Shown: positions 1-64,000 of the stretch, one piece after another
How positions within the stretch are numbered: position 1 is the first letter of the stretch
Layout of the letters: each line of letters starts with the position of its first letter
Source of the DNA: an uncultured bacterium
GTDB taxonomy: Bacteria > Patescibacteriota > Minisyncoccia > Phycocordibacterales > UBA11359
Assembly: GCA_903831815.1 (NCBI GenBank)
Contig: CAIKZC010000001.1
Coordinates: forward strand, 85,037-149,036
Length of the DNA: 64,000 nt
Reading direction: 5' to 3'
Position numbers and translations under genes: made by a program
Notes under the pieces: model-generated
Told to the model about the DNA's origin: nothing
What the model saw: only the letters and a program-made list of their open reading frames with translations
Databases searched by the model: none

Positions 1-1
1 T

Positions 2-328
2 TCTTCAACAAACGCAGCGACAATCGCTTCAACCACATCAGCGAATTCATCCAATCTAACTGTCACATTTAACGGAAAATCTTTTTCGCCGACTTCTCTA
101 ACTATCAAAAAAGGACAAACGGTAAAATTCGTAAATAACGGTTCGGAAAAAATGTGGGTAGCGTCCAACCCTTTTCCATCTAGCGCAGATTATCCAGCTT
201 TCAATGAAAAATCAGGCGCAGACGTCGGCTCGTCATGGAGTTTTACTTTTGACAAAACAGGAGTTTGGTTCTACCACAATCACTATCATCCGGCTCAAGG
301 TGCAAAAATCGTTGTGAACGCCAAGTAA
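2..328 (+). CDS. Cupredoxin-like domain protein, C-terminal fragment; the 5-prime end lies outside the window
   Basis: Open frame from the window edge to TAA at 326-328, with no start codon in the window. Translation ...GQTVKFVNNGSEKMWVASNPFP...GVWFYHNHYHPAQGAKIVVNAK resembles a cupredoxin-type beta sandwich. Confidence 0.4.
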   Translation, partial: SSTNAATIASTTSANSSNLTVTFNGKSFSPTSLTIKKGQTVKFVNNGSEKMWVASNPFPSSADYPAFNEKSGADVGSSWSFTFDKTGVWFYHNHYHPAQGAKIVVNAK

Positions 329-343
329 GAGTGCTAGCATAGG

Positions 344-2524
344 ATGATGGATCTCTCTTCATCGATCGAAAAAATACACCGCCTCGCACCGGAGCAAAAA
401 ACGGCGCTCAGTAAACTTGGTTTAGTGACTGTTCGCGATTTGCTTTTTCACTTCCCTGTTCGTTATGGTAATAGCGCCGAAGTCACCTACATCAGCAGTA
501 TTACCGAAGGTGCTGACGTCACGATATATGGTACGGTCAAGAAAATAAAAACCGGTAAAGCTTGGAAAAAGAAAACGCCGCTTTCAACTGCGACTATCGA
601 AGACAGCACCGGCAAAATAAATGCCACGTGGTTTCATCAGCCGTACATCGCCAAAATAATTCAGGATGGCATGATGGTCAAAGTTCATGGCAAAGCTAAA
701 AAATATAAGGATTCGTGGAGTTTTATCAATCCGGAAATTGAACCTGTACGTGATGTGCCGATTGCGGTCGGTGATAATCTATTTGCGGAAAATGGCGAGG
801 GAGAAATTGGTATGTCCGAGCCGGTCTATCGGGAGAGCAGTGGCATTTCATCGCGCTGGTTTCATCACATCATTCAGAAAATCATCGGCAGCGGTTTGGT
901 GGAAAAAATTCCAGATATGATTCCGACGGAAATTTTGGAGCAATATCACTTGCCTTCCCTTGCCACCGCGCTCGTGTGGATTCATTTACCCAAAACTAAA
1001 AATGACGCACTAGCGGCACGTAAACGTTTTGCTTTTCAAGAAGTTTTTCTGATCCAGATTTTGAATGAGCAAGAACGCCAGAAAAATATGGCTACTAAAG
1101 GATTAGTGATTGAGAAAAGCGCCGAGGATTTGGAAAAATTTACTCAACATTTTCCATTTACCGAAACAGCCGCACAAAAACGCGCGATTGCGCAGATTTT
1201 AAAAGATTTCACTTCCGGTTATCCGATGTCGCGATTACTCGAAGGTGATGTCGGATCCGGTAAGACAGCGGTGGCAGCCACAACGGCGTATGCGGCTGTG
1301 ACCACGAGACCGAAAGGCCAAAATTTCGGCACTTTGCAGATCGCTTATATGGCCCCGACCGAAATTTTGGCCAAACAACATTTTGATTCATTCATAAAAT
1401 ATTTCTCGCATTTTCCGCTTTCTATCGCACTCATTACCGGTAGTGGTTACAAAAAATTTCCGTCAAAAGTAGCTTCAAATTTCAATACCGGCAACGGCTC
1501 AACAAATATTTCTCGCGCACAACTTTTAAAATGGGTCGCCAACGGCGAGATTTCCATAGTCATCGGCACACATTCGCTGATTCAAAAAAGTGTGAAGTTT
1601 AAAAATCTTGCCTATGTAATCATTGATGAGCAGCATCGATTTGGTACCAAGCAACGCAAAAATTTACGACGCAAAGATGATGAAGTTGTGCCACATTTGC
1701 TTTCCATGACTGCCACCCCTATTCCCCGCACTTTGGCACTGACGATTTTTGGAAATTTGGATCTGACTTTGCTTGATGAGATGCCGGCCGGCCGAAAACC
1801 GATTATCACCAAGGTTATCACGCCGAGTGAGCGCAACGCGACGTACCAAGCTGTCCGCAAAGAATTGCAGGCCGGCCGGCAAGCTTACATCATTTGCCCA
1901 CGCATCAACGAACCTGATCCGGACAAAGAAATGTCCGTTATTGCCAAATCAGTTAAAGCCGAAGCTGAACGTTTGCAAAAATCCGTTTTTCCGGAATTCG
2001 ATATCGATATTTTGCACAGCAAAATGTCACCGGCCGCCAAAGAAAAAACCATGCAAGCTTTTGAAAAACATGAGACCGATATTCTTGTGGCCACATCCGT
2101 TGTGGAAGTCGGCGTCAACGTACCAAACGCAACCGTGATTATTATCGAAGGCGCCGAACGTTTTGGATTAGCCCAACTTCATCAACTGCGCGGTCGCGTC
2201 ATTCGCAGCAACCATCAAGCTTATTGTTATGTTTTCGCCGAAAGTGCCGGAGACAAAACGGTCGAGAGACTTCGCGCGCTTGTCACCGCCAAAAATGGTT
2301 TTGAATTGGCTGAGTTTGATTTGCAACAACGTGGCACCGGTGACTTGATGGGTCGCAAACAATGGGGCATCTCCGACTTGGCCATGGAAGCCATGAAAAA
2401 TCTCAAGATGGTTGAAGCAGCTCGAATCGAGGCACAGAAAATTGTCACTGCCGATTTAACTCTCGCCAATTATCCAACCTTGAACGCTGCGCTCACTTCT
2501 CGCGAAGTTGTCCATTTCGAGTAA
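344..2524 (+). CDS. recG: ATP-dependent DNA helicase RecG
   Basis: 726 aa. It has an N-terminal wedge/OB region, Walker A GDVGSGKT, DEQHRFG (DExH) and helicase C motifs (QLRGRV), which is the RecG architecture. Confidence 0.88.
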   Translation: MMDLSSSIEKIHRLAPEQKTALSKLGLVTVRDLLFHFPVRYGNSAEVTYISSITEGADVTIYGTVKKIKTGKAWKKKTPLSTATIEDSTGKINATWFHQPYIAKIIQDGMMVKVHGKAKKYKDSWSFINPEIEPVRDVPIAVGDNLFAENGEGEIGMSEPVYRESSGISSRWFHHIIQKIIGSGLVEKIPDMIPTEILEQYHLPSLATALVWIHLPKTKNDALAARKRFAFQEVFLIQILNEQERQKNMATKGLVIEKSAEDLEKFTQHFPFTETAAQKRAIAQILKDFTSGYPMSRLLEGDVGSGKTAVAATTAYAAVTTRPKGQNFGTLQIAYMAPTEILAKQHFDSFIKYFSHFPLSIALITGSGYKKFPSKVASNFNTGNGSTNISRAQLLKWVANGEISIVIGTHSLIQKSVKFKNLAYVIIDEQHRFGTKQRKNLRRKDDEVVPHLLSMTATPIPRTLALTIFGNLDLTLLDEMPAGRKPIITKVITPSERNATYQAVRKELQAGRQAYIICPRINEPDPDKEMSVIAKSVKAEAERLQKSVFPEFDIDILHSKMSPAAKEKTMQAFEKHETDILVATSVVEVGVNVPNATVIIIEGAERFGLAQLHQLRGRVIRSNHQAYCYVFAESAGDKTVERLRALVTAKNGFELAEFDLQQRGTGDLMGRKQWGISDLAMEAMKNLKMVEAARIEAQKIVTADLTLANYPTLNAALTSREVVHFE

Positions 2525-2573
2525 TCAAACCAGCATTGAAGTCACCGTCGTTTTAAGCTAGTATGAGTAAATT

Positions 2574-2647
2574 CCACCCTTAGCTCAGTTGGTTAGAGCA
2601 TCGAGCTTATACCTCGAGGGTCCTAGGTTCGAGTCCTAGAGGGTGGA
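2574..2647 (+). tRNA. tRNA with anticodon TAT (reads AUA), putatively tRNA-Ile(UAU); no CCA encoded
   Basis: Manual cloverleaf fold. Acceptor CCACCCT/AGGGTGG has 7 perfect pairs. D arm GCTC-AGTTGGTTA-GAGC. Anticodon stem TCGAG/CTCGA with loop CTTATAC. V loop GGGTC. T arm CTAGG-TTCGAGT-CCTAG. Discriminator A. Confidence 0.7.
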
Positions 2648-2651
2648 CAAC

Positions 2652-2680
2652 AAAAAAAACCGCGCTTGGCGGTTTTTTTG
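2652..2680. terminator. Bidirectional intrinsic terminator between the tRNA and ftsH
   Basis: aaaaaaaACCGCgcttgGCGGTttttttt: a GC stem flanked by an A-run and a T-run. Confidence 0.7.
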
Positions 2681-2688
2681 GTTTTAAT

Positions 2689-4605
2689 TTATACCTGGCT
2701 CACAAAATCCACTTTCTTTTTTGGGGTAACACCATTGGCAACAAGAATGCTTTCGAATTCGGCACGTTCGATTGTTTCTTTTTCAATCAATCGTTTCGCG
2801 ATCGCATCGAGAAGTTGTCTGTGTTTTTCGATTACACCTTCAGCTTTTTTGTAAGCTTCTTTCATAATGAGCGAAACTTCGGCGTCAATTTCACCGGAAA
2901 CTTTTTCTGAATATTCGCCATCTTCAATACCGGCACCAAACATCGTTCGACCGCCGGCACTTTCAAGTGCAAGAGCACCCAACTTGTCGGACATACCGTA
3001 CTTTGTCACCATATCTCGAGCTAATCCAGTAGAAACTTGAAGATCGTTTGACGGACCAGTCGTCACATCATCAAAAATTATTTTTTCAGTCACGAAACCA
3101 GAAAGAGCGACAGCGATATCATCCAAAAATTCTTTTTTGCTCTGCATTTTGCGATCTTCGAGTGGCAAATGCAAAGTGTAACCGGCTGCGCGTCCTCGTG
3201 AAATGATCGAGACTTTGTGGACAGGATCGGCATACGGCAAAACTGAAGCGACGAGCGCGTGTCCGGCTTCATGGAAAGCAGTTAACTCTTTTTCTCGCAC
3301 GGAAAGCAAATGACTTTTTCTCTCCGGTCCCATCATCACTTTTTCGATGGAACGCACGAGGTCAAATTGCGCAACTTTCAAACGATTTTCGCGAGCGGCC
3401 AAAATCGCCGCTTCGTTCATAAGTGAATAGAGATCGGCGCCGGAAAATCCCGGGGTTCTTTCGGCAATGACCATCAAATTTACATCCTCGGCAAATGGTT
3501 TTTTGCGAGCATGAATTTCCAAAATAGCTTCACGGTCGTGGCGGTCAGGCAGATCGATTGTGACACGTCGGTCAAAACGGCCTGGGCGGAGTAAGGCAGG
3601 ATCGAGCACATCCGGTCGGTTAGTTGCGGCCATAACAATCACTTTTTCGTTCGGCTCAAATCCATCCATCTCAACGAGAATTTGGTTCAAAGTTTGTTCA
3701 CGCTCGTCGTTACCACCACCGACACCGGTGCCGCGCACGCGCCCCACGGCGTCGATCTCGTCCACGAAAATAATCGCGGGCGCGGCGGCTTTAGCCATTT
3801 TAAATAAATCACGCACACGGCTTGCTCCAACACCAACAAACATTTCCACAAATTCCGAACCGGAAATTGAGAAGAAAGAAACACCGGCCTCCCCCGCTAC
3901 CGCACGAGCCAGCAAGGTCTTGCCAGTACCCGGCGCGCCCATCAGTATAATTCCTTTCGGTATCCGCGCGCCTATATCCAAAAACTTTTTCGGATTTTTC
4001 AAAAAGTCCACAATTTCACTCAGCTCTTCCTTAGCTTCCTTCGCTCCGGCAATATCTTTGAAAGTGACTTGCTGTTTCTTGTCGTGAGGCAATGTGATGC
4101 GCGCTTTGGATTGACCAAAAGTAAATGCTTGCATGCCCGCACCTTTAACTTGTCGCGTAATGAACCAAATAAATATGGCAATAAAAACAATCGGAATAAT
4201 AAACGGCGCAAGGTTTATGAGCCAATACATAAAACCGCTTTGGGATTGGATATTGATTTGCACTCCGGCCAATTTATCTTTCGTGACGCCATAATTAACC
4301 AACGACTCAGTCAGAGCTGTGCCAACTTCTTTTTCAGCTTGTTTCTTATCACCGTTAGTATAAACAATATTTAAAGTGTCATCGGTAACGGTAATGCTTG
4401 TAACTTTGCCGGCCGTGACATCACTGGCCAATTGCGAGATCGGAATATTCGGAACTTGATTGGTACTGCCAACAATTGAAGAATAGATAATTATTAAAAT
4501 TATAAAAATAGACAAACTGGTAATAAGGTTACGCCAAAACGACGACTTATTATCTTTTCCCTTCTTTTTGTTGCCTTTATTTTTTTGTTGTGAATTTGGA
4601 TTCAT
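2689..4605 (-). CDS. ftsH: ATP-dependent zinc metalloprotease FtsH
   Basis: 638 aa. N-terminal TM segments, AAA+ Walker A GAPGTGKT, second region of homology, and HEAGHA zinc-binding motif. Confidence 0.9.
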
Positions 4606-4707
4606 ATTATTTATATTATATCACAATGACACATCTCTCTATTAAGACAGACGCCGTAGGAAAAGCAAGTTTCTGACAAAAATATTCCTGACAAATAAAA
4701 ACGTGAA

Positions 4708-5033
4708 GCCCCCGACAAACCATAGGTTTGTCGGGGGCGCTCTGTGTCACTGTCTCAACGGATCGGCCCAGTCACGAACGATACCGCCGTAACCAGACTC
4801 ATCTTGTTCATCTTCATCTGGCCCGGACAACACCCGGGCTTCATGCTGATGAGCTCGAGACTCGTCGGAGGCATCCATCACCTGATCGGACGGATTTTGA
4901 TTTTCCGGTCCCATAGTCATGACTCCATTCTTTGACAAGACCTCTGGCAGAGCTGCCGGGAACATCCCGTAAACAGCTGACTTATCTGGCTACTATTATA
5001 CACCCCCTTGGACTATTTGTCAAGCGTCAAAAA
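4708..5033 (-). ncRNA. Orphan transcription unit: consensus sigma70 promoter, about 260 nt of GC-rich RNA (contains a 72-aa acidic ORF 4747..4965 lacking an SD), and a terminator hairpin
   Basis: Minus-strand TTGACA (5023..5018), 17-nt spacer, TATAAT (5000..4995). Terminator GCCCCCGACAAACC-tat-GGTTTGTCGGGGGC at 4708-4738. The region is far more GC-rich than its surroundings. Confidence 0.4.
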
Positions 5034-5070
5034 ACTCTCAAAAAATCCCCTATTCTGCTATGATTATGCC

Positions 5071-5517
5071 ATGGCCATATTGTTGGAAAACAAAAAAGCC
5101 CATTTCAACTACGAGATTCTCGAGCGTTTTCAAGCTGGAATTGAAGTTGTGGGACATGAAGTGAAAGCTTTGCGCCATAATCTCGGCTCTCTTGAAGGGG
5201 CCTATATAACGATACGAGGCGGCGAGGCGTATATCATGAATATGTTAATTTCGCCATATCAGGTAAATAACACCGACCCTACCTACGAGCCCCGCCGCAA
5301 TCGCCGCCTCCTCCTCACCAAAAAAGAAATAAAAAAACTTGAAGAAACCGAGCACCAAGCAGGTTTGACAATAGTGCCTATTTCGGTGTATAATAATAAA
5401 CGGTGGATTAAGATGGAAATTGCGATTGTCCGAGGCAAGAAACAATTCGACAAACGCGAGGTCATCAAAAAGCGCGAAACAGATCGCGAAATCCGCCGCG
5501 AATTTAAAGATCGTTGA
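5071..5517 (+). CDS. smpB: SsrA-binding protein SmpB (start 5071 preferred; the longer ORF starts at 5008)
   Basis: MAILLENKKAHFNYEILERFQAGIEVVGHEVKALR... matches the SmpB N-terminus. It lies immediately upstream of the tmRNA. Confidence 0.85.
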   Translation: MAILLENKKAHFNYEILERFQAGIEVVGHEVKALRHNLGSLEGAYITIRGGEAYIMNMLISPYQVNNTDPTYEPRRNRRLLLTKKEIKKLEETEHQAGLTIVPISVYNNKRWIKMEIAIVRGKKQFDKREVIKKRETDREIRREFKDR

Positions 5518-5547
5518 AAATCGAAAAGTAGATAAGCATTTTAATAC

Positions 5548-5959
5548 GGGGATGATCGGCCTAGACAACTGATTCCCTTCTTGATGTGCGCTATAAGGGT
5601 CCTTGATACCTTCCAATCACCATGGAAATCTAAGTGCTAAAACCTTAGTTGCAAGCGCAAAGTCAACCTTATCTCCATATTTTGGAGCTAAAGACTTCGC
5701 GTTCGCCTACGTTTCTTAACCTAGGCGACGTCTCTCATCCTAATGTTTGGTCAGGATGAAGGGGTGTAATAAATCCAAACTGGAACTTGCGGTTTCTCGG
5801 CGCAAGTTTAAGAACAAGAGGATCGGCGGTGCATGATTTTGTTGGTTTAACCCATGCATTGCCTAAACGCCCACCTACCGGCGGGCACTAAAATCTTCTA
5901 CATAGCGTAGAAACATCAGAAGCATCTTTTGCACGGCGGTTCGATTCCGCCCATCTCCA
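5548..5959 (+). ncRNA. ssrA: Transfer-messenger RNA (tmRNA, ssrA)
   Basis: 5-prime GGGGATG pairs with 3-prime CATCTCC, including the G3-U alanine-identity pair. tRNA-like T arm GGCGG-TTCGATT-CCGCC, discriminator A, no CCA encoded. Length 412 nt, adjacent to smpB. Candidate tag frame ...AKDFAFAYVS ends at TAA 5717-5719 (tentative). Confidence 0.85.
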
Positions 5960-6139
5960 CAGACAAAATAAAAACTGCCCGCTAGGGTGGTTTTTATTTT
6001 GTCTGTAATTGATGATTGCCGGAATCGAAAGCCGGACCGAAGCTGCGATGTGAGCGAAGCGAACCGCAGCGAGGGAGGCGGGGTCGCGCAAAAATTGCGT
6101 AGCAATTTTATGTGTGACCGATGGAGCCTGCCTCCATCA
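5960..6139 (+). repeat. Element A copy 1: AT-rich 15-bp-stem hairpin (5960-6005) plus a 115-nt GC-rich conserved core (6021-6139)
   Basis: About 90% identical to 7345-7517. Several internal hairpins (GCTGCG...CGCAGC; CGCAA-aaa-TTGCG; GATGGAG-n5-CTCCATC). The core begins with GGAATCGAA, part of an inverted copy of the tmRNA T-loop/acceptor. Confidence 0.6.
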
Positions 6140-6214
6140 CTATAAAAGAAAGCGTCACAAAAGTACGCTTTCTTTCTTTTCGACTCATATACATAATTCG
6201 TATATAATAATCAT

Positions 6215-7204
6215 ATGAATATTGAATCAGCACCACAACCCGACAATCCCCAACAAGAAGAGAAAGTTGATCAAGAGAAGAAGTTCTATGAAGCATACCT
6301 AGACTATTTACAAAAATACAAAGCAGAAGCACTAGAAGCCCTCATTGAAATACATAAATATAATCCAAAATATATTTTTCTCACCGAAACCTCAAGCATA
6401 GGGTCTGGTTACGTGATGAAGTCTGGTCTAAAAGCTGCGTACCCAGATACCGAACAGCCAGAGTTTTACAGAGTTAACCCAAGGGATATATTAAAAGTAA
6501 TGTTAATCGGGCAAACCCGATTACTTGGGCAAAATATTGAAGGAATAAGAAAAATTCACCCAACACATATTCCTCGTATAAAGAAAGATGTTAATGATTA
6601 CTTGCGTAATGCTGGAGGATATGACGAGAAATTATTTGAATCAAAGCGACAGGAACTGGAAACATTTTTCAGAAGCAGAATTAAAGATACTTCGGCAAAA
6701 ATTCTTGTTTTCGACTCAGACTGGTCTACAGGGAAAAGTCCGGGAAGTATTGTTTCCCTATTAAAAAACCCTGAACATTACGGTTTTAGTGCTGATATAA
6801 AATGTGAAAACGTGAAAATGAACTTGCCCGAAGTGCCAACTGCACATTGGAATCGATTAAAAACAGCTGATCTTGTTTATGGCGGCAAAGTTCAGTTGGA
6901 TTTAAATCTGGGACCAGAAGATATAATCGGTATTCCGGCAGTTATAGCGCCGCTATCCGGCGTAAGTAATAATATTCCAATAACAGCAAAAAACAAAGAA
7001 TTTACAGGAGCTGGAACTAGAAACTTCAGGGCAAAAATTGCTAAGCTAACAACCGACAATATAAAACAAGTTCACTCTCCCGTTCGAGGGACAGTACCTC
7101 TAAATGCACCTCTAATCACTATTAACGCTCTGGAACAATTCGGCATAAAAATCGGAAATGAGATTAGACAAGATTTAGAAAAGGAACAACAAACAACCCC
7201 ATAA
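6215..7204 (+). CDS. Hypothetical protein (329 aa) flanked by the two copies of element A
   Basis: Long ORF with a TTCGAC-16-TATATAAT promoter-like sequence upstream. No recognisable motifs. Confidence 0.45.
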   Translation: MNIESAPQPDNPQQEEKVDQEKKFYEAYLDYLQKYKAEALEALIEIHKYNPKYIFLTETSSIGSGYVMKSGLKAAYPDTEQPEFYRVNPRDILKVMLIGQTRLLGQNIEGIRKIHPTHIPRIKKDVNDYLRNAGGYDEKLFESKRQELETFFRSRIKDTSAKILVFDSDWSTGKSPGSIVSLLKNPEHYGFSADIKCENVKMNLPEVPTAHWNRLKTADLVYGGKVQLDLNLGPEDIIGIPAVIAPLSGVSNNIPITAKNKEFTGAGTRNFRAKIAKLTTDNIKQVHSPVRGTVPLNAPLITINALEQFGIKIGNEIRQDLEKEQQTTP

Positions 7205-7344
7205 CAAGCTATTCAATTCCTTCTTGTGACTTCTATGATGAAATCTGCCTAAACAAAGTTTTTTAAACCCGAGCTCCACAATCGCCTCCGCCGCTTCAAA
7301 AACCCAAGAATGTAGTTGGTTCCAACTTTGATGCACTGTGTCCA

Positions 7345-7517
7345 CAGACAAATAAAAAACTGCCTCTTAGGTAGTTTTTTATTTGTCTGAAAAAGATGGG
7401 CGGAATCGAAAGCCGGACCGAAGCTGCGATGTGAGCGAAGCGAACCGCAGCGAGGGAGGCGGGGTCGCGCAAAAATTGCGTAGCAATTTTATGCGTGACC
7501 GATGGAGCCCATCTCCA
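7345..7517 (+). repeat. Element A copy 2 (hairpin 7345-7389; GC core 7402-7517)
   Basis: Direct repeat of 5960-6139. 7393-7409 (AGATGGGCGGAATCGAA) is a 17-nt exact reverse complement of the tmRNA 3-prime end (TTCGATTCCGCCCATCT). The copy ends GCCCATCTCCA. Confidence 0.6.
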
Positions 7518-7530
7518 TACAACGCATCCA

Positions 7531-7559
7531 TTGACTATTATACACACTTATGATACTAT
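7531..7559 (+). promoter_or_regulatory. Sigma70-like promoter of cassette gene 1 (TTGACT-17-TACTAT)
   Basis: Same architecture as the promoters at 7997, 8615, 9255 and 9770. Confidence 0.55.
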
Positions 7560-7611
7560 ATTGATGGTGCATTTTCAGAAACCATGTTCATTTATCATGT
7601 AGGAGTAAACC

Positions 7612-7884
7612 ATGAAAGATCTTTTTGCTGAACTGGGCAAGAGATTGCCCAGTGGCATTAATAGTCCCGGTGAATTGGATTTGGCTTTCAGTTGTCTCGC
7701 TTCTTTGCTTCCTGAAGGACCGCTCATGCTTTCGGATCCGGCAGTCTCTATTATATGCGATGCCTTCGAGAAGTTGGGGAAAGCAAAAGAACTTGACATG
7801 GCGGCCGTGACTCAATTGGCCACCAATATCTGCATCCTTTGGGATCTAAGTCTGAAAGCCAAGGCTCAACGGGGACAAAGGTAA
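7612..7884 (+). CDS. Hypothetical small protein (90 aa), cassette 1
   Basis: AGGAGT RBS 8 nt upstream of ATG. Its own promoter and terminator. GC higher than the genome background. Confidence 0.5.
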   Translation: MKDLFAELGKRLPSGINSPGELDLAFSCLASLLPEGPLMLSDPAVSIICDAFEKLGKAKELDMAAVTQLATNICILWDLSLKAKAQRGQR

Positions 7885-7901
7885 ACGCAAACCCGCAGGA
7901 G

Positions 7902-7990
7902 AAGCCGCAAGCTTCCCTGCGGCTTTCTCCTTTCCAAATCACTCAAAACCCTCCAAATTGCGCGGTTCTTAAATCGTTCACTCAACTCCA
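7902..7990 (+). terminator. Terminator hairpin AAGCCGCAagcttcccTGCGGCTT plus a conserved 60-nt downstream module (copy 1 of 2)
   Basis: Near-identical to 8510-8598. Followed by a T-rich tract. Confidence 0.6.
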
Positions 7991-8102
7991 CAACTATTGA
8001 CGAATATTTATAATTATGCTATGATTTACATAGCATTATTTGGTTAACATCGTGTTGATCAAATAAAAAACAGTAAGTTCTATCAAAAAAGGAATCAGAT
8101 CA

Positions 8103-8477
8103 ATGACACAAGTTTATCGAGGAATCGGAAACTCCATCAGTTACCGAGCCGGACTCATGAACGAACTCGCAATGAAGATGGCTGAGCAGGACATCAGAGA
8201 CAAAGAGCTTCGAGGAGAACTTCTCAAACTCGCACCAGCGTTTTTGCACAAATGGCTCTCCGAAGATCTCGTTCTGACAAGCCTGTTCAAGTTTGGCCGG
8301 TATGACACGAAAATAGTCTTCGGCGATATGTACAACTTCAAGAATGTCGCCGACACGAGACAGAAAATCAAAATGCTCGCCGAAGCTTGGGATGGAGTGG
8401 TTCTTATACAGCTCGGCATACCGGATGGCACACCAAAGCCTCACAGGATTCCTATATGCCTCTCGGCAATCATGTAG
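8103..8477 (+). CDS. Hypothetical small protein (124 aa), cassette 2
   Basis: Promoter TTGACG(7997-8002)-17-TATGAT. RBS AAGGAA. Terminator module copy 2 downstream. Confidence 0.5.
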   Translation: MTQVYRGIGNSISYRAGLMNELAMKMAEQDIRDKELRGELLKLAPAFLHKWLSEDLVLTSLFKFGRYDTKIVFGDMYNFKNVADTRQKIKMLAEAWDGVVLIQLGIPDGTPKPHRIPICLSAIM

Positions 8478-8509
8478 GTCCGAGAATTACACGGCAACTA
8501 AGCCGCAGA

Positions 8510-8598
8510 GAAGCCGCAAGCTTCCCTGCGGCTTTTTCTTTTCCAAATCATTCAAGATCCTCCAAATTGTGCGGTTCTTAAATCGATCACTCATCTCC
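8510..8598 (+). terminator. Terminator hairpin plus conserved module (copy 2)
   Basis: AAGCCGCAagcttcccTGCGGCTTTTTC followed by ccaaatcattcaagatcctccaaattgtgcggttcttaaatcg. Confidence 0.6.
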
Positions 8599-8723
8599 AC
8601 CACAAAAATAAAATTTGACGTATCTAATCTATTATTGTAATGTCTATTTTGGATGACGACGTGTGTCGTCACGGTTCCATTTTACGGGTCATAGAGAACC
8701 CCATCCCGAAAGGATAAAATCTC

Positions 8724-9122
8724 ATGTTTCAGAAAGTAAATTTCTTCGTTGATAGTGCGCTTAAGAGAAGAATGTCTGCCAACACGGAAGATGGCCGCTG
8801 TCTCATGACAGAACCCGGAATTTGGGAGATTATGAGACTCATCCCAACACTGTTGGAATTGGGTTATGCCTGGAAACCCTACAATGGTCCACACGATCTA
8901 GGGGTACTTGAAGACCACGATAGCAAAGGGTTTTGCGAGTTCTGCGAGTACGTTAGGAATGCTCGACGTGTTGAAGCAACGATCAGGATGAACGGAAGCG
9001 GGGTAACATATTTCACCGAAGTGAGACTAATCCCCGACAAAAGGTCATCCTCGCAACACGGGTTACTAGCTTTCAGAACCTACCTCGTCGACGGCGCCAC
9101 AGAACTTATGGCTCTCGCATAA
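8724..9122 (+). CDS. Hypothetical small protein (132 aa, Cys-containing), cassette 3
   Basis: Promoter TTGACG(8615-8620)-17-TAATGT. RBS GAAAGGATAA. Terminator AAGCCGCatggttcacccaGCGGCTT at 9162-9195. Confidence 0.5.
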   Translation: MFQKVNFFVDSALKRRMSANTEDGRCLMTEPGIWEIMRLIPTLLELGYAWKPYNGPHDLGVLEDHDSKGFCEFCEYVRNARRVEATIRMNGSGVTYFTEVRLIPDKRSSSQHGLLAFRTYLVDGATELMALA

Positions 9123-9340
9123 CAGCGCCCAACAGACTCTGGTCTACACAGAAGTCAGATGAAGCCGCATGGTTCACCCAGCGGCTTCTTTTTTTAACAA
9201 AAATCAACGTATCTCGCGGCTTTTCCATTGCTTCATTTTTCAAAAAATTAATATTTGACGTCAATGTTGTTATGTGATACTATATTTTTGGCTCAACAGT
9301 TCCAAAACAACACAAACTCAAACAGAAGAAAGGCAAAGTT

Positions 9341-9676
9341 ATGAATAAAATCATCACTTGGGACAAGGTTCTCACACGGAACTTTGTCGGCGGATATGTT
9401 GAACTTGTGAATAAAGGGGTCCGATATTTCGGACCTATCAGCTCGATAATCGCTCATGAAGAAGAGATCAAGGTGTCGGTTTTGTGGCTAGCTCAAAGCG
9501 ACAAAACCATTTGGCGCAAGGTCGTCGACAGTCAGGTAATCACTTTTACGCGTGCCAATCAACCACAAGATATCGGAAGGAATCAAGTACATATCCCGAT
9601 TTCGGTCAAGGCTCAATACACCTTTCACCCAAAAGGCGGCGTACGTTTTGCCTCTTTAAGGGTCGAGGGAGTGTGA
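9341..9676 (+). CDS. Hypothetical small protein (111 aa), cassette 4
   Basis: Promoter TTGACG(9255-9260)-17-TACTAT. RBS AGAAAGG. Terminator at 9709-9741 is identical to the cassette 3 terminator. Confidence 0.5.
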   Translation: MNKIITWDKVLTRNFVGGYVELVNKGVRYFGPISSIIAHEEEIKVSVLWLAQSDKTIWRKVVDSQVITFTRANQPQDIGRNQVHIPISVKAQYTFHPKGGVRFASLRVEGV

Positions 9677-9871
9677 CTTGGATTCAACCCTCTCATGAAG
9701 CACAAGTTAGCCGCATGGTTCACCCAGCGGCTTCTTTTTTTGCCCAAAACCACACCACGAAATCACCGCTTGACAATATAAGTAGTATCTGATAGGATAT
9801 AGGAACAAAGAAGGGTTCGTGTCGAGACACATATTTGTATAATAGTTAAGTAAATAAAATCAAAAAACAAA

Positions 9872-10069
9872 ATGAAGGGAACAATCAAGAAGTTAACTCC
9901 AAAAGGTTTTGGTTTCATCTCCTCAGAAGGCATGGCGAAAGATCTTTTCTTTCACTCAAAGGGCCTTGTAGGCGTACAATTCGATGAATTGCGCGAAGGT
10001 GACGCTGTAACTTTTGATACCGAAGAGTCTCCAAAGGGACCTAACGCTGTCAACGTACAACGAGCATAA
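9872..10069 (+). CDS. cspA: Cold-shock protein, CspA family
   Basis: 65 aa. KGFGFI RNP1 motif. Promoter TTGACA(9770-9775)-17-TAGGAT with an 80-nt 5-prime UTR. Terminator AACTGCCGAGAGATCGGCAGTTTTTTT at 10081-10108. Confidence 0.9.
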   Translation: MKGTIKKLTPKGFGFISSEGMAKDLFFHSKGLVGVQFDELREGDAVTFDTEESPKGPNAVNVQRA

Positions 10070-10126
10070 TCAAACAAAAAAACTGCCGAGAGATCGGCAG
10101 TTTTTTTGTTGCTCATTTTTCCTTTT

Positions 10127-11215
10127 TTAATAAGTAACGTTGAAATAGATCGTACCTGTCTGACCCTTGGAATTGGAAACATAGATCGGATAAGATCCCG
10201 GAGTCACAAGCTGCTCATATGCTGCACAAGCATATCCGCCCGTCGTGATGTCGCAAGGACCAACGGAGGATGGAATGGTAAATCGTATCGAATCACCATT
10301 GGAAGATGAAACGTTACTCTTTCCCCCATTACCGAAATGCACCGTGTTGTCATATCGAGTAAATCCTGAACCGTATAGTGTCACCTGTCGACCAACATGT
10401 CCAGAACTTGGAGAAATGGAATTTAATTCCGGTTGATTTTGATAATAATATCCATTGTCGTAGCAATTATTATAATTGTTGTAATTATAGCTGCCACCCA
10501 ATACGGAGAAAGAAATTGGATTACTCGTGCCGCGAGATGTCATAACAGAAACGGAATATGACCCGGAATAATTATTATAATTATTCAGTTGCGGAACCGC
10601 AAAAGCCATCGCCTGGCCTTGATACGAAGGAATTCCATCTAGAGTAATTCCATCAAAAATGATGGTGTTGTTATAAAGATCAAAACCGGAACCATAGATC
10701 GTTATGGACTGACCCACATAACCGGAATTTGTCGAAAGCGAAGTTATAACCGGCGCTCCATAATAATTATTGTAGTTATTGTATCCATAATTATAGCCGC
10801 CGTTGTATCCGGCATTTCCACATGAAATATTTTGTATAGATTGACGAGTCGATACTCCAACTATTCCATCGGAAGGAAGACCATGAGCAATCTGATATTG
10901 CTTCACAGCCTGCACAGTCAAAGCTCCATAATATCCGCTCGGCGCAGCAATCGGCAAATAATTTTGCGAGATCATATAGGCTTGAAGCATCGAAACTTCT
11001 CCACCCGTGTTAGAGTCAAAGAGTCCTTTATAAAGATTGTTATTTAGATTAAGACAAGACACTGCATAATTCGCAACCGATGGAGTTATTGGCGGAATAA
11101 GATTGCTGTATGTAGGAATATAATTGCTATACTGAGCAAAAACAGAGATCGGTGATACGAGACATACTGAAAATGCTAGTGCCACAACAGTCGAAAACAT
11201 GAATATTTTTTTCAT
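10127..11215 (-). CDS. Secreted protein with a peptidoglycan-binding-like domain and two IPT/TIG-like repeats; Tyr/Asn-rich
   Basis: Signal peptide MKKIFMFSTVVALAFSVCLVSPISVFA. ...LPSDGIVGVSTRQSIQ... Repeats ...SGYVGQSITIYGSGF and ...SGHVGRQVTLYGSGF. Confidence 0.6.
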   Translation of the reverse strand: MKKIFMFSTVVALAFSVCLVSPISVFAQYSNYIPTYSNLIPPITPSVANYAVSCLNLNNNLYKGLFDSNTGGEVSMLQAYMISQNYLPIAAPSGYYGALTVQAVKQYQIAHGLPSDGIVGVSTRQSIQNISCGNAGYNGGYNYGYNNYNNYYGAPVITSLSTNSGYVGQSITIYGSGFDLYNNTIIFDGITLDGIPSYQGQAMAFAVPQLNNYNNYSGSYSVSVMTSRGTSNPISFSVLGGSYNYNNYNNCYDNGYYYQNQPELNSISPSSGHVGRQVTLYGSGFTRYDNTVHFGNGGKSNVSSSNGDSIRFTIPSSVGPCDITTGGYACAAYEQLVTPGSYPIYVSNSKGQTGTIYFNVTY

Positions 11216-11314
11216 AATAGTATTTTATTAGTTATCAACGTCACTATAACACCGAGGGAGCCACTTTTCAATAACATTGCCACAATAAACAAATAGTGCT
11301 ATAATTTCCCATTA

Positions 11315-11833
11315 ATGAATACCAGAGCCAGAATAAACCATCAGATCAGGGCCGCAGAGTTGCGTGTGATTGATTCTAATGGTGCAAATTTGGGTGTCAT
11401 CACTCTTACTGAAGCTTTGGGTAAAGCGCAGGAGCAAGGACTTGACCTTATCGAGATCTCCCCTAGCGCCGTACCTCCAATCGCCAAGATTATGGACTTT
11501 GGAAAGTATCAATACGAAGCGAACAAAAAACTTAAACAAGCTAAATCCAAGGCTAAAGTCGTTGAAATAAAGAATATTCAGGTTAAAATCGGTACAGGCG
11601 ATCACGATCTGACTCTCAAAGCTAAAAAGGCGTCGGAATGGCTAACAGAAGGAAATCGCATCAAAATAGACCTATTTCTCCCAGGACGCGCTAAATACCT
11701 CGATTTTAAGTTTCTTAAGGAAAGACTGGATAGACTACTTAAACTCATTACCATCGATTATACTGTTGCTGATAGCCCTAAAAAGAGCCTGAAAGGCATT
11801 ACCACAATCATCGAAAAGGCTAAAAAGCAGTAA
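11315..11833 (+). CDS. infC: Translation initiation factor IF-3
   Basis: 172 aa. IRAAELRVIDSNGANLGVIT...DLIEISP...PIAKIMDFGKYQY. Promoter TTGCCA(11277)-17-TATAAT(11300) lies only 9 nt from the ATG (near-leaderless). Confidence 0.85.
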   Translation: MNTRARINHQIRAAELRVIDSNGANLGVITLTEALGKAQEQGLDLIEISPSAVPPIAKIMDFGKYQYEANKKLKQAKSKAKVVEIKNIQVKIGTGDHDLTLKAKKASEWLTEGNRIKIDLFLPGRAKYLDFKFLKERLDRLLKLITIDYTVADSPKKSLKGITTIIEKAKKQ

Positions 11834-11886
11834 GACTGGACAAAAAATCAAAAACAAGTAGTATATAAGACTCAACGTTTAATATC

Positions 11887-12099
11887 ATGAAAACCAATAA
11901 ATCATACAGCAAGAGAATGAAAGTGACCCGAAACGGCAAGATCGTTTCTCGTGGAAAGGGACAAAATCACTTTAATTCAAAGGAAAGCCGACGCAGTCAG
12001 CTCAACAAGCGCCGAAGCGTGGCTATTGTTATGACGCAAAAATCAAGAAGTCGATACTTACCAGGATTCAAGGTCGCTAAAACCGCACCAGTAAAATAA
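11887..12099 (+). CDS. rpmI: 50S ribosomal protein L35
   Basis: 70 aa and basic. Sits between infC and rplT, the conserved operon position. Confidence 0.7.
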   Translation: MKTNKSYSKRMKVTRNGKIVSRGKGQNHFNSKESRRSQLNKRRSVAIVMTQKSRSRYLPGFKVAKTAPVK

Positions 12100-12105
12100 A
12101 CTAAC

Positions 12106-12450
12106 ATGGCACGAGTCAAAAAAGCTGTAAACGCATTAAAAGGACGACGAAATATCCTTAAACAAACCAAAGGATACCGTTTTGGTCGTAGCACCAAGAA
12201 AGCTCAAGCTATCGAAGCTCTTATGCACGCCGGAGCTTATGCTTTTGCTCACCGACGAGACAAGAAAGCCGACATGCGCGGTTTGTGGAATGTTAAAATT
12301 GGAACCGCCGCAAAAGCTAACGGTACTTCCTTCTCAGTTTTCATGGGTGCTCTCAAGAAAAATAAAATTGAATTAGATCGAAAGGTTCTCGCTGACATTG
12401 CGGAGAACAATCCGGAAACAATGAAGAGGATCCTCGCTGAAGTTAAATAA
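12106..12450 (+). CDS. rplT: 50S ribosomal protein L20
   Basis: MARVKKAVNALKGRRNILKQTKGYRFGRS...; terminator hairpin at 12466-12503. Confidence 0.9.
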   Translation: MARVKKAVNALKGRRNILKQTKGYRFGRSTKKAQAIEALMHAGAYAFAHRRDKKADMRGLWNVKIGTAAKANGTSFSVFMGALKKNKIELDRKVLADIAENNPETMKRILAEVK

Positions 12451-12623
12451 TTTAAATACATAAATAGAAGAGGCCCACGAACTACCGTTCGCGGGCCTTT
12501 TTGAACATCACTTCAACCTACTCGCCGGCTCAGTTGTTGGCATCGTCGTTGGGCGCGCATCCGAGAAATAAACATTCATAATCAGCGACGCGACGGCGAT
12601 CACTCCAATGTAAGTCAGCGGAA

Positions 12624-12857
12624 CTATCCACAAAGGTCTTCTCGCCATACAAACATTCCTTTCAAAAAGGGCCGGCTCGGTGGCAATGACTTAGTCACCT
12701 TCTCCACGTGCACGCGTCTTGCCGGCGCTGTTGTCGGCCGAGTTGTTGATTCGTCAACCGGTCGAACAAGCCTAATATCTGCGCTGATGGCCACCCACAG
12801 AATTATTATTATACTTACGCCGAGTAGCCAGACCCATATTCTGTTCTCTTTATTCAT
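12624..12857 (-). CDS. Hypothetical small membrane protein (start at ATG 12857 preferred)
   Basis: GGGAGG RBS 5 nt upstream of ATG. One TM helix (WVWLLGVSIIIILWV). Sits in a GC-rich patch. Confidence 0.35.
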   Translation of the reverse strand: MNKENRIWVWLLGVSIIIILWVAISADIRLVRPVDESTTRPTTAPARRVHVEKVTKSLPPSRPFLKGMFVWREDLCG

Positions 12858-12966
12858 GATCACCTCCCAATGTTCATTCTGCTTTATCCGGCAGTTACGG
12901 TTTTAGCACAAGCTAATCTGGGCAATATTATACACTTTATTGGTATTTATGTCAATGTATTTAAAA

Positions 12967-13079
12967 AGCAAGTAAAAAGAGCAGTTTTGAGGGACTAACG
13001 GAGGCCGACGGGCCGAGTTGGAAGGAAATTTCCAGCAGGAAATTTACCTGTGCCCTCAAAACTGCTCTTTTTACTTGCT
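12967..13079. repeat. Element C copy 1: 27-bp perfect-stem hairpin with a 59-nt loop containing GGAAATTTCC motifs; terminator for the MBL gene
   Basis: AGCAAGTAAAAAGAGCAGTTTTGAGGG...CCCTCAAAACTGCTCTTTTTACTTGCT. The 37-nt loop core gagggcacaggtaaatttcctgctggaaatttccttc is shared, inverted, with 58148-58253. Confidence 0.55.
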
Positions 13080-13086
13080 TCTTTTC

Positions 13087-14451
13087 TTACATATCCAAAA
13101 CTACTGTCTCCCCAACTTTCGGATACACCGCATTTACTCCCAAATAATCTCGCAATCTTTGTGTTAAGAATAATGAAGATTTTGGTTCGCCCATCGCCAC
13201 CCAAACGCATTTCAAAGTTTTGGCCGTATTGCCGACAAACTCAATCAAATGATCAGAATCTTTGTGGGAAGAATATCCTAAAATAGTTTCAATTTTAGCT
13301 TTGACCGAAATATCTTTTCCTTCAATTTGCACCGACTTGGCGCCGTCTTGCAATTCTCGCCCGAGACTTCCGGCGACTTGATAACCAACGATCAAAATCG
13401 TGCTTTGTGGATCATTCAAAAATTCCCGTTCATGGTGAATAACTCGCCCACCAGTCGACATGCCGGAACCCGCAATAATGATCTTTGATCCCGCGTGGCG
13501 CACGATACCTCTCGATTCTTCCGTGGTACGAACAAATTTGAGTCCCGGAAATTCAAAAATGTTATCGCCTTCAGATTGCTCTTGCTGAACTGCTTTATTG
13601 AAACTGGCCGAAAAAGATTTATAGACACTCGTTACTTTTATTGCCAAAGGCGAATCCAGGAAAACCGGAATCGATTGGATTTCTTTGTTCTCGATTAAAT
13701 TATTTAATTCATACAAAATAACTTGCGTGCGCTCGAGGGAAAATGCCGGTATGACAATCGTGCCACCGCGTTTGATAGTGTCGTTTATCACTCGTTTCAG
13801 TTTTTCGCGTCGTTCAGATTTTGGTTCATGATTGCGATCACCATAAACGCTTTCCATGACCATATAATCGGCATCGGTAATTGTTTCGGTATCGGGTAAA
13901 AGCGGTGTCGGTGAATTGCCGAGATCGCCGGTAAACACGATTTTCTTGCCGTTTTTTACAAACTCAAACATGGTTGAACCTAGAATGTGACCCGCATCGC
14001 GTAAAGTCACCACAAAATCTCCGATAGTCGTCGGCTCATGATATGGAATTTCTTTCCAAAGTTCCAGCGCTTTATCAATATCCTCATTGTTAAAAATCGG
14101 TTCAACTTTTTGACTCCCCGCTTCGCGACGAATCTGCACCAAAATATCCGAAAGCATGACCGCGGCTAAATGTTTGGTGGCCGGCGTGCTATAAATCGTG
14201 CCGCGAAATCCGGCTCGCACCAATTTTGGAATACGCCCAATGTGATCGGCGTGCGCATGTGTGACAAAAAGATTTTTTATTGACGAAGCATCGTACGGAA
14301 AATCATCTTTATTTATTTCTTCCGCAAATTGACTGCCTTGGACCAAACCACAATCGATCAGATTTTTCCCGGCTTCGGATTCCAATAAAAAGTTGGCACC
14401 GGTCGCCGTGCCGACACCGCTTTCAAAAGTCAGAGTTGTTTTTGTTGTCAT
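13087..14451 (-). CDS. MBL-fold metallo-hydrolase, beta-CASP RNA-metabolising family (RNase J/CPSF-like)
   Basis: 454 aa. VTHAHADHIG motif plus downstream beta-CASP-like region. Confidence 0.75.
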   Translation of the reverse strand: MTTKTTLTFESGVGTATGANFLLESEAGKNLIDCGLVQGSQFAEEINKDDFPYDASSIKNLFVTHAHADHIGRIPKLVRAGFRGTIYSTPATKHLAAVMLSDILVQIRREAGSQKVEPIFNNEDIDKALELWKEIPYHEPTTIGDFVVTLRDAGHILGSTMFEFVKNGKKIVFTGDLGNSPTPLLPDTETITDADYMVMESVYGDRNHEPKSERREKLKRVINDTIKRGGTIVIPAFSLERTQVILYELNNLIENKEIQSIPVFLDSPLAIKVTSVYKSFSASFNKAVQQEQSEGDNIFEFPGLKFVRTTEESRGIVRHAGSKIIIAGSGMSTGGRVIHHEREFLNDPQSTILIVGYQVAGSLGRELQDGAKSVQIEGKDISVKAKIETILGYSSHKDSDHLIEFVGNTAKTLKCVWVAMGEPKSSLFLTQRLRDYLGVNAVYPKVGETVVLDM

Positions 14452-14741
14452 TAAATAAGTATATCAGAGAAATAAAAAACACCTGCTTGAGGCAGACGTT
14501 CTTAATCGGATTACTTGTCAGATATCATTCCTAGTAAAAACTAGGTGGGTATCCTCAGCGGCAATTTGTCAGAAAAGTGATACCCGAAAGCATCGTTCTC
14601 ATCGAAATTACACTTGAGCAATATCGGATTCCCAGAAAATATTATTACTCTAAGATGATATCCCAAGTAATCCTGAACTAATTATACTCCACTCATTTAA
14701 AAGGGGTATATTTCCAGCCACTTTTTTCTGTGGTGCAATGA

Positions 14742-15338
14742 TTAACAGCCAAACTCTATATCATAAGTGATCTGTTCGGAGATAAGTTTATGATCAATTA
14801 TTTCTTTTTTGGTAAACCAATGTTTGATCTCGTCTTCCGCCTCTTTGACTGAACCCGATGCATGTACCAAGTTGCGGATTGCCCGTCCATCACTATCACT
14901 CATTTGATATGAATCCAAAACATAGTCACCTCTGATCGTCCCGACATCTGAAGTCAGAGGTTCGGTGCCACCGGTTAATTTTCGCACGATCTTTACCGCA
15001 TGCGCGCCTTGCCAAATCATAGCGATGACAGGACCGGCCGTCATATATTCTTTTAATTTTTCCAATAGAATTCGCGTAATTTCCAAAGGATCGGTAGATG
15101 GCGGTTTCAAACCTTTGTCCATGTATCCTTTAATTGTTTTCTCACCCGTTACCCTGCGCCACTGCGGATCCAAAGTGTAATGCTGTTCGATCATTTCGGC
15201 CGTCGGCACGAACATTTTCATTGTCACAAGTTTCAAACCGATTCTTTCATATCGCCCGATTATTTCTCCGATCAAAGTTCGCTGAATTGCATCCGGTTTA
15301 ATGATAACTAGAGTACGTTCGTCCTTGTAGTGTGCCAT
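14742..15338 (-). CDS. ndk: Nucleoside diphosphate kinase with a C-terminal extension
   Basis: ERTLVIIKPDAIQR...NLVHASGS (active-site His region). Confidence 0.8.
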   Translation of the reverse strand: MAHYKDERTLVIIKPDAIQRTLIGEIIGRYERIGLKLVTMKMFVPTAEMIEQHYTLDPQWRRVTGEKTIKGYMDKGLKPPSTDPLEITRILLEKLKEYMTAGPVIAMIWQGAHAVKIVRKLTGGTEPLTSDVGTIRGDYVLDSYQMSDSDGRAIRNLVHASGSVKEAEDEIKHWFTKKEIIDHKLISEQITYDIEFGC

Positions 15339-15420
15339 TTTAGTTTCTTTAATAATAATTAAGTGATTATAACATAAGAAAAAAGTCGCGACACGAGACT
15401 GCTTTTTAAATTATTTGTTT

Positions 15421-16188
15421 CTAACTTTTCGTCAAAATTTCCGGCGCACCGTCAGTGATCAAAATAGTGTGCTCGAAATGCGCGCTACGTGAGTTGTCTT
15501 TGGTTAAAATCGTCCAATCGTCGGCGCCGTGACGAATTTCCGAGCCACCTTCGTTGAACATCGGCTCAATAGCGATCACCATGCCCGGTTTCAAAATCGG
15601 ACCTTGCCCAGGCATTCCAAAGTTTGGCACAAAAGGATCTTCATGAACCTCATATCCAACGCCATGGCCGGCCAACTCATCTGCTACAGAATAACCGTTG
15701 CGATTCGCCACCGCTTCGACAGCGACACCAATATCGCCGATAAAAGCACCCACGTGCGCCGCCGTGATCCCCGCAAAAAGCGCTTCCTCCGTGACCGCCA
15801 AAATCTTCTTTGCTTTCGCATCTACCTTCCCCACCGGCACCGTGATGGCCGAATCAACAATCATTCCCTCATGAATCAAACCCATATCAAGCCCAACAAT
15901 GTCGCCTTCCGCCAATTCACGATTTTCACTTGGAATACCGTGCACGATTTCATTATTAATTGAAACACAAAGACTGGCCGGAAAAGCGCGCTTAGCGCCT
16001 TTGGGTTTGTAATTTAAAAACGCCGGCTTATCACCAAAATCCAAGGTCATTTTTTTTGCCAGCGCATCGAGGTCAGATGTTTTGACGCCAACTTTTGTCG
16101 CGTCTCGAAGCGCAGCCAAAACCAGAGCAAGGTGTTTGCCTCCCTCTCGCAACTTCTGTATATCCTCCGGTTTTTTTATCGTTATCAT
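15421..16188 (-). CDS. map: Methionine aminopeptidase type I (start at MITIKK preferred)
   Basis: Pita-bread fold motifs; metal ligands D...D...H...E...E. Confidence 0.85.
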   Translation of the reverse strand: MITIKKPEDIQKLREGGKHLALVLAALRDATKVGVKTSDLDALAKKMTLDFGDKPAFLNYKPKGAKRAFPASLCVSINNEIVHGIPSENRELAEGDIVGLDMGLIHEGMIVDSAITVPVGKVDAKAKKILAVTEEALFAGITAAHVGAFIGDIGVAVEAVANRNGYSVADELAGHGVGYEVHEDPFVPNFGMPGQGPILKPGMVIAIEPMFNEGGSEIRHGADDWTILTKDNSRSAHFEHTILITDGAPEILTKS

Positions 16189-16189
16189 A

Positions 16190-16777
16190 TTACGCAATCG
16201 CCGCCAAAATATCAGTTGCAACCTTTTCTATCGTTTGCTCGCCGTTTATGTCGATCACTTTGTAATAATTATTTTGTCGGAAATAATCGATTGTCGGCAT
16301 AACATTGGTGTCATACCATTCGAGACGCGAATCGATATCTTCTTTTTTGTCATCACCACGTCCGCGCGCCAACAAACGATTCTTTGACCATTCCTTAGAA
16401 ACATTTATGACAATCACAATTGGATTTTGTCGGTTATAAAACTTGAGAGCATCGTGCAAAATCGGCGCTTCATAAGCTCGTCGTGATAGACCATCCAGTA
16501 TCAAATGCTCTTTCCCACTCAAATTCCTAATGAACATATTTGTCCAGATCCAGATCGGCAAAAATGACGGCAACAAACCGCCTTCAGACATGGTTTTGGC
16601 CGTAAGATCTTGGGTCAAACCAACTTCTTTGGTGAACTCGCGTAATTTCGCGCCGGTTTCAATGTAAACAACACGATCGCCAGCGTGCAAATTTTCCAAA
16701 TGTTTTATCAGCAACTGCGCCTGCGTTCCCTTGCCACAACCGGACCGACCAAACAACATAAATGTTTTAGGATTCAT
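16190..16777 (-). CDS. adk: Adenylate kinase (start at MNPKTFML preferred)
   Basis: P-loop GRSGCGKGTQ. Conserved secY-adk-map neighbourhood. Confidence 0.85.
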   Translation of the reverse strand: MNPKTFMLFGRSGCGKGTQAQLLIKHLENLHAGDRVVYIETGAKLREFTKEVGLTQDLTAKTMSEGGLLPSFLPIWIWTNMFIRNLSGKEHLILDGLSRRAYEAPILHDALKFYNRQNPIVIVINVSKEWSKNRLLARGRGDDKKEDIDSRLEWYDTNVMPTIDYFRQNNYYKVIDINGEQTIEKVATDILAAIA

Positions 16778-16794
16778 AGGCGTATCGTAGCACA

Positions 16795-17208
16795 TTAAGA
16801 CTCAAAATCAATCTCAAATGGATACATACCCATGCCGCAAGAGCCTTGCAATTTACCGATATTTTGACTGCCAACTTCAACATCGGTCGTGCCTGTTTGC
16901 GGCAAAATTTTACTGATATTTAAACTTGGAATACGAATTGAAGACGAGCAATCAAAAGTTCCGCTCGTTTTGAAACGCAAGATTGTCGGAAGACCGGCTT
17001 TAGCCGTACTTCTTCTTGGTGAATATCCGCCTCGAGCATCAATTTCAATAATTTGTTTACCATCGACAACGGAAACATTTTGCCCAGCAGTGCCCGAGTC
17101 AACATTGCCAATTCCGATTCCGCCTGCCTGCGAATTATTGTTGGCAATCATAAGAGCGCCAAAAATAATTCCCCCAGCTACTATAATTGAAGCAACGATC
17201 ATTTTCAT
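16795..17208 (-). CDS. Membrane-anchored cupredoxin-like domain protein, copper-island accessory
   Basis: N-terminal TM helix. C-terminal beta-rich domain with CGMGM motif, similar in pattern to the fragment at 2-328. Confidence 0.45.
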   Translation of the reverse strand: MKMIVASIIVAGGIIFGALMIANNNSQAGGIGIGNVDSGTAGQNVSVVDGKQIIEIDARGGYSPRRSTAKAGLPTILRFKTSGTFDCSSSIRIPSLNISKILPQTGTTDVEVGSQNIGKLQGSCGMGMYPFEIDFES

Positions 17209-17231
17209 AAAGTATTTTGAATTATTTTTGA

Positions 17232-18269
17232 TTAAAAATTAAAAACCGGCGCGATGAGACCGATCACCACCAAAGAATTGATAAGGTTAAATATGGCGAA
17301 GGCGATCACGATAAGTCCGGCCGATTTGAAAAATATTCCGGCCTTGGAACTTTTCTGAATGCTGAATGAACTGAAGCTAATCAAGGCCAACACCGGCAAA
17401 GTGCCGAGAGCAAAAGAGAGCATAGTGAGCCCACCGGTAACGAAACTTCCGGTTGATAAAGTGAATATTTGCATTGATTGAGTAAATCCGCACGGTAAAA
17501 AGAACGTCGCAACACCGACAAGGAGCGGAGTGAAAGTATGATTAAATTTTGAAACACCGATAGCATGTTTCGAAAGGAATTTTGGCATACCAGGCTGCAA
17601 TTTTTTGACCCAAGGAAAAACGTCTAGTAAATTTATACCGAGAATGAGCATTACAATTCCGATAATGAGACCGATAATAAAAGTTCCGGAAGTATTGAGA
17701 GTAAAAGCTGAACCTAAAATACCGATAAGTCCACCGAGAACAAAGAATGAAACAATGCGTCCGGCGTGGAACATGACTTGCGGTTTCACTTTACTTCCCT
17801 CCCTGGCAAATGTAGCTGACATGGACAAGAGCAGACCGCCGACAACAGCCATACAAGTTGAAAGTGAGGCGATAATTCCGATAACAAAAGCCGTGCTGTA
17901 AGTGACTTTTCCGGCACCAACTAAATTTATGAGACCAATCTTTTGCAGAATTATAAAGAGAACAATGAAACCAATTGCAATCGGCAAAGCAAATTTAAAA
18001 TCTGACCATTTTTCGGACCAATTTTTTGTTTGCGTTTGTTTTTCGACTGACAAACTATACCCGTGTTTGATGAGGACTTGTGATAAGTCTGTGGCGATTT
18101 GATTGGGCGTTCTTGTCCCAAAATCGCCGGTCACCTCAACGCTCTGATTCTTGAGACTTGAAACCGCATTCACAACTCCTGAAACTTCCTTGAGTTCGCT
18201 TTCCGTCATCAGCTCACACGATTTGCAATGCATTCCATTTACGTGAAATTTGTATGTTTGATTTGTCAT
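17232..18269 (-). CDS. HMA-domain fused to a multi-TM DsbD/CcdA-like (or TauE-like) membrane protein
   Basis: N-terminal GMHCKSCE heavy-metal-associated motif, then 8 or more TM helices with an FLPCGF motif. Confidence 0.55.
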   Translation of the reverse strand: MTNQTYKFHVNGMHCKSCELMTESELKEVSGVVNAVSSLKNQSVEVTGDFGTRTPNQIATDLSQVLIKHGYSLSVEKQTQTKNWSEKWSDFKFALPIAIGFIVLFIILQKIGLINLVGAGKVTYSTAFVIGIIASLSTCMAVVGGLLLSMSATFAREGSKVKPQVMFHAGRIVSFFVLGGLIGILGSAFTLNTSGTFIIGLIIGIVMLILGINLLDVFPWVKKLQPGMPKFLSKHAIGVSKFNHTFTPLLVGVATFFLPCGFTQSMQIFTLSTGSFVTGGLTMLSFALGTLPVLALISFSSFSIQKSSKAGIFFKSAGLIVIAFAIFNLINSLVVIGLIAPVFNF

Positions 18270-18270
18270 T

Positions 18271-20535
18271 TTAGATTTTTTTTGTTTTTAAACGAAGCGA
18301 ATTCCCTACTACCGACACACTTGAAAACGCCATAGCCATGCCCGCAAAAACAGGGCTAAGTAGCAATCCAAAAATCGGATAAAATAATCCGCCAGCTAAA
18401 GGAATGCCAATAATATTGTAGAAGAAAGCCCAAAATAGATTTTGTTTGATACCTCGCATGGTGATCTTGGAAAGATTTATTGCTTTAACTAAGCGAGAAA
18501 TATCTCCATGAAGAAGAGTGATGCCGGCGCTCTCAATAGCCACGTCGGTGCCGGTCGCCATGGCAATACCAACGTCCGCTTGAGCGAGAGCCGGCGCATC
18601 ATTAACCCCATCACCCGCCATGGCCACAATTTTACCCTGTGCTTGCAATTCTTTTATTTTATTTAATTTATCTTCCGGCATAACTTCCGAAACCACTTCA
18701 TCAATGCCGACTTGGTGAGCGATATAATTTGCCGTATTTTTACTATCGCCAGTCAGCATGACAATTTTAATTCCCAATTTGTGAAGTTGCCTGACCGCTT
18801 CGATCGCTTCAGGTTTTACAGCATCAGCCACCATAAATATTCCTAGAACTTTTTGCGCTGTTGCCAAAATAATTGGGGTTTTGCCTTGCAATGTTTCCCC
18901 GTGAATCAATCCAGAATCAAGAGTCAATTTTAAATCTTCAATAAGTTTTGAATTTCCAACAAAATATTCAATACCATCAACAATACCTTTCAAACCTTTG
19001 CCTTTTATGGCCTCAAAATTATTGGTCGATAATAGATCAATATTTTTTTCTTTCGCATAAGAAACAATGGCATGTGCGATCGGATGCTCCGATCTATTTT
19101 CCAATGTTGCTAAAATTGCGATCAATTCATCATCACTAATACCACTAATTTCGCCTTCGCTTTTCTCTCCGGAAAGATTTTTAATTGAAATTAATTCCGG
19201 TTTACCTTTAGTAATCGTGCCGGTTTTATCCATCACCACCACATTTACTTTGTGAAGTTTTTCCAATGTCCCCGCATCCTTCACCAAAATACCTTCACGT
19301 GCACCCTTGCCAACGCCGACAATAATTGCAGTTGGAGTTGCAAGACCGAGTGCACATGGACAAGCGATGACAAGAACCCCCACAAATGAAACCAGGCCGA
19401 AAGAAAGAGCTTGTGAAAAACCAAGATAATGCGAACCGAGCAATATCCACAAACTGAGCGAAACAAAAGCCAAAATAAGGACGATTGGCACAAAAATTCC
19501 GGATATTTTATCAGCCAACGCTTGGATTGGTGCGCGACTACCCTGCGCGTCTTCCACCATTTTGATAATGCGTGCAAGAAGTGTTTCCGAGCCGATGCCG
19601 GTCGCTTTGAACGTAAATGTGCCACTCGTGTTTATCGTACCCGACACCACTTTGTCTCCCGCCTTCTTGCCCACCGGCATCGACTCTCCCGTCACCATCG
19701 ATTCATCTACATAAGAAGTACCTTCAGCGATCACGCCGTCAACCGGAATTTTCCCCGCCGGCTTTACCACGACCATATCTCCATGCACAACTTGGTCGAT
19801 TGGTATTTCAATTTCTTTACCAGAACGCACCACCAATGCCGTTTTAGATTGTAAATTAAGAAGTTTCTCTATAGCGTCTCCGGTTTTCAACTTTGACCGT
19901 GTTTCCAAATATTTTCCGAGAGCAATAAAAGCAATGACCACAATCGTCACATCGTAATATGTCTGACTTACATTAATATAAGCCGCCAATTGTTTCGCAA
20001 ATATCGTAATTGCCAAACTGTAAATAAATGCGGCCAACGTACCAATACCGATTAAAGTGTCCATATTGGCTTTGCCAAATCGCAAAAAGCGATACACGCC
20101 AAGCAAGTAAGGCTTCCCCACCATAAACAGCGCATAAGTCGCCATGATCGGCAAAATAATACTAAAAATAGTTTGGAACGTTTGCGACATTTCCGGAATA
20201 ATTTTCCAACCCACCAAAATATCCCACCCCATGAAAAAAATACTGATGACTGCCAGAGGTATTACAGAAAATATTTTATTCCTCATGCTTCGTAATTCTT
20301 CCAACTTTTCTTTTTTAGTTTGACCAAATTCCAACGAATACCCTAACGGTTCTATTTTTTTAGAAAGTGATTCAGCACTCGTTTTTGTTTTATCAAAAGA
20401 AACCTTGGCCGTTTCGGTGCCATAGTTTACTTGCACAGATTCAACACCAGCAGTTTTTTTGAAAGTTTTTTCAATAATGCTCGCGCATGAAGCACAATGC
20501 ATTCCTTTAATTCTATAAGTTTGCAAAGTATTCAT
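18271..20535 (-). CDS. copA: Copper-translocating P1B-type ATPase
   Basis: N-terminal HMA GMHCASCA; CPC motif IACPCALG; DKTGTIT phosphorylation site; GDGVNDAPAL. Confidence 0.9.
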   Translation of the reverse strand: MNTLQTYRIKGMHCASCASIIEKTFKKTAGVESVQVNYGTETAKVSFDKTKTSAESLSKKIEPLGYSLEFGQTKKEKLEELRSMRNKIFSVIPLAVISIFFMGWDILVGWKIIPEMSQTFQTIFSIILPIMATYALFMVGKPYLLGVYRFLRFGKANMDTLIGIGTLAAFIYSLAITIFAKQLAAYINVSQTYYDVTIVVIAFIALGKYLETRSKLKTGDAIEKLLNLQSKTALVVRSGKEIEIPIDQVVHGDMVVVKPAGKIPVDGVIAEGTSYVDESMVTGESMPVGKKAGDKVVSGTINTSGTFTFKATGIGSETLLARIIKMVEDAQGSRAPIQALADKISGIFVPIVLILAFVSLSLWILLGSHYLGFSQALSFGLVSFVGVLVIACPCALGLATPTAIIVGVGKGAREGILVKDAGTLEKLHKVNVVVMDKTGTITKGKPELISIKNLSGEKSEGEISGISDDELIAILATLENRSEHPIAHAIVSYAKEKNIDLLSTNNFEAIKGKGLKGIVDGIEYFVGNSKLIEDLKLTLDSGLIHGETLQGKTPIILATAQKVLGIFMVADAVKPEAIEAVRQLHKLGIKIVMLTGDSKNTANYIAHQVGIDEVVSEVMPEDKLNKIKELQAQGKIVAMAGDGVNDAPALAQADVGIAMATGTDVAIESAGITLLHGDISRLVKAINLSKITMRGIKQNLFWAFFYNIIGIPLAGGLFYPIFGLLLSPVFAGMAMAFSSVSVVGNSLRLKTKKI

Positions 20536-20538
20536 ATT

Positions 20539-20802
20539 TTATTTTCTTTTCAATTTATACACTTTCAAAACTTCATCGACAGCCTTTACGGTGTCCCCTC
20601 TTTTGATTTGCTCAACGACACAATGCGAAAGATGCCCTTCCATGAGCATATCCTCAACATTGGAAAGCCCTTGTTTAGCCGCCGAACTTTGAGTAATAAC
20701 ATCGATGCAATACGAGCCGTTTTCGATCATCTCCCGCAAACCCCGCACCTGTCCTTCAATAATTTTTAATCTTTGCACTATCTTTTGGTTTTTCATATTC
20801 AT
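20539..20802 (-). CDS. csoR: CsoR/RcnR-family copper-sensing transcriptional repressor
   Basis: 87 aa. ...GQVRGLREMIENGSYCIDVITQ...H...C signature. Overlaps the copA start by 4 nt. Confidence 0.85.
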   Translation of the reverse strand: MNMKNQKIVQRLKIIEGQVRGLREMIENGSYCIDVITQSSAAKQGLSNVEDMLMEGHLSHCVVEQIKRGDTVKAVDEVLKVYKLKRK

Positions 20803-20840
20803 GCACTATAGTGTATACCCCCTAGGGGGTACTGTCAACA
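20803..20840 (-). promoter_or_regulatory. csoR-copA promoter with a CsoR-type operator TACCCCCTAGGGGGTA (20816-20831) in the spacer
   Basis: Minus-strand TTGACA-gtaccccctagggggta-TACACT, then 7 nt to the ATG. The GC-tract palindrome is the canonical CsoR operator type. Confidence 0.65.
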
Positions 20841-20845
20841 GAAAT

Positions 20846-20955
20846 AAAAAAGCAAAAGGCACTTGCAGGGTGCCTTGCGCAGCGCGACTGGCGCGAGCAG
20901 AGCGGACGGCCAGCAGGCCGGAACGCGTGCATCCCCAAAGTGCCTTTTGCTTTTT
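20846..20955 (+). repeat. Element B copy 1: GC-rich about 75-nt conserved core closed by a 17-bp stem
   Basis: Closing stem AAAAAGCAAAAGGCACT...AGTGCCTTTTGCTTTTT. Core ttgcagggtgccttgcgcagcGCGCgactgGCGCgagcagagcggacGGCCagcaGGCCggaacgcgtgcatcc. Confidence 0.65.
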
Positions 20956-20965
20956 TATTCCCTTT

Positions 20966-22237
20966 TTAATACTCCCTCATCGAGATCTGCGCATCCACTT
21001 TTTTAGCAATATCAAGCACCACAGAAACCACGATTAGAAGGGCTGTACCGCCAATAGCGAGGTATGTGAGGCCGGTAACGGCTCGTAGCACAAGAGGCAA
21101 AACAGCGATAAGACCGAGGAAAATAGCGCCAACCATCGTAATACGTGTCAAAACAGTGGAAATATATTCTGCGGTTGGCTGTCCTGGTCGCACGCCCGGA
21201 ATGAAGGCGCCATTTTTCTGCAGGTTAGTTGAGAGCGTATGAGGATCAAAAGTTACGGCCGTGTAAAAATAAGTGAAAGCAAAAACGAGCAAGAAGTAAA
21301 CAGCAGCGTAAAACCATGGATTATTAAACAAAGCGAGTCCCATGCCGGCATATTGCGCAATCAAAGCATTAGAAAAATGAGAAAGCGCAGAGAATATCAT
21401 TTGTGGAAAAAGTAAAAGTGAAAGAGCGAAAATGATCGGAATGACTCCGGCTTGGTTAACGCGAAGTGGTAAGTAAGTTGAAGTACCACCATAAACTTTC
21501 ATGCCTCGCACTCGTTTAGCATACGTAACAGGAATTGGACGTTCTGCTTCGGTAACAATAACCACACCAAGAATTACGAGAACTGCGGCAACTACGAAAG
21601 CAATATAAAGCGGAAGTTGTGAAGGATCGTAAGCAAATAGAAATTGACTGATGGTACTTGGAATGTTAGCGATAATACCGGCGAAAATGATTAGAGACAG
21701 ACCGTTTCCAACACCAAATTCAGTAACTAGTTCACCAATCCACATCAGCAATACTGAACCGGCAATAATGACAACGAGGTTAATTAACATTGATCCGATA
21801 CCAAGAGTAGGTAAAACACCTTGTCGTTCAAGAAGGATCAAGAAACTGAAACCTTGAACTGCGGCGAGCGGCACTGTAAGCAAACGTGAATATTGGCTGA
21901 ACTTCTTGCGACCGGCTTCCCCTTCCTCCTGATACAACGCTTTGAGACGCGGTGAAAGAATAGTCAAAAGTTGCATTATGATAGAACCGGTAATGTAGGG
22001 ACCAACTCCAAGCATCACAATGGAAAGGTGTGACAATCCTCCTCCAGAAAAGACGTTAAAGAGACTTAACAATTGGTTGCTGTTAAGTAAGTTTTGCAAT
22101 TGAATAGTATCAATACCTGGTACCGGCACAGCGGCAAGTACTCGGAAAATCGCGAGGGCAATAACAGTAAAAATGATTCTTCGACGCAACGACGCATCCG
22201 CAAACATCATTTTTATTTTTTGGAAAGCGGTGTTCAT
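20966..22237 (-). CDS. secY: Preprotein translocase subunit SecY
   Basis: 423 aa with 10 TM segments and SecY N-terminal consensus. Confidence 0.9.
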   Translation of the reverse strand: MNTAFQKIKMMFADASLRRRIIFTVIALAIFRVLAAVPVPGIDTIQLQNLLNSNQLLSLFNVFSGGGLSHLSIVMLGVGPYITGSIIMQLLTILSPRLKALYQEEGEAGRKKFSQYSRLLTVPLAAVQGFSFLILLERQGVLPTLGIGSMLINLVVIIAGSVLLMWIGELVTEFGVGNGLSLIIFAGIIANIPSTISQFLFAYDPSQLPLYIAFVVAAVLVILGVVIVTEAERPIPVTYAKRVRGMKVYGGTSTYLPLRVNQAGVIPIIFALSLLLFPQMIFSALSHFSNALIAQYAGMGLALFNNPWFYAAVYFLLVFAFTYFYTAVTFDPHTLSTNLQKNGAFIPGVRPGQPTAEYISTVLTRITMVGAIFLGLIAVLPLVLRAVTGLTYLAIGGTALLIVVSVVLDIAKKVDAQISMREY

Positions 22238-22249
22238 TGTTGTTTTAAA

Positions 22250-22870
22250 TTATTTTGTTGAAGGCTTCTTGGTTTCTTTGGCAACATTAGCGGGGGCTTT
22301 TTCTTTCTTAACATCCTTTTTCACTTCCTTCTTCTCTTTTTTTGCCTCAGATTTTACTTCTGGTTTCTTTTCTGTTTTGACAGATGGAGTTGTGGCGACT
22401 TTCTTGGCTGGATTCACGCTAACTTTAGTCCAAAGTTTAATTGTACCACCAGCTTTTTCGATAGCAGCTTTTGCAGTTTCAGAAACTAAAACGTTTGAAA
22501 ATGTTAATTTTTTAGAAATTTCACCACCGAGAACTTTAATTGGCGCAACGGAAGATTCACGATATCGGATCAAATTAGCGAGTCGGAGTGTTGAAGGATT
22601 GACAGTATCCCCTGCTTTGAAAGCAGCCTCGATAGCAGTCAAATTAACAGCCATTGGTTTCTCCACAATTCCACGGTTGCTGTTTTTGCCACGACCGCGA
22701 AGTTTTGGGATACGCTTGATCATATCTCGAGCTTCCGGACGAATCTTGTGACCTGAACGAGCCTTTTGACCTTTGGTACCACGACCGGAAGTCTTGCCAC
22801 GTGTGCCTCCACGACCGACAGAAATGCTGCGTTTATTTTTGTGTATTCGTCTAAAAAGTATTGTATCCAT
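22250..22870 (-). CDS. rplO: 50S ribosomal protein L15 with a Lys-rich C-terminal extension
   Basis: GRGGTRGKTSGRGTKGQKARSGH... Confidence 0.85.
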   Translation of the reverse strand: MDTILFRRIHKNKRSISVGRGGTRGKTSGRGTKGQKARSGHKIRPEARDMIKRIPKLRGRGKNSNRGIVEKPMAVNLTAIEAAFKAGDTVNPSTLRLANLIRYRESSVAPIKVLGGEISKKLTFSNVLVSETAKAAIEKAGGTIKLWTKVSVNPAKKVATTPSVKTEKKPEVKSEAKKEKKEVKKDVKKEKAPANVAKETKKPSTK

Positions 22871-22876
22871 GATGGT

Positions 22877-23614
22877 TTATTTAGTCTTTGGGGCTACTTT
22901 TACTGGCGCGACTGGAGCAGCTTTCACTTCACTAGCTGGAGTAACTTTTATTTTTGAAGGCTTCAAAGTGGCGAGAGCCATGATTGTGGCGCGAGCAATG
23001 TTAAGTTTGTTCTTGCTTGGAGAAACAATTTTGGCTGAAACATCGGAAATACCGGCAAGTTCAAAAATATCTCGAATCGCAGAACCGGCGATCAAACCTC
23101 TGCCCTCTGCAGGACGGATCACGACACGAGCACTTGAATATTTCAAACCAACTTCGTGAGCAATTGAATTTCCTTTAACCAAATTGACTTTGATAACATT
23201 CTTGCGTGCATTTTTCAAAGCTTTGTCGATAGCAAGTGCGGTATCAAGACCTTTTCCAGTACCAACACCAACTGAACCTTTGTGATTTCCGATAATGATA
23301 GCGACAGAGAAACTGAATCGTCGTCCGCCGGTAACCACACGCACGACACGTCGAATATTTAAAATACGTTGATCGAATTCTGATTTAACTTTTTCTGGAC
23401 GAGGACTTCGGCGACCGGTATTTTTCTTGAATCCGCCTGAGCCACCATCACGTCCGCCACCAAAACCGCTTGGCATACGAGGACTATTTCCCGTACCACG
23501 AGATACTGGAGCAGTCGAAGCTGGAGCTGAAGTTGCAGGAGCAGCAGGAGTTGAAACTGGTGCTACTGGAGCAGCTGGTGCAGGTGTATTTGTTTTTGGT
23601 GTAGTATTTTCCAT
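22877..23614 (-). CDS. rpsE: 30S ribosomal protein S5 with an Ala/Pro-rich N-terminal extension
   Basis: ...RVVRVVTGGRRFSFSVAIIIGNHKGSVGVGTGK... Followed directly by rplO, with no L30 gene between. Confidence 0.85.
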   Translation of the reverse strand: MENTTPKTNTPAPAAPVAPVSTPAAPATSAPASTAPVSRGTGNSPRMPSGFGGGRDGGSGGFKKNTGRRSPRPEKVKSEFDQRILNIRRVVRVVTGGRRFSFSVAIIIGNHKGSVGVGTGKGLDTALAIDKALKNARKNVIKVNLVKGNSIAHEVGLKYSSARVVIRPAEGRGLIAGSAIRDIFELAGISDVSAKIVSPSKNKLNIARATIMALATLKPSKIKVTPASEVKAAPVAPVKVAPKTK

Positions 23615-23620
23615 AATGTA

Positions 23621-23971
23621 TTAAAACTTTAGTCCGCCTTCTCGAGCAGAATCGGCAAATAATTTGATCTTGCCGGTGTACTTGAAACCACCTCGGTCAA
23701 AACAAATTTTGGTAATCTTTTTAGCCACCGCAGCCTTGGCAATCATTTGACCGAGTGATTTTGATTTCTCAGTCATATTTTTTCCTTCAGCTTTCGCAGA
23801 ACTCAAGCCTACAATTGTCTCGCCTGTTGTATCATCAATAATCTGCGCAAACATATGGCGATTTGATTTGTAAATAGAAAGACGAGGCATTTCTTTGGTA
23901 CCAGAAACTCGAGCTCGGATGCGAGCGTGTCGGCGTTGTCTTGAATCTGCTTTGACGTTTAATTTTTTCAT
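23621..23971 (-). CDS. rplR: 50S ribosomal protein L18
   Basis: RLSIYKSNRHMFAQIID...GGFKYTGKIKLFADSAREGGLKF. Confidence 0.85.
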   Translation of the reverse strand: MKKLNVKADSRQRRHARIRARVSGTKEMPRLSIYKSNRHMFAQIIDDTTGETIVGLSSAKAEGKNMTEKSKSLGQMIAKAAVAKKITKICFDRGGFKYTGKIKLFADSAREGGLKF

Positions 23972-23974
23972 ATA

Positions 23975-24508
23975 TTATGCAGTTTTCTTGCCTTCCTTTC
24001 GGCGGATTACTTCTCCTTCATATCGAATTCCCTTGCCTTTGAAAGGTTCCGGCTTTCGGAAGTTTCGAACATAAGCGACGAATTGTCCAACAGCATCTTT
24101 GTCGATACTTGTAGCAACCAAAACTCCTTTTTCAATCACAACTTTAACTTCTGCGGGAATTTTTACGGCGACTGGATGTGAAAAGCCGAGGTTCAAATGT
24201 AATGTGTCCCCTTTTACTTCCCATTTGTATCCAACACCTTCAACCAAAAGTCTTTTGACAAAAGGCGTGTTAACTCCTTCGATCATATTTGAAATGTGAG
24301 AAGTGATTGTGCCCCAAAGTACGGCAGCTTCTGGAGTTTCTGATTTGAGAGTGACTACAACTTGTTTGTCGGCAACTTTTACATCAAGAGAAGGTGCAAT
24401 GGTACGAGTCAAAGTTCCAGCTGGGCCTTTCACAGTCAAAACATTACCGGAAATTGTAACTTCGGTTTTCTCTGGAATTGTAACTGGTTTTTTTCCGATT
24501 CGTGACAT
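23975..24508 (-). CDS. rplF: 50S ribosomal protein L6
   Basis: MSRIGKKPVTIPEKTEVTISGNVLTVKGPAG... Confidence 0.88.
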   Translation of the reverse strand: MSRIGKKPVTIPEKTEVTISGNVLTVKGPAGTLTRTIAPSLDVKVADKQVVVTLKSETPEAAVLWGTITSHISNMIEGVNTPFVKRLLVEGVGYKWEVKGDTLHLNLGFSHPVAVKIPAEVKVVIEKGVLVATSIDKDAVGQFVAYVRNFRKPEPFKGKGIRYEGEVIRRKEGKKTA

Positions 24509-24517
24509 ATATATGAA

Positions 24518-24910
24518 TTACCAAATTTTAAATAGAGCTTCGCCGCCGATCTTGGCTTTGCGAGCTTCTTTGTCGGTCATAATACCTTTTGAAGTTGAAA
24601 GAATGAGTGAACCAAAACCGTTTCGGACAGAAGCAATTTCCGTAGCGCCTTTGTAAATTCTTCGTGAAGATTTTGAAACACGTTGAACGTCGTTGACGCG
24701 AGGCTTGGTACCATCGTAAGCAATTCCGATTTCGAGAGTTGATTCGATCCCCTTCCCTTTAACTTCGACAGAAGAAATGAATTTGTGATTTTTTAAAACT
24801 TCAGCAATAGCGTGCTTAAGTTTTGAGTATGACAAAGAAATGGTTTCTTTGCGGACAGGACCGGCATTCTTGATACGAATTATTAAATCTGAAATTGGGT
24901 CTGTTACCAT
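24518..24910 (-). CDS. rpsH: 30S ribosomal protein S8
   Basis: DPISDLIIRIKNAG... Confidence 0.88.
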   Translation of the reverse strand: MVTDPISDLIIRIKNAGPVRKETISLSYSKLKHAIAEVLKNHKFISSVEVKGKGIESTLEIGIAYDGTKPRVNDVQRVSKSSRRIYKGATEIASVRNGFGSLILSTSKGIMTDKEARKAKIGGEALFKIW

Positions 24911-25089
24911 GATGATTTTGTAATACCTGGAATAATTCCTTCGTTAGCTAATTCTCGGAAACAGATACGGCATAGTCCAAAATCGCGCATGAAACCGTTT
25001 TTACGTGAACAACGGAAACAACGTCGAACGACCCTTGATTTAAATTTAGGGGCTCGAGCGGCTCGTGCTTTAACTGATGTTTTAGCCAT
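24904..25089 (-). CDS. rpsZ: 30S ribosomal protein S14 type Z (zinc-binding)
   Basis: 61 aa with CxxC...CxxC. Confidence 0.85.
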   Translation of the reverse strand: MAKTSVKARAARAPKFKSRVVRRCFRCSRKNGFMRDFGLCRICFRELANEGIIPGITKSSW

Positions 25090-25149
25090 AAAAAAAGCCT
25101 GAAAAAAGCTTGGGTTTCATCCTAACAAGAAGCAGGTTTAAAGTCAACA

Positions 25150-25262
25150 GAAAGCGCTGCCAAGAGCACCCTTTACAGGGTACGCGTAATTTTCTGCTGA
25201 AAATTCGCTCCGACTCGGCGCCAGTCGCGCCTCGTAGCCCCTGTAAAGGGCGCTCTTGTCCG
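25150..25262 (-). repeat. Element B copy 4, inverted orientation and diverged
   Basis: Closing stem GAGCACCCTTTACAGGG...CCCTGTAAAGGGCGCTC. Reverse complement carries GGCGCgactgGCGCC and ATTTTCagcaGAAAAT hairpins with the same loops (gactg, agca) as copies 1-3 but different stems, and ACGCGT is shared. Confidence 0.55.
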
Positions 25263-25297
25263 CTCAATCAATAGACCTTAAAATCCAGGTAAAAGAA

Positions 25298-25335
25298 AAG
25301 CCCGGGCGGTGTGGGACACCGCCCGGGCGACTATT
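25298..25335 (-). terminator. Intrinsic terminator of dapB
   Basis: GCCCGGGCGGTGTgggaCACCGCCCGGGC followed by a T-run on the minus strand. Confidence 0.6.
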
Positions 25336-25361
25336 TCACGACTTCAAACACTGACCGGTAA

Positions 25362-26222
25362 TCAGCCCGCCTTGAGGACATCGAGCATATCGAAGGCTTG
25401 ACCACGGATACCAAGCTCGATCTTCTTGGACAAGAACCTCAATGCTTTTAGCGCACCTGCAACATAAGGAGCGCGCCCATTGATGTTGTGGAACAAGCCA
25501 ACTCTCACACTTCCATCAGGCGCGCAGAGAGTATACTCGTGCCAACCGTGACCGCCAAGATATTCCGGCGGAACGCCCAGCAAATGTTGCTGTACGACTG
25601 GATCACGAATCATCCCGATATCTTCCACTGTGAACGGAGCTCCAAGACGAGCAAAAGAATCCATAAAGGAAATGGCTGTACCACTCGGATCTTTTTTGCC
25701 TTTCTGATGGCTTTCAACCACGGCCGCCTCGAAACCGGCAAAAACGCCGGGAAACATCTTGGCCGCCATCTGAAAAGTCGCGTGAAGTGCCACGACCTCG
25801 GCTGCCATATTAGGAGCAATGACAGCACAGGTCCGCGAACACTCAACTGCCCGTCGCAACTGAATTCGATCTCCTCCAGTCGTCCCCATGATGAATGGGA
25901 TCCAGTTTTCACAGAAGAACTCTACGTTGCCGTTGACCGCGTCTGGCTGGGAAAAATCGGCGACCACAACCGTACTTTTTTGTTCCGTCCGCATATAACT
26001 AATATCGGCTAGTGCAAGTTTCCGGTTTTCGGGGCGCACCAAGGAAATGCCAGACGCCGCGTCTTGATCTTCGGTTATCTCCGGACCAGTGAAGGCGAAA
26101 TTCGCCAATTCAAAATCATCCGGACACCGAAGAATCGCTTCGCGAAGCAAACGAGACATCTTGCCGGGAAAACCGCTGAGGATAACCACCGTCGGCTTCT
26201 TGGTCGTACTCGTACCACTCAT
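25362..26222 (-). CDS. dapB: 4-hydroxy-tetrahydrodipicolinate reductase (start at MSGTST preferred; the ORF extends to 26273)
   Basis: VVILSGFPGKMSR (NAD(P) binding); ESHQKGKKDPSGTA (DapB E-HH-K-D-PSGTA signature); GTTG. GC about 55%, against about 38% for the flanks. Confidence 0.8.
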   Translation of the reverse strand: MSGTSTTKKPTVVILSGFPGKMSRLLREAILRCPDDFELANFAFTGPEITEDQDAASGISLVRPENRKLALADISYMRTEQKSTVVVADFSQPDAVNGNVEFFCENWIPFIMGTTGGDRIQLRRAVECSRTCAVIAPNMAAEVVALHATFQMAAKMFPGVFAGFEAAVVESHQKGKKDPSGTAISFMDSFARLGAPFTVEDIGMIRDPVVQQHLLGVPPEYLGGHGWHEYTLCAPDGSVRVGLFHNINGRAPYVAGALKALRFLSKKIELGIRGQAFDMLDVLKAG

Positions 26223-26372
26223 ATCGCACCTCTTCCTGTAAAAGTTCTGTGAAAGGACATTGAAACTAAACAATTTCTAGCAGAGAAATGCGACGAAGTC
26301 AATACTCGTCGTTTTGTATAAAAAAAGAAAGGACCCTTGCGCTTCGCGCAAGGGTCCATGAAATCTCTGCTA

Positions 26373-27665
26373 TCAAGTCTGCAACATCTCATGGCTAGCT
26401 TCACGAAGCGTTCGCCACAAGTCTTCCGTCGTTTCGGCCCGACGGATCTGTTCGACCATACCATCCTCATGACGCAGAAGCTCCTGCGGAGCGGTGCGTC
26501 CATTGTAATTGGACCTCATCGCAATACTATGTGCTCCGGCTTCATGAACGACGATAATGTCACCAAGCTCGATGAATGGCAGAAGTCGCCGAGTGGCAAA
26601 CCGATCGGTGTTTTCACACGCTGGTCCAACAACATTCACTCGGTACAGCTGACCTCCCTTCACTCTTCCGGATGGATCCAAAACATCAATATGATGATAC
26701 GCACCATAAATGAATGGTCGTGGAATCGAAGCCATCGGACAGGCGTCGACGCCGATATGCGTCTCATAAGTATCCTTGCGATTGATGACCTTGGTCACCA
26801 AGGCGCCGTGAGGACCGGCCATGAATCGCCCGTTCTCCATAAATAAAGACGGGGCCCATCCATGAGCAGTATTGAAATCCATCAGAAGTCGTCTGGTTGC
26901 CGACGTCAATCTCTGGGTATCGAGCGGCTGCTGACTGGGTCTGTAATTCACTCCCCAACCACCACCGACGTTTATGTACCTGCAGCGCTTACCAGTAGCC
27001 TTCTCCAACACTTCGCAACGCTCAAGAAGCATCTTGGTTGTCGCGGCGTGGTATCGCCAGTTGCGCTGATTGGAGCAAATCATCGAGTGGATGCCGGAAG
27101 TTGTGGCACCCGCATTGAACGCTCTCTTGTATGCCGGAACGAATTGCTTGTCAGTCACACCATATTTGGCTTCCTGAGGTTTGCCAATAATGGAGGTACC
27201 TTTTCGTGCCCGACCGGGGTTGAAGCGGAAACAGATGTGGTCGGGGAAATTTTTCCCCATGGACTTACAAATACGCTTTACGGGTTCGACCATGGAAATA
27301 TCATCCAGATTCAGAATGACACCCATGTCGAGTGCTGTCTTAAATTCCTCGGTCGAGGTGTTGTTGGAAGTGAACATAACATCACAACCGGTTGCACCAA
27401 CGGAAGCTGCAAGCTGCAACTCGTGAACAGAACTGCAGTCAAAGCCGAAACCCATACTCCGCATTACTTTCATAATCGAATCGTTGGGCAAAGCCTTGAC
27501 AGCAAAGAATTCCTTGAAGTTAAAGCCCTCAAAGGCTGTATTCAGACAGAGACCGGTTGATTTGATTCCCGCCTCATCATAGATGAAAGCCGGTGAACCA
27601 AACTTGGCGATGATTGTCGGAACATGCGGATAAAGACGACGCTTGAATGACTGCGACAGTGGCAT
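26373..27665 (-). CDS. lysA: Fold-type III PLP-dependent decarboxylase, probable diaminopimelate decarboxylase (ORF extends to 27710)
   Basis: FAVKALPN (PLP-Lys region); ...GPACENTDRF... Flanked by GC-rich terminators (GGACCCTTGCGCttcgCGCAAGGGTCC at 26328-26356). Confidence 0.6.
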   Translation of the reverse strand: MPLSQSFKRRLYPHVPTIIAKFGSPAFIYDEAGIKSTGLCLNTAFEGFNFKEFFAVKALPNDSIMKVMRSMGFGFDCSSVHELQLAASVGATGCDVMFTSNNTSTEEFKTALDMGVILNLDDISMVEPVKRICKSMGKNFPDHICFRFNPGRARKGTSIIGKPQEAKYGVTDKQFVPAYKRAFNAGATTSGIHSMICSNQRNWRYHAATTKMLLERCEVLEKATGKRCRYINVGGGWGVNYRPSQQPLDTQRLTSATRRLLMDFNTAHGWAPSLFMENGRFMAGPHGALVTKVINRKDTYETHIGVDACPMASIPRPFIYGAYHHIDVLDPSGRVKGGQLYRVNVVGPACENTDRFATRRLLPFIELGDIIVVHEAGAHSIAMRSNYNGRTAPQELLRHEDGMVEQIRRAETTEDLWRTLREASHEMLQT

Positions 27666-27857
27666 GAATGCCTCCTTATGATTCTCTGAAAAAGACCTTT
27701 GACAGAACATCTGCCAATTTAATCTGTCCGAATACTACATTTTGAATTAAGGTGTGTCAATAAATAAAAATGCAAAGAAAAACCCGCCGTTTCCTCGGAG
27801 GAAACGGCGGGACTATTCATGAAAGAACCGATCACAAAACGAACGTAGGCCCAGCGA

Positions 27858-29072
27858 TTAGTACGCGACGCTGGCCTTATCGAACGCCTCAGCGATCCCG
27901 TTCGCGTTCGCGAGCACATCGTTAACGACGGCATAGCGAATATATGGATTGAACGGCACACCAAGCACACCAGTGTTCTCAAGCATAAGCCGATTGAAGT
28001 GCTCGGCATCTGTAATCACCTGGCCGAACGCCATCTTCGGCGTCTGCCAGAGAGTGAAGAAACCAGCCTGCGGGGTGACCGCGAGCTTCATTCCTCGCGG
28101 ACGCAAGATGCTGATCAAGGCACGGATGCGCTGATGATACAGCACCTGGGTCGCCTTGACCTCATCCATCCCATTTTCGAGTTGCTCGAGAATACCGATG
28201 GCGGCGAACGCGGCGAACCCGCTGTCTGCATCACCCTTGATGCGGGCGATGTCGTCAATGAAATCCGCGCTACCCACCATGGCACCAATTCGCCAACCAG
28301 TGAAGTTGCCGGCCTTGGAGGCCGAGAATGCTTCCGCCCAGGAAAGACCTGGGAATTGGCATGCGATTTGAGCAAGAGTCGGGTGACCAGATTCGTGAGT
28401 CACCAATGTGTAGGCCGCATCATTGACAAGCCTGATATCACGCTGTTGGCAATAACCGCACACGTGCCTGACCCAATCCTCATCCATCGCCCTCCCCGAA
28501 GGGTTGTGTGGAAAATTCATCATGACCAGACAGCGACCAACCTCCCGCTCCGTCGTGATTTGATCGAGCGTAAAAAGGAAACCGTTGTCTGGGCTCAACT
28601 TCAGAGCAACATGAGAAATATCGGAACCATACACCTCAGACCAATACGCCGGGGTAGGATAGCCGGGGTCGGTGCATGTGAACACTGTGAGATAAGGTGT
28701 GTCACGCGCCACCGCCCCACACGCGAGCGGAATGAGACCGAGCATCGGCTTGATGCCCGGAATCGGCAAATACCCCAAACCCTCAACATCGTCGAGGCAG
28801 TCGCCAACGTGGCAACGCACAAAACGCTTCGCGAAATCAGGAATCGGCAAACAGCCGTTGTCCTGGTATTCATGCATGTTCTGATCGCGCGACATCACCG
28901 CTTTCGCCGTGGCCTTGCAGGCCAGTTCGAGAGCCGGGCCACTTGGCTGACCGATCGAGAGATTGATGACCTTGACACCTTTCTCTTCGGCCGCTCTCCT
29001 TATGGCCTTGTTACGTTGAAACACGTTGCCCGGCGCAGCCGGCAACCACGATGTGAGAGTTGACTTCGCCAC
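27858..29072 (-). CDS. Class I/II aminotransferase, probable LL-diaminopimelate aminotransferase (DapL-like)
   Basis: PLP-Lys motif SASKAGNFTGWRIG; N-terminal NLSIGQP; adjacent to dapB and lysA. Terminator CCCGCCGTTTCCtcggAGGAAACGGCGGG at 27783-27812. Confidence 0.55.
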   Translation of the reverse strand: MAKSTLTSWLPAAPGNVFQRNKAIRRAAEEKGVKVINLSIGQPSGPALELACKATAKAVMSRDQNMHEYQDNGCLPIPDFAKRFVRCHVGDCLDDVEGLGYLPIPGIKPMLGLIPLACGAVARDTPYLTVFTCTDPGYPTPAYWSEVYGSDISHVALKLSPDNGFLFTLDQITTEREVGRCLVMMNFPHNPSGRAMDEDWVRHVCGYCQQRDIRLVNDAAYTLVTHESGHPTLAQIACQFPGLSWAEAFSASKAGNFTGWRIGAMVGSADFIDDIARIKGDADSGFAAFAAIGILEQLENGMDEVKATQVLYHQRIRALISILRPRGMKLAVTPQAGFFTLWQTPKMAFGQVITDAEHFNRLMLENTGVLGVPFNPYIRYAVVNDVLANANGIAEAFDKASVAY

Positions 29073-29199
29073 TGTGAGATCTCCTTAATTTGCAACGAAC
29101 CTTAACAGAGAAAAAGCCCTGTCAGCTTTATGGACAAAGTGTCCTACTTCCGGTTCAGAAACTAACATTTTAAGTGCAATGAGTCAATGTCTAACAAAA

Positions 29200-29232
29200 A
29201 ACCACCTTCGGCAGGTGGTTTTTTGTTTTTTA
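29200..29232. terminator. Bidirectional terminator downstream of rplE (AAAAAACCACCTtcggcAGGTGGTTTTTT)
   Basis: Same AAAAAACCACC...GGTGG form recurs at 43986-44012 and 56165-56200, each at an island junction. Confidence 0.6.
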
Positions 29233-29241
29233 AATTTTAAA

Positions 29242-29889
29242 TTATTTAGCAGGAGCTTCAGCGGTAAGAGGTTTTGCAGCTGCGCGAACTCGTTTACGTT
29301 TGGTGACTTCTCGTTTGTCGGCAACTTTCTTGAGAGGCATGCCAATGTGTCGGAGGAGTGCAATTGATTCTTCTTTAGTCTTTGCACTTGTGACAATCGT
29401 AACTGACATTCCAAAAACGTCTTTTAATTCTTCATCAGAAGTTTCCGGAAAAATAACGTGTTCACGAATCCCAACACTAAAGTTACCCATTTCATCAACA
29501 GAACCCGGATTAATTCCGCGGAAGTCTTTAGTTCGAGGAAAAGCGATGTGAATAAGTCGAGTTAGAAAATCTTCCATTCGTTTACCGCGGAGAGTTACTT
29601 GATATCCAACTGGGTCCCCTGCTCGAAGCTTGAAAGAAGCAATAGACTTTTTAGCGCTTCGTAGAGAGGCTTTTTGACCGGTAATTTGAGCGATACGATC
29701 TTCAACTAATTGGCTTTTCTTTTTATCCTTAAATGATCCGGTGCCAACAGAAACAATCACCTTAGTCACTTTAGGTGCTTGCATGACATTTTTGTAACCA
29801 AAAACTGGTTGTAATGCTTTGAAGGCGCTCTGTTGTTTTGCGTGTACGAGTTCCATGGTATTTAAATTACTTATCAGCTCGCTTCTCAA
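29242..29889 (-). CDS. rplE: 50S ribosomal protein L5 with a basic C-terminal extension
   Basis: Ribosomal L5 N-terminal and central consensus. Confidence 0.85.
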   Translation of the reverse strand: MRSELISNLNTMELVHAKQQSAFKALQPVFGYKNVMQAPKVTKVIVSVGTGSFKDKKKSQLVEDRIAQITGQKASLRSAKKSIASFKLRAGDPVGYQVTLRGKRMEDFLTRLIHIAFPRTKDFRGINPGSVDEMGNFSVGIREHVIFPETSDEELKDVFGMSVTIVTSAKTKEESIALLRHIGMPLKKVADKREVTKRKRVRAAAKPLTAEAPAK

Positions 29890-30118
29890 CGAGTTTTACA
29901 TTTGAAGCTGACATCGGGAAAGATTTGTCGATAACTTGTCCTTTTTTACCCTCTTGTCGTGCCTTAACATGTTTCTTGTGGACATTCATGCCTTCAACCA
30001 AAACTTTACCCATTTTAGGAAAAGCCCTAAGAACCTTGCCGGTCTTCCCCGCATCGGCTCCAATCATTATTTTTACTGTATCGTTTTTTCGAATATGCAT
30101 AAATGTAATATTAGACAA
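29867..30118 (-). CDS. rplX: 50S ribosomal protein L24
   Basis: KIMIGADAGKTGKVL...KMGKVLVEGMNV (KOW motif). Confidence 0.85.
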   Translation of the reverse strand: MSNITFMHIRKNDTVKIMIGADAGKTGKVLRAFPKMGKVLVEGMNVHKKHVKARQEGKKGQVIDKSFPMSASNVKLVEKRADK

Positions 30119-30482
30119 CTTCAGGCGCTAAAGATGCAATCTTTTGGAAACCCATTTCAGCGAGCTCACGTGGAAGAGGTCCGAAAACACGTCCAGCGAG
30201 TGGATCGGTCTTACCTTTTTCCAAAATCACCACTGCGTTCTCATCAAAACGAATATATGAACCGTCTTTTCGACGAAATTGTTTTTTCTGGCGAACGACA
30301 ACGGCATTTAAAACATCTTTCTTCTTTACGGCCTTGCGAGGATCAGCTTTTTGAACAGACAAAACAACCATTTCACCGATTTCGGCGTATCGTTTCTTGC
30401 TTGATCCGAGCACTTTAAAAATACGGCCAATTTTGGCTCCGGAGTTATCTGCAATTTTAACGATTGAACGTGGTTGGATCAT
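30111..30482 (-). CDS. rplN: 50S ribosomal protein L14
   Basis: MIQPRSIVKIADNSGAK... Confidence 0.9.
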   Translation of the reverse strand: MIQPRSIVKIADNSGAKIGRIFKVLGSSKKRYAEIGEMVVLSVQKADPRKAVKKKDVLNAVVVRQKKQFRRKDGSYIRFDENAVVILEKGKTDPLAGRVFGPLPRELAEMGFQKIASLAPEVV

Positions 30483-30487
30483 AAAAT

Positions 30488-30760
30488 TTATTTAACAATT
30501 TGAAAATGTTTGTCTTTTGAAATTGGTCGACATTCAACAATGGTGACCTTGTCCCCTATCTTTTTGGTATTGCCGACATCATGCGCTTTAAACTTTTTTC
30601 GCAAGTTGATGTACTTTTGATATTTTGGATGTTTAACATATCGCTCCACCAAAACCACACAAGTGTCTTTCATTTTGTCAGATGTGACAACACCATTCAA
30701 AGTTTTTGGCATACTTATTTTTGCGACTGGTGTATTTTTTTGTGAAGCAGTTTCTTTCAT
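30488..30760 (-). CDS. rpsQ: 30S ribosomal protein S17
   Basis: KTLNGVVTSDKMKDTCVVLVER... Confidence 0.85.
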   Translation of the reverse strand: MKETASQKNTPVAKISMPKTLNGVVTSDKMKDTCVVLVERYVKHPKYQKYINLRKKFKAHDVGNTKKIGDKVTIVECRPISKDKHFQIVK

Positions 30761-30765
30761 ATGAT

Positions 30766-30963
30766 TTATTTTGAAGCGTCCATCTTATTTTGCATTGAAA
30801 TTGCGGTCAAAACTCGAGCGATGTCTTTGCGAGCAGCCTTTCCTTCTTTAACATTCTTGACCTTGCCACCGGCAAAAGCGAATCGAAAATCGTGCAAAGC
30901 CTTTCGTTTCTCAACGAGAAGTCTCTTTAATTCATCTCTGGTTTTGCCCTTAATTTCGTTCAT
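30766..30963 (-). CDS. rpmC: 50S ribosomal protein L29
   Basis: 65 aa; ...RDELKRLLVEKRKALHDFRF... Confidence 0.8.
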   Translation of the reverse strand: MNEIKGKTRDELKRLLVEKRKALHDFRFAFAGGKVKNVKEGKAARKDIARVLTAISMQNKMDASK

Positions 30964-30984
30964 GGTCTATGGTTTATACTACTT

Positions 30985-31407
30985 TTAACCGATTCGCGCA
31001 ACAATCTTGGTTTTGACTGGCATTTTGGTGCCGGCCTTTCGAAGTGCTTCGTGGGCGGTCTTTTCGTCTACACCGTCAACTTCGTACATAACTCGGCCTG
31101 GGCGAACCTCAAATTCATAGCCCTGAACATCTCCTTTTCCTTTACCCATTTTCACTTCGGCCGGTTTTTGAGTGTAAGGACGATCCGGGAAAATGCGAAC
31201 CCAAACTTTACCGGTTTTGCCGGCGAAGTGAGTAAGCGCCTTTCGGCCAGCTTCGATTTGCTGTGAAGAAACTCGGCAGTGAGTGATAGCTTTTAGACCA
31301 TAAGATCCGAAGGCTACAGTTGTGCCTCGTGTCTCAGCAGTACGTCGAGTTTCATGTCGACGACCGGTCTGCCATTTTCGAAATTTTACTTTTTTAGGGG
31401 TAAGCAT
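30985..31407 (-). CDS. rplP: 50S ribosomal protein L16
   Basis: MLTPKKVKFRKWQTGR... Confidence 0.9.
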   Translation of the reverse strand: MLTPKKVKFRKWQTGRRHETRRTAETRGTTVAFGSYGLKAITHCRVSSQQIEAGRKALTHFAGKTGKVWVRIFPDRPYTQKPAEVKMGKGKGDVQGYEFEVRPGRVMYEVDGVDEKTAHEALRKAGTKMPVKTKIVARIG

Positions 31408-31416
31408 GATAGTATT

Positions 31417-32076
31417 TTATTTCTTTTCAAAAACTTCACCGCGGTAAATCCAAACCTTGATACCGATTTGACCATAAGTCATATGGGCTTTCTCTCGAGC
31501 GAAATCAATGTCAGCGCGAAGTGTCTGTAAAGGCACTTGTCCTTTCTTTAACTCCTCTGTGCGGGCCATTTCAGCTCCACCAAGTCGGCCACCCAAGTAA
31601 ATCTTGATTCCTTTAACCTCGCGGTTAGCCATAACTTTTTCAAGCATTTGTTTAACGACACGTCGGAAAGGCAAACGTTTTTCAAGTCCTTCAGCTACCA
31701 TTTGGGCAACAATTGCAGCGTTAGCTTCTGGGTTTTTAACTTCCTCAACATCAATTTTCAATTCTTCTTTAACCACAATCTTTTGTCGTTTGATGAAAGT
31801 TTCAATATCAGCTCGAAGTTTAGTCATGCCCTCACCTGATCGGCCAATGATCATACCTGGACGAGAAGATTTGATGATGATGCGCAAAGTTTTCTGACCG
31901 CGTTCCATTTCGACAGCGGCTACGTAGTTGCCGCGAAGTTTTTTCACAATAAATTCGCGAAGCAAAACGTCACACTTCAAAAATTGCTGGTACTTGCCGT
32001 TAGGAGCAAACCATCGGCTTTTCCAACCTCGCAAGATTCCAATTCTATGTGAATATGGGTGTACGGTGTGTGACAT
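31417..32076 (-). CDS. rpsC: 30S ribosomal protein S3
   Basis: KH domain and S3 C-terminal domain; HPYSHRIGI... Confidence 0.9.
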   Translation of the reverse strand: MSHTVHPYSHRIGILRGWKSRWFAPNGKYQQFLKCDVLLREFIVKKLRGNYVAAVEMERGQKTLRIIIKSSRPGMIIGRSGEGMTKLRADIETFIKRQKIVVKEELKIDVEEVKNPEANAAIVAQMVAEGLEKRLPFRRVVKQMLEKVMANREVKGIKIYLGGRLGGAEMARTEELKKGQVPLQTLRADIDFAREKAHMTYGQIGIKVWIYRGEVFEKK

Positions 32077-32077
32077 G

Positions 32078-32545
32078 TTATTTTTTTGCGGCTTTAGCCG
32101 GTGCTTTGGTAACTTTTGGCGCTTTTACAGCCTTCACTTCAGCCTTATTCTCAGCCATTTTAGCGACTTTGGCGTTTTTCTTAACTTTTGGAGCCTTAAC
32201 ATCCAAAGTAATGGTAACAGTAGAAGTATGTTTGTGAATAGGAAAACCACGTCCGCGGGCCATAGGCATCATGCGTTTTAGAATTGGTCCTTTATCAACA
32301 GTAATCCCCTTTACGATTAGATTGGTCTCGTCAACGCTCAAACTTTTGGCATTTGCGATGGCAGATTTCAAAAGTTTAAGAATTGGGTCAGCTGCGTCTT
32401 TAGGGGTAAACATCAAGGTAGAAACCGCAGTCATAATTGGCTTACCTTTAATAAGATTCGCAACACGGCGAACTTTTCGAGGAGATTGTCGATAATTTGT
32501 AAGGGTAGCGGTAACCATAATATTATGCGGCTTTCTTTTCTTCAA
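32078..32545 (-). CDS. rplV: 50S ribosomal protein L22 with an Ala/Lys-rich C-terminal tail
   Basis: ...[22 protein letters not shown]... Confidence 0.85.
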
Positions 32546-32870
32546 CCGAGGCTTTAGCGGCCTGAGCTGCGGCCATCTCGGACTCTTTCTTCTTCATTTC
32601 AAGCTCCTTCTGCATACGACCTCCGTGTCTTAAGAAGACTTTAGTAGGAGAAAATTCACCAAGTCGGTGACCTACCATTTCTTCTGATACAAGGACATCG
32701 ATATGTTTCTTGCCATTGTACACACCAAAGGTAAAACCAACCATTTCTGGAGAGATTTGACTGCGTCGGTACCATGTCTTAATAACGCCAGTTTCAATTG
32801 GGCGTTTTCCCGCAATCTTCTTGAGAAGCTTGGGTTCGACGAATGGTCCTTTCTTTAGTGATCGTGCCAT
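32523..32870 (-). CDS. rpsS: 30S ribosomal protein S19
   Basis: [18 protein letters not shown]... Confidence 0.9.
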
Positions 32871-33008
32871 GGTGAAAATAAAAAGCCCCTAAGGCCTTGA
32901 TGTAGAATACTATACAAAAGGAGAAAATAAGTCAATACGGCAAACAATATAAAAGCTACAGGCAAAGACTTTGCCTTTCGCCTTATATAAGCTGAGATAA
33001 AATCTTTT

Positions 33009-35552
33009 TTATAGAGGAGAAATTCCGAAGCCGGCGCCGAGGTAGTTGACGATATTTCGAGCTTCAAGTTCCGGGCGCCACGTAGCTTGCGATTGCAATC
33101 TCTCGGCGCCGATAAGTGAACTTAAAGTAGCTGATCCACCAATTGAAGCGCTGTAACTTTCGACGGTGCGAGAAACATCAGGGAAAGTAACCGCTTGTGA
33201 CACCGCACCAGTTTCTTTAGAAAGAGTCAGCCAATTGGTAAATGATTTTGGTGCATCCTGAATCATGAACCAATTTGATGCTGCGGCATTAGTGTAATAT
33301 GTGTTGTTGCTGAATGTTGCTCTAGCGGTTGACAATACTCCTTCAGAAGATACGGATGGAGATTGATAAAGCTTATCCTGGAATTTATTTCCAATAACTT
33401 GAATGTTTGTGAGTGGTCCGGCACTCAGCCCCACGAAACCTTGATTCCAATTGTAGAGAACGTTGTTTGAAATGGTGACATTCTGACTGGCCACAATACT
33501 TTCCAATCTGATACCGAAACTTGTTCCATTATTTGGTTTGTTTAGAAGCAAGTTGTTTGTAATGAGACCGCCATTGATACTTCCTAGATCAATTCCATAA
33601 CTTTGATCGGCTCCACCCAGCACTCTTCCTGTTTCAGTTAGCACATTATTCCGAATTGTGGCATCAATTGCACCATACTGAACCGAGGCTCCTTCTCCGG
33701 TTTTTGCGCCAACCGACATACTATTGCCGTTTGCGGCGAGAAGATTATTTTCGATCAGAACATGATTGGTTAGATTAGCGCCATTTTCGCTTCGCACCAA
33801 TATACCCTCACTTGAGGCATTAGAAATAATGTTATTTCTAATCGTGAGGTTCGTCATGTCATCCAGATACATATTGTGACTACGATCATCAGGCACTTGG
33901 AAACCGGTTTTCCAACCATTATGATCGATCACGTTAAATTCAATCAACATACCGTCAGCCGTTGAAGCAAAAATACCTTGCGATTTTGGTCCTCCAGCAT
34001 TGTAAGCATCAAGAATTCTGGAGCCGCGAATTGTGACGTGACTTGGACCTTTAGATGCATTTAGAGATGTGTCAGGTTCAGCTACAAAGTTATCAATAAA
34101 TCCTTCAATCGTACAATTTTCAACTAAGAAATTATTGCCCGAACCGTAAATGAAGATTCCTGTACCGTTTCCTTGACCTACGAGATGAAGTCCGACCATC
34201 GCAACGTTACTGGTGTTAAGTCCGTAAAAGTTTATGCCATTGTTATCCGCCGTTTCCGAAATAATCGGCTGTGCTCCGGTGCCGTAACTTGAAATTAACA
34301 TTTGCGCTGTAGCCAGTCCGGATTTTCGCCAACTGAAACTTTCATTTGTCCATGTGTCCCCTGCTTTGAGAAGCAACCAGTCCGGATAACCGTCACGAAT
34401 TAAAGAATATCCTTTGGCCAGTGTTTTTACCGGATGAGCTGAATCAAGGCCGGTATTGCTATCATTTCCTCCCGAACTACTGACATAGATTTTCTGAGTA
34501 TTGGCAGCGGCAGTGAAAGTTGTCCAGGTTACAGCGCCAGTTGAAGTTGGTGGCGGAACAACTGGTGGCGGAACAACCGGAGGAGCATACGTGCAAGATT
34601 GAGAGGTGACAGGTGTTCCTGTGCAACCAGCTGGAGCTGAAGTATATGTTCTGGTCTGTGTGTTATTTGACTGACAATCACTCCAAGCACCGTAAGTGTA
34701 TGTGCAAGCCTGTACCGGCGGAACATAAGTACAAGATTGTGACGTCACCGGAGTGCCCGTGCAACCCGTTGGAGTTGACGAAGCGACCGTACGAGTTTGA
34801 GTACTGTTTGATGCACAAGTTCCCCATGCACTGTAAGTATAAGTACAAGCTGAAGGAGGAGTAGTTGTCGAAGATTGATAATCAAAAACCACATCAACCC
34901 AATAATTTCGATTATTCCAAGTACTGGTCGGGAAAGTGTTTATATTGTAAACATAAACTCCGTTAGGTCCATTTTTTGTATTACTTGCCAGAGCGCGAAT
35001 AACTCCATTTTTATGAACAGTGCTGAAATAATTAGAATTTACGGCATAGAAACCGTTTGATGTAGAATACGAAGCGATATAAGGAGTATTGGCGGCAATT
35101 GCTATAGGCGTAGAGAAATTGGCGCTTTGCCATCCGGAAGCAGTTTCATTGATAAAAGTTACTGATCCAAGGAGAGCTCCTGTTGTTGTCCAAAGATGAC
35201 CGACGTGAGTGCCGGTATCACCCGGAATTTTATAAAATTGAATTTGTCTGATGTTTCCCGGGACATCGGTGCGAATTCTGACACCCAACTCAACCGGTTT
35301 ACCTGAACCAGTCTCGGAAGGTTTAACCGTATTGTCCCAAAGCTCAGCGGTACTTATCACAGGAGCAGGCGCGCTCTGTGTATTTGTGACCAAAGTCTCC
35401 GTTTGAGGAGTAACTCCATAGAACAAAGCGGCTGTCTGTTCTTGTAAGGCCGGAATTCCGGTATACAGTACATATGCAGCTATAGATATTACGAGCAAAA
35501 CGAAAACCCAGAGAAGAAGACGTTTCATATATTTATTTAAAAAAACGAGCAT
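33009..35552 (-). CDS. Large cell-surface protein: N-terminal TM anchor, two tandem Cys-rich 47-aa repeats, PPVVPPP linker, and right-handed parallel beta-helix (pectin-lyase-fold) repeats
   Basis: 847 aa. Repeated (I/V)xNN(L/V/I) beta-helix rungs (IRNNIISNA, IENNLLAANG, IRNNVLTETG, ITNNLLLNK, ISNNVLYNW). Two 141-nt tandem DNA repeats at about 34570-34850. Confidence 0.65.
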   Translation of the reverse strand: MLVFLNKYMKRLLLWVFVLLVISIAAYVLYTGIPALQEQTAALFYGVTPQTETLVTNTQSAPAPVISTAELWDNTVKPSETGSGKPVELGVRIRTDVPGNIRQIQFYKIPGDTGTHVGHLWTTTGALLGSVTFINETASGWQSANFSTPIAIAANTPYIASYSTSNGFYAVNSNYFSTVHKNGVIRALASNTKNGPNGVYVYNINTFPTSTWNNRNYWVDVVFDYQSSTTTPPSACTYTYSAWGTCASNSTQTRTVASSTPTGCTGTPVTSQSCTYVPPVQACTYTYGAWSDCQSNNTQTRTYTSAPAGCTGTPVTSQSCTYAPPVVPPPVVPPPTSTGAVTWTTFTAAANTQKIYVSSSGGNDSNTGLDSAHPVKTLAKGYSLIRDGYPDWLLLKAGDTWTNESFSWRKSGLATAQMLISSYGTGAQPIISETADNNGINFYGLNTSNVAMVGLHLVGQGNGTGIFIYGSGNNFLVENCTIEGFIDNFVAEPDTSLNASKGPSHVTIRGSRILDAYNAGGPKSQGIFASTADGMLIEFNVIDHNGWKTGFQVPDDRSHNMYLDDMTNLTIRNNIISNASSEGILVRSENGANLTNHVLIENNLLAANGNSMSVGAKTGEGASVQYGAIDATIRNNVLTETGRVLGGADQSYGIDLGSINGGLITNNLLLNKPNNGTSFGIRLESIVASQNVTISNNVLYNWNQGFVGLSAGPLTNIQVIGNKFQDKLYQSPSVSSEGVLSTARATFSNNTYYTNAAASNWFMIQDAPKSFTNWLTLSKETGAVSQAVTFPDVSRTVESYSASIGGSATLSSLIGAERLQSQATWRPELEARNIVNYLGAGFGISPL

Positions 35553-35700
35553 TAAACACTATTAATACTTTAATTGTATACTTGTCAAATATTTAGGCTA
35601 CGCAAGTTATCCACAGGGGGGATAAAATGTTTTATTTAAAAAAACTCCGCATAATCGTCTTTTGGACTTTTACACGGAGACCTTTCCTTCCAGCGAACGA

Positions 35701-36315
35701 TCATGTTCTGACAACGGTGCCCAAAAATTCATCCAGCTCAGCTTGTTCTTCAGGACCGATTTTTGACCCCTCATCGATCATGAGCAACAAATTCCCCTCT
35801 TGGAACGCGATTCTCCTCTGCGGTTTCTGTTCGATAGAACCGATGAGAATGATCTTTACGTTCGGCACAGGCGCATCATAACGACGGCAATGAGAAAGAC
35901 AGAAAGTTGTCGAAAGTAGGATACCCCCAAGCTCCTCCAATTGAGGCTCTGCAAGTTGTACCCACCGGTTTTCGTCACGCTCTTGCTGTTCGGGTCTCGC
36001 GAATTCGAGCCTGACCACGTAACCAAAACCCATCCCACGATGCTTCTCGGGATAGACGTGCGCCAAAACAAAACCTGCCTGCTCCATCTCACGCAAGATC
36101 CCCGAAGCAGTGACCCGCCTCTGCATTCCCCATATCTGCTGAGGTGCAGGATAGAGGATGACCTTCTCCGATCGTGGAACCGGTATGCCGTTTACGATGG
36201 CATACTGAAAAGTCTTCAGGGCGCCAACTGTTTCTTCCCCGCCCATAAAATAGACGGAGACGGCGCCAATATCGGCCAAACTCACACCATTGAGACACAT
36301 CATGACTAACCTCAT
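35701..36315 (-). CDS. Hypothetical protein (204 aa) in a GC-rich patch
   Basis: Continuous ORF spanning a region with GC well above background. No confident motif. Confidence 0.4.
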   Translation of the reverse strand: MRLVMMCLNGVSLADIGAVSVYFMGGEETVGALKTFQYAIVNGIPVPRSEKVILYPAPQQIWGMQRRVTASGILREMEQAGFVLAHVYPEKHRGMGFGYVVRLEFARPEQQERDENRWVQLAEPQLEELGGILLSTTFCLSHCRRYDAPVPNVKIILIGSIEQKPQRRIAFQEGNLLLMIDEGSKIGPEEQAELDEFLGTVVRT

Positions 36316-36390
36316 ATGAAAAGACCTTAATTAGAACTCTTTCGAGAAATTATCACTAAATATCAAATTCGTCAAACGGAAACACAAAAC

Positions 36391-37038
36391 CTATTCATGA
36401 AATCCAATTTTTTCTTTTTTCGGTTCTTCCGGTTCCTCCAGTACCGGTTTCTTCAGCCGTTCTAATGATTCCACGGATTCCGCCAGTTTCTCTATAACAC
36501 CAAACACGATTTGAAAATTTTCGCCATATTTTTTCTCCAAATCATCCAGGCGATGAGCGAGTTCGCTATTCAGAGACAAAATCTGGCGCAATTTCACAAA
36601 AGTTTTAATGATGGCAATGCTCATGGCCACTGCCCGCGGGCTATTAAGCACCGTAGCGGCCATAAGCGCACCGTGTTCGGTAAAGGCGTAGGGTAAGAAA
36701 CGACGTTTGCTAAAATTTGCGGTTCCAAATTGGAACCGCAAATTTTGACCCTTTTTCAAGGTCGCAATTTGCGACCTTGAAACCTGATCTTCGTTCAAGG
36801 TTCCAATTTGGAACCTTGAACGAAGATACTCTGCTTCACTTTTTGTAAGCTGAAACATAAATTCTGCAGGAAAACGATCAATATTACGTTGTACCGCCTT
36901 ATTTAAATTCTTTGTCTTTACTCCATACAAACTCGCCAAATCACTGTCCAAAATCACCTTTTGATTACGAATAATTAAAATTATCTGCTCCACCCTCTCC
37001 TCCGGCGCAAGACCCACGCCATTGATATTTTTGTTCAT
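36391..37038 (-). CDS. ORF6N-domain (KilA-N-like) protein, paralog 1, with an in-frame roughly 120-nt palindromic expansion
   Basis: ...IRNQKVILDSDLASLYGVKTKNLNKAVQRNIDRFPAEFMFQLT...RFLPYAFTEHGALMAA... is the ORF6N signature. It carries an extra segment QIGTLNEDQVSRSQIATLKKGQNLRFQFGTANFSK relative to paralog 2 (55468-55974). Confidence 0.75.
   Translation of the reverse strand: MNKNINGVGLAPEERVEQIILIIRNQKVILDSDLASLYGVKTKNLNKAVQRNIDRFPAEFMFQLTKSEAEYLRSRFQIGTLNEDQVSRSQIATLKKGQNLRFQFGTANFSKRRFLPYAFTEHGALMAATVLNSPRAVAMSIAIIKTFVKLRQILSLNSELAHRLDDLEKKYGENFQIVFGVIEKLAESVESLERLKKPVLEEPEEPKKEKIGFHE
36710..36827. repeat. Three consecutive long palindromes (35, 29 and 41 nt) inside the ORF6N paralog-1 CDS
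   Basis: aaaatttgcGGTTCCaaattGGAACCgcaaatttt; tttcaaGGTCGCAAtttGCGACCttgaaa; atcttcgttcaaGGTTCCAAtttGGAACCttgaacgaagat. Confidence 0.8.
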
Positions 37039-37085
37039 GCCAAAAGCCTAACAAATGGAGATAAAATATTAATAAAATCCAGCTA

Positions 37086-37384
37086 TTGACAAAATCTTGG
37101 CTTATGCTAAGATACAAGAGGAAAATTTCAGAAAGTCTCTTGGCACTAACTGACCCGTTCTTGGAACTGATCATTCTAAAGGGCGCACTCAGAAGGCCGG
37201 TGATAGTCATGCACCTTAGCTGAAACTCTTCGTGAGATTCGAGGTTTCAGTGACAAAAGAGCGGAATCCTCACTAAGGGAAGCGTATGCACATGTCGCGA
37301 CCCCTGATTTTTTTAAAAATGTGCCGGTCATTGGACCGAGAACGAACAAACCCCTCAGCTACGCTTGATGAGGGGTATTTTCTT
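37086..37384 (+). ncRNA. Candidate small RNA: orphan promoter (TTGACA-16-TAAGAT) to an intrinsic terminator, with no ORF
   Basis: -35 at 37086-37091 and -10 at 37108-37113. Terminator CCCCTCAgctacgcttgaTGAGGGGtattttctt at 37351-37384. No ORF over 30 aa on this strand. Convergent with the downstream gene. Confidence 0.4.
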
Positions 37385-37405
37385 GGCCAAAAAACTAAAA
37401 ACTAC

Positions 37406-38029
37406 TTAAACACTGAGTATTTCAAACCTCTCACCCTCGACAAAAACGGCTTGGTCGTCGTTTAGGAAAATGAGCGGAGTTTTGTTTTCCGCGAGGTGCT
37501 CCATAACTTTCTTATTATCCGCTACAATATCGGGATTATTGGTATGCGGCAAGATCATGAAGTTGACCAATCCCAAAGCTCTATAATCGGATATCAAGTT
37601 GAGGTATTCCGTTTCCCCACCATCGTACTGCGCCAAGGTCACATCTTTTGCCGCTATCATGGAACCCGCGCTCGTGCCGGTGTATATAATTTCACCCTTC
37701 CGCACAGCGTCAACCACCACCCCTGCGAGACCGCTCTTCTGCAACACCGACAAAAGAAGCAACACACTGCCCCCGCAAAAATGAATAACCTCTGACCTCC
37801 CCAAAAGCTCCCTCATCTCCTCTTTTGTCGTCTTCCTCAAATCAACATCAACAATTTCACAACCCAAAGACGTAAACGCTTCCCTGTCGCTCCGCACCCA
37901 CCACGGCTCTTCAACCTCATCCGCCGCGTTCCTAATAAACATCACCTGGCAGCCCTTCCCCACCTTCGGTGCTTTCATCGCGAGAATCGAAATCGTATTT
38001 TGCAAACTTGAGGCGAGGAAGAGGGTCAT
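37406..38029 (-). CDS. Peptidase S51 family (dipeptidase E-like)
   Basis: GTSAGS nucleophile motif; IHFCGG; 207 aa. Confidence 0.7.
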   Translation of the reverse strand: MTLFLASSLQNTISILAMKAPKVGKGCQVMFIRNAADEVEEPWWVRSDREAFTSLGCEIVDVDLRKTTKEEMRELLGRSEVIHFCGGSVLLLLSVLQKSGLAGVVVDAVRKGEIIYTGTSAGSMIAAKDVTLAQYDGGETEYLNLISDYRALGLVNFMILPHTNNPDIVADNKKVMEHLAENKTPLIFLNDDQAVFVEGERFEILSV

Positions 38030-38034
38030 GGTTA

Positions 38035-38574
38035 TTATTTTATACCTCCAAAATTATACTTCCATCCCGGCTGCCATTTGAAGTGAGTCGATGTTAATTG
38101 CTCAAGCGTTACACCATTGATTAAATTTTCCAAACCAAACTGTGTTGCTCTATGACCGATTATCATAACTCGCTTGCCATCATAATTTTTAAACAAGTCT
38201 TCTAAAAAAGATTTCATTCGTACAGTTGTTTGAGTATAACTTTCACCATTAGGAAAAGGCGTTGAAATTCTTTGTGGTTTTTCCTTATCAACAATCTCGC
38301 TGGGTTTTTGAGTAAAATCACCATAGTTACATTCTCGTAACCGAGCGTCTTTTACAATCGGCCATTTATTACCAAAACCAATTTCTGCACTATTGTATGC
38401 ACGTTGAAGATCAGAGCAAAAGATTGCATCAAAATGATCATTTTTATATCGCTCTCCCATTTCTTTTGATTGTTGAATACCTAAAGGAGACAAAGCCACG
38501 TCATTGTGTCCGGACGCTAAATGAGCTTCGTTATCAAATGTAGTTCCGTGTGCTTCAAATATTATTTCAATCAT
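38035..38574 (-). CDS. Histidine phosphatase family protein (phosphoglycerate-mutase-like)
   Basis: N-terminal EAHGTT catalytic His motif, a variant of RHG; 179 aa. Confidence 0.65.
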   Translation of the reverse strand: MIEIIFEAHGTTFDNEAHLASGHNDVALSPLGIQQSKEMGERYKNDHFDAIFCSDLQRAYNSAEIGFGNKWPIVKDARLRECNYGDFTQKPSEIVDKEKPQRISTPFPNGESYTQTTVRMKSFLEDLFKNYDGKRVMIIGHRATQFGLENLINGVTLEQLTSTHFKWQPGWKYNFGGIK

Positions 38575-38668
38575 AAAATTATTCTAATATTTTTGATTTA
38601 TCACCAACTGTAATTGTACCAAAAAGAAAGGCCGGCGGAAAACTAATCTTTACTTTTTTAATATTATA

Positions 38669-39883
38669 TTGTATTTTAGTAAGATGTTATTCGAAGAACT
38701 GATAAAAAAACATCTGGCCGGAATAGATCTCGACCTTAGAAAAAAACCTGATGGATATTCTCGTTACATGGATCAAAAGGTCACACCGGATGTTTTAACT
38801 TTTATCGCCGACTGCATTGTAAATTTTTTAGGCGGAAAAAAATCTGACACAATTTTCACAACTAAAGATATTTGGGATTTTCAATATTTCCAGAAAAACA
38901 TCGTTGCTATATTTGGTAAACCATCTCCTACAAACGAAAGTGCAAATGCAGAATACGATAAGTTTATTGCTCAACCACTTAAAACTTTAGCATTTGCAAA
39001 GATATTGGAAGAAAAGAAAGTGGGGGTACGAAATACATACCAAGTCATTCAGCCAGAATTGTTGGAGTACATTTCACAAAACGAACGAAATGCTTGGGTA
39101 TTCCTTGTTGTGTATGTTGAAAAAGTTCTAACTGATAGCGGTTTTATTAAAGAGTTAAATTCTTTTAAGACTAAGTCACTTTCTGGAACGGTGACTCAAG
39201 AAGATTTTGAACTCCTCAAAGCAAAATTTGAATCTTTCATGCTTGGATATACAAACATAACAACTGATGTTGAAATTAGACGTATTTTTCCTAAAGTCTT
39301 AAATCCTTACGCAGCTTACAACATGATTAACGGCTCAGAAGATGGGCATATGACAGAAAGTAGATTCGTTTATTCTGACTTAATGTATAACCGATCAAAT
39401 TTTCGAGATTTAGGAAAAGACAAAGCCCTGACAAGAAGTGAGGCTGAAGAAATTTTTATTGGTAAACCAGAATTTTCTGATTACAGAACACAAAAAGCAA
39501 AAAATATTGTAAGAAGAAATCATTCAACCAGCGAGATTCGTGACAAATTGGCTGTCGGAGATGCTACTCAGGTTCACCACATATTCCCCGAACATCAGTT
39601 TCCTAAAATCTCGGCTTTTGTTGAAAATTTAATCCTGTTAACACCACAACAACACAACACAAGAGCTCATCCGAATAACCACACTCAATCTATTGATCGA
39701 GATTATCAACGTGAGTGTATTTTGTCTAAAATTACTTCAATTGAATCTTCAATCAGACAAGGGAAAGACATTTATTCAAAAGAGTCGTTGATCCATGTTC
39801 TAAACACAGGGCTCTCGTTGGACATGTCAACAAACACAACATTCAACGAATTAAGGGAAGTTGTAAAAAAAACGTACGCTTAA
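38669..39883 (+). CDS. Putative HNH-motif (beta-beta-alpha-Me) nuclease, candidate restriction endonuclease
   Basis: C-terminal ...VHHIFPEHQFPKISAFVENLILLTPQQHNTRAH (H-H...N...H). Convergent and overlapping with the MTase stop. AT-rich island. Confidence 0.45.
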   Translation: MYFSKMLFEELIKKHLAGIDLDLRKKPDGYSRYMDQKVTPDVLTFIADCIVNFLGGKKSDTIFTTKDIWDFQYFQKNIVAIFGKPSPTNESANAEYDKFIAQPLKTLAFAKILEEKKVGVRNTYQVIQPELLEYISQNERNAWVFLVVYVEKVLTDSGFIKELNSFKTKSLSGTVTQEDFELLKAKFESFMLGYTNITTDVEIRRIFPKVLNPYAAYNMINGSEDGHMTESRFVYSDLMYNRSNFRDLGKDKALTRSEAEEIFIGKPEFSDYRTQKAKNIVRRNHSTSEIRDKLAVGDATQVHHIFPEHQFPKISAFVENLILLTPQQHNTRAHPNNHTQSIDRDYQRECILSKITSIESSIRQGKDIYSKESLIHVLNTGLSLDMSTNTTFNELREVVKKTYA

Positions 39884-42405
39884 TTTTTCACTTGTACTCC
39901 AAAAAAGAATACCGAGTTGTTATCAATATTTAATGACCTTGTACCATGGTTTCGGGCTACTCGATAGAACTCAGTAAATTCTTCGGTTCCAAAATAAGCT
40001 AGATCTTTTTCGGTTATTTTAACGTCAGTTCCTTTTTGAGTAAGAATCGCCACAGATCCATCTACAAGCGTGTTTTCAGGTAAGAATGATGCTCTGGGAG
40101 CATATGTTAGATTCGGTACCAAAACACTTTTATCTTTATTCCAAAATTTTGATATTGATAAACCCTCTAACGAATCGACGTAGGAATCATAATTTGGAAT
40201 ATTTATTATTTCATTTCGCCCAATATTTCTTGATTTCAATATTCGTATTTTCCCTTTGTTTTTTGTTATCTTTTTAGTAATTTGTCGATCTCTATAGGAG
40301 GTAAATATATTGAATCTAAGTTTTCTTGCAACAAAGTCAAAGAAACTATTTCTATACACCAGCCAATACGGAAAATCTTTTGAACATATATATGACTGAT
40401 CCTTGTAACCAATTTCATTTTTTACATAAGATTCAATAAGAGTTCGTGTACCTTTGTTTCTAGTATTAACAATTAAACTTATCGTCTCAATCTTTACCCC
40501 CTTGAATCCTTTCTCGCCATAATCTGTAATTTTTTCTACAGCAAAGGACGATACAAGTTCTCTTGTTTTGTTGAATTCTGGTGCAGACAGAAAGCTTTTA
40601 GGAATAATCAGACCGACCGTATCTCCCAACTGAATTGCTTTTTCAAGAAAATATGAGAAAAGGTTATTTGTTTCTGTATTGTATTTGTCTTTTTTATAAA
40701 CACTCAGAAGTTGTTTATTTTCTGATATATCTCCAAATGGAGGGTTCCCGACAACAATATCATAGTGCTTAGATTGTTTAAATAGATTAGTTTCACCATA
40801 CAGTAGAAAGTCGGCGTTTATCAAATTGATTTTTACATTTTTAGGTATATCAATTTTTTTAAGTAAAATCCTTAGAATCTCAATTGCGTTTTTATCTATA
40901 TCAATAACGTCGATTTCTACATCACTAACTATTTTGTATTTTTCAATAAGTAATGGAAGAAAATTTCCAGCCCCAACAGATGGCTCTAATATAGAGACTT
41001 TTTCAAATTTAGATGCATCTGGTAAATCTTTTATAATAGTGAAACAAATATCTTGTCTTGTGTAATAAGCGGCATGTTGAAAGCGTTGAGCATTTGAATG
41101 TTCAACCATCTTTGCCAATTCAGGGTAATTTAGATCTTTTATGTTTTCTTTAAGAAATATTTTTAGATTTTCTTCTATGTAAAGTCTCTTCTCCTTAATA
41201 AGTTTTTTTATTTGGGTTTCATTCTTCTCTATATTCTTGAATTTTAAATTTATATTTTTAGCTATTCCATTGAATATGACAGTAGGTACCGCTTCACCAA
41301 GAGATTGTCTAATATTAATCTCTTCTTTTTTAAGGATCTTCCTTTTCTCTTCGTCAGACAGTTTATTTAGGTCGTTTAGTGAGATAGACACCCAATTAAA
41401 AGAATTCGGAACAGACATCATTCGCATTAATTCTCTAATACTGAAAACTCTATTGTCTTTCGGATGAATTGTAGCTTGACTGGCTAATATATCGTTTCTT
41501 GTATGAACACAGGGGGCAACCTTATCCCAATAACATCGAGAATACTTGTCTCCATTTTTATTTTCATTACTTACAATTTTTCCATTTACAATTTGATGGG
41601 GTCGTCTCTTAGGATCAACGTTATCAAACGCGGATTGACCTTCCTTAGTATTCTCTATCCAAGGAAGCATGTGTTCAGAATATGGTCGAAAATTGTGGTA
41701 AATATCTTTTTTATCAATCTCACCCATTTTCCTCAGAGGAGCAAGGTCTCCAATCGCGCCTCGCAAAGTGCTGCCATTTTTTAAGGGAGGCATTAAATCT
41801 AACGGTGTGACTTCATGAATATCTTTTCTTACGCCAATTACTAGTGTTCTTGTTCTACTAGATGGGTTACCGTAATCTTTGAAATTAATTATTTGATAGT
41901 GAATGTTATATTTGCCACCCAAGTTCAATTCTATTGCCTCACGAATTTTTTTCTGATTTTTATCAGTATCAGTACAAAGGCTAGAAAGAAAGGCTCGTAC
42001 ATTTTCAAAAATAAATACCTTTGGTCTAATTTTATCCACAAGTTTGATTGATTCAACAACAAGTGAATTTCGTGCCAACTCATCTCCTTTCTTATGGTTT
42101 GCAACCGACATCCCCTGACATGGAGGTGTTGCTAACAGAACGTCGATTTCTTTTAATCCTTGCTTTGATTTCCAAAGATCAATCTCTGAAAAGATTTTGT
42201 TTTGCGTACTTTTTTTTGTAATATCATCATTTATATATCCACTAGAATATGTGCATGTGTTATTATGTTTTTGAACATCTAAACGTCTGCTAATCAGTTC
42301 GACAGTTGCAACACAATCAAAACCCTCTTTCGAGAAGCCGTAGCATCCAACGCCAGCACTACTAAATAGGCTTATGTATGTTAATTTTTTACGCTGATTA
42401 TTCAT
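39880..42405 (-). CDS. Fused DNA methyltransferase: N-terminal C5-cytosine MTase plus C-terminal amino-MTase (NPPF, N6-adenine/N4-cytosine type)
   Basis: m5C motifs I LFSSAGVGCYGF, IV PPCQGMS, VI FIFENV. C-terminal motif I EPSVGAGNF and motif IV VVGNPPFG. 841 aa, GC about 30%. Confidence 0.8.
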   Translation of the reverse strand: MNNQRKKLTYISLFSSAGVGCYGFSKEGFDCVATVELISRRLDVQKHNNTCTYSSGYINDDITKKSTQNKIFSEIDLWKSKQGLKEIDVLLATPPCQGMSVANHKKGDELARNSLVVESIKLVDKIRPKVFIFENVRAFLSSLCTDTDKNQKKIREAIELNLGGKYNIHYQIINFKDYGNPSSRTRTLVIGVRKDIHEVTPLDLMPPLKNGSTLRGAIGDLAPLRKMGEIDKKDIYHNFRPYSEHMLPWIENTKEGQSAFDNVDPKRRPHQIVNGKIVSNENKNGDKYSRCYWDKVAPCVHTRNDILASQATIHPKDNRVFSIRELMRMMSVPNSFNWVSISLNDLNKLSDEEKRKILKKEEINIRQSLGEAVPTVIFNGIAKNINLKFKNIEKNETQIKKLIKEKRLYIEENLKIFLKENIKDLNYPELAKMVEHSNAQRFQHAAYYTRQDICFTIIKDLPDASKFEKVSILEPSVGAGNFLPLLIEKYKIVSDVEIDVIDIDKNAIEILRILLKKIDIPKNVKINLINADFLLYGETNLFKQSKHYDIVVGNPPFGDISENKQLLSVYKKDKYNTETNNLFSYFLEKAIQLGDTVGLIIPKSFLSAPEFNKTRELVSSFAVEKITDYGEKGFKGVKIETISLIVNTRNKGTRTLIESYVKNEIGYKDQSYICSKDFPYWLVYRNSFFDFVARKLRFNIFTSYRDRQITKKITKNKGKIRILKSRNIGRNEIINIPNYDSYVDSLEGLSISKFWNKDKSVLVPNLTYAPRASFLPENTLVDGSVAILTQKGTDVKITEKDLAYFGTEEFTEFYRVARNHGTRSLNIDNNSVFFFGVQVKN

Positions 42406-42557
42406 CCCTTACATTATAACTTTTATAAGTTTTTCTGGGAAGGGCTATTTTCAATATTAACTAATGATAAGGTCTTTTGGAAAAATATTTTTTAATCAAC
42501 ATGGCTAAAGAAATATTTATACAATCAACAACATTTTTTATTTTCTTTGTAAATTCA

Positions 42558-43244
42558 TTAAAATGGCTTTGGATACGACTTCATTGGTCCAATAATTTCA
42601 TAAAACTTCTTTAAGTTAACGATAACAGATCCATTATTTGAAAAAATTTTCTTTTTGTGTAATACAGATAAGTCGATGTCGTCTTGGGAAAAATTATCAT
42701 TTGCGACTACATAAAAAAGTTTACCAGAAAAGTTTTTATACTTATCAATTTTTATATTTATATTGTTTTGTAAATTAAGCATTGTATCAGTATTAAAAAT
42801 ATCAACACCAAAATTACCGTCTGGAGAATAAACATAAAAATCTACCCTATTTCTTGAATCATCAAAAATTTTCTCAGTATGTACGAAGACCTCACCAAAT
42901 TTATTTTTTAAAATTCTCTCTAAAGCCAACTCACTGGCACGCCCCCTTTTATTAACACGGAGAGCTATCTCACTCCTAAATTTACCTTTTCCAAAATGAA
43001 CATCTTCATAACCTAAAACCGAGCGCAATTGTTGCAAACCTCCAAATCTTCTTTCAATCATTTTCCGATTCGGCAAGAATTCAAATGAATCTAATTCTAT
43101 AGAACCTGGATACCTTCCGTTTAGTTCTTTAAAATATTCAAATCCGTCTTTAAGATTTTCAAGACTCCATTTCTCTCCAACAACATTTTTAATATTCTTT
43201 TTTAAATTTTTATATTTTTCCATTAGATTTAAATACGTAGCCAA
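42558..43244 (-). CDS. Hypothetical protein (228 aa) in the R-M island; possible nuclease partner
   Basis: Co-directional with the MTase. Weak PD-(D/E)xK-like pattern (VDFYVY...GVDIFNTD). Speculative. Confidence 0.4.
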   Translation of the reverse strand: MATYLNLMEKYKNLKKNIKNVVGEKWSLENLKDGFEYFKELNGRYPGSIELDSFEFLPNRKMIERRFGGLQQLRSVLGYEDVHFGKGKFRSEIALRVNKRGRASELALERILKNKFGEVFVHTEKIFDDSRNRVDFYVYSPDGNFGVDIFNTDTMLNLQNNINIKIDKYKNFSGKLFYVVANDNFSQDDIDLSVLHKKKIFSNNGSVIVNLKKFYEIIGPMKSYPKPF

Positions 43245-43270
43245 GCAATACTATATTTGAACTATTTTAA

Positions 43271-43780
43271 TTAGTAAAAACAGTTAAATATAGGAGTTTT
43301 TGTTAGTAGTGAACTTAAAATTGCTGTTGCTACAGCTGAACCGATACCAACAAGAATAGCTAACCAAAAATTCCTTTGTTCTTTGCGCTGTTCGTTTGTT
43401 TTATACCCATTATTTCTAAAAGCCAAAAGACCGGACTGCATTTCAACCTGCCAACTCATTGCATAATCTTTTGTTCCAAGCTTATTAAGATAAAATATTG
43501 GACCAAAAATAGCTTCATCCTCTTTTCCAAGATTAAATTTAGTAAATCCATTGAAAATATTCACACTCTCACTTCTACGGTTTCTGGTTATTGAAATAAG
43601 TTTTTCTCTTTCTAAAAAATCTAAGGTATAGAAAATACCATCAAGTTCCTTTAGTAATTCCAACAAATTTGGTTTCAAATGTTCAAAATTATTGAATCCT
43701 TTTTTCTCAGTTAAAAGCTGACCAAGAAACGGTTCTCTTCTCGTTAGAATTAAATCTACAAGTTTCGTATGAATTTCCAT
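43271..43780 (-). CDS. Hypothetical protein (169 aa) with a C-terminal TM helix
   Basis: ORF with C-terminal hydrophobic segment LAILVGIGSAVATAILSSLL. Confidence 0.4.
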   Translation of the reverse strand: MEIHTKLVDLILTRREPFLGQLLTEKKGFNNFEHLKPNLLELLKELDGIFYTLDFLEREKLISITRNRRSESVNIFNGFTKFNLGKEDEAIFGPIFYLNKLGTKDYAMSWQVEMQSGLLAFRNNGYKTNEQRKEQRNFWLAILVGIGSAVATAILSSLLTKTPIFNCFY

Positions 43781-43864
43781 GTGTTTTAAATTATTTTAAC
43801 TCTACTACTTTTACAGTGAACTACAAGTATCTAATGGGATATGATTTTGATTTTACACAAGCGC

Positions 43865-43966
43865 GAAAGACCGTGCCTTGCAGGGTGCCTCGCACAGGCC
43901 GACTGGGCCGAGCGGAGCGGACGGCCAGCAGGCCGGAACGCGTGCATCCCTAAAGGCATGGTCTGT
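43865..43966 (+). repeat. Element B copy 2
   Basis: Closing stem AGACCGTGCC...GGCATGGTCT. The core has GGCCgactgGGCC where copy 1 has GCGCgactgGCGC, a compensatory change. Followed by the terminator AAAAAACCACCtttcGGTGG at 43986-44012. Confidence 0.65.
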
Positions 43967-44011
43967 AGCGCTTTTGTGACAACAAAAAACCACCTTTCGG
44001 TGGCTCTTTGT

Positions 44012-44863
44012 TTACTTCCCACTCTTTGCCTTCCCCACTCTCCTTCTCGTCACAATCAAATGATTTGAATATCTCTTTGCTCGTCGTGACTTCTGTCCCT
44101 TGCCCGTTGGCTTGCCGTAAACAGACTTTGCGCGTCGAGTTCCTCGTCCCTGTCGTCCTTCACCTCCTCCGTATGGATGGTCAACTGGGTTTTGAGCAGT
44201 ACCTCGAACGGTTGGGCGAATACCTAACCATCGACTTCGTCCTGCTTTACCAATATTGATCAATCGGTTTTCCTCGTTGGAAACAACACCGATAGTTGCG
44301 AAACAGGTATCGATAACTCGTCGTACTTCAGTTGAAGGCAACTTTAGGTGCACATATCCGGCATCGTGAGCAATAACTTCAACGAAGTTACCGGCAGACT
44401 TTGCAAGTCGTGCGCCACCATTAGCATTTACTTCAACGTTGTAAACGAAAGTACCGACTGGAATGTTCTTGAGCATCATTGAATTTCCAACTTTGATCTC
44501 GGCTTTTGGCGAAACAATGAACTCACTGCCAACTTTCATACCTTGTGGAAGTACAACGTATCGTTTCTCGCCATCTTTGTATTGAGCGAGAGCGATGAAG
44601 GCTGTACGGTTTGGATCGTATTCAACAGTCATGAGAGTGGCAGGAATATCTCGTTTGTTATATGTAAAATCAACTTCTCGATAGAGTCGTTTGTGTCCTG
44701 ATCCCTTATGACGTGTGGTGATAATACCTCGGTTGTTGCGTCCTACAGCACGTTTGAAGCCATGAGTAAGTGATTTCTCAGGGTCGTTCGTAGTCACGAT
44801 CTTGTTAAATTCGATCGTGGTCATCGCTCGTCGAGGGATACTGGTTGGTTTATATGATTTCAT
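44012..44863 (-). CDS. rplB: 50S ribosomal protein L2
   Basis: ...GRNNRGIITTRHKGSGHKRLYR... Confidence 0.9.
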   Translation of the reverse strand: MKSYKPTSIPRRAMTTIEFNKIVTTNDPEKSLTHGFKRAVGRNNRGIITTRHKGSGHKRLYREVDFTYNKRDIPATLMTVEYDPNRTAFIALAQYKDGEKRYVVLPQGMKVGSEFIVSPKAEIKVGNSMMLKNIPVGTFVYNVEVNANGGARLAKSAGNFVEVIAHDAGYVHLKLPSTEVRRVIDTCFATIGVVSNEENRLINIGKAGRSRWLGIRPTVRGTAQNPVDHPYGGGEGRQGRGTRRAKSVYGKPTGKGQKSRRAKRYSNHLIVTRRRVGKAKSGK

Positions 44864-44869
44864 GGTCGT

Positions 44870-45316
44870 TTATATAATTTCAATCTTATCCCCTTTCTTG
44901 AGATAGACGTAAGCTTTTTTAACACCCGACTTTTCACCCCACTTGCCTCGAACGAAAACGCTCTTAGCAGGAAGACTGACAACTCGCACTTTCTCCGGAG
45001 TCACTTTGTACATAACTGAAACCGCCTTGGCGATCTTTGTTTTTGTCGCGTCTTTGGAAACTTCAAAAACGTAAACACCAATCTCGGCTGCAGCAGTTGC
45101 CTTCTCGGTCACTCGTGGTCGGACGATAACGGAAGCTAGGTCATGCGAGAAATCAACACCGGCAGTTGGAAGAACTACTCCACCCTTTCGTGAAGCGACA
45201 GTTTTAGGTGTTTTCACCTTTTCTGAAGCCACAACTTTCACATCTGCCTTTGCGCTCTTGGCAATAGACTTGGCAGCGACAGTATCTTTTGCTTTTTTTG
45301 CTGAAAAGAAGGCCAT
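44870..45316 (-). CDS. rplW: 50S ribosomal protein L23 with an N-terminal Ala/Lys-rich extension
   Basis: L23 core ...VIVRPRVTEKATAAAE... Confidence 0.8.
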   Translation of the reverse strand: MAFFSAKKAKDTVAAKSIAKSAKADVKVVASEKVKTPKTVASRKGGVVLPTAGVDFSHDLASVIVRPRVTEKATAAAEIGVYVFEVSKDATKTKIAKAVSVMYKVTPEKVRVVSLPAKSVFVRGKWGEKSGVKKAYVYLKKGDKIEII

Positions 45317-45319
45317 GGA

Positions 45320-45979
45320 TTATTTCTTAGGAGTTAAGGCCATCAACGAATCGGCCGGGCTGGTAATAACCACGTACTTATATTGTGCAAGAACCAACGG
45401 ATTGATATTTCGCAATTCCTCAACGGTAACGCTACCAATGTTGTTGAAACTCTTCTCCACATTTTTATTCTTGGCTGGAAGAGCGAGATACAACGCATTA
45501 ACTTTCTTGGTCGCAAGCTTTTCATACCCCTTGATCCCCGCTAGCGAAACCAAAACTTTTTTGGCTTCAACTGTCTTTGGAGCATCAAAAGACATTTTCT
45601 CGACGAACAAGACTTCACCGTTCTTGAACTTCTTTGAAAGCATCATGTTTACTGCCTTTGCCTTCATTTTTTTGTTCACTTTGCGATCGGTATTCTTGTC
45701 ATTTCGAGGTCCGAGTGATACACCTCCCTTCACCCAGATAGGTGAACGTGAAGATCCGTGACGCGCCTTACCAAGACCTTTTTGTTGCCATGGTTTCTTG
45801 CCTCCTCCGCTTACTTCTGATCGATTTTTTGTATGTTGAGTGTGACCACGAGCAGACATTCTCAAAGAATTGATGACTTGGTTGACCACGTCACTATTCC
45901 AAGAAACGCCAAATATTTCTTCTGGAAGTTTGAAACTGCCAGCTGACTTACCATCTTGTTTGTAAATTGTTGTTTCCAT
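45320..45979 (-). CDS. rplD: 50S ribosomal protein L4
   Basis: L4 consensus; 219 aa. Confidence 0.85.
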   Translation of the reverse strand: METTIYKQDGKSAGSFKLPEEIFGVSWNSDVVNQVINSLRMSARGHTQHTKNRSEVSGGGKKPWQQKGLGKARHGSSRSPIWVKGGVSLGPRNDKNTDRKVNKKMKAKAVNMMLSKKFKNGEVLFVEKMSFDAPKTVEAKKVLVSLAGIKGYEKLATKKVNALYLALPAKNKNVEKSFNNIGSVTVEELRNINPLVLAQYKYVVITSPADSLMALTPKK

Positions 45980-45984
45980 AAAGA

Positions 45985-46599
45985 TTATTTAGTACTCGTT
46001 ATCTCCACTAGAGTGCCGCGTCGACCAGGAATCGCGCCACTGATAAAAATTTCATTTTTTGCTGAGTCAATCTGAACCACTTTGAGGTTTTTGACCGTAA
46101 CTCTGTCCCCGCCCATGCGTCCACCCATTCTCTTACCTTTTCGTGGACCTGTTCGAAGACCGCCTCCGATAGAACCCGGCTCTCGTTCAGAGTGTTTCTG
46201 ACCGTGTGATCGTGGACCACCGTGGAAACCATGGCGTTTGACCACACCTTGGAAACCTTTTCCTTTTGAAACACCGGAAACAGTTACAACGTCGCCTTCA
46301 GCGAAAGCGGACACGTCGATCTTGTCACCGATTTTCATTTCAGTCGCATTTTCGAGAGGAAATTCTCGCAAAAAACGGAAGTTGCCGAGACCTTTCAAAT
46401 GGCCGCGCACAGCTTTAGAAATATTTTTTTCGTTGCGAGTACCAAAACCAACCTGCACGGCTTGGTAGCCGTCAGTTTCGTTCGTTTTGAGCTGTGTCAC
46501 AGTGACCGGACCGGCTGAAATAACCGTTACAGGATGCACCGCGCCATCAGTGTCAAATATTTGGCTCATCGCCACCTTTGTTCCCAGAATTAATTTCAT
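45985..46599 (-). CDS. rplC: 50S ribosomal protein L3
   Basis: MKLILGTKVAMSQIFD... Confidence 0.9.
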   Translation of the reverse strand: MKLILGTKVAMSQIFDTDGAVHPVTVISAGPVTVTQLKTNETDGYQAVQVGFGTRNEKNISKAVRGHLKGLGNFRFLREFPLENATEMKIGDKIDVSAFAEGDVVTVSGVSKGKGFQGVVKRHGFHGGPRSHGQKHSEREPGSIGGGLRTGPRKGKRMGGRMGGDRVTVKNLKVVQIDSAKNEIFISGAIPGRRGTLVEITSTK

Positions 46600-46619
46600 G
46601 GCAGTAGATTAACAGAATA

Positions 46620-46988
46620 TTAGACGCTCTTTACATCAATACTAACTCCTGATGGTAGAGATAAACTGCTCAAAGCTTCGACGACTTTAGCTGTTGGGTT
46701 GATAATATCGATGATTCTCTTGTGAATTCTCATTTCAAATTGTTCTCGTGCATTTTTGAAAATGAAAGTAGAACGATTCACAGTGTATTTTTTGATTTCC
46801 GTAGGAAGTGGAATTGGTCCTTGAACTTCTACGTCATATCGCATCGCGGTATCCATGATTTGCTTTACCGAAACATCCAAGAGTTTGTATTCGTAAGCTT
46901 GAACACGAAGTCGCAATTTTGATACAGCATCTTTTTTAGAAGCTGACGCTACTTTTGTCGTTTTCTTGGGTGTTGATGTTGCAGTCAT
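46620..46988 (-). CDS. rpsJ: 30S ribosomal protein S10 with an N-terminal extension
   Basis: ...LRLRVQAYEYKLLDVSVKQIMD... Confidence 0.85.
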   Translation of the reverse strand: MTATSTPKKTTKVASASKKDAVSKLRLRVQAYEYKLLDVSVKQIMDTAMRYDVEVQGPIPLPTEIKKYTVNRSTFIFKNAREQFEMRIHKRIIDIINPTAKVVEALSSLSLPSGVSIDVKSV

Positions 46989-47006
46989 GGTGTTTGGATT
47001 AGAGTA

Positions 47007-48209
47007 TTAGGCGATGATCTTGGTTACAACACCGGCACCAACAGTCTTACCTCCCTCTCGGATGGCAAAACGCATGTTAGCTTCGAGAGCAACTGGAGCA
47101 ACAAGTTTAACCTTGAAACTTACGTTGTCTCCTGGCATAACCATTTCAGTTCCTTCATTCAAGATAACATCACCAGTTACGTCTGTAGTTCGGATGTAGA
47201 ATTGTGGCTTGTATCCAGCAAAGAATGGAGTATGTCGTCCACCTTCCTCTTTCTTCAAAATCAAAGCTTCTGCTTCGAATTCTGTATGAGGAGTGGTTGT
47301 ACCTGGCTTGCAGAGCACCTGACCTCGAGTTACGTCTTCTTTCTTAAGACCTCGGAGGAGTACGCCGGCATTGTCGCCTGCCATACCTTTATCAAGTTGC
47401 TTGTTGAAAGCTTCGATACCGGTAACGGTTGATTTCTGAGTTGGTTTAAGTCCAACAATTTCAACATCATCACCAATATTGATAACACCTCGTTCGATAC
47501 GACCGGTTACAACTGTACCTCGACCTTCAATTGAGAAGATGTCTTCGATTGGCATCAAGAATGGTTTATCGATATCTCGAACAGGCATTGGAATGTAAGT
47601 ATCCAAAGCGTTTAGAAGATTTTCGATTCCGGCGATTCCTTCTGGAGTACCAGCAAGAGCTTGAGTAGCTGAACCGCGGATAATTGGAGCGGTTTTGCCA
47701 TCAAATCCATATTTGGTCAAAAGTTCACGAACTTCTTCCTCGATAAGATCCAAAAGATCTTTATCAGGCACCAAGTCAACTTTGTTTAGGAAAACAACGA
47801 TCTTAGGTACACCGACTTGTTTAGCCAAGAGAATGTGCTCTCGAGTTTGAGGCATAGGACCGTCAACTGCGGAAACAACAAGAATAGCACCGTCCATTTG
47901 AGCGGCACCAGTAATCATGTTCTTTACATAGTCAGCGTGACCTGGGCAGTCAACGTGAGCATAGTGACGAGTCGCGGTTGAATACTCAACGTGCGAAATC
48001 GCGATAGTAACGATTTTGGTAGGATCACGTCGGCCGTCCTTTTCAGAAGCCTTAGCAACTTGATCATACGCAATAGCTTTAGCAAGACCCTTACCTGCCT
48101 GAACAGCTGTAATAGCTGCAGTCAAAGTAGTCTTACCGTGGTCAACGTGACCGATGGTGCCAACGTTTACGTGTGGCTTTGATCGATCAAAAACAGCTGC
48201 ATCTGCCAT
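47007..48209 (-). CDS. tuf: Elongation factor Tu
   Basis: [22 protein letters not shown]. Confidence 0.95.
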
Positions 48210-48592
48210 ATATTTATTGGTGAGTTGGTTCGCTATTAAGCAGGATGCACGAGATGTTTACCCTGTCCGATAGCTAACGCTCAAATTTACTTCTAGTTAA
48301 TAATGATGCTTTCAATTACTGCAAAAACCGGCCAATGGCCAGCGCCGTAAAATGAAAACAGCGCATAAAATGCGTATTTGATATAGTAGCAGATACGAAA
48401 TAATAGTCAATGGGAGCAGGTTTCGGCTGTACCCTAATAGTGCACAGGTTACGCACTTCCAGCTTAAATTTGCTTTTATGCTATTGACTTCCCTATTTTA
48501 CACTGTATTATCCAAGCAGAAATCTCGACCGTCAATGTGATGGTTGTGATTGCACACAAATAACTCTTTGTAATGAATGGAAGGAGCCAGCT

Positions 48593-49054
48593 ATGGCAAG
48601 TCACAAGGAAATCGCGGCGATTAAGAGCTACATCGTTAACGCCCCGAAATCAAAGTTTGATACCGATGCTGCCGCCGTCGCCTTGGGCATGCAGATTATG
48701 TTTTACCTGATCGCCCAATCTGAAGAGTTTGAGACGAGCGTTCGTATCAACCTCCAAGGAAATACCAAGACCAAGGAACGATTAGACGGGGCTTGCAATT
48801 TTATGACTCGCGTCGGCAAATTCAACCACGGCCTCAACGCAATGCTGCGGGCCGCCGGCACCAATCGTCGCTTTGAAGGAATTTCTGTTGAACGGGGTCA
48901 GTACATATTCTCTTTCAAGCCATTTGATGTTTCCCCTTTCGAGGTGGACAACATCCCCCGCGTCAACTTCGATGAACTTACAACGATCGTCCTCCCCACA
49001 ACTGGGCTCAATCCTGTGACAGAACAGGAGCGAGTCACGGTTGCTCAGGTTTGA
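48593..49054 (+). CDS. Hypothetical protein (153 aa), an opposite-strand insertion between fusA and tuf
   Basis: Consensus-like promoter TTGACT-16-TATTAT at about 48486-48514. RBS AAGGAG. Terminator CCCACCGaaactctCGGTGGGcttttttt at 49088-49125. GC above background. Confidence 0.5.
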   Translation: MASHKEIAAIKSYIVNAPKSKFDTDAAAVALGMQIMFYLIAQSEEFETSVRINLQGNTKTKERLDGACNFMTRVGKFNHGLNAMLRAAGTNRRFEGISVERGQYIFSFKPFDVSPFEVDNIPRVNFDELTTIVLPTTGLNPVTEQERVTVAQV

Positions 49055-49147
49055 GAATGCATCGAGCTCAAACTGCCGCGCACCAAAACGCAAAACCCAC
49101 CGAAACTCTCGGTGGGCTTTTTTTATTTGCTTTTTTTGTTTTACTTT

Positions 49148-51292
49148 CTACTTTCTACTTTCGACAATCGTTTTCTCTACGTTTGCAGGCACCACTTCAT
49201 AGTGATCAAATTCCATGTTTGCATTTCCTCGTCCTTCAGTCATCGAACGTAATTGTGTCGTATACCCAAACATTTCAGATAGAGGCACTTTTGATTTTAC
49301 CACTTTGATATTGGCTGGACGATCTTCGAACCCTTCTATTGTACCTCGTTTTGAGTTAAGAGAGCCAACGATATCACCGAGGAATTTCTCCGGAACAGTA
49401 ACATCAACTTTCATTATAGGTTCAAGAATAACCGGTTTTGCGCGTTTTGCGGCTTCTTGGAAGGCCATAGAACCGGCGATTTTGTAAGCGATTTCGGAAG
49501 AGTCGACGTCATGATATGAACCGAACGTGAGTTCGCAAGAAATGTTGACCATTTTAAAGCCAGCTACGACACCGCGTTCCATTGCTTCTTTCACACCTTT
49601 TTCAACAGCTGGAATAAATTCAATTGGAATGACACCTCCTTTAATTGAATCAATAAATTCAAAGCCATCGGAAATTTTGACGTTCTTTGGCACTTTAGCT
49701 GTTGGATCACGCTTCTCAAGTGGCTTGATGGTAATTTTTACGTGACCATATTGTCCCTTTCCTCCTGACTGCTTGATGTATTTGTGTTCAGCTTCTGCTT
49801 CGGCCATAATTGTTTCTTTGTAGGCAACTTGTGGCTTACCGACATTAGCTTCAACGCCGAATTCTCGTTTCATACGATCAACCATGATTTCAAGGTGAAG
49901 TTCACCCATACCGGAAATAATAGTTTCGCCGGTTTCCTGATCGGAATTTATTTTGAAGGTTGGATCTTCATCGGAAAGTTTCTTCATAGCCATACCCATT
50001 TTCTCCTGGTCGGCTTTGGTCTTTGGTTCGATACGCAAAGATACGACTGGATCCACGAATTTAATTGGGTCGAGAATGATTGGATTGTTTTCGTCGCAGA
50101 AAGTGTGCGAAGTTCGCGCGCTTTTCACGCCGACAGCTGCCGCAATTTCTCCGGCATAAACTTTTTTAACTTCTTCACGTTTGTCAGCTTGCAATCGCAC
50201 GATACGACCGAGCCTCTCTCGATCCCCCGTCGTTGAATTGTAAATATATGTGCCAGCTTCGATCGTTCCTGAATAAACACGGAAGAAAGTTAATTGACCA
50301 ACGAACGGATCATTCTGAAGTTTGAAAGCAAGAGCGGCAAAAGGTTCCTCATCGGAAGCATGACGATAAATTGTCTCACCTGTATCAGGATTGATGCCGT
50401 GAACCGGTGGAATATCGAGAGGAGATGGAAGATAATCGACAACGGCGTCCAAAATGAGTTGCACGCCTTTGTTTTTGAGAGCCGAGCCGGTGAAGACAGG
50501 CACGAGCTTGACGGACAATGTTCCTTTGCGAATACATTTTTTAAGTTCGTCGATGCTCGGCTCTTTGCCATCCAAGTATGCAGCCAAAATCGTATCATCA
50601 AATTCCACAACTTTTTCCACGAGTTCAGCGCGATACTTTTTAGCATCAGCTAGCATATTCTCAGGAATTTCAGCAACACGAATCGTCCCACCCATTTCGC
50701 CTTCGAAATAGTAGGCTTTCATGGTTAGCAAATCGACAATGCCTTCAAAATGTTCTTCCAAACCGATTGGCAATTGAAAACGCACGGCATTTTTGGTCAA
50801 ACGATCCAAAATAGATTGATATGATCGTTCAAAACTTGCGCCCATACGATCGAGTTTGTTAATAAAACAAATTCGAGGCACGTTTCCATCATCGGCATAT
50901 CGCCAGTTAGTTTCAGATTGAGGTTCAACGCCTGCAACACCGTCAAAAACGACAACAGCACCGTCGAGCACGCGAAGAGATCGTTTTACTTCTGCGGTAA
51001 AGTCAATGTGCCCCGGAGTGTCAATAATATTGAAGCGAACTTTCTTGGAGATATCCTTACCCATGTAACTTGGATTCCAGAAACAAGTAATAGCGGCGGC
51101 GGTAATAGTGATACCTCGCTCTCTTTCCTGCTCCATCCAGTCGGTGGTTGTGTTACCGTCGTGCACCTCACCAATTTTGTGAGATTCACCCGTGTAATAC
51201 AAAACACGCTCTGATGTCGTGGTTTTACCGGCATCGATATGGGCAATAATACCGAAATTTCTGACCTTCTCTAATGGATAATCGCGTTGCAT
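49148..51292 (-). CDS. fusA: Elongation factor G
   Basis: AHIDAGKTTT, DTPGHIDF, full five-domain length (714 aa). Confidence 0.95.
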   Translation of the reverse strand: MQRDYPLEKVRNFGIIAHIDAGKTTTSERVLYYTGESHKIGEVHDGNTTTDWMEQERERGITITAAAITCFWNPSYMGKDISKKVRFNIIDTPGHIDFTAEVKRSLRVLDGAVVVFDGVAGVEPQSETNWRYADDGNVPRICFINKLDRMGASFERSYQSILDRLTKNAVRFQLPIGLEEHFEGIVDLLTMKAYYFEGEMGGTIRVAEIPENMLADAKKYRAELVEKVVEFDDTILAAYLDGKEPSIDELKKCIRKGTLSVKLVPVFTGSALKNKGVQLILDAVVDYLPSPLDIPPVHGINPDTGETIYRHASDEEPFAALAFKLQNDPFVGQLTFFRVYSGTIEAGTYIYNSTTGDRERLGRIVRLQADKREEVKKVYAGEIAAAVGVKSARTSHTFCDENNPIILDPIKFVDPVVSLRIEPKTKADQEKMGMAMKKLSDEDPTFKINSDQETGETIISGMGELHLEIMVDRMKREFGVEANVGKPQVAYKETIMAEAEAEHKYIKQSGGKGQYGHVKITIKPLEKRDPTAKVPKNVKISDGFEFIDSIKGGVIPIEFIPAVEKGVKEAMERGVVAGFKMVNISCELTFGSYHDVDSSEIAYKIAGSMAFQEAAKRAKPVILEPIMKVDVTVPEKFLGDIVGSLNSKRGTIEGFEDRPANIKVVKSKVPLSEMFGYTTQLRSMTEGRGNANMEFDHYEVVPANVEKTIVESRK

Positions 51293-51721
51293 ATAATAAT
51301 AATTAATAAGCTAAAGCTTTTTTTGACGTCACTCGGACGGATATGAGAATAAGACTCTCATATCCGTCCTCATTAGTCAAAATAAAAAAGGGCGTTGACC
51401 CTACTAATAAGTACCCGTGATTGTAGCGTAAAAGGTTGAAAGTGTAAAGAAAACGGATCCCCGAATCAATTACCTGCTATAATAATCCCAGATTGGTTAT
51501 ATTGAACGGTTACGGCTTTTCAAGACCTTTTGGACTCATGCATATTGAGAGCGCGGACGGTTACGGCTTTCCACGGAGGATATGCATGGTAGTCAACAAA
51601 AAAGAAAATACTTGGTGCGACGTGTTGGTTGATTTTTGATCACATATAAAATACAGTCCGGTCTCTTCCATTTTTTTTGGACTAGATGGACAGTGGAATA
51701 GATGACACGTCGCACAACACC

Positions 51722-51846
51722 GACTCTAACGGCAACCCGAACGTTTTCAATCTCGAACACAACGATGATGGTTTGTGGCTGAACAACAATTGGGCGAAAC
51801 CCGACAATGAGTGGAATCCGAACAACAAGTTCGCGTTCCGTCTCCG
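51722..51846 (+). repeat. DGR template repeat (TR), 125 nt
   Basis: Aligns with VR 53314-53438 (minus strand) with about 27 mismatches, all at TR adenines, plus one synonymous G/A. Followed by hairpin CCGCGAttttacaagTCGCGG at 51862-51882. Confidence 0.85.
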
Positions 51847-51868
51847 AAACTGTTTTCTTTCCGCGATT

Positions 51869-52216
51869 TTACAAGTCGCGGTTTTTCTTTTCTGGATTTA
51901 CCAGACTTTTCTTCCAACCACCAAGCATTTTGCCAACATCTTCAAGTTTCAGGGCAACATCTTCATATTGTTTGTCAGAAATGAGCTTACCCTCCCACGC
52001 AACCGAAATCAGAAACTTCAAGGTATCCAGAATCAAAATACATTTTGAAATCTTTTCCAATTTCTTTTCTTTTTCTGTAAAATAAGCAATATAAGCCCAA
52101 TCGAGCAAATCAAGAAATTTATTTTCAATTCGAGAGCCAATAGTATAACGAGACCCTTTAGCAATATGAGGAACAATGTTAACCCAAACCAAATACCCCT
52201 CTTTGATTCTATTCAA
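51869..52216 (-). CDS. avd: DGR accessory variability determinant (Avd, four-helix-bundle family)
   Basis: 115 aa. C-terminal ...LKLEDVGKMLGGWKKSL and N-terminal YLVWVNIVPHIAKGSRYTIG match the bAvd/four-helix-bundle family pattern. On the strand opposite to the RT, overlapping the RT ORF 5-prime end. Confidence 0.65.
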   Translation of the reverse strand: MNRIKEGYLVWVNIVPHIAKGSRYTIGSRIENKFLDLLDWAYIAYFTEKEKKLEKISKCILILDTLKFLISVAWEGKLISDKQYEDVALKLEDVGKMLGGWKKSLVNPEKKNRDL

Positions 52217-53285
52217 AATCGAGGCGTTATCGAGAGAGAGAGAGAGAGAGAGTAAACTGCGGTTTGGTCATATCTATGATGATATCATTTCTATTAAAAA
52301 CTTGCTCATAGCATGGCGCGAATTTTTGCGCAACAAACGCGACCGAAAAGATGTCGAAAGATTTTCACTTCATTTAATGGATAACGTGTTAGCGCTTCAC
52401 CGTGAACTTATAAACAAAACTTACCATCACGGACACTATAAAGCTTTCAAAATCAATGATCCAAAACCCCGTGACATTCACAAAGCGAGTGTTCGGGATC
52501 GACTTTTACACCACGCAATTTACCGAATTTTATATCCATATTTTGATCCTAAATTTATTTTTGATTCGTACTCCTGTCGAAATGTTAAAGGCACGCATCG
52601 TGCCGTAAATCGTTTTCGTAAATATGCTCGCAAAGTTTCAAAAAACCACACCCGAACTGTTTGGATTTTAAAATGTGATATCAGAAAATTTTTTGCCAAT
52701 ATTGATCACAAAATTTTACTAGATATTTTAAAACGACGCATGAGTAATAAAGACACTGTTTGGTTACTAAATGAAGTTATTAAAAGTTTTAACACTAAAA
52801 ATAAATCGGATGTTGGTTTGCCGCTAGGCAATCTTACCAGCCAACTTCTTGTGAATATATACATGAATGAATTTGATCATTTTATCAAACGAAATTTGAA
52901 AATTGCTTATTATGCCAGATATGCAGATGATTTTATTGTTTTGCACGAAAACAAAGAATATCTCAAGGGTATTCTGCCAACAATATCAGAATTTCTAGAA
53001 ACACACCTAAAATTATCACTCCATCCAAACAAAGTTTCCATAAAAACAATTTCTTCTGGAGTCGATTTTTTAGGCTGGGTCAGTTTTCCACACCACAGAG
53101 TTTTACGCAACTCTACAAAAAAGAGGATGTTCAGAAACTTAAATCGAGATCCGAAAAAAGAATCTTTGGCCTCTTATCAAGGACTCTTAAGTCGCGGCGA
53201 TACACATAAATTGAAACAAATGATATCAGAAAAATATTTCGAAAAGAATCAAAGAAACCAAGAGCCAAAGGTTCAGAAAAATTAA
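52176..53285 (+). CDS. DGR reverse transcriptase; true start uncertain (may lie downstream of the (GA)10 tract)
   Basis: RT motifs: LKCDIRKFFANIDHKIL (motif 2), GLPLGNLTSQLLVNIYMNEFD (motif 4/B), YARYADDFIV (YxDD catalytic), LHPNK...GWV. Confidence 0.85.
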   Translation: MLTQTKYPSLILFKIEALSRERERESKLRFGHIYDDIISIKNLLIAWREFLRNKRDRKDVERFSLHLMDNVLALHRELINKTYHHGHYKAFKINDPKPRDIHKASVRDRLLHHAIYRILYPYFDPKFIFDSYSCRNVKGTHRAVNRFRKYARKVSKNHTRTVWILKCDIRKFFANIDHKILLDILKRRMSNKDTVWLLNEVIKSFNTKNKSDVGLPLGNLTSQLLVNIYMNEFDHFIKRNLKIAYYARYADDFIVLHENKEYLKGILPTISEFLETHLKLSLHPNKVSIKTISSGVDFLGWVSFPHHRVLRNSTKKRMFRNLNRDPKKESLASYQGLLSRGDTHKLKQMISEKYFEKNQRNQEPKVQKN

Positions 53286-53297
53286 GAGTAAAAGACT

Positions 53298-55142
53298 CTA
53301 AGTTTTAGACTTGCGGAGACGGAACGCGAACTCGTAGCCCGGATCCCACCCAAAGCCGGGCATCGCCCAAGCGCTGTACAGCCATAAACCAACACCGCGG
53401 CGTTCGAGATTGAAAACGCACGGGCTGCCGTCAGAGTCGGAGATTTGTTTCATACCAACAACAAACCAGTCACCTAAAGGCTGATTTTTATATTGCAGAC
53501 GATAATTAGGTCCTGTATCGGCGGGACACAATTCCAACCCAAGGGCTTGTGCTCGTTCATAAATTTGATCAGTTGTGGCGTTTGTTTTGAAACCAAGATC
53601 AGCAACCGTTAAACGAATCAGTGTGGCAGTTTCAATATTTTTGCCAGTCACAAATTCACGACTTTTGAGCATAAATTCGACATTATCAGAAATTTTTATG
53701 CCATCTTTTTTCAATTCACTTAATAAGTGTTCACCAGTTTTGCCTCCTATCTCAACACTTTCTCGGCTAATTTTCTTTTCCGGAAAGGAAGTGTAAACGT
53801 GTTCAAGATTGTCTGGTAGTTTTTGGAAAATACCGGGTTCGAGTTGTCCGACATATACCTTGGTGTTTTCATTTATTTGACTTGGAACGTGTGCAATCTG
53901 TTCTTTTGTGCACTCAAAGATAACCAACACGTCTTCTTCAACATTTCTATTGGTTCGTAATTCGACAATACGTGGGTCACGTTCGTAACCAAAACCTTCA
54001 ATCGGTGTGTTAATTTCGTAGAGAAAAATCAAATCATCTTTGGTAAAGGCTTCGCCTTTTTCGTGTTTTTGATCCAAAGCAGTAAGCTTTTTCATGTCCT
54101 CACTTTTTTTGCGATACGCATCGGCTTCCGTGCCAAATTCTGCAAGCTTAGTATCCAATACCTCCTGAAAAATTGGTTCAACATCTTGATGGGGTAGAAG
54201 CCCGCGGATTTGACCGATTTGGTTGCCAGTCATTTGGATTGCGAGGCGTGGCTGAGTGGGATTGCCGTCATTGTCGTAAGTATAATAAACATAAAAATCT
54301 CCTTGCTTGTTGTAGCTGTGCGCAGTTGCCTTGCCTTCAATACACCAACCAGCTCCACCTGTCTTCCCTTCCACAGATTGCCATAGTCTATCAGCATCAT
54401 TAGAATTGTTAGCTTCATATTTTATCCACGTTCCTTGTATTTCTTCCTTATTTTCGATTTTGGAAGCCAGAGAGCCGGCAATAAAATCGGCATATAGAGC
54501 TGGAAATTTCTTGGAAAAATTTTCTCGTATTTCCAGGTCTTTCAGATTTTTGTTGTCATTTTTAACTTTTTCGTAAATATCAAGTATTTTTGCCAACGCA
54601 GCTCGGTTGATATCAGGGAAACGACCCACGGTTGATTCGGTACGAGACTTGAACTTACCTAGTTCTTTGTCGAATTGCGAAAGCTTAATTACCTGATTCC
54701 AAACGTAGTATTTAAACCAAGCAGGGTAAGCAACGTCTTCTTTAGTGAGATAATCCATCCATGTATCGAGAGAGTGCTTCTGATCTTCAATTGCTACATC
54801 CATCATCTGCTCGCGCACGTTTTCAGGAATTACTTCTACAGGTTGCCCACGTTCTCGTGCGATACGTTGCTGAAGTTCAAAATAGCTTTCGGGGAAATTA
54901 TCACGCTTGATTAGCAACGCGTCATATATTTTGTCGCGAAACATTTCAATGTTACGTTCACGTTTTTCTGTATCCGGATTGAGAAAAATATTTTCCAGTC
55001 TATCCATATATGCTTCTATTCTTGCGGTTGGATCATTAGGAACACTTTCACCGGTTCGTTGTTCCTGACGTTCTACTGCACGTTGCACCTCAGGTGAGGT
55101 TTGCAATTCTGGGTTTTTGATATGAAGCGGAAATTTTTCCAT
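53298..55142 (-). CDS. DGR target protein (614 aa) with the variable repeat in its C-terminal 40 aa
   Basis: C-terminus ...SPCVFNLERRGVGLWLYSAWAMPGFGWDPGYEFAFRLRKS is the diversified counterpart of TR-encoded ...NVFNLEHNDDGLWLNNNWAKPDNEWNPNNKFAFRLRN (Asn AAC codons in TR). VR 53314-53438. Confidence 0.8.
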   Translation of the reverse strand: MEKFPLHIKNPELQTSPEVQRAVERQEQRTGESVPNDPTARIEAYMDRLENIFLNPDTEKRERNIEMFRDKIYDALLIKRDNFPESYFELQQRIARERGQPVEVIPENVREQMMDVAIEDQKHSLDTWMDYLTKEDVAYPAWFKYYVWNQVIKLSQFDKELGKFKSRTESTVGRFPDINRAALAKILDIYEKVKNDNKNLKDLEIRENFSKKFPALYADFIAGSLASKIENKEEIQGTWIKYEANNSNDADRLWQSVEGKTGGAGWCIEGKATAHSYNKQGDFYVYYTYDNDGNPTQPRLAIQMTGNQIGQIRGLLPHQDVEPIFQEVLDTKLAEFGTEADAYRKKSEDMKKLTALDQKHEKGEAFTKDDLIFLYEINTPIEGFGYERDPRIVELRTNRNVEEDVLVIFECTKEQIAHVPSQINENTKVYVGQLEPGIFQKLPDNLEHVYTSFPEKKISRESVEIGGKTGEHLLSELKKDGIKISDNVEFMLKSREFVTGKNIETATLIRLTVADLGFKTNATTDQIYERAQALGLELCPADTGPNYRLQYKNQPLGDWFVVGMKQISDSDGSPCVFNLERRGVGLWLYSAWAMPGFGWDPGYEFAFRLRKSKT

Positions 55143-55143
55143 A

Positions 55144-55365
55144 TTATTTTATTTTCTTAGCAAGCTCACGCAAGTCACCATAAAGAACTTTTCCTTCTCC
55201 TAACTCGCTTTCGGCTTGGAGAACAGCATTAACCGCCTCGTCCTCAGCAAAATGATCGAGAGCTTTGTGTACAACTTCAACTTTGTTATTTGCATTTCCA
55301 GCTTTTATATAGGCCGCAATAAAGGCTTCTTGTTTTGCGGTAATTGATATTGATAACGTAGTCAT
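55144..55365 (-). CDS. Ribbon-helix-helix (ParD/CopG-like) small protein, translationally coupled (TAAtATG) to the DGR target
   Basis: 73 aa. TLSISITAKQEAFIAAYIKAGNANNKVEVVHKALDHF aligns with ParD-family antitoxin ...[33 protein letters not shown]. Confidence 0.5.
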   Translation of the reverse strand: MTTLSISITAKQEAFIAAYIKAGNANNKVEVVHKALDHFAEDEAVNAVLQAESELGEGKVLYGDLRELAKKIK

Positions 55366-55414
55366 ATATTTTTATAGTATTGCCACATTATACTATAATA
55401 CGCCGTAAATAATA

Positions 55415-55445
55415 CAGGAAATCTTGAGGTCGCAATTTGCGACCT
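55415..55445. promoter_or_regulatory. 30-nt perfect palindrome ATCTTGAGGTCGCAATTTGCGACCTCAAGAT between ORF6N-2 and the RHH gene (terminator and/or operator)
   Basis: Core GGTCGCAATTTGCGACC is identical to the core of the 36752-36780 palindrome. TATAAT at about 55388 (minus strand) lies downstream of it. Confidence 0.5.
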
Positions 55446-55467
55446 CAAGATTTACTAACAAGCTATT

Positions 55468-55974
55468 TTACCCATGAAAACCAATTCTCGGTTTTTCCTT
55501 CTCTTTTGGTTGAATTGGAGGTTCCATAAGTTGTTTTATAGCTCGAAAAACAACTTGAAAATGTTGATCGTATTTTTTCTCCAACTCATCCAATCGACGA
55601 ACCAAGTCTTTGTTAACAGAAAGAATTTGGCGCAATTTTATAAAAGTCCTTACTATTGCCACACTCATAACAATAGCTTGTGGACTGTTTAATACGTTAG
55701 CCGCCATCAATGCACCATGCTCAGTAAATGCATATGGCAAGTAACGACGCCCGCCATAACTTGAGGTCACAAATTGTGACCTCAAGTTTTGCACTTCTTC
55801 CAAACTCAACTGAAACATAAAATCTTCAGGAAAACGATCAGGATTCCTTTTAACTGCCTGATTTAAAACCTTTGTCTCCACACCATACAAATTTGCCAAA
55901 TCCCTGTCCAAAATCACCTTTTGATTACGAATAATTAAAATTGCCTGTTCTACCCTCTCCAGTTTTTTATTCAT
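55468..55974 (-). CDS. ORF6N-domain (KilA-N-like) protein, paralog 2
   Basis: ...IRNQKVILDRDLANLYGVETKVLNQAVKRNPDRFPEDFMFQLS...LRSQFVTSSYGGRRYLPYAFTEHGALMAANVL. The LRSQFVTSS motif is encoded by the 27-nt perfect palindrome CTTGAGGTCACAAATTGTGACCTCAAG (55769-55795). Confidence 0.8.
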   Translation of the reverse strand: MNKKLERVEQAILIIRNQKVILDRDLANLYGVETKVLNQAVKRNPDRFPEDFMFQLSLEEVQNLRSQFVTSSYGGRRYLPYAFTEHGALMAANVLNSPQAIVMSVAIVRTFIKLRQILSVNKDLVRRLDELEKKYDQHFQVVFRAIKQLMEPPIQPKEKEKPRIGFHG

Positions 55975-56048
55975 CCCAAAACCGTAGCATTTTGGAGATA
56001 AAATATTTATAAAATCTATTTGATATTTTTTATATTTTATTTAATGCG

Positions 56049-56149
56049 GAAGACTATGCCTTGAAGGGTGCCTTGCGCAGCGCGACTGGCGCGAGCGGAG
56101 CGGACGGCCAGTAGGCCGGAACGCGTGCATCCCAAAAGACATAGTCTGC
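56049..56149 (+). repeat. Element B copy 3
   Basis: Closing stem AGACTATGCC...GACATAGTCT. Core near-identical to copy 1, with GGCCagtaGGCC. Followed by terminator AAAAAACCACCgagcGGTGGTTTTTT at 56165-56200. A TTGATA-17-AATGCG promoter-like sequence sits upstream at about 56009-56040. Confidence 0.65.
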
Positions 56150-56221
56150 AGCATTTACATACAAAACAAAAAACCACCGAGCGGTGGTTTTTTGTTTTGT
56201 ATTTATGTTTTTGCTTTCAGA

Positions 56222-56692
56222 CTACCACGCAAAGTGAGCAAACGCCTTGTTGGCTTCGGCCATCTTGTGCACGTTCTCGCGTTTCTTGACTGCTTCCCCT
56301 TCTCCCTTGGCTGCAGCAATAAGTTCGTCAGCGAGTTTCAAATGCATTGGTTGTCCTTTCTTGCTTCGAGCGGCGTCAATGATCCATTTCATCGAGAGAG
56401 CTTGTCGTCTTTCAGGTCGAACTTCGCGAGGCACTTGGTAGTTAGCTCCACCAACTCGACGAGATCGCACTTCCATAATAGGACCGGTATTCTTCATGGC
56501 TGTATCAAAAACTTCAATAGGATTTTCAACTTTAGCTTTTTCCTTAATTACATCAAAAGCGCCGTAAACTATTTCACGAGCCGTTTGTTTCTTGCCGCAA
56601 ACCATGACACGGTTGATAAATTTCTCAACTTTCTCAGAACTGAATTTAATGTCAGGCTTTACGATATTTCGATTTTTTACTTTACGTCGCAT
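56222..56692 (-). CDS. rpsG: 30S ribosomal protein S7
   Basis: 156 aa; S7 consensus ...KFINRVMVCGKKQTAREIVYGAFD... Confidence 0.9.
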   Translation of the reverse strand: MRRKVKNRNIVKPDIKFSSEKVEKFINRVMVCGKKQTAREIVYGAFDVIKEKAKVENPIEVFDTAMKNTGPIMEVRSRRVGGANYQVPREVRPERRQALSMKWIIDAARSKKGQPMHLKLADELIAAAKGEGEAVKKRENVHKMAEANKAFAHFAW

Positions 56693-56717
56693 TTTGGTTT
56701 ATGAAAAAATATTAAAA

Positions 56718-57134
56718 TTATTTAGCTGCTTTTGGACGCTTTGCTCCGTACTGGCTTCGTGATTGTCGGCGAGTTTCAACACCGGCGGCATCGAACTTTC
56801 CTCGAACAACTTTGTATCTCAAACCGACGTCTTTGGTACGACCACCTGAAAGTAAAACGACAGCGTGCTCTTGCAAGTTGTGTCCAATACCCGGAATGTA
56901 AGCGGTAACCTCTAGACCATTTGAAAGTCGAACACGAGCAATTTTTCGAACAGCTGAGTTAGGTTTCTTTGGAGTCTTGGTGGTAACTTTAGTGCAAACA
57001 CCACGCTTTAAAGGTGAAGGGTAAAATTTTGGTCGGTTTTGAATCGAGTTGAAAGAGCGGAGGAGGGCCACCGACTTTGGTTTTCGTTTCGTGTTCTTGC
57101 GACCACGTTTTATGAGTTGATTTATTGTTGACAT
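56718..57134 (-). CDS. rpsL: 30S ribosomal protein S12
   Basis: [12 protein letters not shown]...; PKKPNSA region. Confidence 0.9.
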
Positions 57135-57221
57135 TGAAACACTGCGTTTTTAAACGAAGTAGAGACTACATTACTATATTGCCTTAAAAAACGCAAGCTT
57201 TGTAGCTTTGCTCTGGCAACC

Positions 57222-57842
57222 TTACACAAGAGGCAAACCGGTGATCCAAGAAAAGACGATGGATATAATTGGAAAAATGTAATTCCAGAGCACCAAAATA
57301 AAGAACAATATAAGGAACGTTGAATATTGTCCCATAATACGGCGTACGCGCAAAGCGTTTTCCGGCAGGAGAGCGAAAAGAACTTTTGAGCCATCAAGCG
57401 GCGGTATCGGCATGAGGTTGAAAATAGCCAACATTATATTGATGAAAACAATCATTTCCACGATAAAAATGGCCGTTGTTGGAATAAATGGAAAACTGAA
57501 ACGCAAAAAAAGACCGAAAACTAAAGCAATGACAATGTTAATTGCCGGACCTGCCCCGGCCACAATCGCTTCTCCCCACTTACGGTTTCGCAAATTATAT
57601 GGATTAAAAGGCACCGGCTTAGCCCAACCAAACAATACTGGTGAGTGAAAAACAAAAAGTAGCAGCGGCAAGATGATAGTACCGAACGGATCAATGTGTC
57701 TAATAGGGTTCAAAGTCAGGCGATTTTCGTATTTGGCCGTGGTATCGCCCTGAAAAAGAGCGGCATATCCGTGCGCAACTTCATGAATGATAGCCGAAAA
57801 CAGCAGAACGATCAGTTGGAAAATAATGTCGATTGTTTGCAT
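57222..57842 (-). CDS. Site-2 protease family (peptidase M50) membrane metalloprotease
   Basis: HEVAHGYAA (HExxH) inside a TM helix; NPIRHIDPFG; 206 aa. Confidence 0.75.
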   Translation of the reverse strand: MQTIDIIFQLIVLLFSAIIHEVAHGYAALFQGDTTAKYENRLTLNPIRHIDPFGTIILPLLLFVFHSPVLFGWAKPVPFNPYNLRNRKWGEAIVAGAGPAINIVIALVFGLFLRFSFPFIPTTAIFIVEMIVFINIMLAIFNLMPIPPLDGSKVLFALLPENALRVRRIMGQYSTFLILFFILVLWNYIFPIISIVFSWITGLPLV

Positions 57843-57885
57843 AAAGCTTTGCTCTATGATAGCATAGTCGAACTAGATAAAAAAT

Positions 57886-58128
57886 ATGGCCAAAGTCTGC
57901 GCAATTACAAAACGAAGTTCACTCCTTGCTGGCGGGTACTCAAACCGTACGCGTGCTACCCAATACAACCCTACCGGAATGATTCGCAAGTATGTCAACC
58001 TCAAGAAAAAGAAAATTTACGTTCCTGAGCTCAAAAAATTCATTACTTTGACTCTTTCAACTCGTGCCATTAAAACTATCAACAAAAACGGCGCCTATGC
58101 TGTCTTGAAGAAAGCTGGGATTATTTAA
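57886..58128 (+). CDS. rpmB: 50S ribosomal protein L28
   Basis: MAKVCAITKRSSLLAGGYSNRTRATQ... Confidence 0.85.
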   Translation: MAKVCAITKRSSLLAGGYSNRTRATQYNPTGMIRKYVNLKKKKIYVPELKKFITLTLSTRAIKTINKNGAYAVLKKAGII

Positions 58129-58147
58129 AAGAAAAAGCACTCGCATA

Positions 58148-58253
58148 GCAGTAAAAAGATGCCTCGAGGGCACAGGTAAATTTCCTGCTGGAAATTTCCT
58201 TCACACTCGCGCCGTCGCGCTCCGTGAGTTCCTCTCGGTCACCTTTTTACTGC
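58148..58253. repeat. Element C copy 2: hairpin GCAGTAAAAAG...CTTTTTACTGC with a loop carrying GGTAAATTTCCTGCTGGAAATTTCC; bidirectional terminator between rpmB and the NUDIX gene
   Basis: Loop core is the reverse complement of the copy-1 core at 13021-13060. Stems differ but both contain GTAAAAAG. Confidence 0.55.
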
Positions 58254-58723
58254 TATAAAACACCTATACTCTGTTTAATAATTTGAGAACCGTCTTGATT
58301 GAAGGTAAATGTGGCTTTTAGTTTTTCGCCTTTTATAACTTTCGGCAACCAGTGTACGTCGTTGATCCACATATTTTTAAATGGTAATTCTGAGTATGAA
58401 TACCACTGCGGTTTCATTTCTTCGCTTTCAGTTGGTTCGCCTTGCCACTTCTCGGTAAAGAAAATATGAACCTGCTGATCAAACTCTTTTTTATTTTCAA
58501 AAAAGAAATCTATAGTGGCGACATTTTGTAAATCTTCCTCATTTATTTTTACAGAAATCTCCTCGCCAGTTTCGCGAATCGCCGCTTGCTGTATCGTTTC
58601 GTCATCGTGCAACTTACCACCGACGCCATTCCATTTACCTATACCAAAGCCTCGCTTCTTCATAGCGAGTAAAATTTTCTGTTCCGTCGGTTTATTAAGA
58701 AAAACGAGAGTGCATTGTCGCAT
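58253..58723 (-). CDS. NUDIX hydrolase
   Basis: Nudix box GGKLHDDETIQQAAIRETGEEISV (Gx5Ex7REUxEExGU). Confidence 0.8.
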   Translation of the reverse strand: MRQCTLVFLNKPTEQKILLAMKKRGFGIGKWNGVGGKLHDDETIQQAAIRETGEEISVKINEEDLQNVATIDFFFENKKEFDQQVHIFFTEKWQGEPTESEEMKPQWYSYSELPFKNMWINDVHWLPKVIKGEKLKATFTFNQDGSQIIKQSIGVL

Positions 58724-58836
58724 GTATTAATGATACCTCTATGTTTTACAAAAACAAGAAGTAAAATTATAGAAAATCCGCGTAGCTCTGAAGCACACGC
58801 GGGTTATCATTCAACTAAATACGGGGCATCTGTAGG

Positions 58837-59493
58837 TTATATATCGAGTAACTTCTTGCGAACGAGAAGGAAACAGGCATCAACCATCCAATACTGATGT
58901 GTATAAGACAGACCTAAATTCCGTCTATGCCCTTTCTCATCAAATAACATTGGACAACGACCACGTTTTGGTTCCGTCGAACCCAACGCAACAACAACTA
59001 AACCTCGAGGACACTGCTGAGTTAAAGCGCTATAGGCAAGTAAATGGGAAAGACCGCCAGGTTGCCACGAATTCACGGGATCAATCTCAGTGATTCGCTT
59101 CAATTCCGCACTGGTTGAAATCACACATTCGGGATAATCAATGGCATATTCATAATCAACTCCAATCTCTTGTCCATCATGCCAATCTGGAAAGAGGTCA
59201 TCATCGATTATTTCTTTGTTTACATAACTACAATTGCTGAATTCATGCATGCGCTGTAAATTAAGATCGCAGAACATGAAGGTGCCGAGAACTTTCACTA
59301 TCGCGGCACCAAGTGCCGGGAGATTGCAGAAGGCACGAAATTTGGCCCGATCGATATTGCCAATAATTCCAATATCAAAGAGATCAGCCAAAAGACCGCT
59401 ATCGATAAGCTGCTGGGTCCAACCAACAGATCTTTGCTTATCAACAACAAGACGACCAATCGTAACAATCTGTCCTGCAGTCGTGGTTTCCAT
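58837..59493 (-). CDS. Hypothetical protein (218 aa)
   Basis: ORF with no confident motif. Confidence 0.4.
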   Translation of the reverse strand: METTTAGQIVTIGRLVVDKQRSVGWTQQLIDSGLLADLFDIGIIGNIDRAKFRAFCNLPALGAAIVKVLGTFMFCDLNLQRMHEFSNCSYVNKEIIDDDLFPDWHDGQEIGVDYEYAIDYPECVISTSAELKRITEIDPVNSWQPGGLSHLLAYSALTQQCPRGLVVVALGSTEPKRGRCPMLFDEKGHRRNLGLSYTHQYWMVDACFLLVRKKLLDI

Positions 59494-59631
59494 AACCAGA
59501 CTCCTTATAATAGGCTACCATCCGCCTTAGCAACAAGCCGAGGTTTCAAGCGTGCCTGTAATTGTCCAGAATTCGTAGAGATTTGAAAGTTCAGACTATC
59601 TGCTACAACATTAATCTATTTACGATAGCTG

Positions 59632-60486
59632 TCAACGTTTCCATACCATACCGTCACTTTTGAAAATTATTGTGCCAAGGTTGAATGTAATGAGCGGAAT
59701 AATATTTAGTTTTTTAAAAAGATCCAGAGTTTCTTGATGAGGGTGACCGTATTTATTATTTAACCCGGCAGAGATGACGGCGCATTTTGGGGTGACGGTG
59801 GAGATAAAAGATTCGGAGGCGGAGGTGCGCGAACCATGATGCCCGGCTTTTAAAATATCGCTTTTGGTTCGCGCACCATCGAGTAAAGTCACGTATTCCT
59901 CGGTTGCGCTTGGTGCATCGCCGGTAAACATGACTGTGCTACTACCGTAAACAAGCTGTCCGATAATAGAACTGGTATTAGTTTCAAGTTTTGCCACATC
60001 TCGATCAGGAAAAAGCACATCAAAATGTGCTCCCCCGCCAATTTCAATTGATTGTCCGCGCCGAGCGATTACTTTTTTGATATTTTTTTGCTTAATCAGA
60101 TCTTCCAAAACTTTGTAACTCGGCGAACCGCCATTTGTACCCGGCTCAATTATCAAACCAACATCATATCTTTTTAAGAGATCGATGAAACCACCATAAT
60201 GGTCAACATCAGGACTACTTATCATTAACACATCAATGTAACGGTCGTACCAGGGCATAAGTTTTGCTATTTCCGATAAAATTGCGGCATTTGGCCCACC
60301 GTCAATGATCATTTGATGATGAGTTGGCGATTCTATGAAAATACTGTCACCTTGTCCGACGTTAAGAAAAGCTGTGGTCAATATATTTGTAGGAATTTGC
60401 CGGTAAACAGCCTGCCAGACTGTTATCGAAGCGAGCAGCAAAATACCGAGAATAAGTAGCCGATAATATATTTTGAAATGAAACAT
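59632..60486 (-). CDS. ComEC/Rec2-type MBL-fold domain protein (competence DNA-internalisation nuclease domain), TM-anchored
   Basis: N-terminal TM helix; VGQGDSIFI...DGG; SSPDVDHYGG; KAGHHGSRTS, as in the ComEC C-terminal beta-lactamase-like domain. Confidence 0.7.
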   Translation of the reverse strand: MFHFKIYYRLLILGILLLASITVWQAVYRQIPTNILTTAFLNVGQGDSIFIESPTHHQMIIDGGPNAAILSEIAKLMPWYDRYIDVLMISSPDVDHYGGFIDLLKRYDVGLIIEPGTNGGSPSYKVLEDLIKQKNIKKVIARRGQSIEIGGGAHFDVLFPDRDVAKLETNTSSIIGQLVYGSSTVMFTGDAPSATEEYVTLLDGARTKSDILKAGHHGSRTSASESFISTVTPKCAVISAGLNNKYGHPHQETLDLFKKLNIIPLITFNLGTIIFKSDGMVWKR

Positions 60487-60601
60487 TCGATCATCCTATC
60501 AGAGCGAGATAAAATAAAAATAAAATCTTTTTGTCATAAAATGATTTTAAATACGGCTAAGAAAAAGCTTTAAAATTTATTAATTTAAAAAAACAACAAA
60601 C

Positions 60602-61192
60602 ATGTACCCAACTCAAACATTTAATCTTCCGGAACTAAAAGGCATTTCAAAGCGCACGGTCGAAGAACATCTGAAACTTTTCGCCAGCTATGTAAAATTT
60701 ACGAACATTATTATGGATGTTTTGAAGCAGCACTCAAATAACAACGACACGGATTTATATATTCTGACCGAACTTAAGCGTCGATTTAGTTTTGAATGGA
60801 ACGGAATGCGCAATCACGAATATTATTTCAAAAGTCTGGAATACGGCGCAAAAACACTTGCTCCAGATAGCGCCTTGCGACAAAAAATTGAAGATCAATA
60901 CGGAAGTGTTGAGGCATGGCTCACGGCATCCACTTCACTCGCTCAAACACGCGGAGTCGGTTGGGCGATGGTGTACTACGATCCGCACACTGGCCGATTA
61001 ACCCTTGCATGGGTCGATGAACACCACAATGGACAATTGGGAAGTTTGCCGTTAGTACTTGCGTTAGATATGTGGGAGCACGCATTCCTTATCGACTATT
61101 CGCCCGCAGAAAAGAAAAAATATATTACCGCTTTTTTTGGAAATTTGAATTGGAATGTGATAGAAAAAAATTATCTAACCGCTCGAGGTTAA
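60602..61192 (+). CDS. sod: Fe/Mn superoxide dismutase
   Basis: DMWEHAFLIDY signature; N-terminal helical and C-terminal alpha/beta domains; 196 aa. Confidence 0.85.
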   Translation: MYPTQTFNLPELKGISKRTVEEHLKLFASYVKFTNIIMDVLKQHSNNNDTDLYILTELKRRFSFEWNGMRNHEYYFKSLEYGAKTLAPDSALRQKIEDQYGSVEAWLTASTSLAQTRGVGWAMVYYDPHTGRLTLAWVDEHHNGQLGSLPLVLALDMWEHAFLIDYSPAEKKKYITAFFGNLNWNVIEKNYLTARG

Positions 61193-62756
61193 CCAAGGTC
61201 AAAGGACTATCTGTTGACCGTGAATTTTTCGATTGAAATTTCTGCAGTCTCCACAACCAAAATCCGAGAACAATATATATGACTGCGACGCCCCACTCAG
61301 GAATTTGGAATTGTAAAACACCAAAAGGAATATTGGAAAAAAAGTTCGCGACAAGCAAAATATATTCGAGCATCAAATTTGAAATGACGACAAGCGGTAA
61401 CGCAAGCAGACTGTGAACATATCCGACCAGAGTGGCGGCAAAACCAAAACTCATAACCACAGGTAAAGTTGGCAAAATCAGTAAATTGGTAACCACTGTT
61501 ACTAAAGAAATCTGGCCCGAAGTCGAAAGCAAAATCGGCAAAAGATATAACTCGATTATAAAAGTGCTCAGCATTATTTCGCGAATTTTAAAGGTCTCCG
61601 GTAAAAATTTTAAATGCGAACCATATTTCAAAACAACCGAAGGAGCCGAAAATATTACCGCAAAAGTTGCGATACAAGAAAGTTGAAATGAAACATCAAA
61701 CACCACCATCGGATTCCAAAGTGCCATGAAAAGAACTGTCATAAATAATGCGCGACCAACGTGGTAAGTGCGATATATAAGTGCGGCAAAAATTACCAAA
61801 AGCGCCATAATTCCGGCGCGCACGACGGTTGCACTGAAACCTGTCATGATCACAAAAGCTAATATTCCCACGGCGCCAATTATAAGACGAAGTTTTTTCG
61901 GTAAAAAAATTAAAAGTGTCATCAGACCTTGTGCAATAATCGTGACATTAAAACCGGAAAGGGCGACGATGTGAATCAGTCCGGCTTGCGTGAACATTGC
62001 CTGCTCCACCTTTGAAAGAGACGATCGCCCACTGACAAGTAGGCCGGCTAAAAGTCCGCTTTTTGGCGCCACAAAAAGTTCGTCAATTTTGCGTAGAAAA
62101 TTATTTTTTATTTTTATTAAATACTCACGAAAAATATTTTCTTGATGATGAGACACGATACTGATGTTAGGAAAAACCATTATGTAGAATATTCCCTGTC
62201 GGGCAAGATACACATCATATGCGAAATTTCCTTCATCGCTTTTGATTGGTTTTGGTTTTACGATTTTGCCAAATAATTTTATTTCATCACCATACTCGAC
62301 CGTCGAATATCTATCGGCTGTTATCAACATTTTCGTCGGCGAAGTACCGCTGGCAATATTTGGAAGTGTTTTCACAATTATTTTTGATGAGCCATCGGAC
62401 ATTTGTGGCTCTTCAATTACGGTCGCCAAAATAGAAATCTTTTTATTTAAAGTCTGCTCAGGGACATTTGAATAGTTAAATGACATCCACAATCCCACAC
62501 GCCCTGCACCAAGAGCTATGCCAATTAAAAATATAATAAATATTTTTTCGTTTTGGACACTAAGACTGAAACTTTTATCGGTTTTTTTTAATAATTTTGT
62601 TTTTTGATAACGCAACACAAAAAAAGAAACAATTCCTAAATCTACAAACCCAAGACACACAATAACTGCCGAACACCAATCGTGTGCTATAGAGGAGGTG
62701 ATGCATGTTCCAATAAGCACGCCTCCGACGAGCGAGTATAATCGTGCATTTTGCAC
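61125..62756 (-). CDS. comEC: ComEC/Rec2 family competence protein, polytopic membrane channel part
   Basis: 543 aa with more than 10 TM helices. DUF4131-like N-terminal region and competence-domain hydrophobic core. 3-prime end overlaps the sod 3-prime end by 68 nt (convergent). Confidence 0.65.
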   Translation of the reverse strand: MQNARLYSLVGGVLIGTCITSSIAHDWCSAVIVCLGFVDLGIVSFFVLRYQKTKLLKKTDKSFSLSVQNEKIFIIFLIGIALGAGRVGLWMSFNYSNVPEQTLNKKISILATVIEEPQMSDGSSKIIVKTLPNIASGTSPTKMLITADRYSTVEYGDEIKLFGKIVKPKPIKSDEGNFAYDVYLARQGIFYIMVFPNISIVSHHQENIFREYLIKIKNNFLRKIDELFVAPKSGLLAGLLVSGRSSLSKVEQAMFTQAGLIHIVALSGFNVTIIAQGLMTLLIFLPKKLRLIIGAVGILAFVIMTGFSATVVRAGIMALLVIFAALIYRTYHVGRALFMTVLFMALWNPMVVFDVSFQLSCIATFAVIFSAPSVVLKYGSHLKFLPETFKIREIMLSTFIIELYLLPILLSTSGQISLVTVVTNLLILPTLPVVMSFGFAATLVGYVHSLLALPLVVISNLMLEYILLVANFFSNIPFGVLQFQIPEWGVAVIYIVLGFWLWRLQKFQSKNSRSTDSPLTLVNLERLDNFFLSHSNSNFQKKR

Positions 62757-62880
62757 TCTTACATGTTACACAATAGAGATAAAATATTTATAAAAAAGTT
62801 CTAAAGAAATTCTAAAATCCGTGAAACAAATTCTACGGCTACTAATATGACTGTTCTAAGCAGATCACAATTTTTCGTTG

Positions 62881-63612
62881 TTATTTCGAGAACTCTTCGA
62901 TGATAGAAATTTCTTCGGATTTATTTAAAGCTTTTTTGTAGCGAACACCGGAAACCCCCTTAACACGTTTTTCACATTCTTGCCACGACTTATCCACATG
63001 GATTTTGCCGCCAACTTTACTTACATATGAGTATGCTTTTGCTGTCGAACGTTTTTTGGAAGCACTGCGCGCGAAACTTTTTTCACTATTATGCGCAATA
63101 TTTTTAATATCAATTTTATATTCTGAAATAGGGCCGTCATAAAGTTTGATAGTTTTTTTGTCCGCAAAAGCTGTCGCAATTTCATCACATCTTTCGTTGC
63201 CCGGGACACCAACATGTCCTTTTAAAACTTTCCATTGAATCTTTTCATCACCCGGCATGTCTTCCAAAAGATATGAAAGTTTTTCCCAAAGATCACGATT
63301 CAAAACTTGTTCTTTTTGCAAAGTTAACCAACCGCGAGCTTTCCATCCCGCTACCCATTTTGTAATTCCATTGACGACATAGGCCGAGTCGGTATAAACA
63401 ATGCACTTAAAATTAAGTGTCAGTAATTCATATTCTATTAAAAAATCGACAGCCGAAATAACTGCCTGCATTTCCATGCGATTATTTGTCGTGTGTGCTT
63501 CACCGCCACCAAGTTCCACCACTCGATCGTTTGCAACCACCACCGCTCCCCAACCGCCCGGACCGGGATTACCGCGCGATGAACCGTCCGTAAAAATTAA
63601 AATGTTTTCCAT
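62881..63612 (-). CDS. rnhA: Ribonuclease HI with a C-terminal basic extension
   Basis: IFTDGSSRGNPGPGGWGAVVV; D...E...D...D catalytic residues; 243 aa. Confidence 0.8.
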   Translation of the reverse strand: MENILIFTDGSSRGNPGPGGWGAVVVANDRVVELGGGEAHTTNNRMEMQAVISAVDFLIEYELLTLNFKCIVYTDSAYVVNGITKWVAGWKARGWLTLQKEQVLNRDLWEKLSYLLEDMPGDEKIQWKVLKGHVGVPGNERCDEIATAFADKKTIKLYDGPISEYKIDIKNIAHNSEKSFARSASKKRSTAKAYSYVSKVGGKIHVDKSWQECEKRVKGVSGVRYKKALNKSEEISIIEEFSK

Positions 63613-63614
63613 AT

Positions 63615-63944
63615 TTAAATTATATCAGAAATACGAAGTCGAAGTTCGGTGCGGCCGCCAAAAACGGACTTTTCGAGCGACGCGACGAGGTTAATTTTTT
63701 TGGCGGCCGCCGGAACATTCGCAAAATCTTCCGGCTTAGCGAAAAATCCGATAGCCGAAATTTTCTCGCCAGCAATATTTCTAAACACTAATTCCAAATG
63801 ATCATTTTTCTTGCCGAACTGACGCACACTTTCCACACCGACATTTTCAAAAAGAAAAATTGGCTTCTCGTTATCCAAACCAAACGGCATCATCTTTTCT
63901 AGACTCTTAAAATTATTCCAAGTTATATCATCAAGAGTAAGCAC
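63615..63944 (-). CDS. Probable C-terminal part of a RecJ-like exonuclease; the gene likely continues beyond the window end
   Basis: ...LELVFRNIAGEKISAIGFF...GGRTELRLRISDI resembles the RecJ C-terminal OB region. Upstream sequence is cut by the window edge. Confidence 0.35.
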   Translation of the reverse strand: MLTLDDITWNNFKSLEKMMPFGLDNEKPIFLFENVGVESVRQFGKKNDHLELVFRNIAGEKISAIGFFAKPEDFANVPAAAKKINLVASLEKSVFGGRTELRLRISDII

Positions 63945-64000
63945 AGCATCAATAAAAATTTGCTCCGGATCTTTTATTTTTTTCTTTTTTAAATATGCCG

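Follow-up and report, generated by a model that had tools for sequence, protein, structure and literature searches.

What is made from the gap between smpB and ftsH in this uncultured member of the Paceibacteria (Patescibacteria)? In the window, by which we mean the whole 64-kb stretch of DNA that was analysed, the two genes diverge with ~465 nt between them. Comparison of SmpB-anchored loci put the window close to Candidatus Taylorbacteria. The divergent ftsH-smpB pair is kept in about 37 Paceibacteria loci, and in most of these the gap is 50-110 nt, for example 50 nt in L087 and 73 nt in L001 (SmpB identity 81% for both). The first-pass annotation had placed in this gap a minus-strand promoter and a terminator around a GC-rich segment that would specify either an acidic peptide or a structured sRNA. 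The position between ftsH and smpB is as it described, and the surrounding features are as follows.

5548..5962, beyond smpB: tmRNA (Rfam, 79 bits)
5071..5517, plus strand: smpB, flanking the element
5056..5064, plus strand: extended -10 element of smpB, TGcTATGAT, 6 nt before the ATG at 5071; upstream limit of the cassette
4615..4623, minus strand: extended -10 promoter of ftsH, TGaTATAAT, 9 nt before the ATG at 4605 and thus near-leaderless; downstream limit of the cassette, from comparison with L087 and L001
4605..2689, minus strand: ftsH, with M41 and AAA domains in Pfam

Both ftsH and smpB look leaderless, and the extended -10 block of smpB is kept in all relatives, whether the cassette is present or absent. 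Relatives here are SmpB homologues of 76-85% identity and their contigs. At first sight the element read as an insertion of ~390 nt, a reading that changed once its promoter was found in these relatives. The search for terminal repeats and target-site duplications at the cassette gave only short matches at chance level, one of them a 9-bp inverted repeat TGACAAATA at 5022 and 4689. No recombinase, integrase or repeat signature was found at the cassette, and self-comparison of the window yielded no paralogue of the element. The products of ftsH, smpB and the tmRNA gene all belong to protein quality control, but their proximity is probably not meaningful because more distant relatives hold unrelated ORFs in the same gap.

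A conserved promoter, leader stem-loop and terminator define the cassette

The cassette lies on the minus strand and consists of the following parts.

5018..5023, minus strand: -35 element TTGACA, exact consensus
4995..5000, minus strand: -10 element TATAAT, exact consensus, within the conserved block GGTGTATAATA; spacer of 17 nt
4987..4988, minus strand: predicted transcription start, placed by the spacing rule 7-8 nt past the -10 element; a conserved CAGAT follows in relatives
4951..4978, minus strand: two-tier leader stem-loop AGCUG-UUUA-CGGGA-UGU-UCCCG-G-CAGCU (RNAalifold, 5 lineages)
4915..4965, minus strand: 17-codon N-terminal extension of the 72-aa version of the ORF; translation considered unlikely
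4923..4926, minus strand: Shine-Dalgarno-like GGAG, 8 nt upstream of the ATG at 4914
4747..4914, minus strand: 55-aa ORF (MGPENQNPSDQVMDASDESRAHQHEARVLSGPDEDEQDESGYGGIVRDWADPLRQ), stop codon TGA at 4749..4747
4708..4738, minus strand: terminator hairpin GCCCCCGACAAACC-UAU-GGUUUGUCGGGGGC, perfect 14-bp stem with a 3-nt loop, beginning 8 nt past the stop codon
4693..4707, minus strand: U-rich tail TTCACGTTTTTATTT, interrupted; fails the strict T-run rule of the terminator scan
4650..4692, minus strand: block 3' of the terminator (GTCAGGAATATTTTTGTCAGAAACTTGCTTTTCCTACGGCGTCTG), partly conserved in an alignment with L179 and L180, and in these two lineages it makes up a further small hairpin

The exact TTGACA-N17-TATAAT reported on the minus strand was confirmed at 5023..4995, with 12/12 hexamer positions matching the consensus, and it is indeed rare: the window holds 2 copies in 64 kb against 0.02 expected, the second lying at 12955..12927. 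The same promoter stands directly beside smpB in the relatives L169/L170, L175, L179 and L180, and with an altered -10 element in L171, under the consensus GCTTGACAAAT-N-GGTGTATAATA-N5-CAGAT. TTGACAA is invariant in the window, L169, L175, L179, L180 and L171, and GGTGTATAAT is invariant in five lineages, the -10 element of L171 being TGGAAT. The extended -10 block is found again in two other promoters of the window, that of the tmRNA and the one at 12.9 kb.

The predicted transcript would carry a stem-loop near its 5' end. The RNAalifold consensus of five lineages contains 13 pairs, 3 of which have changes on both sides, and 89% of the stem cells are paired compared with 28-54% in slid-partner controls. 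The covariation score was equalled by 16/500 shuffles and, coming from five sequences, is supportive but not conclusive. The stem-loop is found ~10-45 nt into the transcript in L169/L170, L175, L179 and L180 but not in L171. Its inner stem reads CGGGA/UCCCG in the window, UAGGGAC/GUUCCUA in L169, CGGAG/UUCCG in L179, UAGGAACC/GGUUUCUA in L175 and CAGAGACC/GGUUUCUG in L180. A covariance model of promoter plus leader (R1) scored 71-95 bits on the five members and elsewhere matched only other strong promoters, namely the tmRNA promoter inside smpB and the promoter at 12955..12927. The same 5' end precedes 230-aa protein genes in sister lineages, and the leader therefore appears to work as the 5' untranslated region of an mRNA, where it is probably stabilising or regulatory.

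At the other end of the cassette, the 14-bp GC stem stood as described: it is a perfect inverted repeat around a 3-nt loop at 4738..4708. Its description as a strong terminator holds for the hairpin and less so for the tail, since the U-tract is interrupted, for which reason the consensus terminator scan did not list it. The CCCCC...GGGGG clamp is kept in the window, L179, L180 and L175, while the inner stem changes in a compensatory manner (GACAAACC/GGTTTGTC, GGCAGTCC/GGATTGCT, GGCAAT/ATTGCC and AGAAAT/ATTTCT). The tail after the stem is UUCACGUUUUUAUUU in the window and GGGGGUUUUC in the relatives. As promoter, leader and terminator are all conserved, the cassette is therefore likely to be a real, selected transcription unit.

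The GC-rich segment carries the codon signature of the genome

The annotated ORF of 72 aa was recovered at 4965..4747(-) and is as acidic as claimed (pI 4.2, net charge -10). It is not the only ORF, as plus-strand ORFs of 62 and 63 aa are open across the same GC-rich stretch. Because frames of ~60 codons are open on the opposite strand too, ORF length alone says little.

The codon content of the frame is more informative. Against a base-composition null, the ORF has a codon log-odds of 0.081, at the 37th percentile of real genes; real 55-codon windows score 0.11 +/- 0.12 and off-frame windows -0.37 +/- 0.17, with none of the latter reaching 0.081. Not one of 2000 dinucleotide-preserving shuffles reached this value in any of six frames (0/2000). 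The ORF frame was the best in 13/14 sliding windows and was still the best when the DEDEQDE run was left out. Synonymous codon choice is host-like, at the 38th percentile of real genes (P=0.0055 versus uniform synonymous choice).

The same segment had been described as having a GC content far above background. The ORF does reach 55% against 42% for the 64-kb window, but this is within the range of coding sequence, the core of ftsH being 50-57%. The values at the three codon positions are 0.73/0.42/0.51 (GC1 > GC3 > GC2) and, because the excess sits at position 1, the high GC is mainly a matter of G-starting codons for Asp, Glu, Gly, Ala and Val. It thus stems from a coding sequence rich in Asp, Glu, Gly, Ala and Pro, not from a structured RNA.

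Contrary to the statement that the ORF has no Shine-Dalgarno sequence, GGAG lies 8 nt upstream of the ATG at 4914. Such motifs precede only 7/50 long ORFs of the window, and because they are so sparse a missing one would not argue against translation here. The ATG at 4965, with which the 72-aa ORF begins, falls inside the loop of the conserved leader hairpin and lacks a Shine-Dalgarno sequence; the 17-codon extension that it would add has an in-frame codon score of 0.10, which leaves its translation a small probability. The public gene callers (P0001) also chose the start at ATG 4914. The product is more likely to be 55 aa than 72 aa, and not leaderless, with translation of the ORF being what we infer from start site and codon usage.

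The predicted 55-aa peptide has a pI of 4.1 and a net charge of -10, contains no Lys, Phe, Thr or Cys, and ends in ...DPLRQ. Stretches such as VLSGPDEDEQDESGYGGIVR and AHQHEAR occur in it. AlphaFold2, run on the single sequence, gave no secondary structure (pLDDT 61), an outcome compatible with disorder without proving it; the peptide is probably disordered.

The predicted peptide is an orphan that is identical wherever it is found

Searches that covered about 15 billion proteins found no homologue of the peptide. Both the word-indexed comparison with 5.8 billion clusters and the full HMMER scan of 1.84 billion representatives returned the peptide itself only, and Pfam, PHROG, NCBIfam, PADLOC and the PDB sequences gave no match. 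Viral contigs matched neither the peptide nor the promoter pattern, and blastn of the element against phage and plasmid records returned nothing meaningful. The first-pass annotation had proposed a tblastn search with the peptide; blastn, tblastn and nhmmer gave no match to the element in 160 loci that were anchored on SmpB and drawn from GTDB genomes and JGI metagenomes. Because the peptide has no homologue, its conservation as a protein cannot be shown.

The gene itself occurs on 11 public contigs, which represent at least 9 independent assemblies, and on each of them it lies between smpB and ftsH. ENA ERZ18626762 and ERZ27313102 are examples of samples in which the organism is present. In the 6 contigs compared, the element is 100% identical over 501 nt, and the sole strain variant, L085, differs only in its tmRNA. 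Because the contigs are identical over the element, they allow no test of polymorphism, covariation or pN/pS.

Several known classes of small gene product were considered and rejected. Pup and UBact tags end in a C-terminal Gly-Gly-Gln/Glu; the peptide has no GGQ or GGE end, and no Pfam or NCBIfam match was found at E up to 1-10. For an ArfA-like rescue factor, the length of 72 or 55 aa beside smpB coincides, but ArfA acts via a basic tail and the peptide is strongly acidic. A double-glycine leader peptide would agree with the GG (residues 43-44), but the residues found at the hydrophobic positions of the consensus do not fit it. For 6S, SRP or another housekeeping RNA there is no Rfam signal, and the closest relatives do not have the element. 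Nor is the element a target, even a remote one, of the window's own DGR: it has no VR, and the only match to the TR (51720..51849) is the VR at 53311..53440.

Relatives carry unrelated cargo between the same signals

The relatives had been named in the first-pass annotation as the place to look for conservation of either the frame or the RNA structure. The frame is not conserved: the ORFs found between the shared promoter-leader and terminator are unrelated. For the RNA structure the outcome was divided, the 5' stem-loop and the terminator being conserved and the body being unalignable. The cargo of each lineage is as follows.

Window: 55-aa acidic peptide
L180: 88-aa acidic protein, pI 4.1
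L179: 113-aa protein, pI about 9
L171: 73-aa protein with a transmembrane segment and a Cys-rich region
L175: 232-aa protein, a DGR target, with bAvd and a reverse transcriptase alongside
L169: homologue of the L175 protein at 42% identity; the ORF leaves the contig at 222 aa (222+)

In L175, the VR matches the TR at 86% identity across 129 nt, and each of the 18 mismatches coincides with an adenine of the TR. Pairwise comparison of the small cargo proteins showed no similarity beyond that of shuffles (z about 0 for the window versus L180 and L179), and the DNA between the conserved flanks could not be aligned between the window and its relatives. Every cargo ORF nevertheless has AGGA or GGAG 5-9 nt ahead of its ATG, and in the window, L179 and L180 the GC content of the cargo exceeds that of the locus by 10-13 points. 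When scored with the window's codon table, the L180 ORF passed the codon test and the L179 and L171 ORFs failed it.

The cassette is absent from 8 relatives (L001, L087, L167, L172, L174, L176, L177 and L178), and these cassette-less lineages have a different ftsH promoter, TTGCGATTTTGGCTATAAT. In an SmpB tree, which with 148 residues is rough and weak, lineages with and without the cassette are interspersed, and the distribution would therefore require several losses, gains or exchanges. Unrelated as they are, the cargos have remained ORFs, and in one lineage an entirely different gene of 232 aa occupies the slot; the comparison would therefore favour replacement of the cargo or birth of a new gene over divergence in situ.

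An arrangement of this kind resembles the replacement islands between housekeeping genes, in that the gene in the middle is unrelated or absent while smpB and ftsH, like the promoter-leader and the terminator, are conserved. It differs from them in that the conserved flanks include the expression signals themselves, and the cassette would therefore be a ready-made expression slot of only 0.3-0.9 kb.

The same comparison raises the possibility that the window holds a decaying remnant, in which deletion of a larger gene, such as the DGR target of L175 or L169, left the signals and a short frame that is still transcribed but has no function. Two sister lineages do hold a DGR target between the same flanks, the cassette is missing from 8 relatives, the cargo is without homologues, and the leftover of a real coding sequence would keep its codon signature. 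However, nothing in the window's cargo still resembles the proteins or genes of L175 and L169, the Shine-Dalgarno sequence and ATG are well spaced, and an intact ORF takes up 84% of the stretch from leader to terminator. At least 9 assemblies also share the identical sequence, and the exact promoter consensus has been maintained, which is unexpected for a dead locus. We regard a remnant as unlikely.

RNA-based readings of the cassette

The other product offered at the outset was an sRNA, that is, a transcript of ~280 nt that acts as RNA and whose ORF is a by-product of GC-rich sequence. A strong promoter and a strong terminator would suit it, as would the lack of any homologue of the peptide. 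The whole transcript folds with a z of -4.9, and with -2.8 (-2.79) when the terminator, the source of most of the folding signal, is left out, a stability matched by 0/200 shuffles. The pre-terminator RNA thus folds somewhat better than most coding windows, but 2/38 coding windows of the same length and genome fold as well, and z falls to -1.5 for the ORF alone and -0.1 for the 5' untranslated region. At gathering thresholds, Rfam found only tmRNA and tRNA in the window and no family in the element; with E relaxed up to 10, the best score in the region was 19.5 bits against a threshold of 216, and it covered the terminator only.

Conserved ends with a variable middle are a pattern known in some sRNA families. 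OmrA and OmrB, which act in trans, are sRNAs whose ends are conserved and whose centre varies, and the cassette is like them in its conserved promoter-proximal end and terminator. It is unlike them in that its middle has a Shine-Dalgarno sequence, an ATG and host-like codons in a strong in-frame signal, and in that the 5' end shared with L169 and L175 there heads long protein genes, of which it forms the 5' untranslated region. The RNA body cannot be aligned with that of any relative and is unique to the lineage; it therefore would not act through a conserved structure. Taken together, the codon signal, the start site and the relatives' 5' untranslated regions point to a peptide, and an sRNA is quite unlikely.

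A further reading makes the ORF the leader peptide of an attenuator, its translation modulating the hairpin and thereby read-through into ftsH. The stop codon at 4749..4747 is only 8 nt from the foot of the hairpin, ftsH follows immediately downstream on the same strand, and cassette plus terminator recur upstream of ftsH in L179, L180 and L171. But in every lineage ftsH has retained an extended -10 promoter of its own, no alternative pairing that could serve as an antiterminator is apparent, and the stop codon stands at different distances from the hairpin (about 14 nt for L180, about 30 nt for L179). In L175 the terminator follows the 232-aa gene and is succeeded by the DGR rather than by ftsH, and 8 relatives manage without the cassette, making attenuation very improbable.

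Scarcely credible is a type I toxin-antitoxin pair in which the plus-strand 63-aa ORF at 4744..4935 encodes the toxin and the minus-strand RNA is its antisense antitoxin: although that ORF is open and moderately hydrophobic and the minus-strand RNA is strongly promoted and fully complementary to it, a sense strand rich in GAN codons automatically yields hydrophobic antisense frames, the antisense strand scores at best -0.14 in the codon test compared with 0.08 for the sense frame, there is neither a clean transmembrane helix nor a credible plus-strand promoter, and the ORF has no homologue or gene call in the protein collection and no PADLOC or Pfam match.

A probable small protein gene in a slot with possibly exchangeable cargo

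We think it rather likely that the slot between smpB and ftsH, conserved and strongly promoted, holds in the window a gene for a small protein specific to the lineage. On the best reading of these comparisons, the cassette would be a self-contained expression unit of a genus-level group of Paceibacteria, with a cargo specific to the species-level lineage of the window. A consensus sigma-70-type promoter would start the transcript at about 4988, and the conserved 5' stem-loop at 4978..4951 would follow as a leader that is probably stabilising or regulatory. GGAG at 4926..4923 and the ATG at 4914 would then direct translation of a Lys-free peptide of 55 residues with a net charge of -10, and the 14-bp GC-clamp hairpin would stop the transcript ahead of the promoter of ftsH itself.

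What the peptide might do is a matter for more tentative proposals. Its composition would suit a polyanion, soluble and disordered, whose role could be to bind or titrate some basic partner, although we consider this particular role improbable. T7 Gp5.9 and Gp2 are small acidic phage inhibitors, and the peptide is like such orphan proteins in being ~50-60 residues long, acidic and stand-alone, in having a strong promoter and a terminator, and in lacking detectable homologues. It is unlike them in its chromosomal housekeeping context, with no phage or mobile element, and shares with them no sequence or profile similarity and no predicted fold.

The slot can also be compared with DGR targets. 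Guo et al. (2011; PMC3240598) described GC-rich hairpins in DGR targets 4-34 bp after the VR, with stems of 7-10 bp and a GRNA tetraloop. The variable gene of L175 is flanked by the same promoter-leader as the window cassette and by the homologous CCCCC...GGGGG hairpin, but the window element has no VR and its hairpin combines a 14-bp stem with a 3-nt loop. The shared hairpin, which in L175 lies 3' of the VR, may recruit new cargo. It is a tentative idea, with only a small chance of being right, that the slot is constitutively strong, that its cargo has been swapped or newly born among close Patescibacteria and that the locus serves fast-evolving, highly expressed factors for the interactions or conflicts of an episymbiont.

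Taken alone, the gene is one more orphan small gene of an uncultured organism with a reduced genome and matters little. Its expression signals may be of wider use, as they show in clean form the type of promoter that is strongest in the lineage, TTGACAA-N13-GGTGTATAAT, which is common to the tmRNA gene and is here joined to a conserved leader hairpin; this type would aid the annotation of expression signals in Patescibacteria, in which most genes have no Shine-Dalgarno sequence and many look leaderless. With unrelated cargo that includes a DGR target, the smpB-ftsH gap may be a site where episymbionts try out new, highly expressed small proteins, and the slot would then provide a tractable entry to the study of how genes arise or are exchanged within the candidate phyla radiation.

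A probable tmRNA promoter inside smpB

The window encodes a tmRNA that was found with Rfam at 79 bits, whereas ARAGORN failed to detect it. The window was compared over 1271 nt with L085, the smpB locus of a strain variant. All 19 mismatches fall within tmRNA positions 5569..5744, and none lies in smpB or in the cassette, the minus-strand unit of promoter, leader hairpin, 55-aa acidic ORF and terminator between smpB and ftsH. Besides the cassette promoter, two exact consensus promoters are relevant here.

5365..5394, plus strand: exact TTGACA-N18-TATAAT, inside smpB
5548..5962, plus strand: tmRNA
12955..12927, minus strand: second exact TTGACA-N17-TATAAT of the window

The promoter inside smpB precedes the tmRNA gene by about 150 nt and carries the GGTGTATAAT block, as the cassette promoter does. 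Because the covariance model, built from the promoter and leader of the cassette and four relatives, matches an equivalent site within smpB in many relatives, this element in the smpB coding sequence is probably a conserved tmRNA promoter.

The promoter at 12955..12927 shares GTGTATAATA-N5-CAGAT with the cassette promoter. Downstream of it, to about 12500, lie a small membrane-protein ORF (MNKENRIWVWLLGV...) with a GGAGGTGA Shine-Dalgarno (SD) sequence and then another short hydrophobic ORF; the promoter is predicted to drive the membrane-protein ORF.

Translation initiation

The start region of ftsH (4603..4623, minus strand) reads TGaTATAAT, 9 nt, ATG, and that of smpB (5056..5073, plus strand) reads TGcTATGAT, 6 nt, ATG; both genes look leaderless or nearly so. 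Across the whole window an SD-like motif precedes only 7 of 50 long ORFs, and therefore this genome makes little use of SD-led initiation.

A candidate structured repeat next to the tmRNA

Exactly at the 3' end of the tmRNA, a roughly 180-nt direct repeat begins.

5956..6124 and 7341..7505: direct repeat copies
6018..6135 and 7400..7515: repeat-associated segments

Each copy has a terminator-like hairpin, after which comes a GC-rich segment, about 110 nt long and near-identical between the copies. On the plus strand this segment has a folding z of -4.7, with none of 200 shuffles as stable, and its search against Rfam gave no match. The 1.4 kb separating the copies holds a 329-aa ORF without a Pfam match. 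As a structured RNA or repeat element, the tmRNA-adjacent segment is a better candidate than the cassette.

Other features of the window and the ftsH-smpB gap

A tRNA-Ile and a complete diversity-generating retroelement (DGR, 51686..55142) are also present.

2574..2648, plus strand: tRNA-Ile, anticodon UAU
about 51720..51849: DGR template repeat (TR)
51869..52216, minus strand: bAvd (Pfam PF22296)
52176..53285, plus strand: reverse transcriptase (RVT_1)
53298..55142, minus strand: DGR target gene, 614 aa
53311..53440: variable repeat (VR), within the target gene

The TR and VR are 80% identical across 130 nt, with mismatches located at TR adenines. The tRNA-Ile is unusual, since bacteria normally decode AUA with a lysidine-modified CAU tRNA.

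In more distant Paceibacteria (smpB loci L002, L005, L006, L008, L009, L015, L020 and L026), the ftsH-smpB gap is occupied by ORFs 76-385 aa long that are unrelated and lineage-specific, among them small TM-plus-zinc-ribbon-like proteins. The gap is therefore a general hot spot of novel genes.

Follow-up and report, generated by a model that had tools for sequence, protein, structure and literature searches.

Introduction

The attachment sites of integron cassettes (attC) and the folded CTX-phage attP(+) are imperfect palindromes of ~60 to 140 nt whose ends pair within a single strand, rebuilding a duplex recombination site. Sites of the attC type lie at the 3′ end of single-gene cassettes, which form arrays beside a fixed primary site; their architecture is conserved while their internal sequence varies. 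At RNA 3′ ends, tRNA mimics of the mascRNA type and 3′ external transcribed spacers act as tRNA-like processing modules. Bacteria of the candidate phyla radiation (CPR, or Patescibacteria) have tiny genomes with few recognizable mobile elements, and their exchange of accessory genes is poorly understood. In Dehalococcoides, 20-bp repeats that copy the 3′ end of ssrA border tandem islands at this gene; some of these islands lack integration genes and have been read as cis-mobilizable (McMurdie et al. 2011, PMC3146451). A group I intron has been described in the tmRNA T-loop of Bacillota (bioRxiv 10.1101/2025.07.03.662931).

Here we describe an ssrA locus in a 64-kb stretch of DNA (the window) at which strain-level cassette turnover occurs exactly at the tmRNA gene end. 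The gene is followed by two copies of a module, A, that belongs to an undescribed family of ~130-nt folded non-coding modules following tmRNA and tRNA genes in tiny-genome CPR bacteria.

Results

The ssrA gene was identified by a full-length match to the Rfam tmRNA model (RF00023, model positions 1 to 374, window positions 5548 to 5962; 79.4 bits against a gathering threshold of 47, E = 3.8e-29) and by the adjoining smpB gene, whose product (P0026, 148 aa) is present with the same sequence on 15 contigs. ARAGORN, run on the window, missed the gene. The hairpin behind ssrA is read, on its sequence, as a bidirectional intrinsic terminator of the gene; a simple terminator scan did not have it among its listed terminators. 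Behind the tmRNA gene, a unit consisting of this terminator hairpin and the GC-rich module A occurs twice, once on each side of an open reading frame, ORF329, giving the order ssrA-terminator-A1-ORF329-B-terminator-A2 (Table 1).

A sequence-only reading of this DNA had proposed direct repeats of about 175 to 180 bp and about 90% identity around ORF329, each an AT-stem hairpin plus a GC-rich core, and this description held with small coordinate corrections: positions 5955/5956 to 6137/6140 and 7340/7341 to 7518 are 89 to 90% identical over 173 to 182 nt, with a core of ~130 nt. The likeness is uneven, as the inner 109 nt (6020 to 6128 and 7401 to 7509) are identical at 108 of 109 positions, and divergence is concentrated in the hairpin and at both ends of the core.

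Table 1. Features of the ssrA locus, in window coordinates
Feature	Position	Strand	Description
smpB	5071..5517	+	148 aa; directly 5′ of ssrA; Pfam SmpB, E 2e-49
ssrA (tmRNA)	5548..5959	+	CCA not encoded; gene ends ..CATCTCCA, followed by CAG; Rfam RF00023
tmRNA 3′ end (D1)	5940..5959	+	3′ part of T-loop, 3′ strand of T-stem, 3′ strand of acceptor, discriminator
Hairpin 1	5959..6006	.	AT-rich stem of ~22 bp, GC-rich tip, flanking A and T runs; inverted repeat, 22-nt arms, 91% complementary
Module A copy 1 (A1)	6010..6140	+	Model R1 156 bits; fold -57 kcal/mol, z -4.6 (+ strand)
A1 parts			5′ arm 6013-6029; P2 6031-6079; P3 6082-6119; 3′ end 6120-6140
Second hairpin and T run	~6147-6180, within 6147..6208	+	Sequence reading
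Promoter-like site for ORF329	6180-6208	+	TCGACT-17-TATAAT; promoter scan
ORF329	6215..7204	+	Cargo gene without assigned function
Element B	7272..7344	+	Conserved pseudo tmRNA-3′-end block abutting hairpin 2
Hairpin 2	7345..7389	.	Copy of hairpin 1; inverted repeat, 21-nt arms, 95% complementary
Module A copy 2 (A2)	7391..7521	+	Model R1 161 bits; fold -60 kcal/mol, z -5.3
A2 parts			5′ arm 7394-7410; P2 7412-7460; P3 7463-7500; 3′ end 7500-7517
Four single-gene units	7531..9740	+	Each promoter + small ORF + terminator
Unit ORFs			ORF90 7612-7884; ORF124 8103-8477; ORF132 8724-9122; ORF111 9341-9676
cspA-like gene	9872..10069	+	Cold shock protein by cluster name; first conserved syntenic gene past the variable interval

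Both ends of module A are related to the 3′ end of the neighboring gene, and D1 is the stretch that the modules copy and mirror. The 17-mer TTCGATTCCGCCCATCT at 5940-5956 (+) recurs exactly, in inverted orientation, as the 5′ arm of A2 (7394-7410 on the - strand; the position first given, 7393-7409, was off by one), and the inverted pair brackets 1.44 kb, in line with the about 1.45 kb noted before. A third site with three mismatches (6013-6029, - strand) shows that A1 has an inverted arm too. These three sites with at most three mismatches compare with 0.25 expected, and none of 100 shuffles reached three. At the other end of A2, GCCCATCTCCA of the tmRNA 3′ end recurs at 11 of 11 positions (7507-7517; 15/18 overall), so that this copy does end like the tmRNA, as had been observed, and AGATGGGC (7394-7401) pairs with GCCCATCT (7507-7514) to close the module. 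A starts ..AGATGGGCGG and finishes ..GCCCATCTCCA. The 3′ end of A1 is a degenerate direct copy (12/18). The 3′ copies of A1 and A2 (CGATGGAGCC...) have common derived differences from the tmRNA end of the window, and therefore were not freshly copied from this host.

Using covariance model R1, we found A 45 to 75 nt after ssrA, on the same strand, in nine further CPR (Paceibacteria) genomes. Of the 27 CPR loci with a locatable tmRNA end, 10 have the module behind ssrA, and it was found at none of 43 non-CPR ssrA loci. The module is absent from the close relatives L098 and L018, and its presence had no clear correlation with an unencoded CCA across the 27 loci. In most genomes A is single, cargo-free, and in a constant place, and its position and strand after ssrA persist even across lineages with 58 to 64% SmpB identity. 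A strong terminator hairpin always separates the gene from A, with no space for a promoter and no consistent promoter match. Among the window, L014, and L097, the core of A is 96 to 99% identical, compared with 85 to 89% for ssrA, 78 to 80% for smpB, and 78% for ftsH; other Taylorbacteria carry a very different type of A.

Copies unrelated to ssrA in relatives had been named as a finding that would speak against a link to that gene. The outcome is mixed: most copies lie at ssrA, one lies at a tRNA gene, and one is an orphan (L026). In the tRNA case (L031), two identical ~155-nt units of A-type architecture lie in tandem behind a tRNA-Ile(UAU) gene; their arms match that tRNA instead, and each unit ends by repeating 23 nt of the tRNA 3′ end. 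Hybrid and truncated copies also occur: in L099 the 3′ half of a window-type A comes after an A of the L021 type, and L220 has an array of three A copies, remnants included. Several contigs stop inside module A, a repeat that breaks assemblies.

A had no match in Rfam 15, in which the only gathering-score matches of the window were tmRNA and tRNA, and positions 5900 to 8700 gave only chance-level matches at E ≤ 10. A group I intron or known ribozyme was rejected as the identity of A on the lack of any Rfam signal even at that level. Exact core patterns had no matches, whether as three 22- to 23-mers in viral contigs or as one 23-mer in genome contigs, and a gapped core pattern in metagenome contigs gave only chance matches in GC-rich genomes. 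Degenerate core patterns in viral contigs picked out 120+, 2, 25, and 5 stretches, from which a screen with R1 left L220 alone as real. The weak matches L252 and L241 were dismissed as low-complexity sequence and a tRNA.

The arms of A follow the local gene. An inverted 5′ arm is present in 11 loci and is in each antisense to that genome's own tmRNA or tRNA 3′ end; its predicted pairing with the last 20 nt of the tmRNA (-18 to -32 kcal/mol in 11/11 loci) equals or beats its pairing with the 3′ end of A itself. That 3′ end is in turn a direct copy of the 3′ end of the local gene, 17 to 33 nt long and exact or near-exact in the relatives: 19 nt in L097, 17-18/18 nt in L099, L022, and L019, and 17/18 nt in L034 allowing a 1-nt deletion (14/18 ungapped). 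These direct copies track lineage-specific changes in the T arm. The longest, 33 nt in L021, extends 12 nt beyond the gene into half of a terminator stem that has no partner there, which is a DNA footprint rather than a requirement of an RNA.

The inverted 17-mers had also suggested an invertible segment, in which a recombinase would flip positions 5957 to 7393 and so alter what follows ssrA. The exact 17-nt repeat bracketing 1.44 kb is the arrangement that such a switch would use. However, an inverted arm is built into every copy of A, even single copies that have no distant partner, and A1 has its own only 54 nt from the tmRNA end. In addition, 7 of 7 independent metagenome contigs crossing the junctions (assemblies, not reads) are colinear with the window, which has no invertase or other recombinase nearby. 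We consider inversion extremely improbable.

The + strand of A folds as a stem-closed junction, in which a closing helix, P1, encloses two internal hairpins, P2 and P3, and in P1 the inverted and the direct copy of the host gene's 3′ end pair with each other. P1 appears in the predicted folds of A2, L097, L021, and L099. Compensatory double changes affect 24 of 35 pairs and 97.9% of cells are paired, counts that come from an alignment (A6) fitted to the model and hence biased toward structure. The covariation score was 0.497, compared with 0.143 for shuffles (0 of 500 reached the observed score) and at most 0.099 for slid partners. Changes on both sides of a stem are seen even between close copies: among four near-identical copies one pair switches from C-G to U-A, and at the outer end of the closing stem the A-U pair of A2 and L014 (AGAUG/CAUCU) corresponds to a U-A pair in A1 (UGAUG/CAUCA). 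A G.U pair at alignment columns 133/197 is invariant (13/13), which identifies the + strand as the folding strand; the + strand also has the lower fold z scores (-4.6 and -5.3, compared with -2.2 and -4.0 for the - strand). The fold of A is under selection. We rejected a protein-coding role: the frame in which ORFs 5987-6145 and 7383-7553 run through A has CGA>TGA in L014 and L097, and indels of lengths not divisible by three separate the remaining family members.

The DNA downstream of ssrA varies between strains. Two contigs from other samples, L008 and L009, match the window at 100% identity over 4.5 and 3.0 kb, smpB and ssrA included, and are unrelated to it from 5960/5961 onward; A is missing directly after ssrA in both, despite the identical gene. 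In the syntenic relative L097 (RecG-FtsH-SmpB-ssrA ... CSD-IF3-L35), wholly different genes occupy the space between ssrA and cspA, whose window homologue is syntenic with the CSD gene of L097. Sequences like the tmRNA 3′ end delimit the ssrA-cspA interval, which is a cassette region. The divergence of otherwise identical contigs at 5960/5961, together with modules in relatives that end in an exact 18- to 33-nt copy of the tmRNA end, supports in a broad sense the proposal of an element targeting the ssrA 3′ end, in that the block is tied to this end as a recombination hot spot; of the usual marks of an island at a tmRNA or tRNA gene, the insert starts at the gene 3′ end and has a direct repeat at its far boundary, but encodes no integrase.

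ORF329 had no match in Pfam, PHROG, PADLOC, or PDB sequences, and it has only 10 homologues, some on archaeal-looking contigs. Its AlphaFold2 model had a pLDDT of 76 and a best PDB fold match at E 0.16. A hidden recombinase was rejected for ORF329, given no family matches and no PDB neighbor below that E value; the sole hints were weak and Rossmann/PRTase-like. Blocks like element B, at 77 to 94% identity, occur in L097, L014, and L020, where they end ..ATCTCCACCA and are followed by a TTGAC promoter box. Each of the four downstream units has a TTGAC-17-TAnnnT site 5′ of its ORF, a consensus match from a promoter scan, and two of the four are closed by 96-nt repeats (7899-7994 and 8508-8603) whose tails are degenerate tmRNA 3′ ends (..CTCATCTCCACCAC). 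ORF90, ORF124, ORF132, and ORF111 had no family match in Pfam and further family searches.

A plain local duplication would account for the window by having the terminator and its downstream sequence doubled through unequal or illegitimate recombination when ORF329 arrived, with A functionless and its tmRNA-like arms the decaying scars of old integrations. The whole 64-kb window contains only two copies of A, both at the ssrA locus; the degenerate tails of B and of the 96-nt repeats do resemble scars; and no recombinase was found. Neutral scars would not, however, show compensatory changes within a family of at least 11 loci, nor would their arms follow the T arm of each host or their core remain 96 to 99% conserved where flanking essential genes are at 78 to 89%. 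This explanation is largely refuted, and we regard it as very improbable.

No recombinase is encoded near the searched copies of A. A Pfam scan of 33 ORFs in the window detected no recombinase domain, so that the earlier statement that no integrase is present holds for the window, and none was found in the ~4.5 kb downstream of A in six relatives (10 ORFs). The L220 array has no integrase beside it, its neighbors being host-like genes, and pattern scans of viral contigs revealed no copy of A beside an integrase on a phage contig. We rejected a diversity-generating retroelement (DGR) with the A pair as template and variable repeat: the differences lie mostly toward the module ends and show no restriction to adenines, the copies are non-coding, and the reverse transcriptase lies 45 kb away with no repeats near it.

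The main alternative to a DNA element is a resident RNA: A would be non-coding and structured, transcribed on the ssrA strand by terminator read-through, and a mimic of a tRNA acceptor. Its closing helix would imitate the stacked acceptor and T stems of the neighboring gene, with the same 3′ strand and a 5′ strand that is fully Watson-Crick (with A-U in place of the G3.U70 of the tmRNA), and the point at which the D arm would branch off is occupied by a hairpin in several lineages. Processing enzymes for tRNA could excise A, or the 5′ arm could pair with the tmRNA 3′ end in a processing or quality-control duplex, and the duplication around ORF329 would be a secondary rearrangement. This fits the strong covariation with its invariant G.U pair, the better folding of the + strand, the constant position and strand after ssrA, the complementarity of the 5′ arm to the tmRNA end in all 11 loci, a core better conserved than ssrA itself, and the lack of a recombinase near any searched copy. 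Against it stand the strong terminator always preceding A without room for a promoter, the loss of A after identical ssrA genes (L008 and L009) and from close relatives (L098 and L018), the L021 repeat that runs past the gene into a partnerless half stem, the hybrid, truncated, and tandem copies, and the lack of a matching Rfam family. Taken together, we consider a resident RNA possible but rather doubtful.

Discussion

We tentatively favor, at a little short of even confidence, a model in which small non-autonomous cassettes, with A as their recombination or boundary module, insert at tmRNA and tRNA gene 3′ ends by means of a recombinase supplied in trans. Together with the terminator hairpin before it, A would mark the boundary of cassettes inserting at tmRNA, and occasionally tRNA, gene 3′ ends in Paceibacteria. 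The arrangement ssrA-terminator-A, which is the commonest state, would also be the ancestral one. A second unit in tandem with ORF329 is the product expected of a single reciprocal crossover, site-specific or homologous, which could have joined the resident module and a module on an incoming cassette; farther downstream would lie older cassettes, bounded by simpler tmRNA-3′-like scars. A itself would be the substrate of the trans-acting recombinase and would act as a folded single strand, its P1 duplex imitating the double-stranded target. The inverted 17-mer is the 5′ strand of the A2 closing helix. In favor of this model are the strain-level change of DNA at the tmRNA end, the direct copies of the local gene end at the distal edge of A, the tRNA-Ile case, the hybrid and truncated copies, a core better conserved than the neighboring genes, the patchy occurrence of A, its selected fold, and the precedent of the Dehalococcoides islands.

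Several observations run against this cassette model. No recombinase lies near any searched copy, no excised circle or empty site turned up, and a single, cargo-free A looks stable and resident. The 3′ copies of A1 and A2 were not freshly taken from this host. Moreover, site-specific exchange would leave the inverted arm, which is internal, unchanged, yet that arm fits the tmRNA of the current host in every locus; the cassette model therefore has to invoke either selection for pairing or a templated correction that acts across the palindrome.

A bolder form of the cassette model, which we think unlikely, is an integron-like system of gene capture in Paceibacteria whose fixed docking site is the 3′ end of the ssrA gene or a tRNA gene. 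A would then be a new kind of folded single-strand attachment site, whose closing helix rebuilds the double-stranded acceptor/T-arm target from an inverted and a direct copy, and promoter-bearing single-gene cassettes would be shuffled by an unlinked recombinase. A related reading would have the module made as an RNA that acts as antisense partner or mimic of the tmRNA 3′ end.

Should A be a recombination site, it would define a compact mechanism of gene capture and offer a way to track down the recombinase. Should it be an RNA, it would be a structured RNA of a new kind, linked to tmRNA and mimicking the acceptor stem. In both cases, model R1 and alignment A6 provide a searchable motif.

Compared with the systems already described, A resembles mascRNA-type mimics in that its acceptor/T-stem-like helix, downstream of another RNA, could be recognized by tRNA-processing enzymes. 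Unlike these mimics, it has no cloverleaf or T loop, its helix perfectly complements the 3′ strand of its neighbor, and a terminator lies between the two. As with the Bacillota T-loop intron (bioRxiv 10.1101/2025.07.03.662931), structured extra sequence accompanies the T-loop part of ssrA and a short 3′ fragment of the gene is left downstream; here, however, the match to the Rfam tmRNA model continues without a break through the first 3′ end, and A is too small and lies behind a terminator.

Classic islands and prophages at tmRNA and tRNA genes likewise have the 3′ part of the gene as target, with an insert that restores the gene end and a displaced end that forms a direct repeat. A differs from them in being minute, often cargo-free, and without an integrase, and in holding an inverted target copy, which classic attP, attL, and attR do not need. 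The Dehalococcoides islands (PMC3146451) share with this locus variable DNA immediately after a single-copy ssrA, tandem units, and direct repeats that start in the T-loop. They are kilobases long, many carry a serine recombinase (DsiB) module, and their repeats are plain 20-mers, whereas the units described here measure 0.15 to 1.4 kb, no recombinase was found, and a structured module of ~130 nt, which adds an inverted target copy and covarying hairpins, forms the boundary.

Unlike attC sites, A has no IntI- or Xer-type gene adjoining it in the window and no R″/R′ core motifs, and its ends lack the inverse core RYYYAAC and the core GTTRRRY. Integron cassettes are mostly promoterless, whereas the units here have their own promoters (as consensus matches) and terminators. 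The internal domain of A is conserved and structured, and its primary site would be the end of a tmRNA or tRNA gene. Like attC, however, A is an imperfect palindrome whose ends pair within one strand, and it follows ORF329 and the units of the array.

The ssrA locus and a duplicated unit beside it

Judged by sequence similarity, the host of the window is a CPR bacterium near Candidatus Taylorbacteria; the SmpB homologues of its protein carry that label, and UBA11359 provides the nearest genome locus. The ssrA gene, directly downstream of smpB, ends ..GGCGG-TTCGATT-CCGCC-CATCTCC-A (last base 5959) and does not encode CCA. ARAGORN made no call for the tmRNA of the window, L026, L029, L033 or L034 (L numbers denote contigs or loci from relatives, metagenomes or viral contig sets), and standard annotation would therefore overlook ssrA in part of these CPR genomes. 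The Rfam model detected the tmRNA in the three of these five loci that its scan covered (window, L026 and L029; 79-102 bits).

A unit consisting of a terminator hairpin and a GC-rich non-coding core, module A, occurs on either side of ORF329 (6215-7204). The two copies are 89-90% identical over 173-182 nt, with the inner 109 nt matching at 108 positions and the differences located in the hairpin and at both core ends. The 17-mer TTCGATTCCGCCCATCT (5940-5956) recurs exactly on the opposite strand at 7394-7410, and GCCCATCTCCA is found again at 7507-7517. Repeat alignment and the 17-mer sites thus bear out the sequence-only reading of a duplicated element beside ssrA with an inverted 17-mer; the inverted tmRNA 3' end that it placed in copy 2 is present, but it opens copy 1 as well (6013-6029, opposite strand, three mismatches).

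Positions of the locus genes, module A and the other separators
Feature	Locus	Position	Remark
smpB	window	5071-5517	directly upstream of ssrA
tmRNA (ssrA)	window	5548-5962	Rfam tmRNA model match, full length, 79.4 bits
Unit copy 1 (A1)	window	hairpin 5959-6006; core 6010-6140	
Unit copy 2 (A2)	window	hairpin 7345-7389; core 7391-7521	
Module A	L014	2948-3078	
Module A	L097	8920-9050	
Element B	window	7272-7344	~66-nt block
Element B	L097	10020-10085	
Element B	L014	3491-3542	
Element B	L020	6937-7013	
96-nt direct repeats	window	7899-7994; 8508-8603	91% identical

Module A is a family in CPR genomes

The closest relatives carry a single copy of the hairpin-plus-A unit immediately after ssrA. 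Among the window, L014 and L097, the A core is 96-99% identical, and in the same genomes ssrA is 85-89%, smpB 78-80% and ftsH 78% identical; the Taylorbacteria-like L021 and L099 have a far more diverged A at the same position. A covariance model built from four near-identical copies and then run on the collected loci gave same-strand matches 45-75 nt past the tmRNA end in L033 (63 bits), L022 and L034 (50 bits each), L019 (31 bits) and L029 (24 bits), as well as one orphan copy in L026 and one in L031, distant from ssrA. Module A was found in 10 of the 27 CPR loci with a locatable tmRNA end, was absent from all 43 non-CPR ssrA loci in the covariance-model search, and matched no Rfam family. 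As a coding sequence it was rejected: the frame open across both window copies gains a stop codon in L014 and L097. In L019 (6150-6260), a second terminator hairpin and a second module start (TGGAGATG-hairpin-GGGGGTATCGAA) lie past the 3' end of A; the remainder of this second module differs or is interrupted.

The arms of the module match the preceding t(m)RNA gene

[quoted passage not shown] The 5' arm is complementary to the same sequence and tracks the lineage-specific T-loop variants TTCAACT, TTCGCTA and TTCGATA; in L022, L034, L019 and L029, a small hairpin divides it exactly between acceptor complement and T-stem complement. The computed duplex between the 5' arm and the last 20 nt of the tmRNA ranges from -18 to -32 kcal/mol (11 of 11 loci), and this pairing is at least as good as that with A's own 3' end. 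The inverted 17-mer belongs to each module as a built-in arm, so an invertible segment, the other possibility raised from the sequence, is unsupported, and all seven contigs crossing the left or right junction are in window orientation. [quoted passage not shown]

In L031 (1-790, minus strand), a tRNA-Ile(UAU) gene takes the place of ssrA ahead of this architecture. Two identical ~155-nt units (X) each consist of a hairpin, an inverted copy of the tRNA T-loop and T-stem, a long hairpin and finally a direct copy, 23 nt in length, of the tRNA 3' end; their core is unlike that of A, and the plan is shared. Beyond them lie a terminator and an A-like module, with arms resembling the tRNA-Ile T arm, and then another remnant. 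The architecture seems to be of wider occurrence than the A core, and the tRNA-Ile(UAU) gene of L031 is the docking site of the tandem small units. With arms re-matched in L031 and matched at the ssrA loci, the module is therefore adapted to the t(m)RNA gene ahead of it, whichever gene that is. The anticodon UAU is unusual for tRNA-Ile in bacteria; such a gene also lies at window 2574-2648 and close to smpB/ssrA in L022, L029 and L031.

A conserved fold on the + strand

The + strand of A1 folds at -57 kcal/mol (z -4.6 versus shuffled controls) and that of A2 at -60 kcal/mol (z -5.3), with z values of -4.6 in L097 and -3.6 in L021; the - strand folds more poorly. One shape recurs in all A types, with P1 as the closing helix, P2 as the hairpin domain in the middle and P3 as a long hairpin. 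In a 13-member alignment, which was fitted to the model and so leans towards structure, pairing holds in 97.9% of cells, both sides have changed in 24 of 35 pairs, and the covariation score is 0.497, compared to 0.143 for shuffles (0 of 500 reach 0.497); with partners slid by 1-3 columns, it is at most 0.099. All 13 members keep one G.U pair unchanged (alignment columns 133/197), which points to the + strand as the folding strand. In the distal half of P3, sequences are unrelated between lineages and pairing is always kept. Two more compensatory changes separate copies that are almost the same in sequence: C-G is replaced by U-A at one P2 pair, and the closing stem AGAUG/CAUCU of A2 and L014, whose outermost pair is A-U, reads UGAUG/CAUCA in A1, with U-A at that place. 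From the covarying fold and the folding of the + strand, we infer a folded single strand to be the working form of the module. The P2 tip is GCGAAGC (window 6054-6060 and 7435-7441, and in the L031 copy), a sequence known as an unusually stable DNA mini-hairpin; this is only a hint that the folded form may be a DNA strand.

Strain variation and the cassette interval

The ssrA locus is a recombination hot spot. Two contigs from other samples, L008 and L009, are 100% identical to the window across smpB-ssrA (4.5 and 3.0 kb) and depart from it right where the tmRNA ends, at 5960/5961. Across this point, L008 reads ..CTCCA-CCAAACAAG.. with a different ORF, and L009 reads ..CTCCA-CAACTATTGAC.., similar to the window junction at 7990. 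From ssrA to the cspA-IF3-L35 block, the gene content of the syntenic relative L097 is wholly different.

In window 5960-9870, single-gene units follow one another, and each has its own promoter-like site and terminator; the separators between them (two A modules, element B and two 96-nt repeats) end like tmRNA. Element B, 77-94% conserved between genomes, includes the near-palindrome AGTTGGTTCCAACT and has a tmRNA-3'-end-like tail (..ATCTCCACCA), with a TTGAC promoter box beyond it; the block may represent another kind of cassette boundary besides A. The 96-nt repeats, positioned after ORF90 and ORF124, each comprise a terminator hairpin and a tail alignable to the tmRNA 3' region and element B. 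In L099, the 3' half of a window-type A comes after an A of the diverged type, and L220 holds an array containing hybrid or truncated modules. Several metagenome contigs terminate within A, as expected of a repeat.

Searches for a recombinase, and ORF329

No recombinase domain was found in the 33 window ORFs scanned, in agreement with the earlier claim that no integrase is present, nor in 10 ORFs downstream of A in six relatives or adjoining the L220 array. Pattern scans, which were not exhaustive, found no phage-borne A copy beside an integrase.

ORF329 is a cargo gene. Protein families, PHROG, PADLOC and PDB sequences gave no match to it, and its AlphaFold2 model (pLDDT 76) has no solved structural neighbour below E 0.16. 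Its homologues number only ten, and some of them lie on contigs that bear archaeal markers. The most distant one (513 aa; L002-L005, about 10001-11542 in L002), on contigs whose archaeal markers are Sec61-beta, NAC and ribosomal L15e, matches window 6349-6393 over 45 nt at 89% nucleotide identity. This points to transfer between DPANN-like archaea and CPR bacteria.

Elsewhere, a reverse transcriptase gene (52176-53285; Pfam RVT_1, PADLOC generic RT model) has no direct repeats of at least 40 nt around it (49-57.5 kb), and so no obvious DGR template/variable pair. L099 has a bAvd (DGR accessory) gene at 905-1231, ~1.3 kb upstream of smpB. A 404-aa ORF among ribosomal/translation genes (38669-39883) lacks a Pfam hit and weakly matches HNH endonucleases in PHROG. 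In L018, a relative lacking A, the ORF directly after ssrA (2330-2500) is a putative GIY-YIG nuclease by eye (YVYILQS..YYTG..L..R..H).

A candidate boundary module and its relation to known systems

The feature is real and not ordinary. We tentatively read the hairpin and A as a module by which small non-autonomous cassettes are bounded or recombined; these cassettes would insert at t(m)RNA 3' ends via a recombinase supplied in trans. The A1-ORF329-A2 arrangement would be the product expected from one reciprocal crossover between a resident module and that of an incoming cassette, and in the folded single strand the P1 helix would rebuild the target's duplex sequence. The main rival, which we consider rather unlikely, is that A is a resident RNA mimicking the acceptor/T-stem stack or pairing with the tmRNA 3' end. 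The constant position of A, the strong constraint on its core and the universal antisense arm would all suit such an RNA, whereas A is preceded by a terminator with no promoter, is missing at strain level, has a 33-nt DNA footprint in L021 and occurs in hybrid copies. Both readings could be true at once.

In integron attC sites and the CTX-phage attP(+), a folded single strand rebuilds a duplex target by pairing, and the putative single-strand logic of module A may be likened to theirs. Insertion at a t(m)RNA 3' end is of a known kind; the structured module accompanying it is undescribed. The nearest documented system is that of the tandem ssrA islands of Dehalococcoides (PMC3146451), from which the window case differs in its size, its lack of a recombinase and its structured boundary module.

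Follow-up and report, generated by a model that had tools for sequence, protein, structure and literature searches.

A hypervariable slot beside the tmRNA gene of an uncultured Paceibacteria genome probably holds accessory one-gene cassettes

Introduction

Two described systems come closest to the locus analysed here. The first comprises the PeSLs of T4-type phages, 'mobile regulatory cassettes' that combine a strong sigma-70 promoter with a stem-loop terminator, occur in many copies in a hyperplastic region beside small orphan genes and make each such gene an insulated unit that works autonomously. Where close relatives differ by indels, the breakpoints fall in these motifs, and a gene lying between two copies can be looped out to form a mini-circle (PMC2839356; PMC4122927). 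The second comprises the tandem ssrA-GIs of Dehalococcoides, which carry the serine integrase DsiB and place variable DNA directly behind the tmRNA gene; units that lack an integration module are read as accreted cis-mobilizable elements (PMC3146451).

Our locus lies within a window of 64,000 nucleotides, the whole stretch of DNA that was analysed. A sequence-only reading had described a tandem array of five plus-strand genes downstream of ssrA, ending in cspA and built from recycled promoters and terminators. Having compared the region with related genomes, we think it probable that the array belongs to a hypervariable slot of an uncultured Paceibacteria (Patescibacteria/CPR) genome that holds accessory one-gene cassettes.

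Boundaries of the slot

The variable slot extends from about 5960 to 9768, with the tmRNA gene on its left and a conserved csp gene on its right. The ssrA gene (5548-5962, plus strand; Rfam RF00023, 79.4 bits, full length) follows smpB (5008-5517) and anchors the slot on the left by its 3' end. The flanks consist of cellular genes, namely recG, ftsH, smpB, ssrA, infC, rpmI and rplT. Close relatives keep the smpB-ssrA...csp-infC-rpmI-rplT backbone, and the interval between ssrA and csp is different in every one of them; in more distant relatives, such as L030 and L038, infC lies 0.9-1.7 kb after ssrA. Homology between the window and its close relatives stops at 6122, at the end of a 124-nt element, and picks up again exactly at 9769, the -35 box of csp. 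A position adjacent to ssrA and an interruption of synteny, as in a tandem ssrA island, are both found here. The array described from 7531 onward is the distal part of this slot and in fact begins nearer to ssrA, where the interval up to 7531 holds a sixth unit (ORF329, 6215-7204) and a duplicated block of 185 nt.

In the 80 smpB loci of related genomes, not one of the cassette ORFs is present. The arrangement itself is present in at least 10 independent assemblies, which rules out an assembly artefact. All contigs of the source population are identical, with no SNPs among them and no insertion or deletion of cassettes. One scaffold (L001) departs from the window over 190 nt at one end and 990 nt at the other; it is probably chimeric, and we have set its end differences aside as evidence of mobility.

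The csp gene at the right edge

The csp unit (9769-10110, plus strand) consists of a promoter (9770-9798), a conserved leader, csp itself (9872-10069, 65 aa) and a bidirectional terminator, T5 (10073-10110). Its product matches the cold-shock domain (PF00313, E 6.8e-19) but falls short of the equivalog cut-offs set for the NCBIfam models CspE and CspC, so we regard it as a generic CSD protein and not specifically as CspA. From exactly 9769 onward the DNA is 88% identical to L093-L095, relatives share the order csp, PG-binding gene, infC, rpmI and rplT, and the gene is conserved together with its promoter and leader in relatives that have none of the four small ORFs. Judged by this comparison, csp is a conserved core gene outside the cassette array, and the five-gene array of the sequence-only reading has to be shortened to end at the breakpoint at 9769.

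The same evidence weakens the proposal of a stress or cold-shock regulon island, in which the four small proteins would be co-expressed with CspA by means of cspA-type promoters and leaders. The five units do run in the same orientation from strong promoters, with csp closing the row, yet csp, promoter and leader persist where all four ORFs are missing, and the breakpoint falls at the -35 box. The csp leader, of about 67 nt, has nothing in common with the leaders of the other units, and the Rfam cspA thermoregulator (RF01766) reaches 26.6 bits against a gathering cut-off of 78, with a match mostly over the coding region. The promoters are alike in generic sigma-70 features only, and we saw no operator-like motif common to them beyond the -35 and -10 boxes. 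A cold-shock regulon is therefore a very improbable description of the array.

Architecture of the cassettes

The four cassettes between 7531 and csp all lie on the plus strand and share one layout. Cassette 1 (7531-7994) carries promoter P1 (7531-7559), a leader, ORF90 (7612-7884, 90 aa) and the T1 hairpin with its tail (7899-7994). Cassette 2 (7997-8603) is made up of P2 (7997-8025), ORF124 (8103-8477, 124 aa) and T2 (8508-8603). Cassette 3 (8615-9206) has P3 (8615-8643), a conserved leader hairpin (8686-8701), ORF132 (8724-9122, 132 aa) and T3 (9163-9206), and cassette 4 (9255-9752) has P4 (9255-9283), ORF111 (9341-9676, 111 aa) and T4 (9709-9752). With csp included, the ORFs, promoter sites and folds confirm five plus-strand genes, each with its own promoter, leader and hairpin followed by a T-run.

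The promoters, of the form TTGAC(T/G/A)-N17-TAnnnT, begin at 7531, 7997, 8615, 9255 and 9770 and are of a strong sigma-70 type. A stringent extended -10 pattern, TTGAC-N15-TGnTAnnnT, occurs seven times in the 64 kb against an expectation of 0.17, and four of the seven sites fall within 7531-9798. The leaders that had been predicted exist, at about 46-74 nt counted from the -10 box and not the 70-110 nt first given. Likewise, GC content is raised as claimed but marginally so, at 0.438 for the array versus 0.421 for the window, and the 0.46-0.48 of the ORFs is within the 0.29-0.56 of other genes.

The encoded proteins show no mutual similarity, as had been noted (phmmer --max, all pair scores at or below 1.7 bits). 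They are orphans without Pfam or PHROG matches. No known relatives of ORF90, ORF124 or ORF111 turned up in anything searched: ORF124 matched only itself among 5.8e9 clusters, and ORF111 only itself in the homologue search, its single-sequence structure model being poor (pLDDT 53). As three of the four small ORFs lack relatives, their coding status rests on Shine-Dalgarno sites, frame-specific codon scores and layout. If some of these 'genes' were untranslated, the units would instead be small-RNA genes or transcriptional insulators, a reading that fits the missing homologues and the codon scores, which lie under the genome mean, with ORF132 near 0. Against it, the annotated frame has the best codon score of the six in each of the four ORFs, with GC1 exceeding GC2; a Shine-Dalgarno-like AGGAG, AAGGA or GAAAGG stands ahead of each ATG; and the ORF132 protein is conserved, with a confident predicted fold. 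We thus give little credence to untranslated units.

Repeated junction modules

The terminators recur in pairs, as the sequence-only reading had noticed, and the repetition is far above chance. T1 and T2 share 96 nt at 91% identity (7899-7994 and 8508-8603), and T3 and T4 share 44 nt at 91%, 33 nt of which are identical (from 9163 and 9709); each module has exactly two copies in the window where none is expected. The T1-T4 hairpins have common arms, AGCCGC...GCGGCT, followed by a T-rich run. A simple terminator scan flagged T5 alone, so that we call T1-T4 putative terminators on the strength of their stable hairpins (fold z -1.9 to -3.7) and T-rich runs. The bare T1/T2 hairpin is not diagnostic, since a metagenome scan with its pattern returned 60 loci, and every one was a generic terminator from an unrelated organism, accompanied by neither ssrA nor the 124-nt element nor homologous proteins. 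A separate metagenome scan for relatives of ORF132 yielded none.

From the hairpin through the -35 box, all four intergenic regions can be aligned, as homologous junctions can, and direct repeats bracket alternate genes: the terminator plus 124-nt element (185 nt) surrounds ORF329, T1/T2 (96 nt) surrounds ORF124, and T3/T4 (44 nt) surrounds ORF111. Homologous junctions around unrelated genes, in a segment that is strain-variable as a whole, bear out the suggestion of an accessory array with modular shuffling of regulatory parts.

In these respects the slot resembles a PeSL region. Its repeated junctions join a stem-loop to a sigma-70 promoter, its genes are orphans, and the breakpoints between relatives fall at the csp -35 box and at the end of the 124-nt element; the direct repeats around ORF329, ORF124 and ORF111 may be a footprint of gene exchange. 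The slot differs in lying at ssrA in a bacterial (CPR) chromosome and not in a T4-type phage genome, in that the conserved part is mainly the terminator and its tail and not the promoter, and in having 2+2 copies only. The serine recombinases of relatives, described below, further suggest site-specific besides homologous recombination.

An account by local evolution would have the terminator-promoter segment duplicated in place, with lineage-specific ORFs, new or fast-evolving, that never moved. The alignment of the four junctions, the three ORFs without relatives, a window in which tblastn and Pfam searches found no recombinase and the population without polymorphism all agree with this account. 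Tandem duplication should carry genes along, however, and the ORFs are unrelated. Slot content is wholly different among close relatives. ORF132, moreover, is found elsewhere: its rare homologues, at 40-45% identity, sit in the same promoter-ORF-terminator format with the same leader hairpin, near tRNA or tmRNA-like ends. In L087 the cassette follows a tRNA-Met gene by 2 nt, and in L086 the contig begins with a tmRNA-like 3' end, the pseudo-ssrA copies at the cassette borders being weak (z 1.5-2.7). In L088 a T1/T2-type terminator stands behind the ORF132 homologue (z 12), in another organism than that of the window. We consider purely local evolution unlikely.

Displaced ssrA ends and the 124-nt element

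The proximal part of the slot is bounded by two long repeats on the plus strand. R1 (5952-6137), located by a repeat search, contains the last nucleotides of ssrA, a terminator hairpin (5959-6006) and copy 1 of a 124-nt structured element (6014-6137; fold z -5.0) that is conserved after ssrA in relatives. R1' (7337-7518) contains a pseudo-ssrA end, a terminator hairpin (7345-7389) and copy 2 of the element (7395-7518; fold z -5.9), which shares 95% identity with copy 1 across the 124 nt. Bracketed by the two is the ORF329 cassette (6180-7204, plus strand), with the promoter TCGACT-N17-TATAAT (6180-6208) and an ORF of 329 aa (6215-7204) that has no match in Pfam, PHROG, PADLOC or NCBIfam, forms a singleton cluster and is missing from relatives. 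The 5' arm of R1' (7394-7410) is complementary, without a mismatch over 17 nt, to the true 3' end of ssrA. Because copy 2 fits this true end better than copy 1 does, it is probably the original, displaced copy.

A conserved junction motif of about 65 nt (7268-7348, plus strand) ends in TGTGTCCACAGA and has the character of a pseudo-ssrA 3' end, attR-like. By nhmmer, it has matches in L006, L012, L018 (two copies), L024 and L091 (E 1e-12 to 1e-23), and its terminal 12-mer (7337-7348) is identical to the right junction of a recombinase-bearing island in L026. Direct repeats of the ssrA 3' end are clear at this level, with TCCACAGACAAA at 5955 and 7340, plus the ends of both 124-nt elements. Further along, a degenerate but significant likeness to the ssrA 3' end and its trailer is present in the T2 tail (Smith-Waterman z 5.6, 0 of 500 shuffles), and such repeats are undetectable at T3 or T4. 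An nhmmer profile search found neither the junction motif nor ssrA 3' ends within 7500-10200, and T1-T4 have no significant similarity to the motif or to the attR-type modules of L026 and L046. An alignment by eye of the T1/T2 tails to the motif was dropped, as shuffling gave z values of at most 2.9.

Cassettes and recombinases at ssrA in relatives

Comparable arrays follow ssrA elsewhere in the clade: L018, L024, L046 and L093 carry promoter/leader/ORF/terminator units there, with repeated modules between unrelated genes. Across 38 relatives, the stringent promoter pattern is enriched 7-fold within 4 kb after ssrA, and spaced direct repeats occur downstream at 8 of the 38 loci versus 2 of 38 controls. 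In L026, a 544-aa protein with Resolvase, Recombinase and Zn_ribbon_recom domains overlaps the ssrA 3' end, and the island, 8.3 kb long, ends in a displaced pseudo-ssrA with its terminator and element; this right end is homologous to the inter-cassette modules of L046 (z 27 and 7.9). Homologues of the L026 recombinase adjoin ssrA in L036, L037, L029, L039, L023, L009 and L013, which brings the relatives with a large serine recombinase gene abutting ssrA to at least 8. By this comparative evidence, ssrA is an integration hotspot in the clade, and the link of the array to ssrA is more than positional. In the window itself, no recombinase was found by tblastn with the L026 protein, nor by Pfam on 37 ORFs, made up of those of the cassettes, those on either side of the slot and, beyond 20 kb, 20 of the 24 with lengths of about 200-615 aa.

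As in the Dehalococcoides islands, variable DNA follows a single-copy tmRNA gene, units stand in tandem with displaced ssrA 3' ends at some of their borders, and in relatives the 3' end of ssrA is overlapped by a reverse-strand gene for a serine recombinase of about 540 aa. The units here are of 0.55-1.4 kb with a single gene, as against about 10-30 kb, and their junctions carry terminator and promoter modules. The searches above also found no integration module in the window of the sort that the eight relatives possess, and apart from those around the 124-nt element its direct repeats of ssrA are degenerate or, where exact, short.

With ssrA a classic phage attachment site, a layout like the PeSL regions of T4-type phages (PMC2839356) and an ORF codon usage and GC3 that are somewhat atypical, one might take the slot for a remnant of a prophage or phage satellite whose small genes are morons or early genes in phage-type cassettes. 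An accessory gene that stands alone among other genes and brings its own promoter and terminator is indeed moron-like. However, there is no prophage context: the slot holds no structural, replication or integrase genes, and its genes have no match in IMG/VR, 50,697 GenBank phages, PHROGs or PADLOC. The moron-like origin that had been floated thus finds no viral homologues behind it, and we judge it improbable.

Least probable of all is an integron-like array, that is, an attC cluster without an integrase in which the repeated modules would be the attC sites. Small orphan genes in one orientation with partly palindromic, conserved repeats of about 45-100 nt between them do recall such clusters, but the four intergenic regions contain no R''(RYYYAAC)/R'(GTTRRRY) pair 45-135 nt apart and hence no attC core sites, no integron integrase (IntI) lies nearby, each cassette is served by a promoter of its own, unlike the genes of a typical integron, and ssrA takes the place of attI as the anchor.

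A model for cassette accretion and concluding remarks

The reading that we favour, with moderate confidence, is that one-gene accessory cassettes have accreted at the ssrA integration hotspot and been shuffled by way of shared junction modules. Each cassette has the layout of an insulated transcription unit in which an extended -10 sigma-70 promoter, a leader of 46-74 nt and a Shine-Dalgarno site precede a small orphan ORF and a hairpin of the form AGCCGC-loop-GCGGCT-T run. A circular one-gene cassette may recombine with a matching junction module already present in the slot, which would leave the bracketing direct repeats; alternatively, serial integration at the ssrA 3' end could push the older junction outward. 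If the cassettes of the window arrived by such recombination, the recombinase would have acted in trans or has since been lost, and the repeats may still permit excision and exchange. The cargo proteins would then likely serve dispensable, strain-specific functions and not a co-regulated stress regulon.

A more far-reaching version is possible, and we offer it tentatively: Paceibacteria might maintain a dedicated platform for gene capture at the tmRNA gene, where large serine recombinases supplied in trans insert one-gene minicircles, equipped for expression with promoter, leader, ORF and terminator, at the ssrA 3' end, or at a decoy copy of that end on the conserved 124-nt element that trails tRNA and tmRNA genes. 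If true, this platform would be a functional analogue of the integron whose attachment site is the tmRNA gene with its trailing element, and which yields arrays of strain-specific orphans in minimal genomes.

The genomes of CPR bacteria (Patescibacteria) are very small and mostly syntenic, and their means of gaining strain-specific genes are poorly understood. Comparison of this locus with its relatives suggests one concrete route, in which a single chromosomal slot beside ssrA gathers insulated one-gene units, and it reveals an undescribed structured element trailing tRNA and tmRNA genes. Both the junction sequences and the clade-specific serine recombinases make this route directly testable. 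The slot also exposes a pool of small orphan proteins, probably highly expressed, one of which represents a conserved alpha+beta family; these proteins are candidates for functions in host interaction or conflict.

Organization of the ssrA-csp Region

The source of the window is an uncultured member of the Paceibacteria (Patescibacteria/CPR). Its SmpB shares 76% identity with the SmpB encoded in a Candidatus Taylorbacteria genome, the other top matches being Paceibacterota and Parcubacteria genomes. Downstream of smpB (5008-5517) lies a full-length tmRNA gene, ssrA (5548-5962; Rfam, 79.4 bits), followed on the plus strand by the five ORFs that the sequence-only reading had singled out, all present in the ORF annotation: ORF90, ORF124, ORF132, and ORF111, named by their length in amino acids, and csp, encoding a 65-aa cold-shock-domain protein (PF00313, E 6.8e-19). 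Each is preceded, as claimed, by its own TTGAC(T/G/A)-N17-TAnnnT promoter, and the four small proteins are indeed unrelated in pairwise comparison. Two details of that reading gave way: leaders measure ~46-74 nt rather than 70-110 nt, and array GC, said to be raised, barely exceeds background. Of the intrinsic terminator assigned to each gene, the hairpin and T-run are seen at T1-T4, the modules after the four small ORFs; their role as terminators is what these features suggest. ORF329 (6215-7204), a sixth unit with its own promoter, lies between ssrA and position 7531, and the array is larger than first described, with csp outside it.

A stringent extended -10 promoter pattern occurs seven times in 64 kb against 0.17 expected, four of these within 7531-9798. 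Genes in the remainder of the window form tightly packed operons, which makes spacers of 195-246 nt, each with its hairpin and promoter, unusual in this genome; the arrangement was found again in at least 10 independent assemblies.

Elsewhere in the window, a gene at 52176-53285 (plus strand) encodes a 369-aa reverse transcriptase (PF00078, E 2e-25), with a 120-aa ORF (51686-52048) and a 393-nt gap upstream; it could be part of a diversity-generating retroelement, retron, or group II intron. A ribosomal-protein cluster appears split, with the S3/L22/S19 genes separated from L2 (44012-44863) by ~11 kb (about 33009-43780). The insert contains, among others, ORFs of 847 and 841 aa, genes for an ORF6N/KilA-N-type protein (36391-37038) and a Peptidase_S51 protein, and several unknowns. 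A dapB/diaminopimelate-decarboxylase-like/aminotransferase block (25362-29072) sits within the spc-type cluster.

A Hypervariable Slot and Its Genes

Close relatives (Csp identity of at least 90%) keep the backbone smpB-ssrA...csp-(PG-binding gene)-infC-rpmI-rplT, and the genes from ssrA to csp are entirely different in each. Homology of the window DNA to these relatives stops past the first copy of a structured 124-nt element (~6122) and restarts at 9769, one base ahead of the csp -35 hexamer. The kept backbone and these breakpoints make csp, with its promoter and conserved leader, a core gene at the right edge of a hypervariable slot, whose present content is ORF329, ORF90, ORF124, ORF132, and ORF111. 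The ssrA-to-infC distance in more distant relatives is ~0.9-1.7 kb (L030, L038) or ~5-40 nt (L064, L056). With csp a core gene outside the slot, and the Rfam cspA match below threshold (26.6 bits vs 78), the basis for the proposed stress or cold-shock regulon island is gone, and we regard such a regulon as very improbable.

One metagenome scaffold (L001) is 99.96% identical to window 7105-11843, with unrelated ends (1-190, 4929-5918) and an HD-domain gene where the window has rpmI-rplT; it is probably chimeric, the alternative being a strain rearrangement.

No relative of ORF124 or ORF111 was found among 5.8 billion clusters in a word-indexed search, and the slot ORFs had no match in Pfam, PHROGs, NCBIfam, PADLOC, IMG/VR, or GenBank phages; that the slot is a phage remnant seems improbable. 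Among the six frames of each small ORF, the annotated one has the top codon score; GC1 is higher than GC2, and the ATG has a Shine-Dalgarno-like sequence upstream. We give little credence to the idea that the units are untranslated. The codon scores of these ORFs are lower than the genome mean, as would be expected if the genes were acquired.

ORF132 has four relatives at 40-45% identity (exhaustive HMMER search), in loci with the promoter/leader/ORF/terminator layout of the window. A conserved 4-bp leader hairpin, GGGTCATAGAGAACCC, precedes the start codon by ~22 nt in this family (window 8686-8701; L086:612-627; L087; L088), and in L088 pairing is kept with two pairs changed on both sides; the hairpin may be a regulatory or stability element. 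The L087 cassette begins 2 nt past a tRNA-Met gene, and the L086 contig opens with a tmRNA-like 3' end, after which comes a GIY-YIG gene. Homology to T1/T2 is seen in the L088 terminator (z 12); across the whole set of metagenomes this hairpin pattern is rare, occurring at 60 loci, and otherwise generic.

Repeated Junction Modules

The reported near-identity of T1 and T2 holds, with 96 nt common to both at 91% identity; T3 and T4, described as identical, are so over 33 nt, but their whole 44-nt match is 91%. Neither match is expected by chance. A joint alignment shows homology among the four intergenic regions that runs from the hairpin (arms AGCCGC/GCGGCT) as far as the -35 box. A 185-nt block duplicated on either side of ORF329 (5952-6137 and 7337-7518) contains the last ssrA nucleotides, the ssrA terminator hairpin, and the GC-rich 124-nt element, whose two copies (6014-6137, 7395-7518) are 95% identical. 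Direct repeats enclose alternate genes: terminator plus element around ORF329, T1/T2 around ORF124, and T3/T4 around ORF111. Such a footprint could arise if a circle with one module copy and a gene recombined with a resident module, or by serial integration at a single attachment site. Duplication in place, with lineage-specific genes, is an unlikely account, and an integron-like array, for which attC cores were sought but not found, is the least credible.

In copy 2 of the element, the distal one, a 17-nt stretch is perfectly complementary to the true ssrA 3' end, and the 3' end of this copy matches ssrA better than that of copy 1, which fits copy 2 as the original, displaced outward. The ORF329 unit, with its own terminator and element, would have entered at TCCACAGACAAA (5955 and 7340), pushing copy 2 outward. 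The T2 tail includes a 34-nt stretch similar to the part of ssrA from the T-loop to the trailer (z 5.6; 0 of 500 shuffles), T1 being 91% identical to T2; alignment and profile searches detected no ssrA-end trace at T3 or T4.

Cassettes and Structured Elements in Relatives

The ssrA-downstream cassette design recurs in other Paceibacteria with unrelated genes: two cassettes in L018, with copies of a 52-nt motif that are 100% identical and then a GIY-YIG gene; two in L024, with a common terminator at 89% identity and one protein that, judged by eye, resembles a receiver domain; five in L046, with repeated spacers; and one in L093. In a set of 38 loci, the ssrA strand shows ~7-fold enrichment for the stringent promoter pattern up to 4 kb downstream, and spaced short direct repeats follow ssrA in eight, compared with two in control segments.

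A non-coding motif of 52-65 nt (65 nt in the window, 7268-7331) is conserved in L006 (3491-3542), L012 (11404-11469), L018 (11705-11756, 12372-12423), L024 (11935-12006), and L091 (2289-2354), with the consensus ACAATCGCyTCmG...TCAAAAACCCAAGrATrTAGTTGGTTCCAAC; the window copy ends in TGTGTCCACAGA. It keeps 85-94% identity among genomes whose proteins share only ~60%, always lies 0.4-1.4 kb past ssrA at cassette borders, and may represent a recombinase-binding arm or an element end. In two relatives, L018 (12640-12903) and L086 (140-394), small free-standing genes for GIY-YIG nucleases (84-87 aa) take up cassette positions in the arrays near ssrA, with GC-rich structured stretches ahead of them.

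The 124-nt element belongs to a Paceibacteria family of ~90-150 nt with 23 nhmmer matches (22 without the L092 copy, which duplicates L091) and no Rfam match. Besides the window, copies include L023:7445-7528 and 3447-3530, L039:7703-7787(-), L030:7416-7517(-), L036:7227-7314(-), L016:12615-12701, L040:8233-8346, L046:10955-11067, L007, L028, and L017. Seventeen or 18 members lie ~45-80 nt downstream of tRNA-Ile (UAU), tRNA-Ser, tRNA-Arg, or tmRNA genes; the exceptions are L044, ~400 nt past tRNA-Ile, and L037, L026, and window copy 2, which follow no intact RNA gene. The order is gene 3' end (A), terminator hairpin, inverted copy A', core GAGnCGGGGTCGCG-hairpin-CGTGAC, and a direct copy of A, with A and A' co-varying with whichever gene lies upstream. 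Compensatory changes in 11 of 13 core-hairpin pairs and one invariant G-U pair point to an RNA on the gene strand; the element could be a 3'-trailer RNA switch, a processing signal, or a decoy attachment site. The tRNA-Ile (UAU) gene at window 2574-2648 is conserved near smpB/ssrA across these genomes and is trailed by such an element in several relatives, though not in the window.

Recombinases at ssrA and Origin of the Array

In L026, a gene at 11231-12865 (minus strand) that overlaps the ssrA 3' end encodes a large serine recombinase of 544 aa with Resolvase, Recombinase, and Zn_ribbon_recom domains. It is followed by an 8.3-kb orphan-gene island, whose far end (19590-19810) consists of a displaced pseudo-ssrA end (...TGTGTCCACAGA), a terminator, and a 124-nt-type element. 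Homologous genes adjoin ssrA in seven more relatives (L036, L037, L029, L039, L023, L009, L013); like the L026 gene, they are encoded on the reverse strand and either abut or overlap the 3' end of the tmRNA gene. This organization is that described for Dehalococcoides tandem ssrA islands and mirrors the DsiB ssrA islands; some Dehalococcoides units lack integration modules and have been read as cis-mobilizable elements added by accretion (PMC3146451).

The window array occupies the same kind of site as tandem ssrA islands and works in like manner to PeSL cassettes, promoter/stem-loop units that shuffle orphan genes in T4-type phages (PMC2839356), but it is strictly a member of neither family, since there is no phage context, no integrase was found in the window, and the ssrA repeats are degenerate at some borders. 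The right-end 95 nt of the L026 island are 80% identical to an L046 inter-cassette module (z 27; second copy, z 7.9), which ties cassette junctions to recombinase-borne elements. We favor, with moderate confidence, the view that the array grew by accretion in the ssrA-csp hotspot, its insulated one-gene accessory cassettes being assembled and reshuffled through recombination at shared junction modules.
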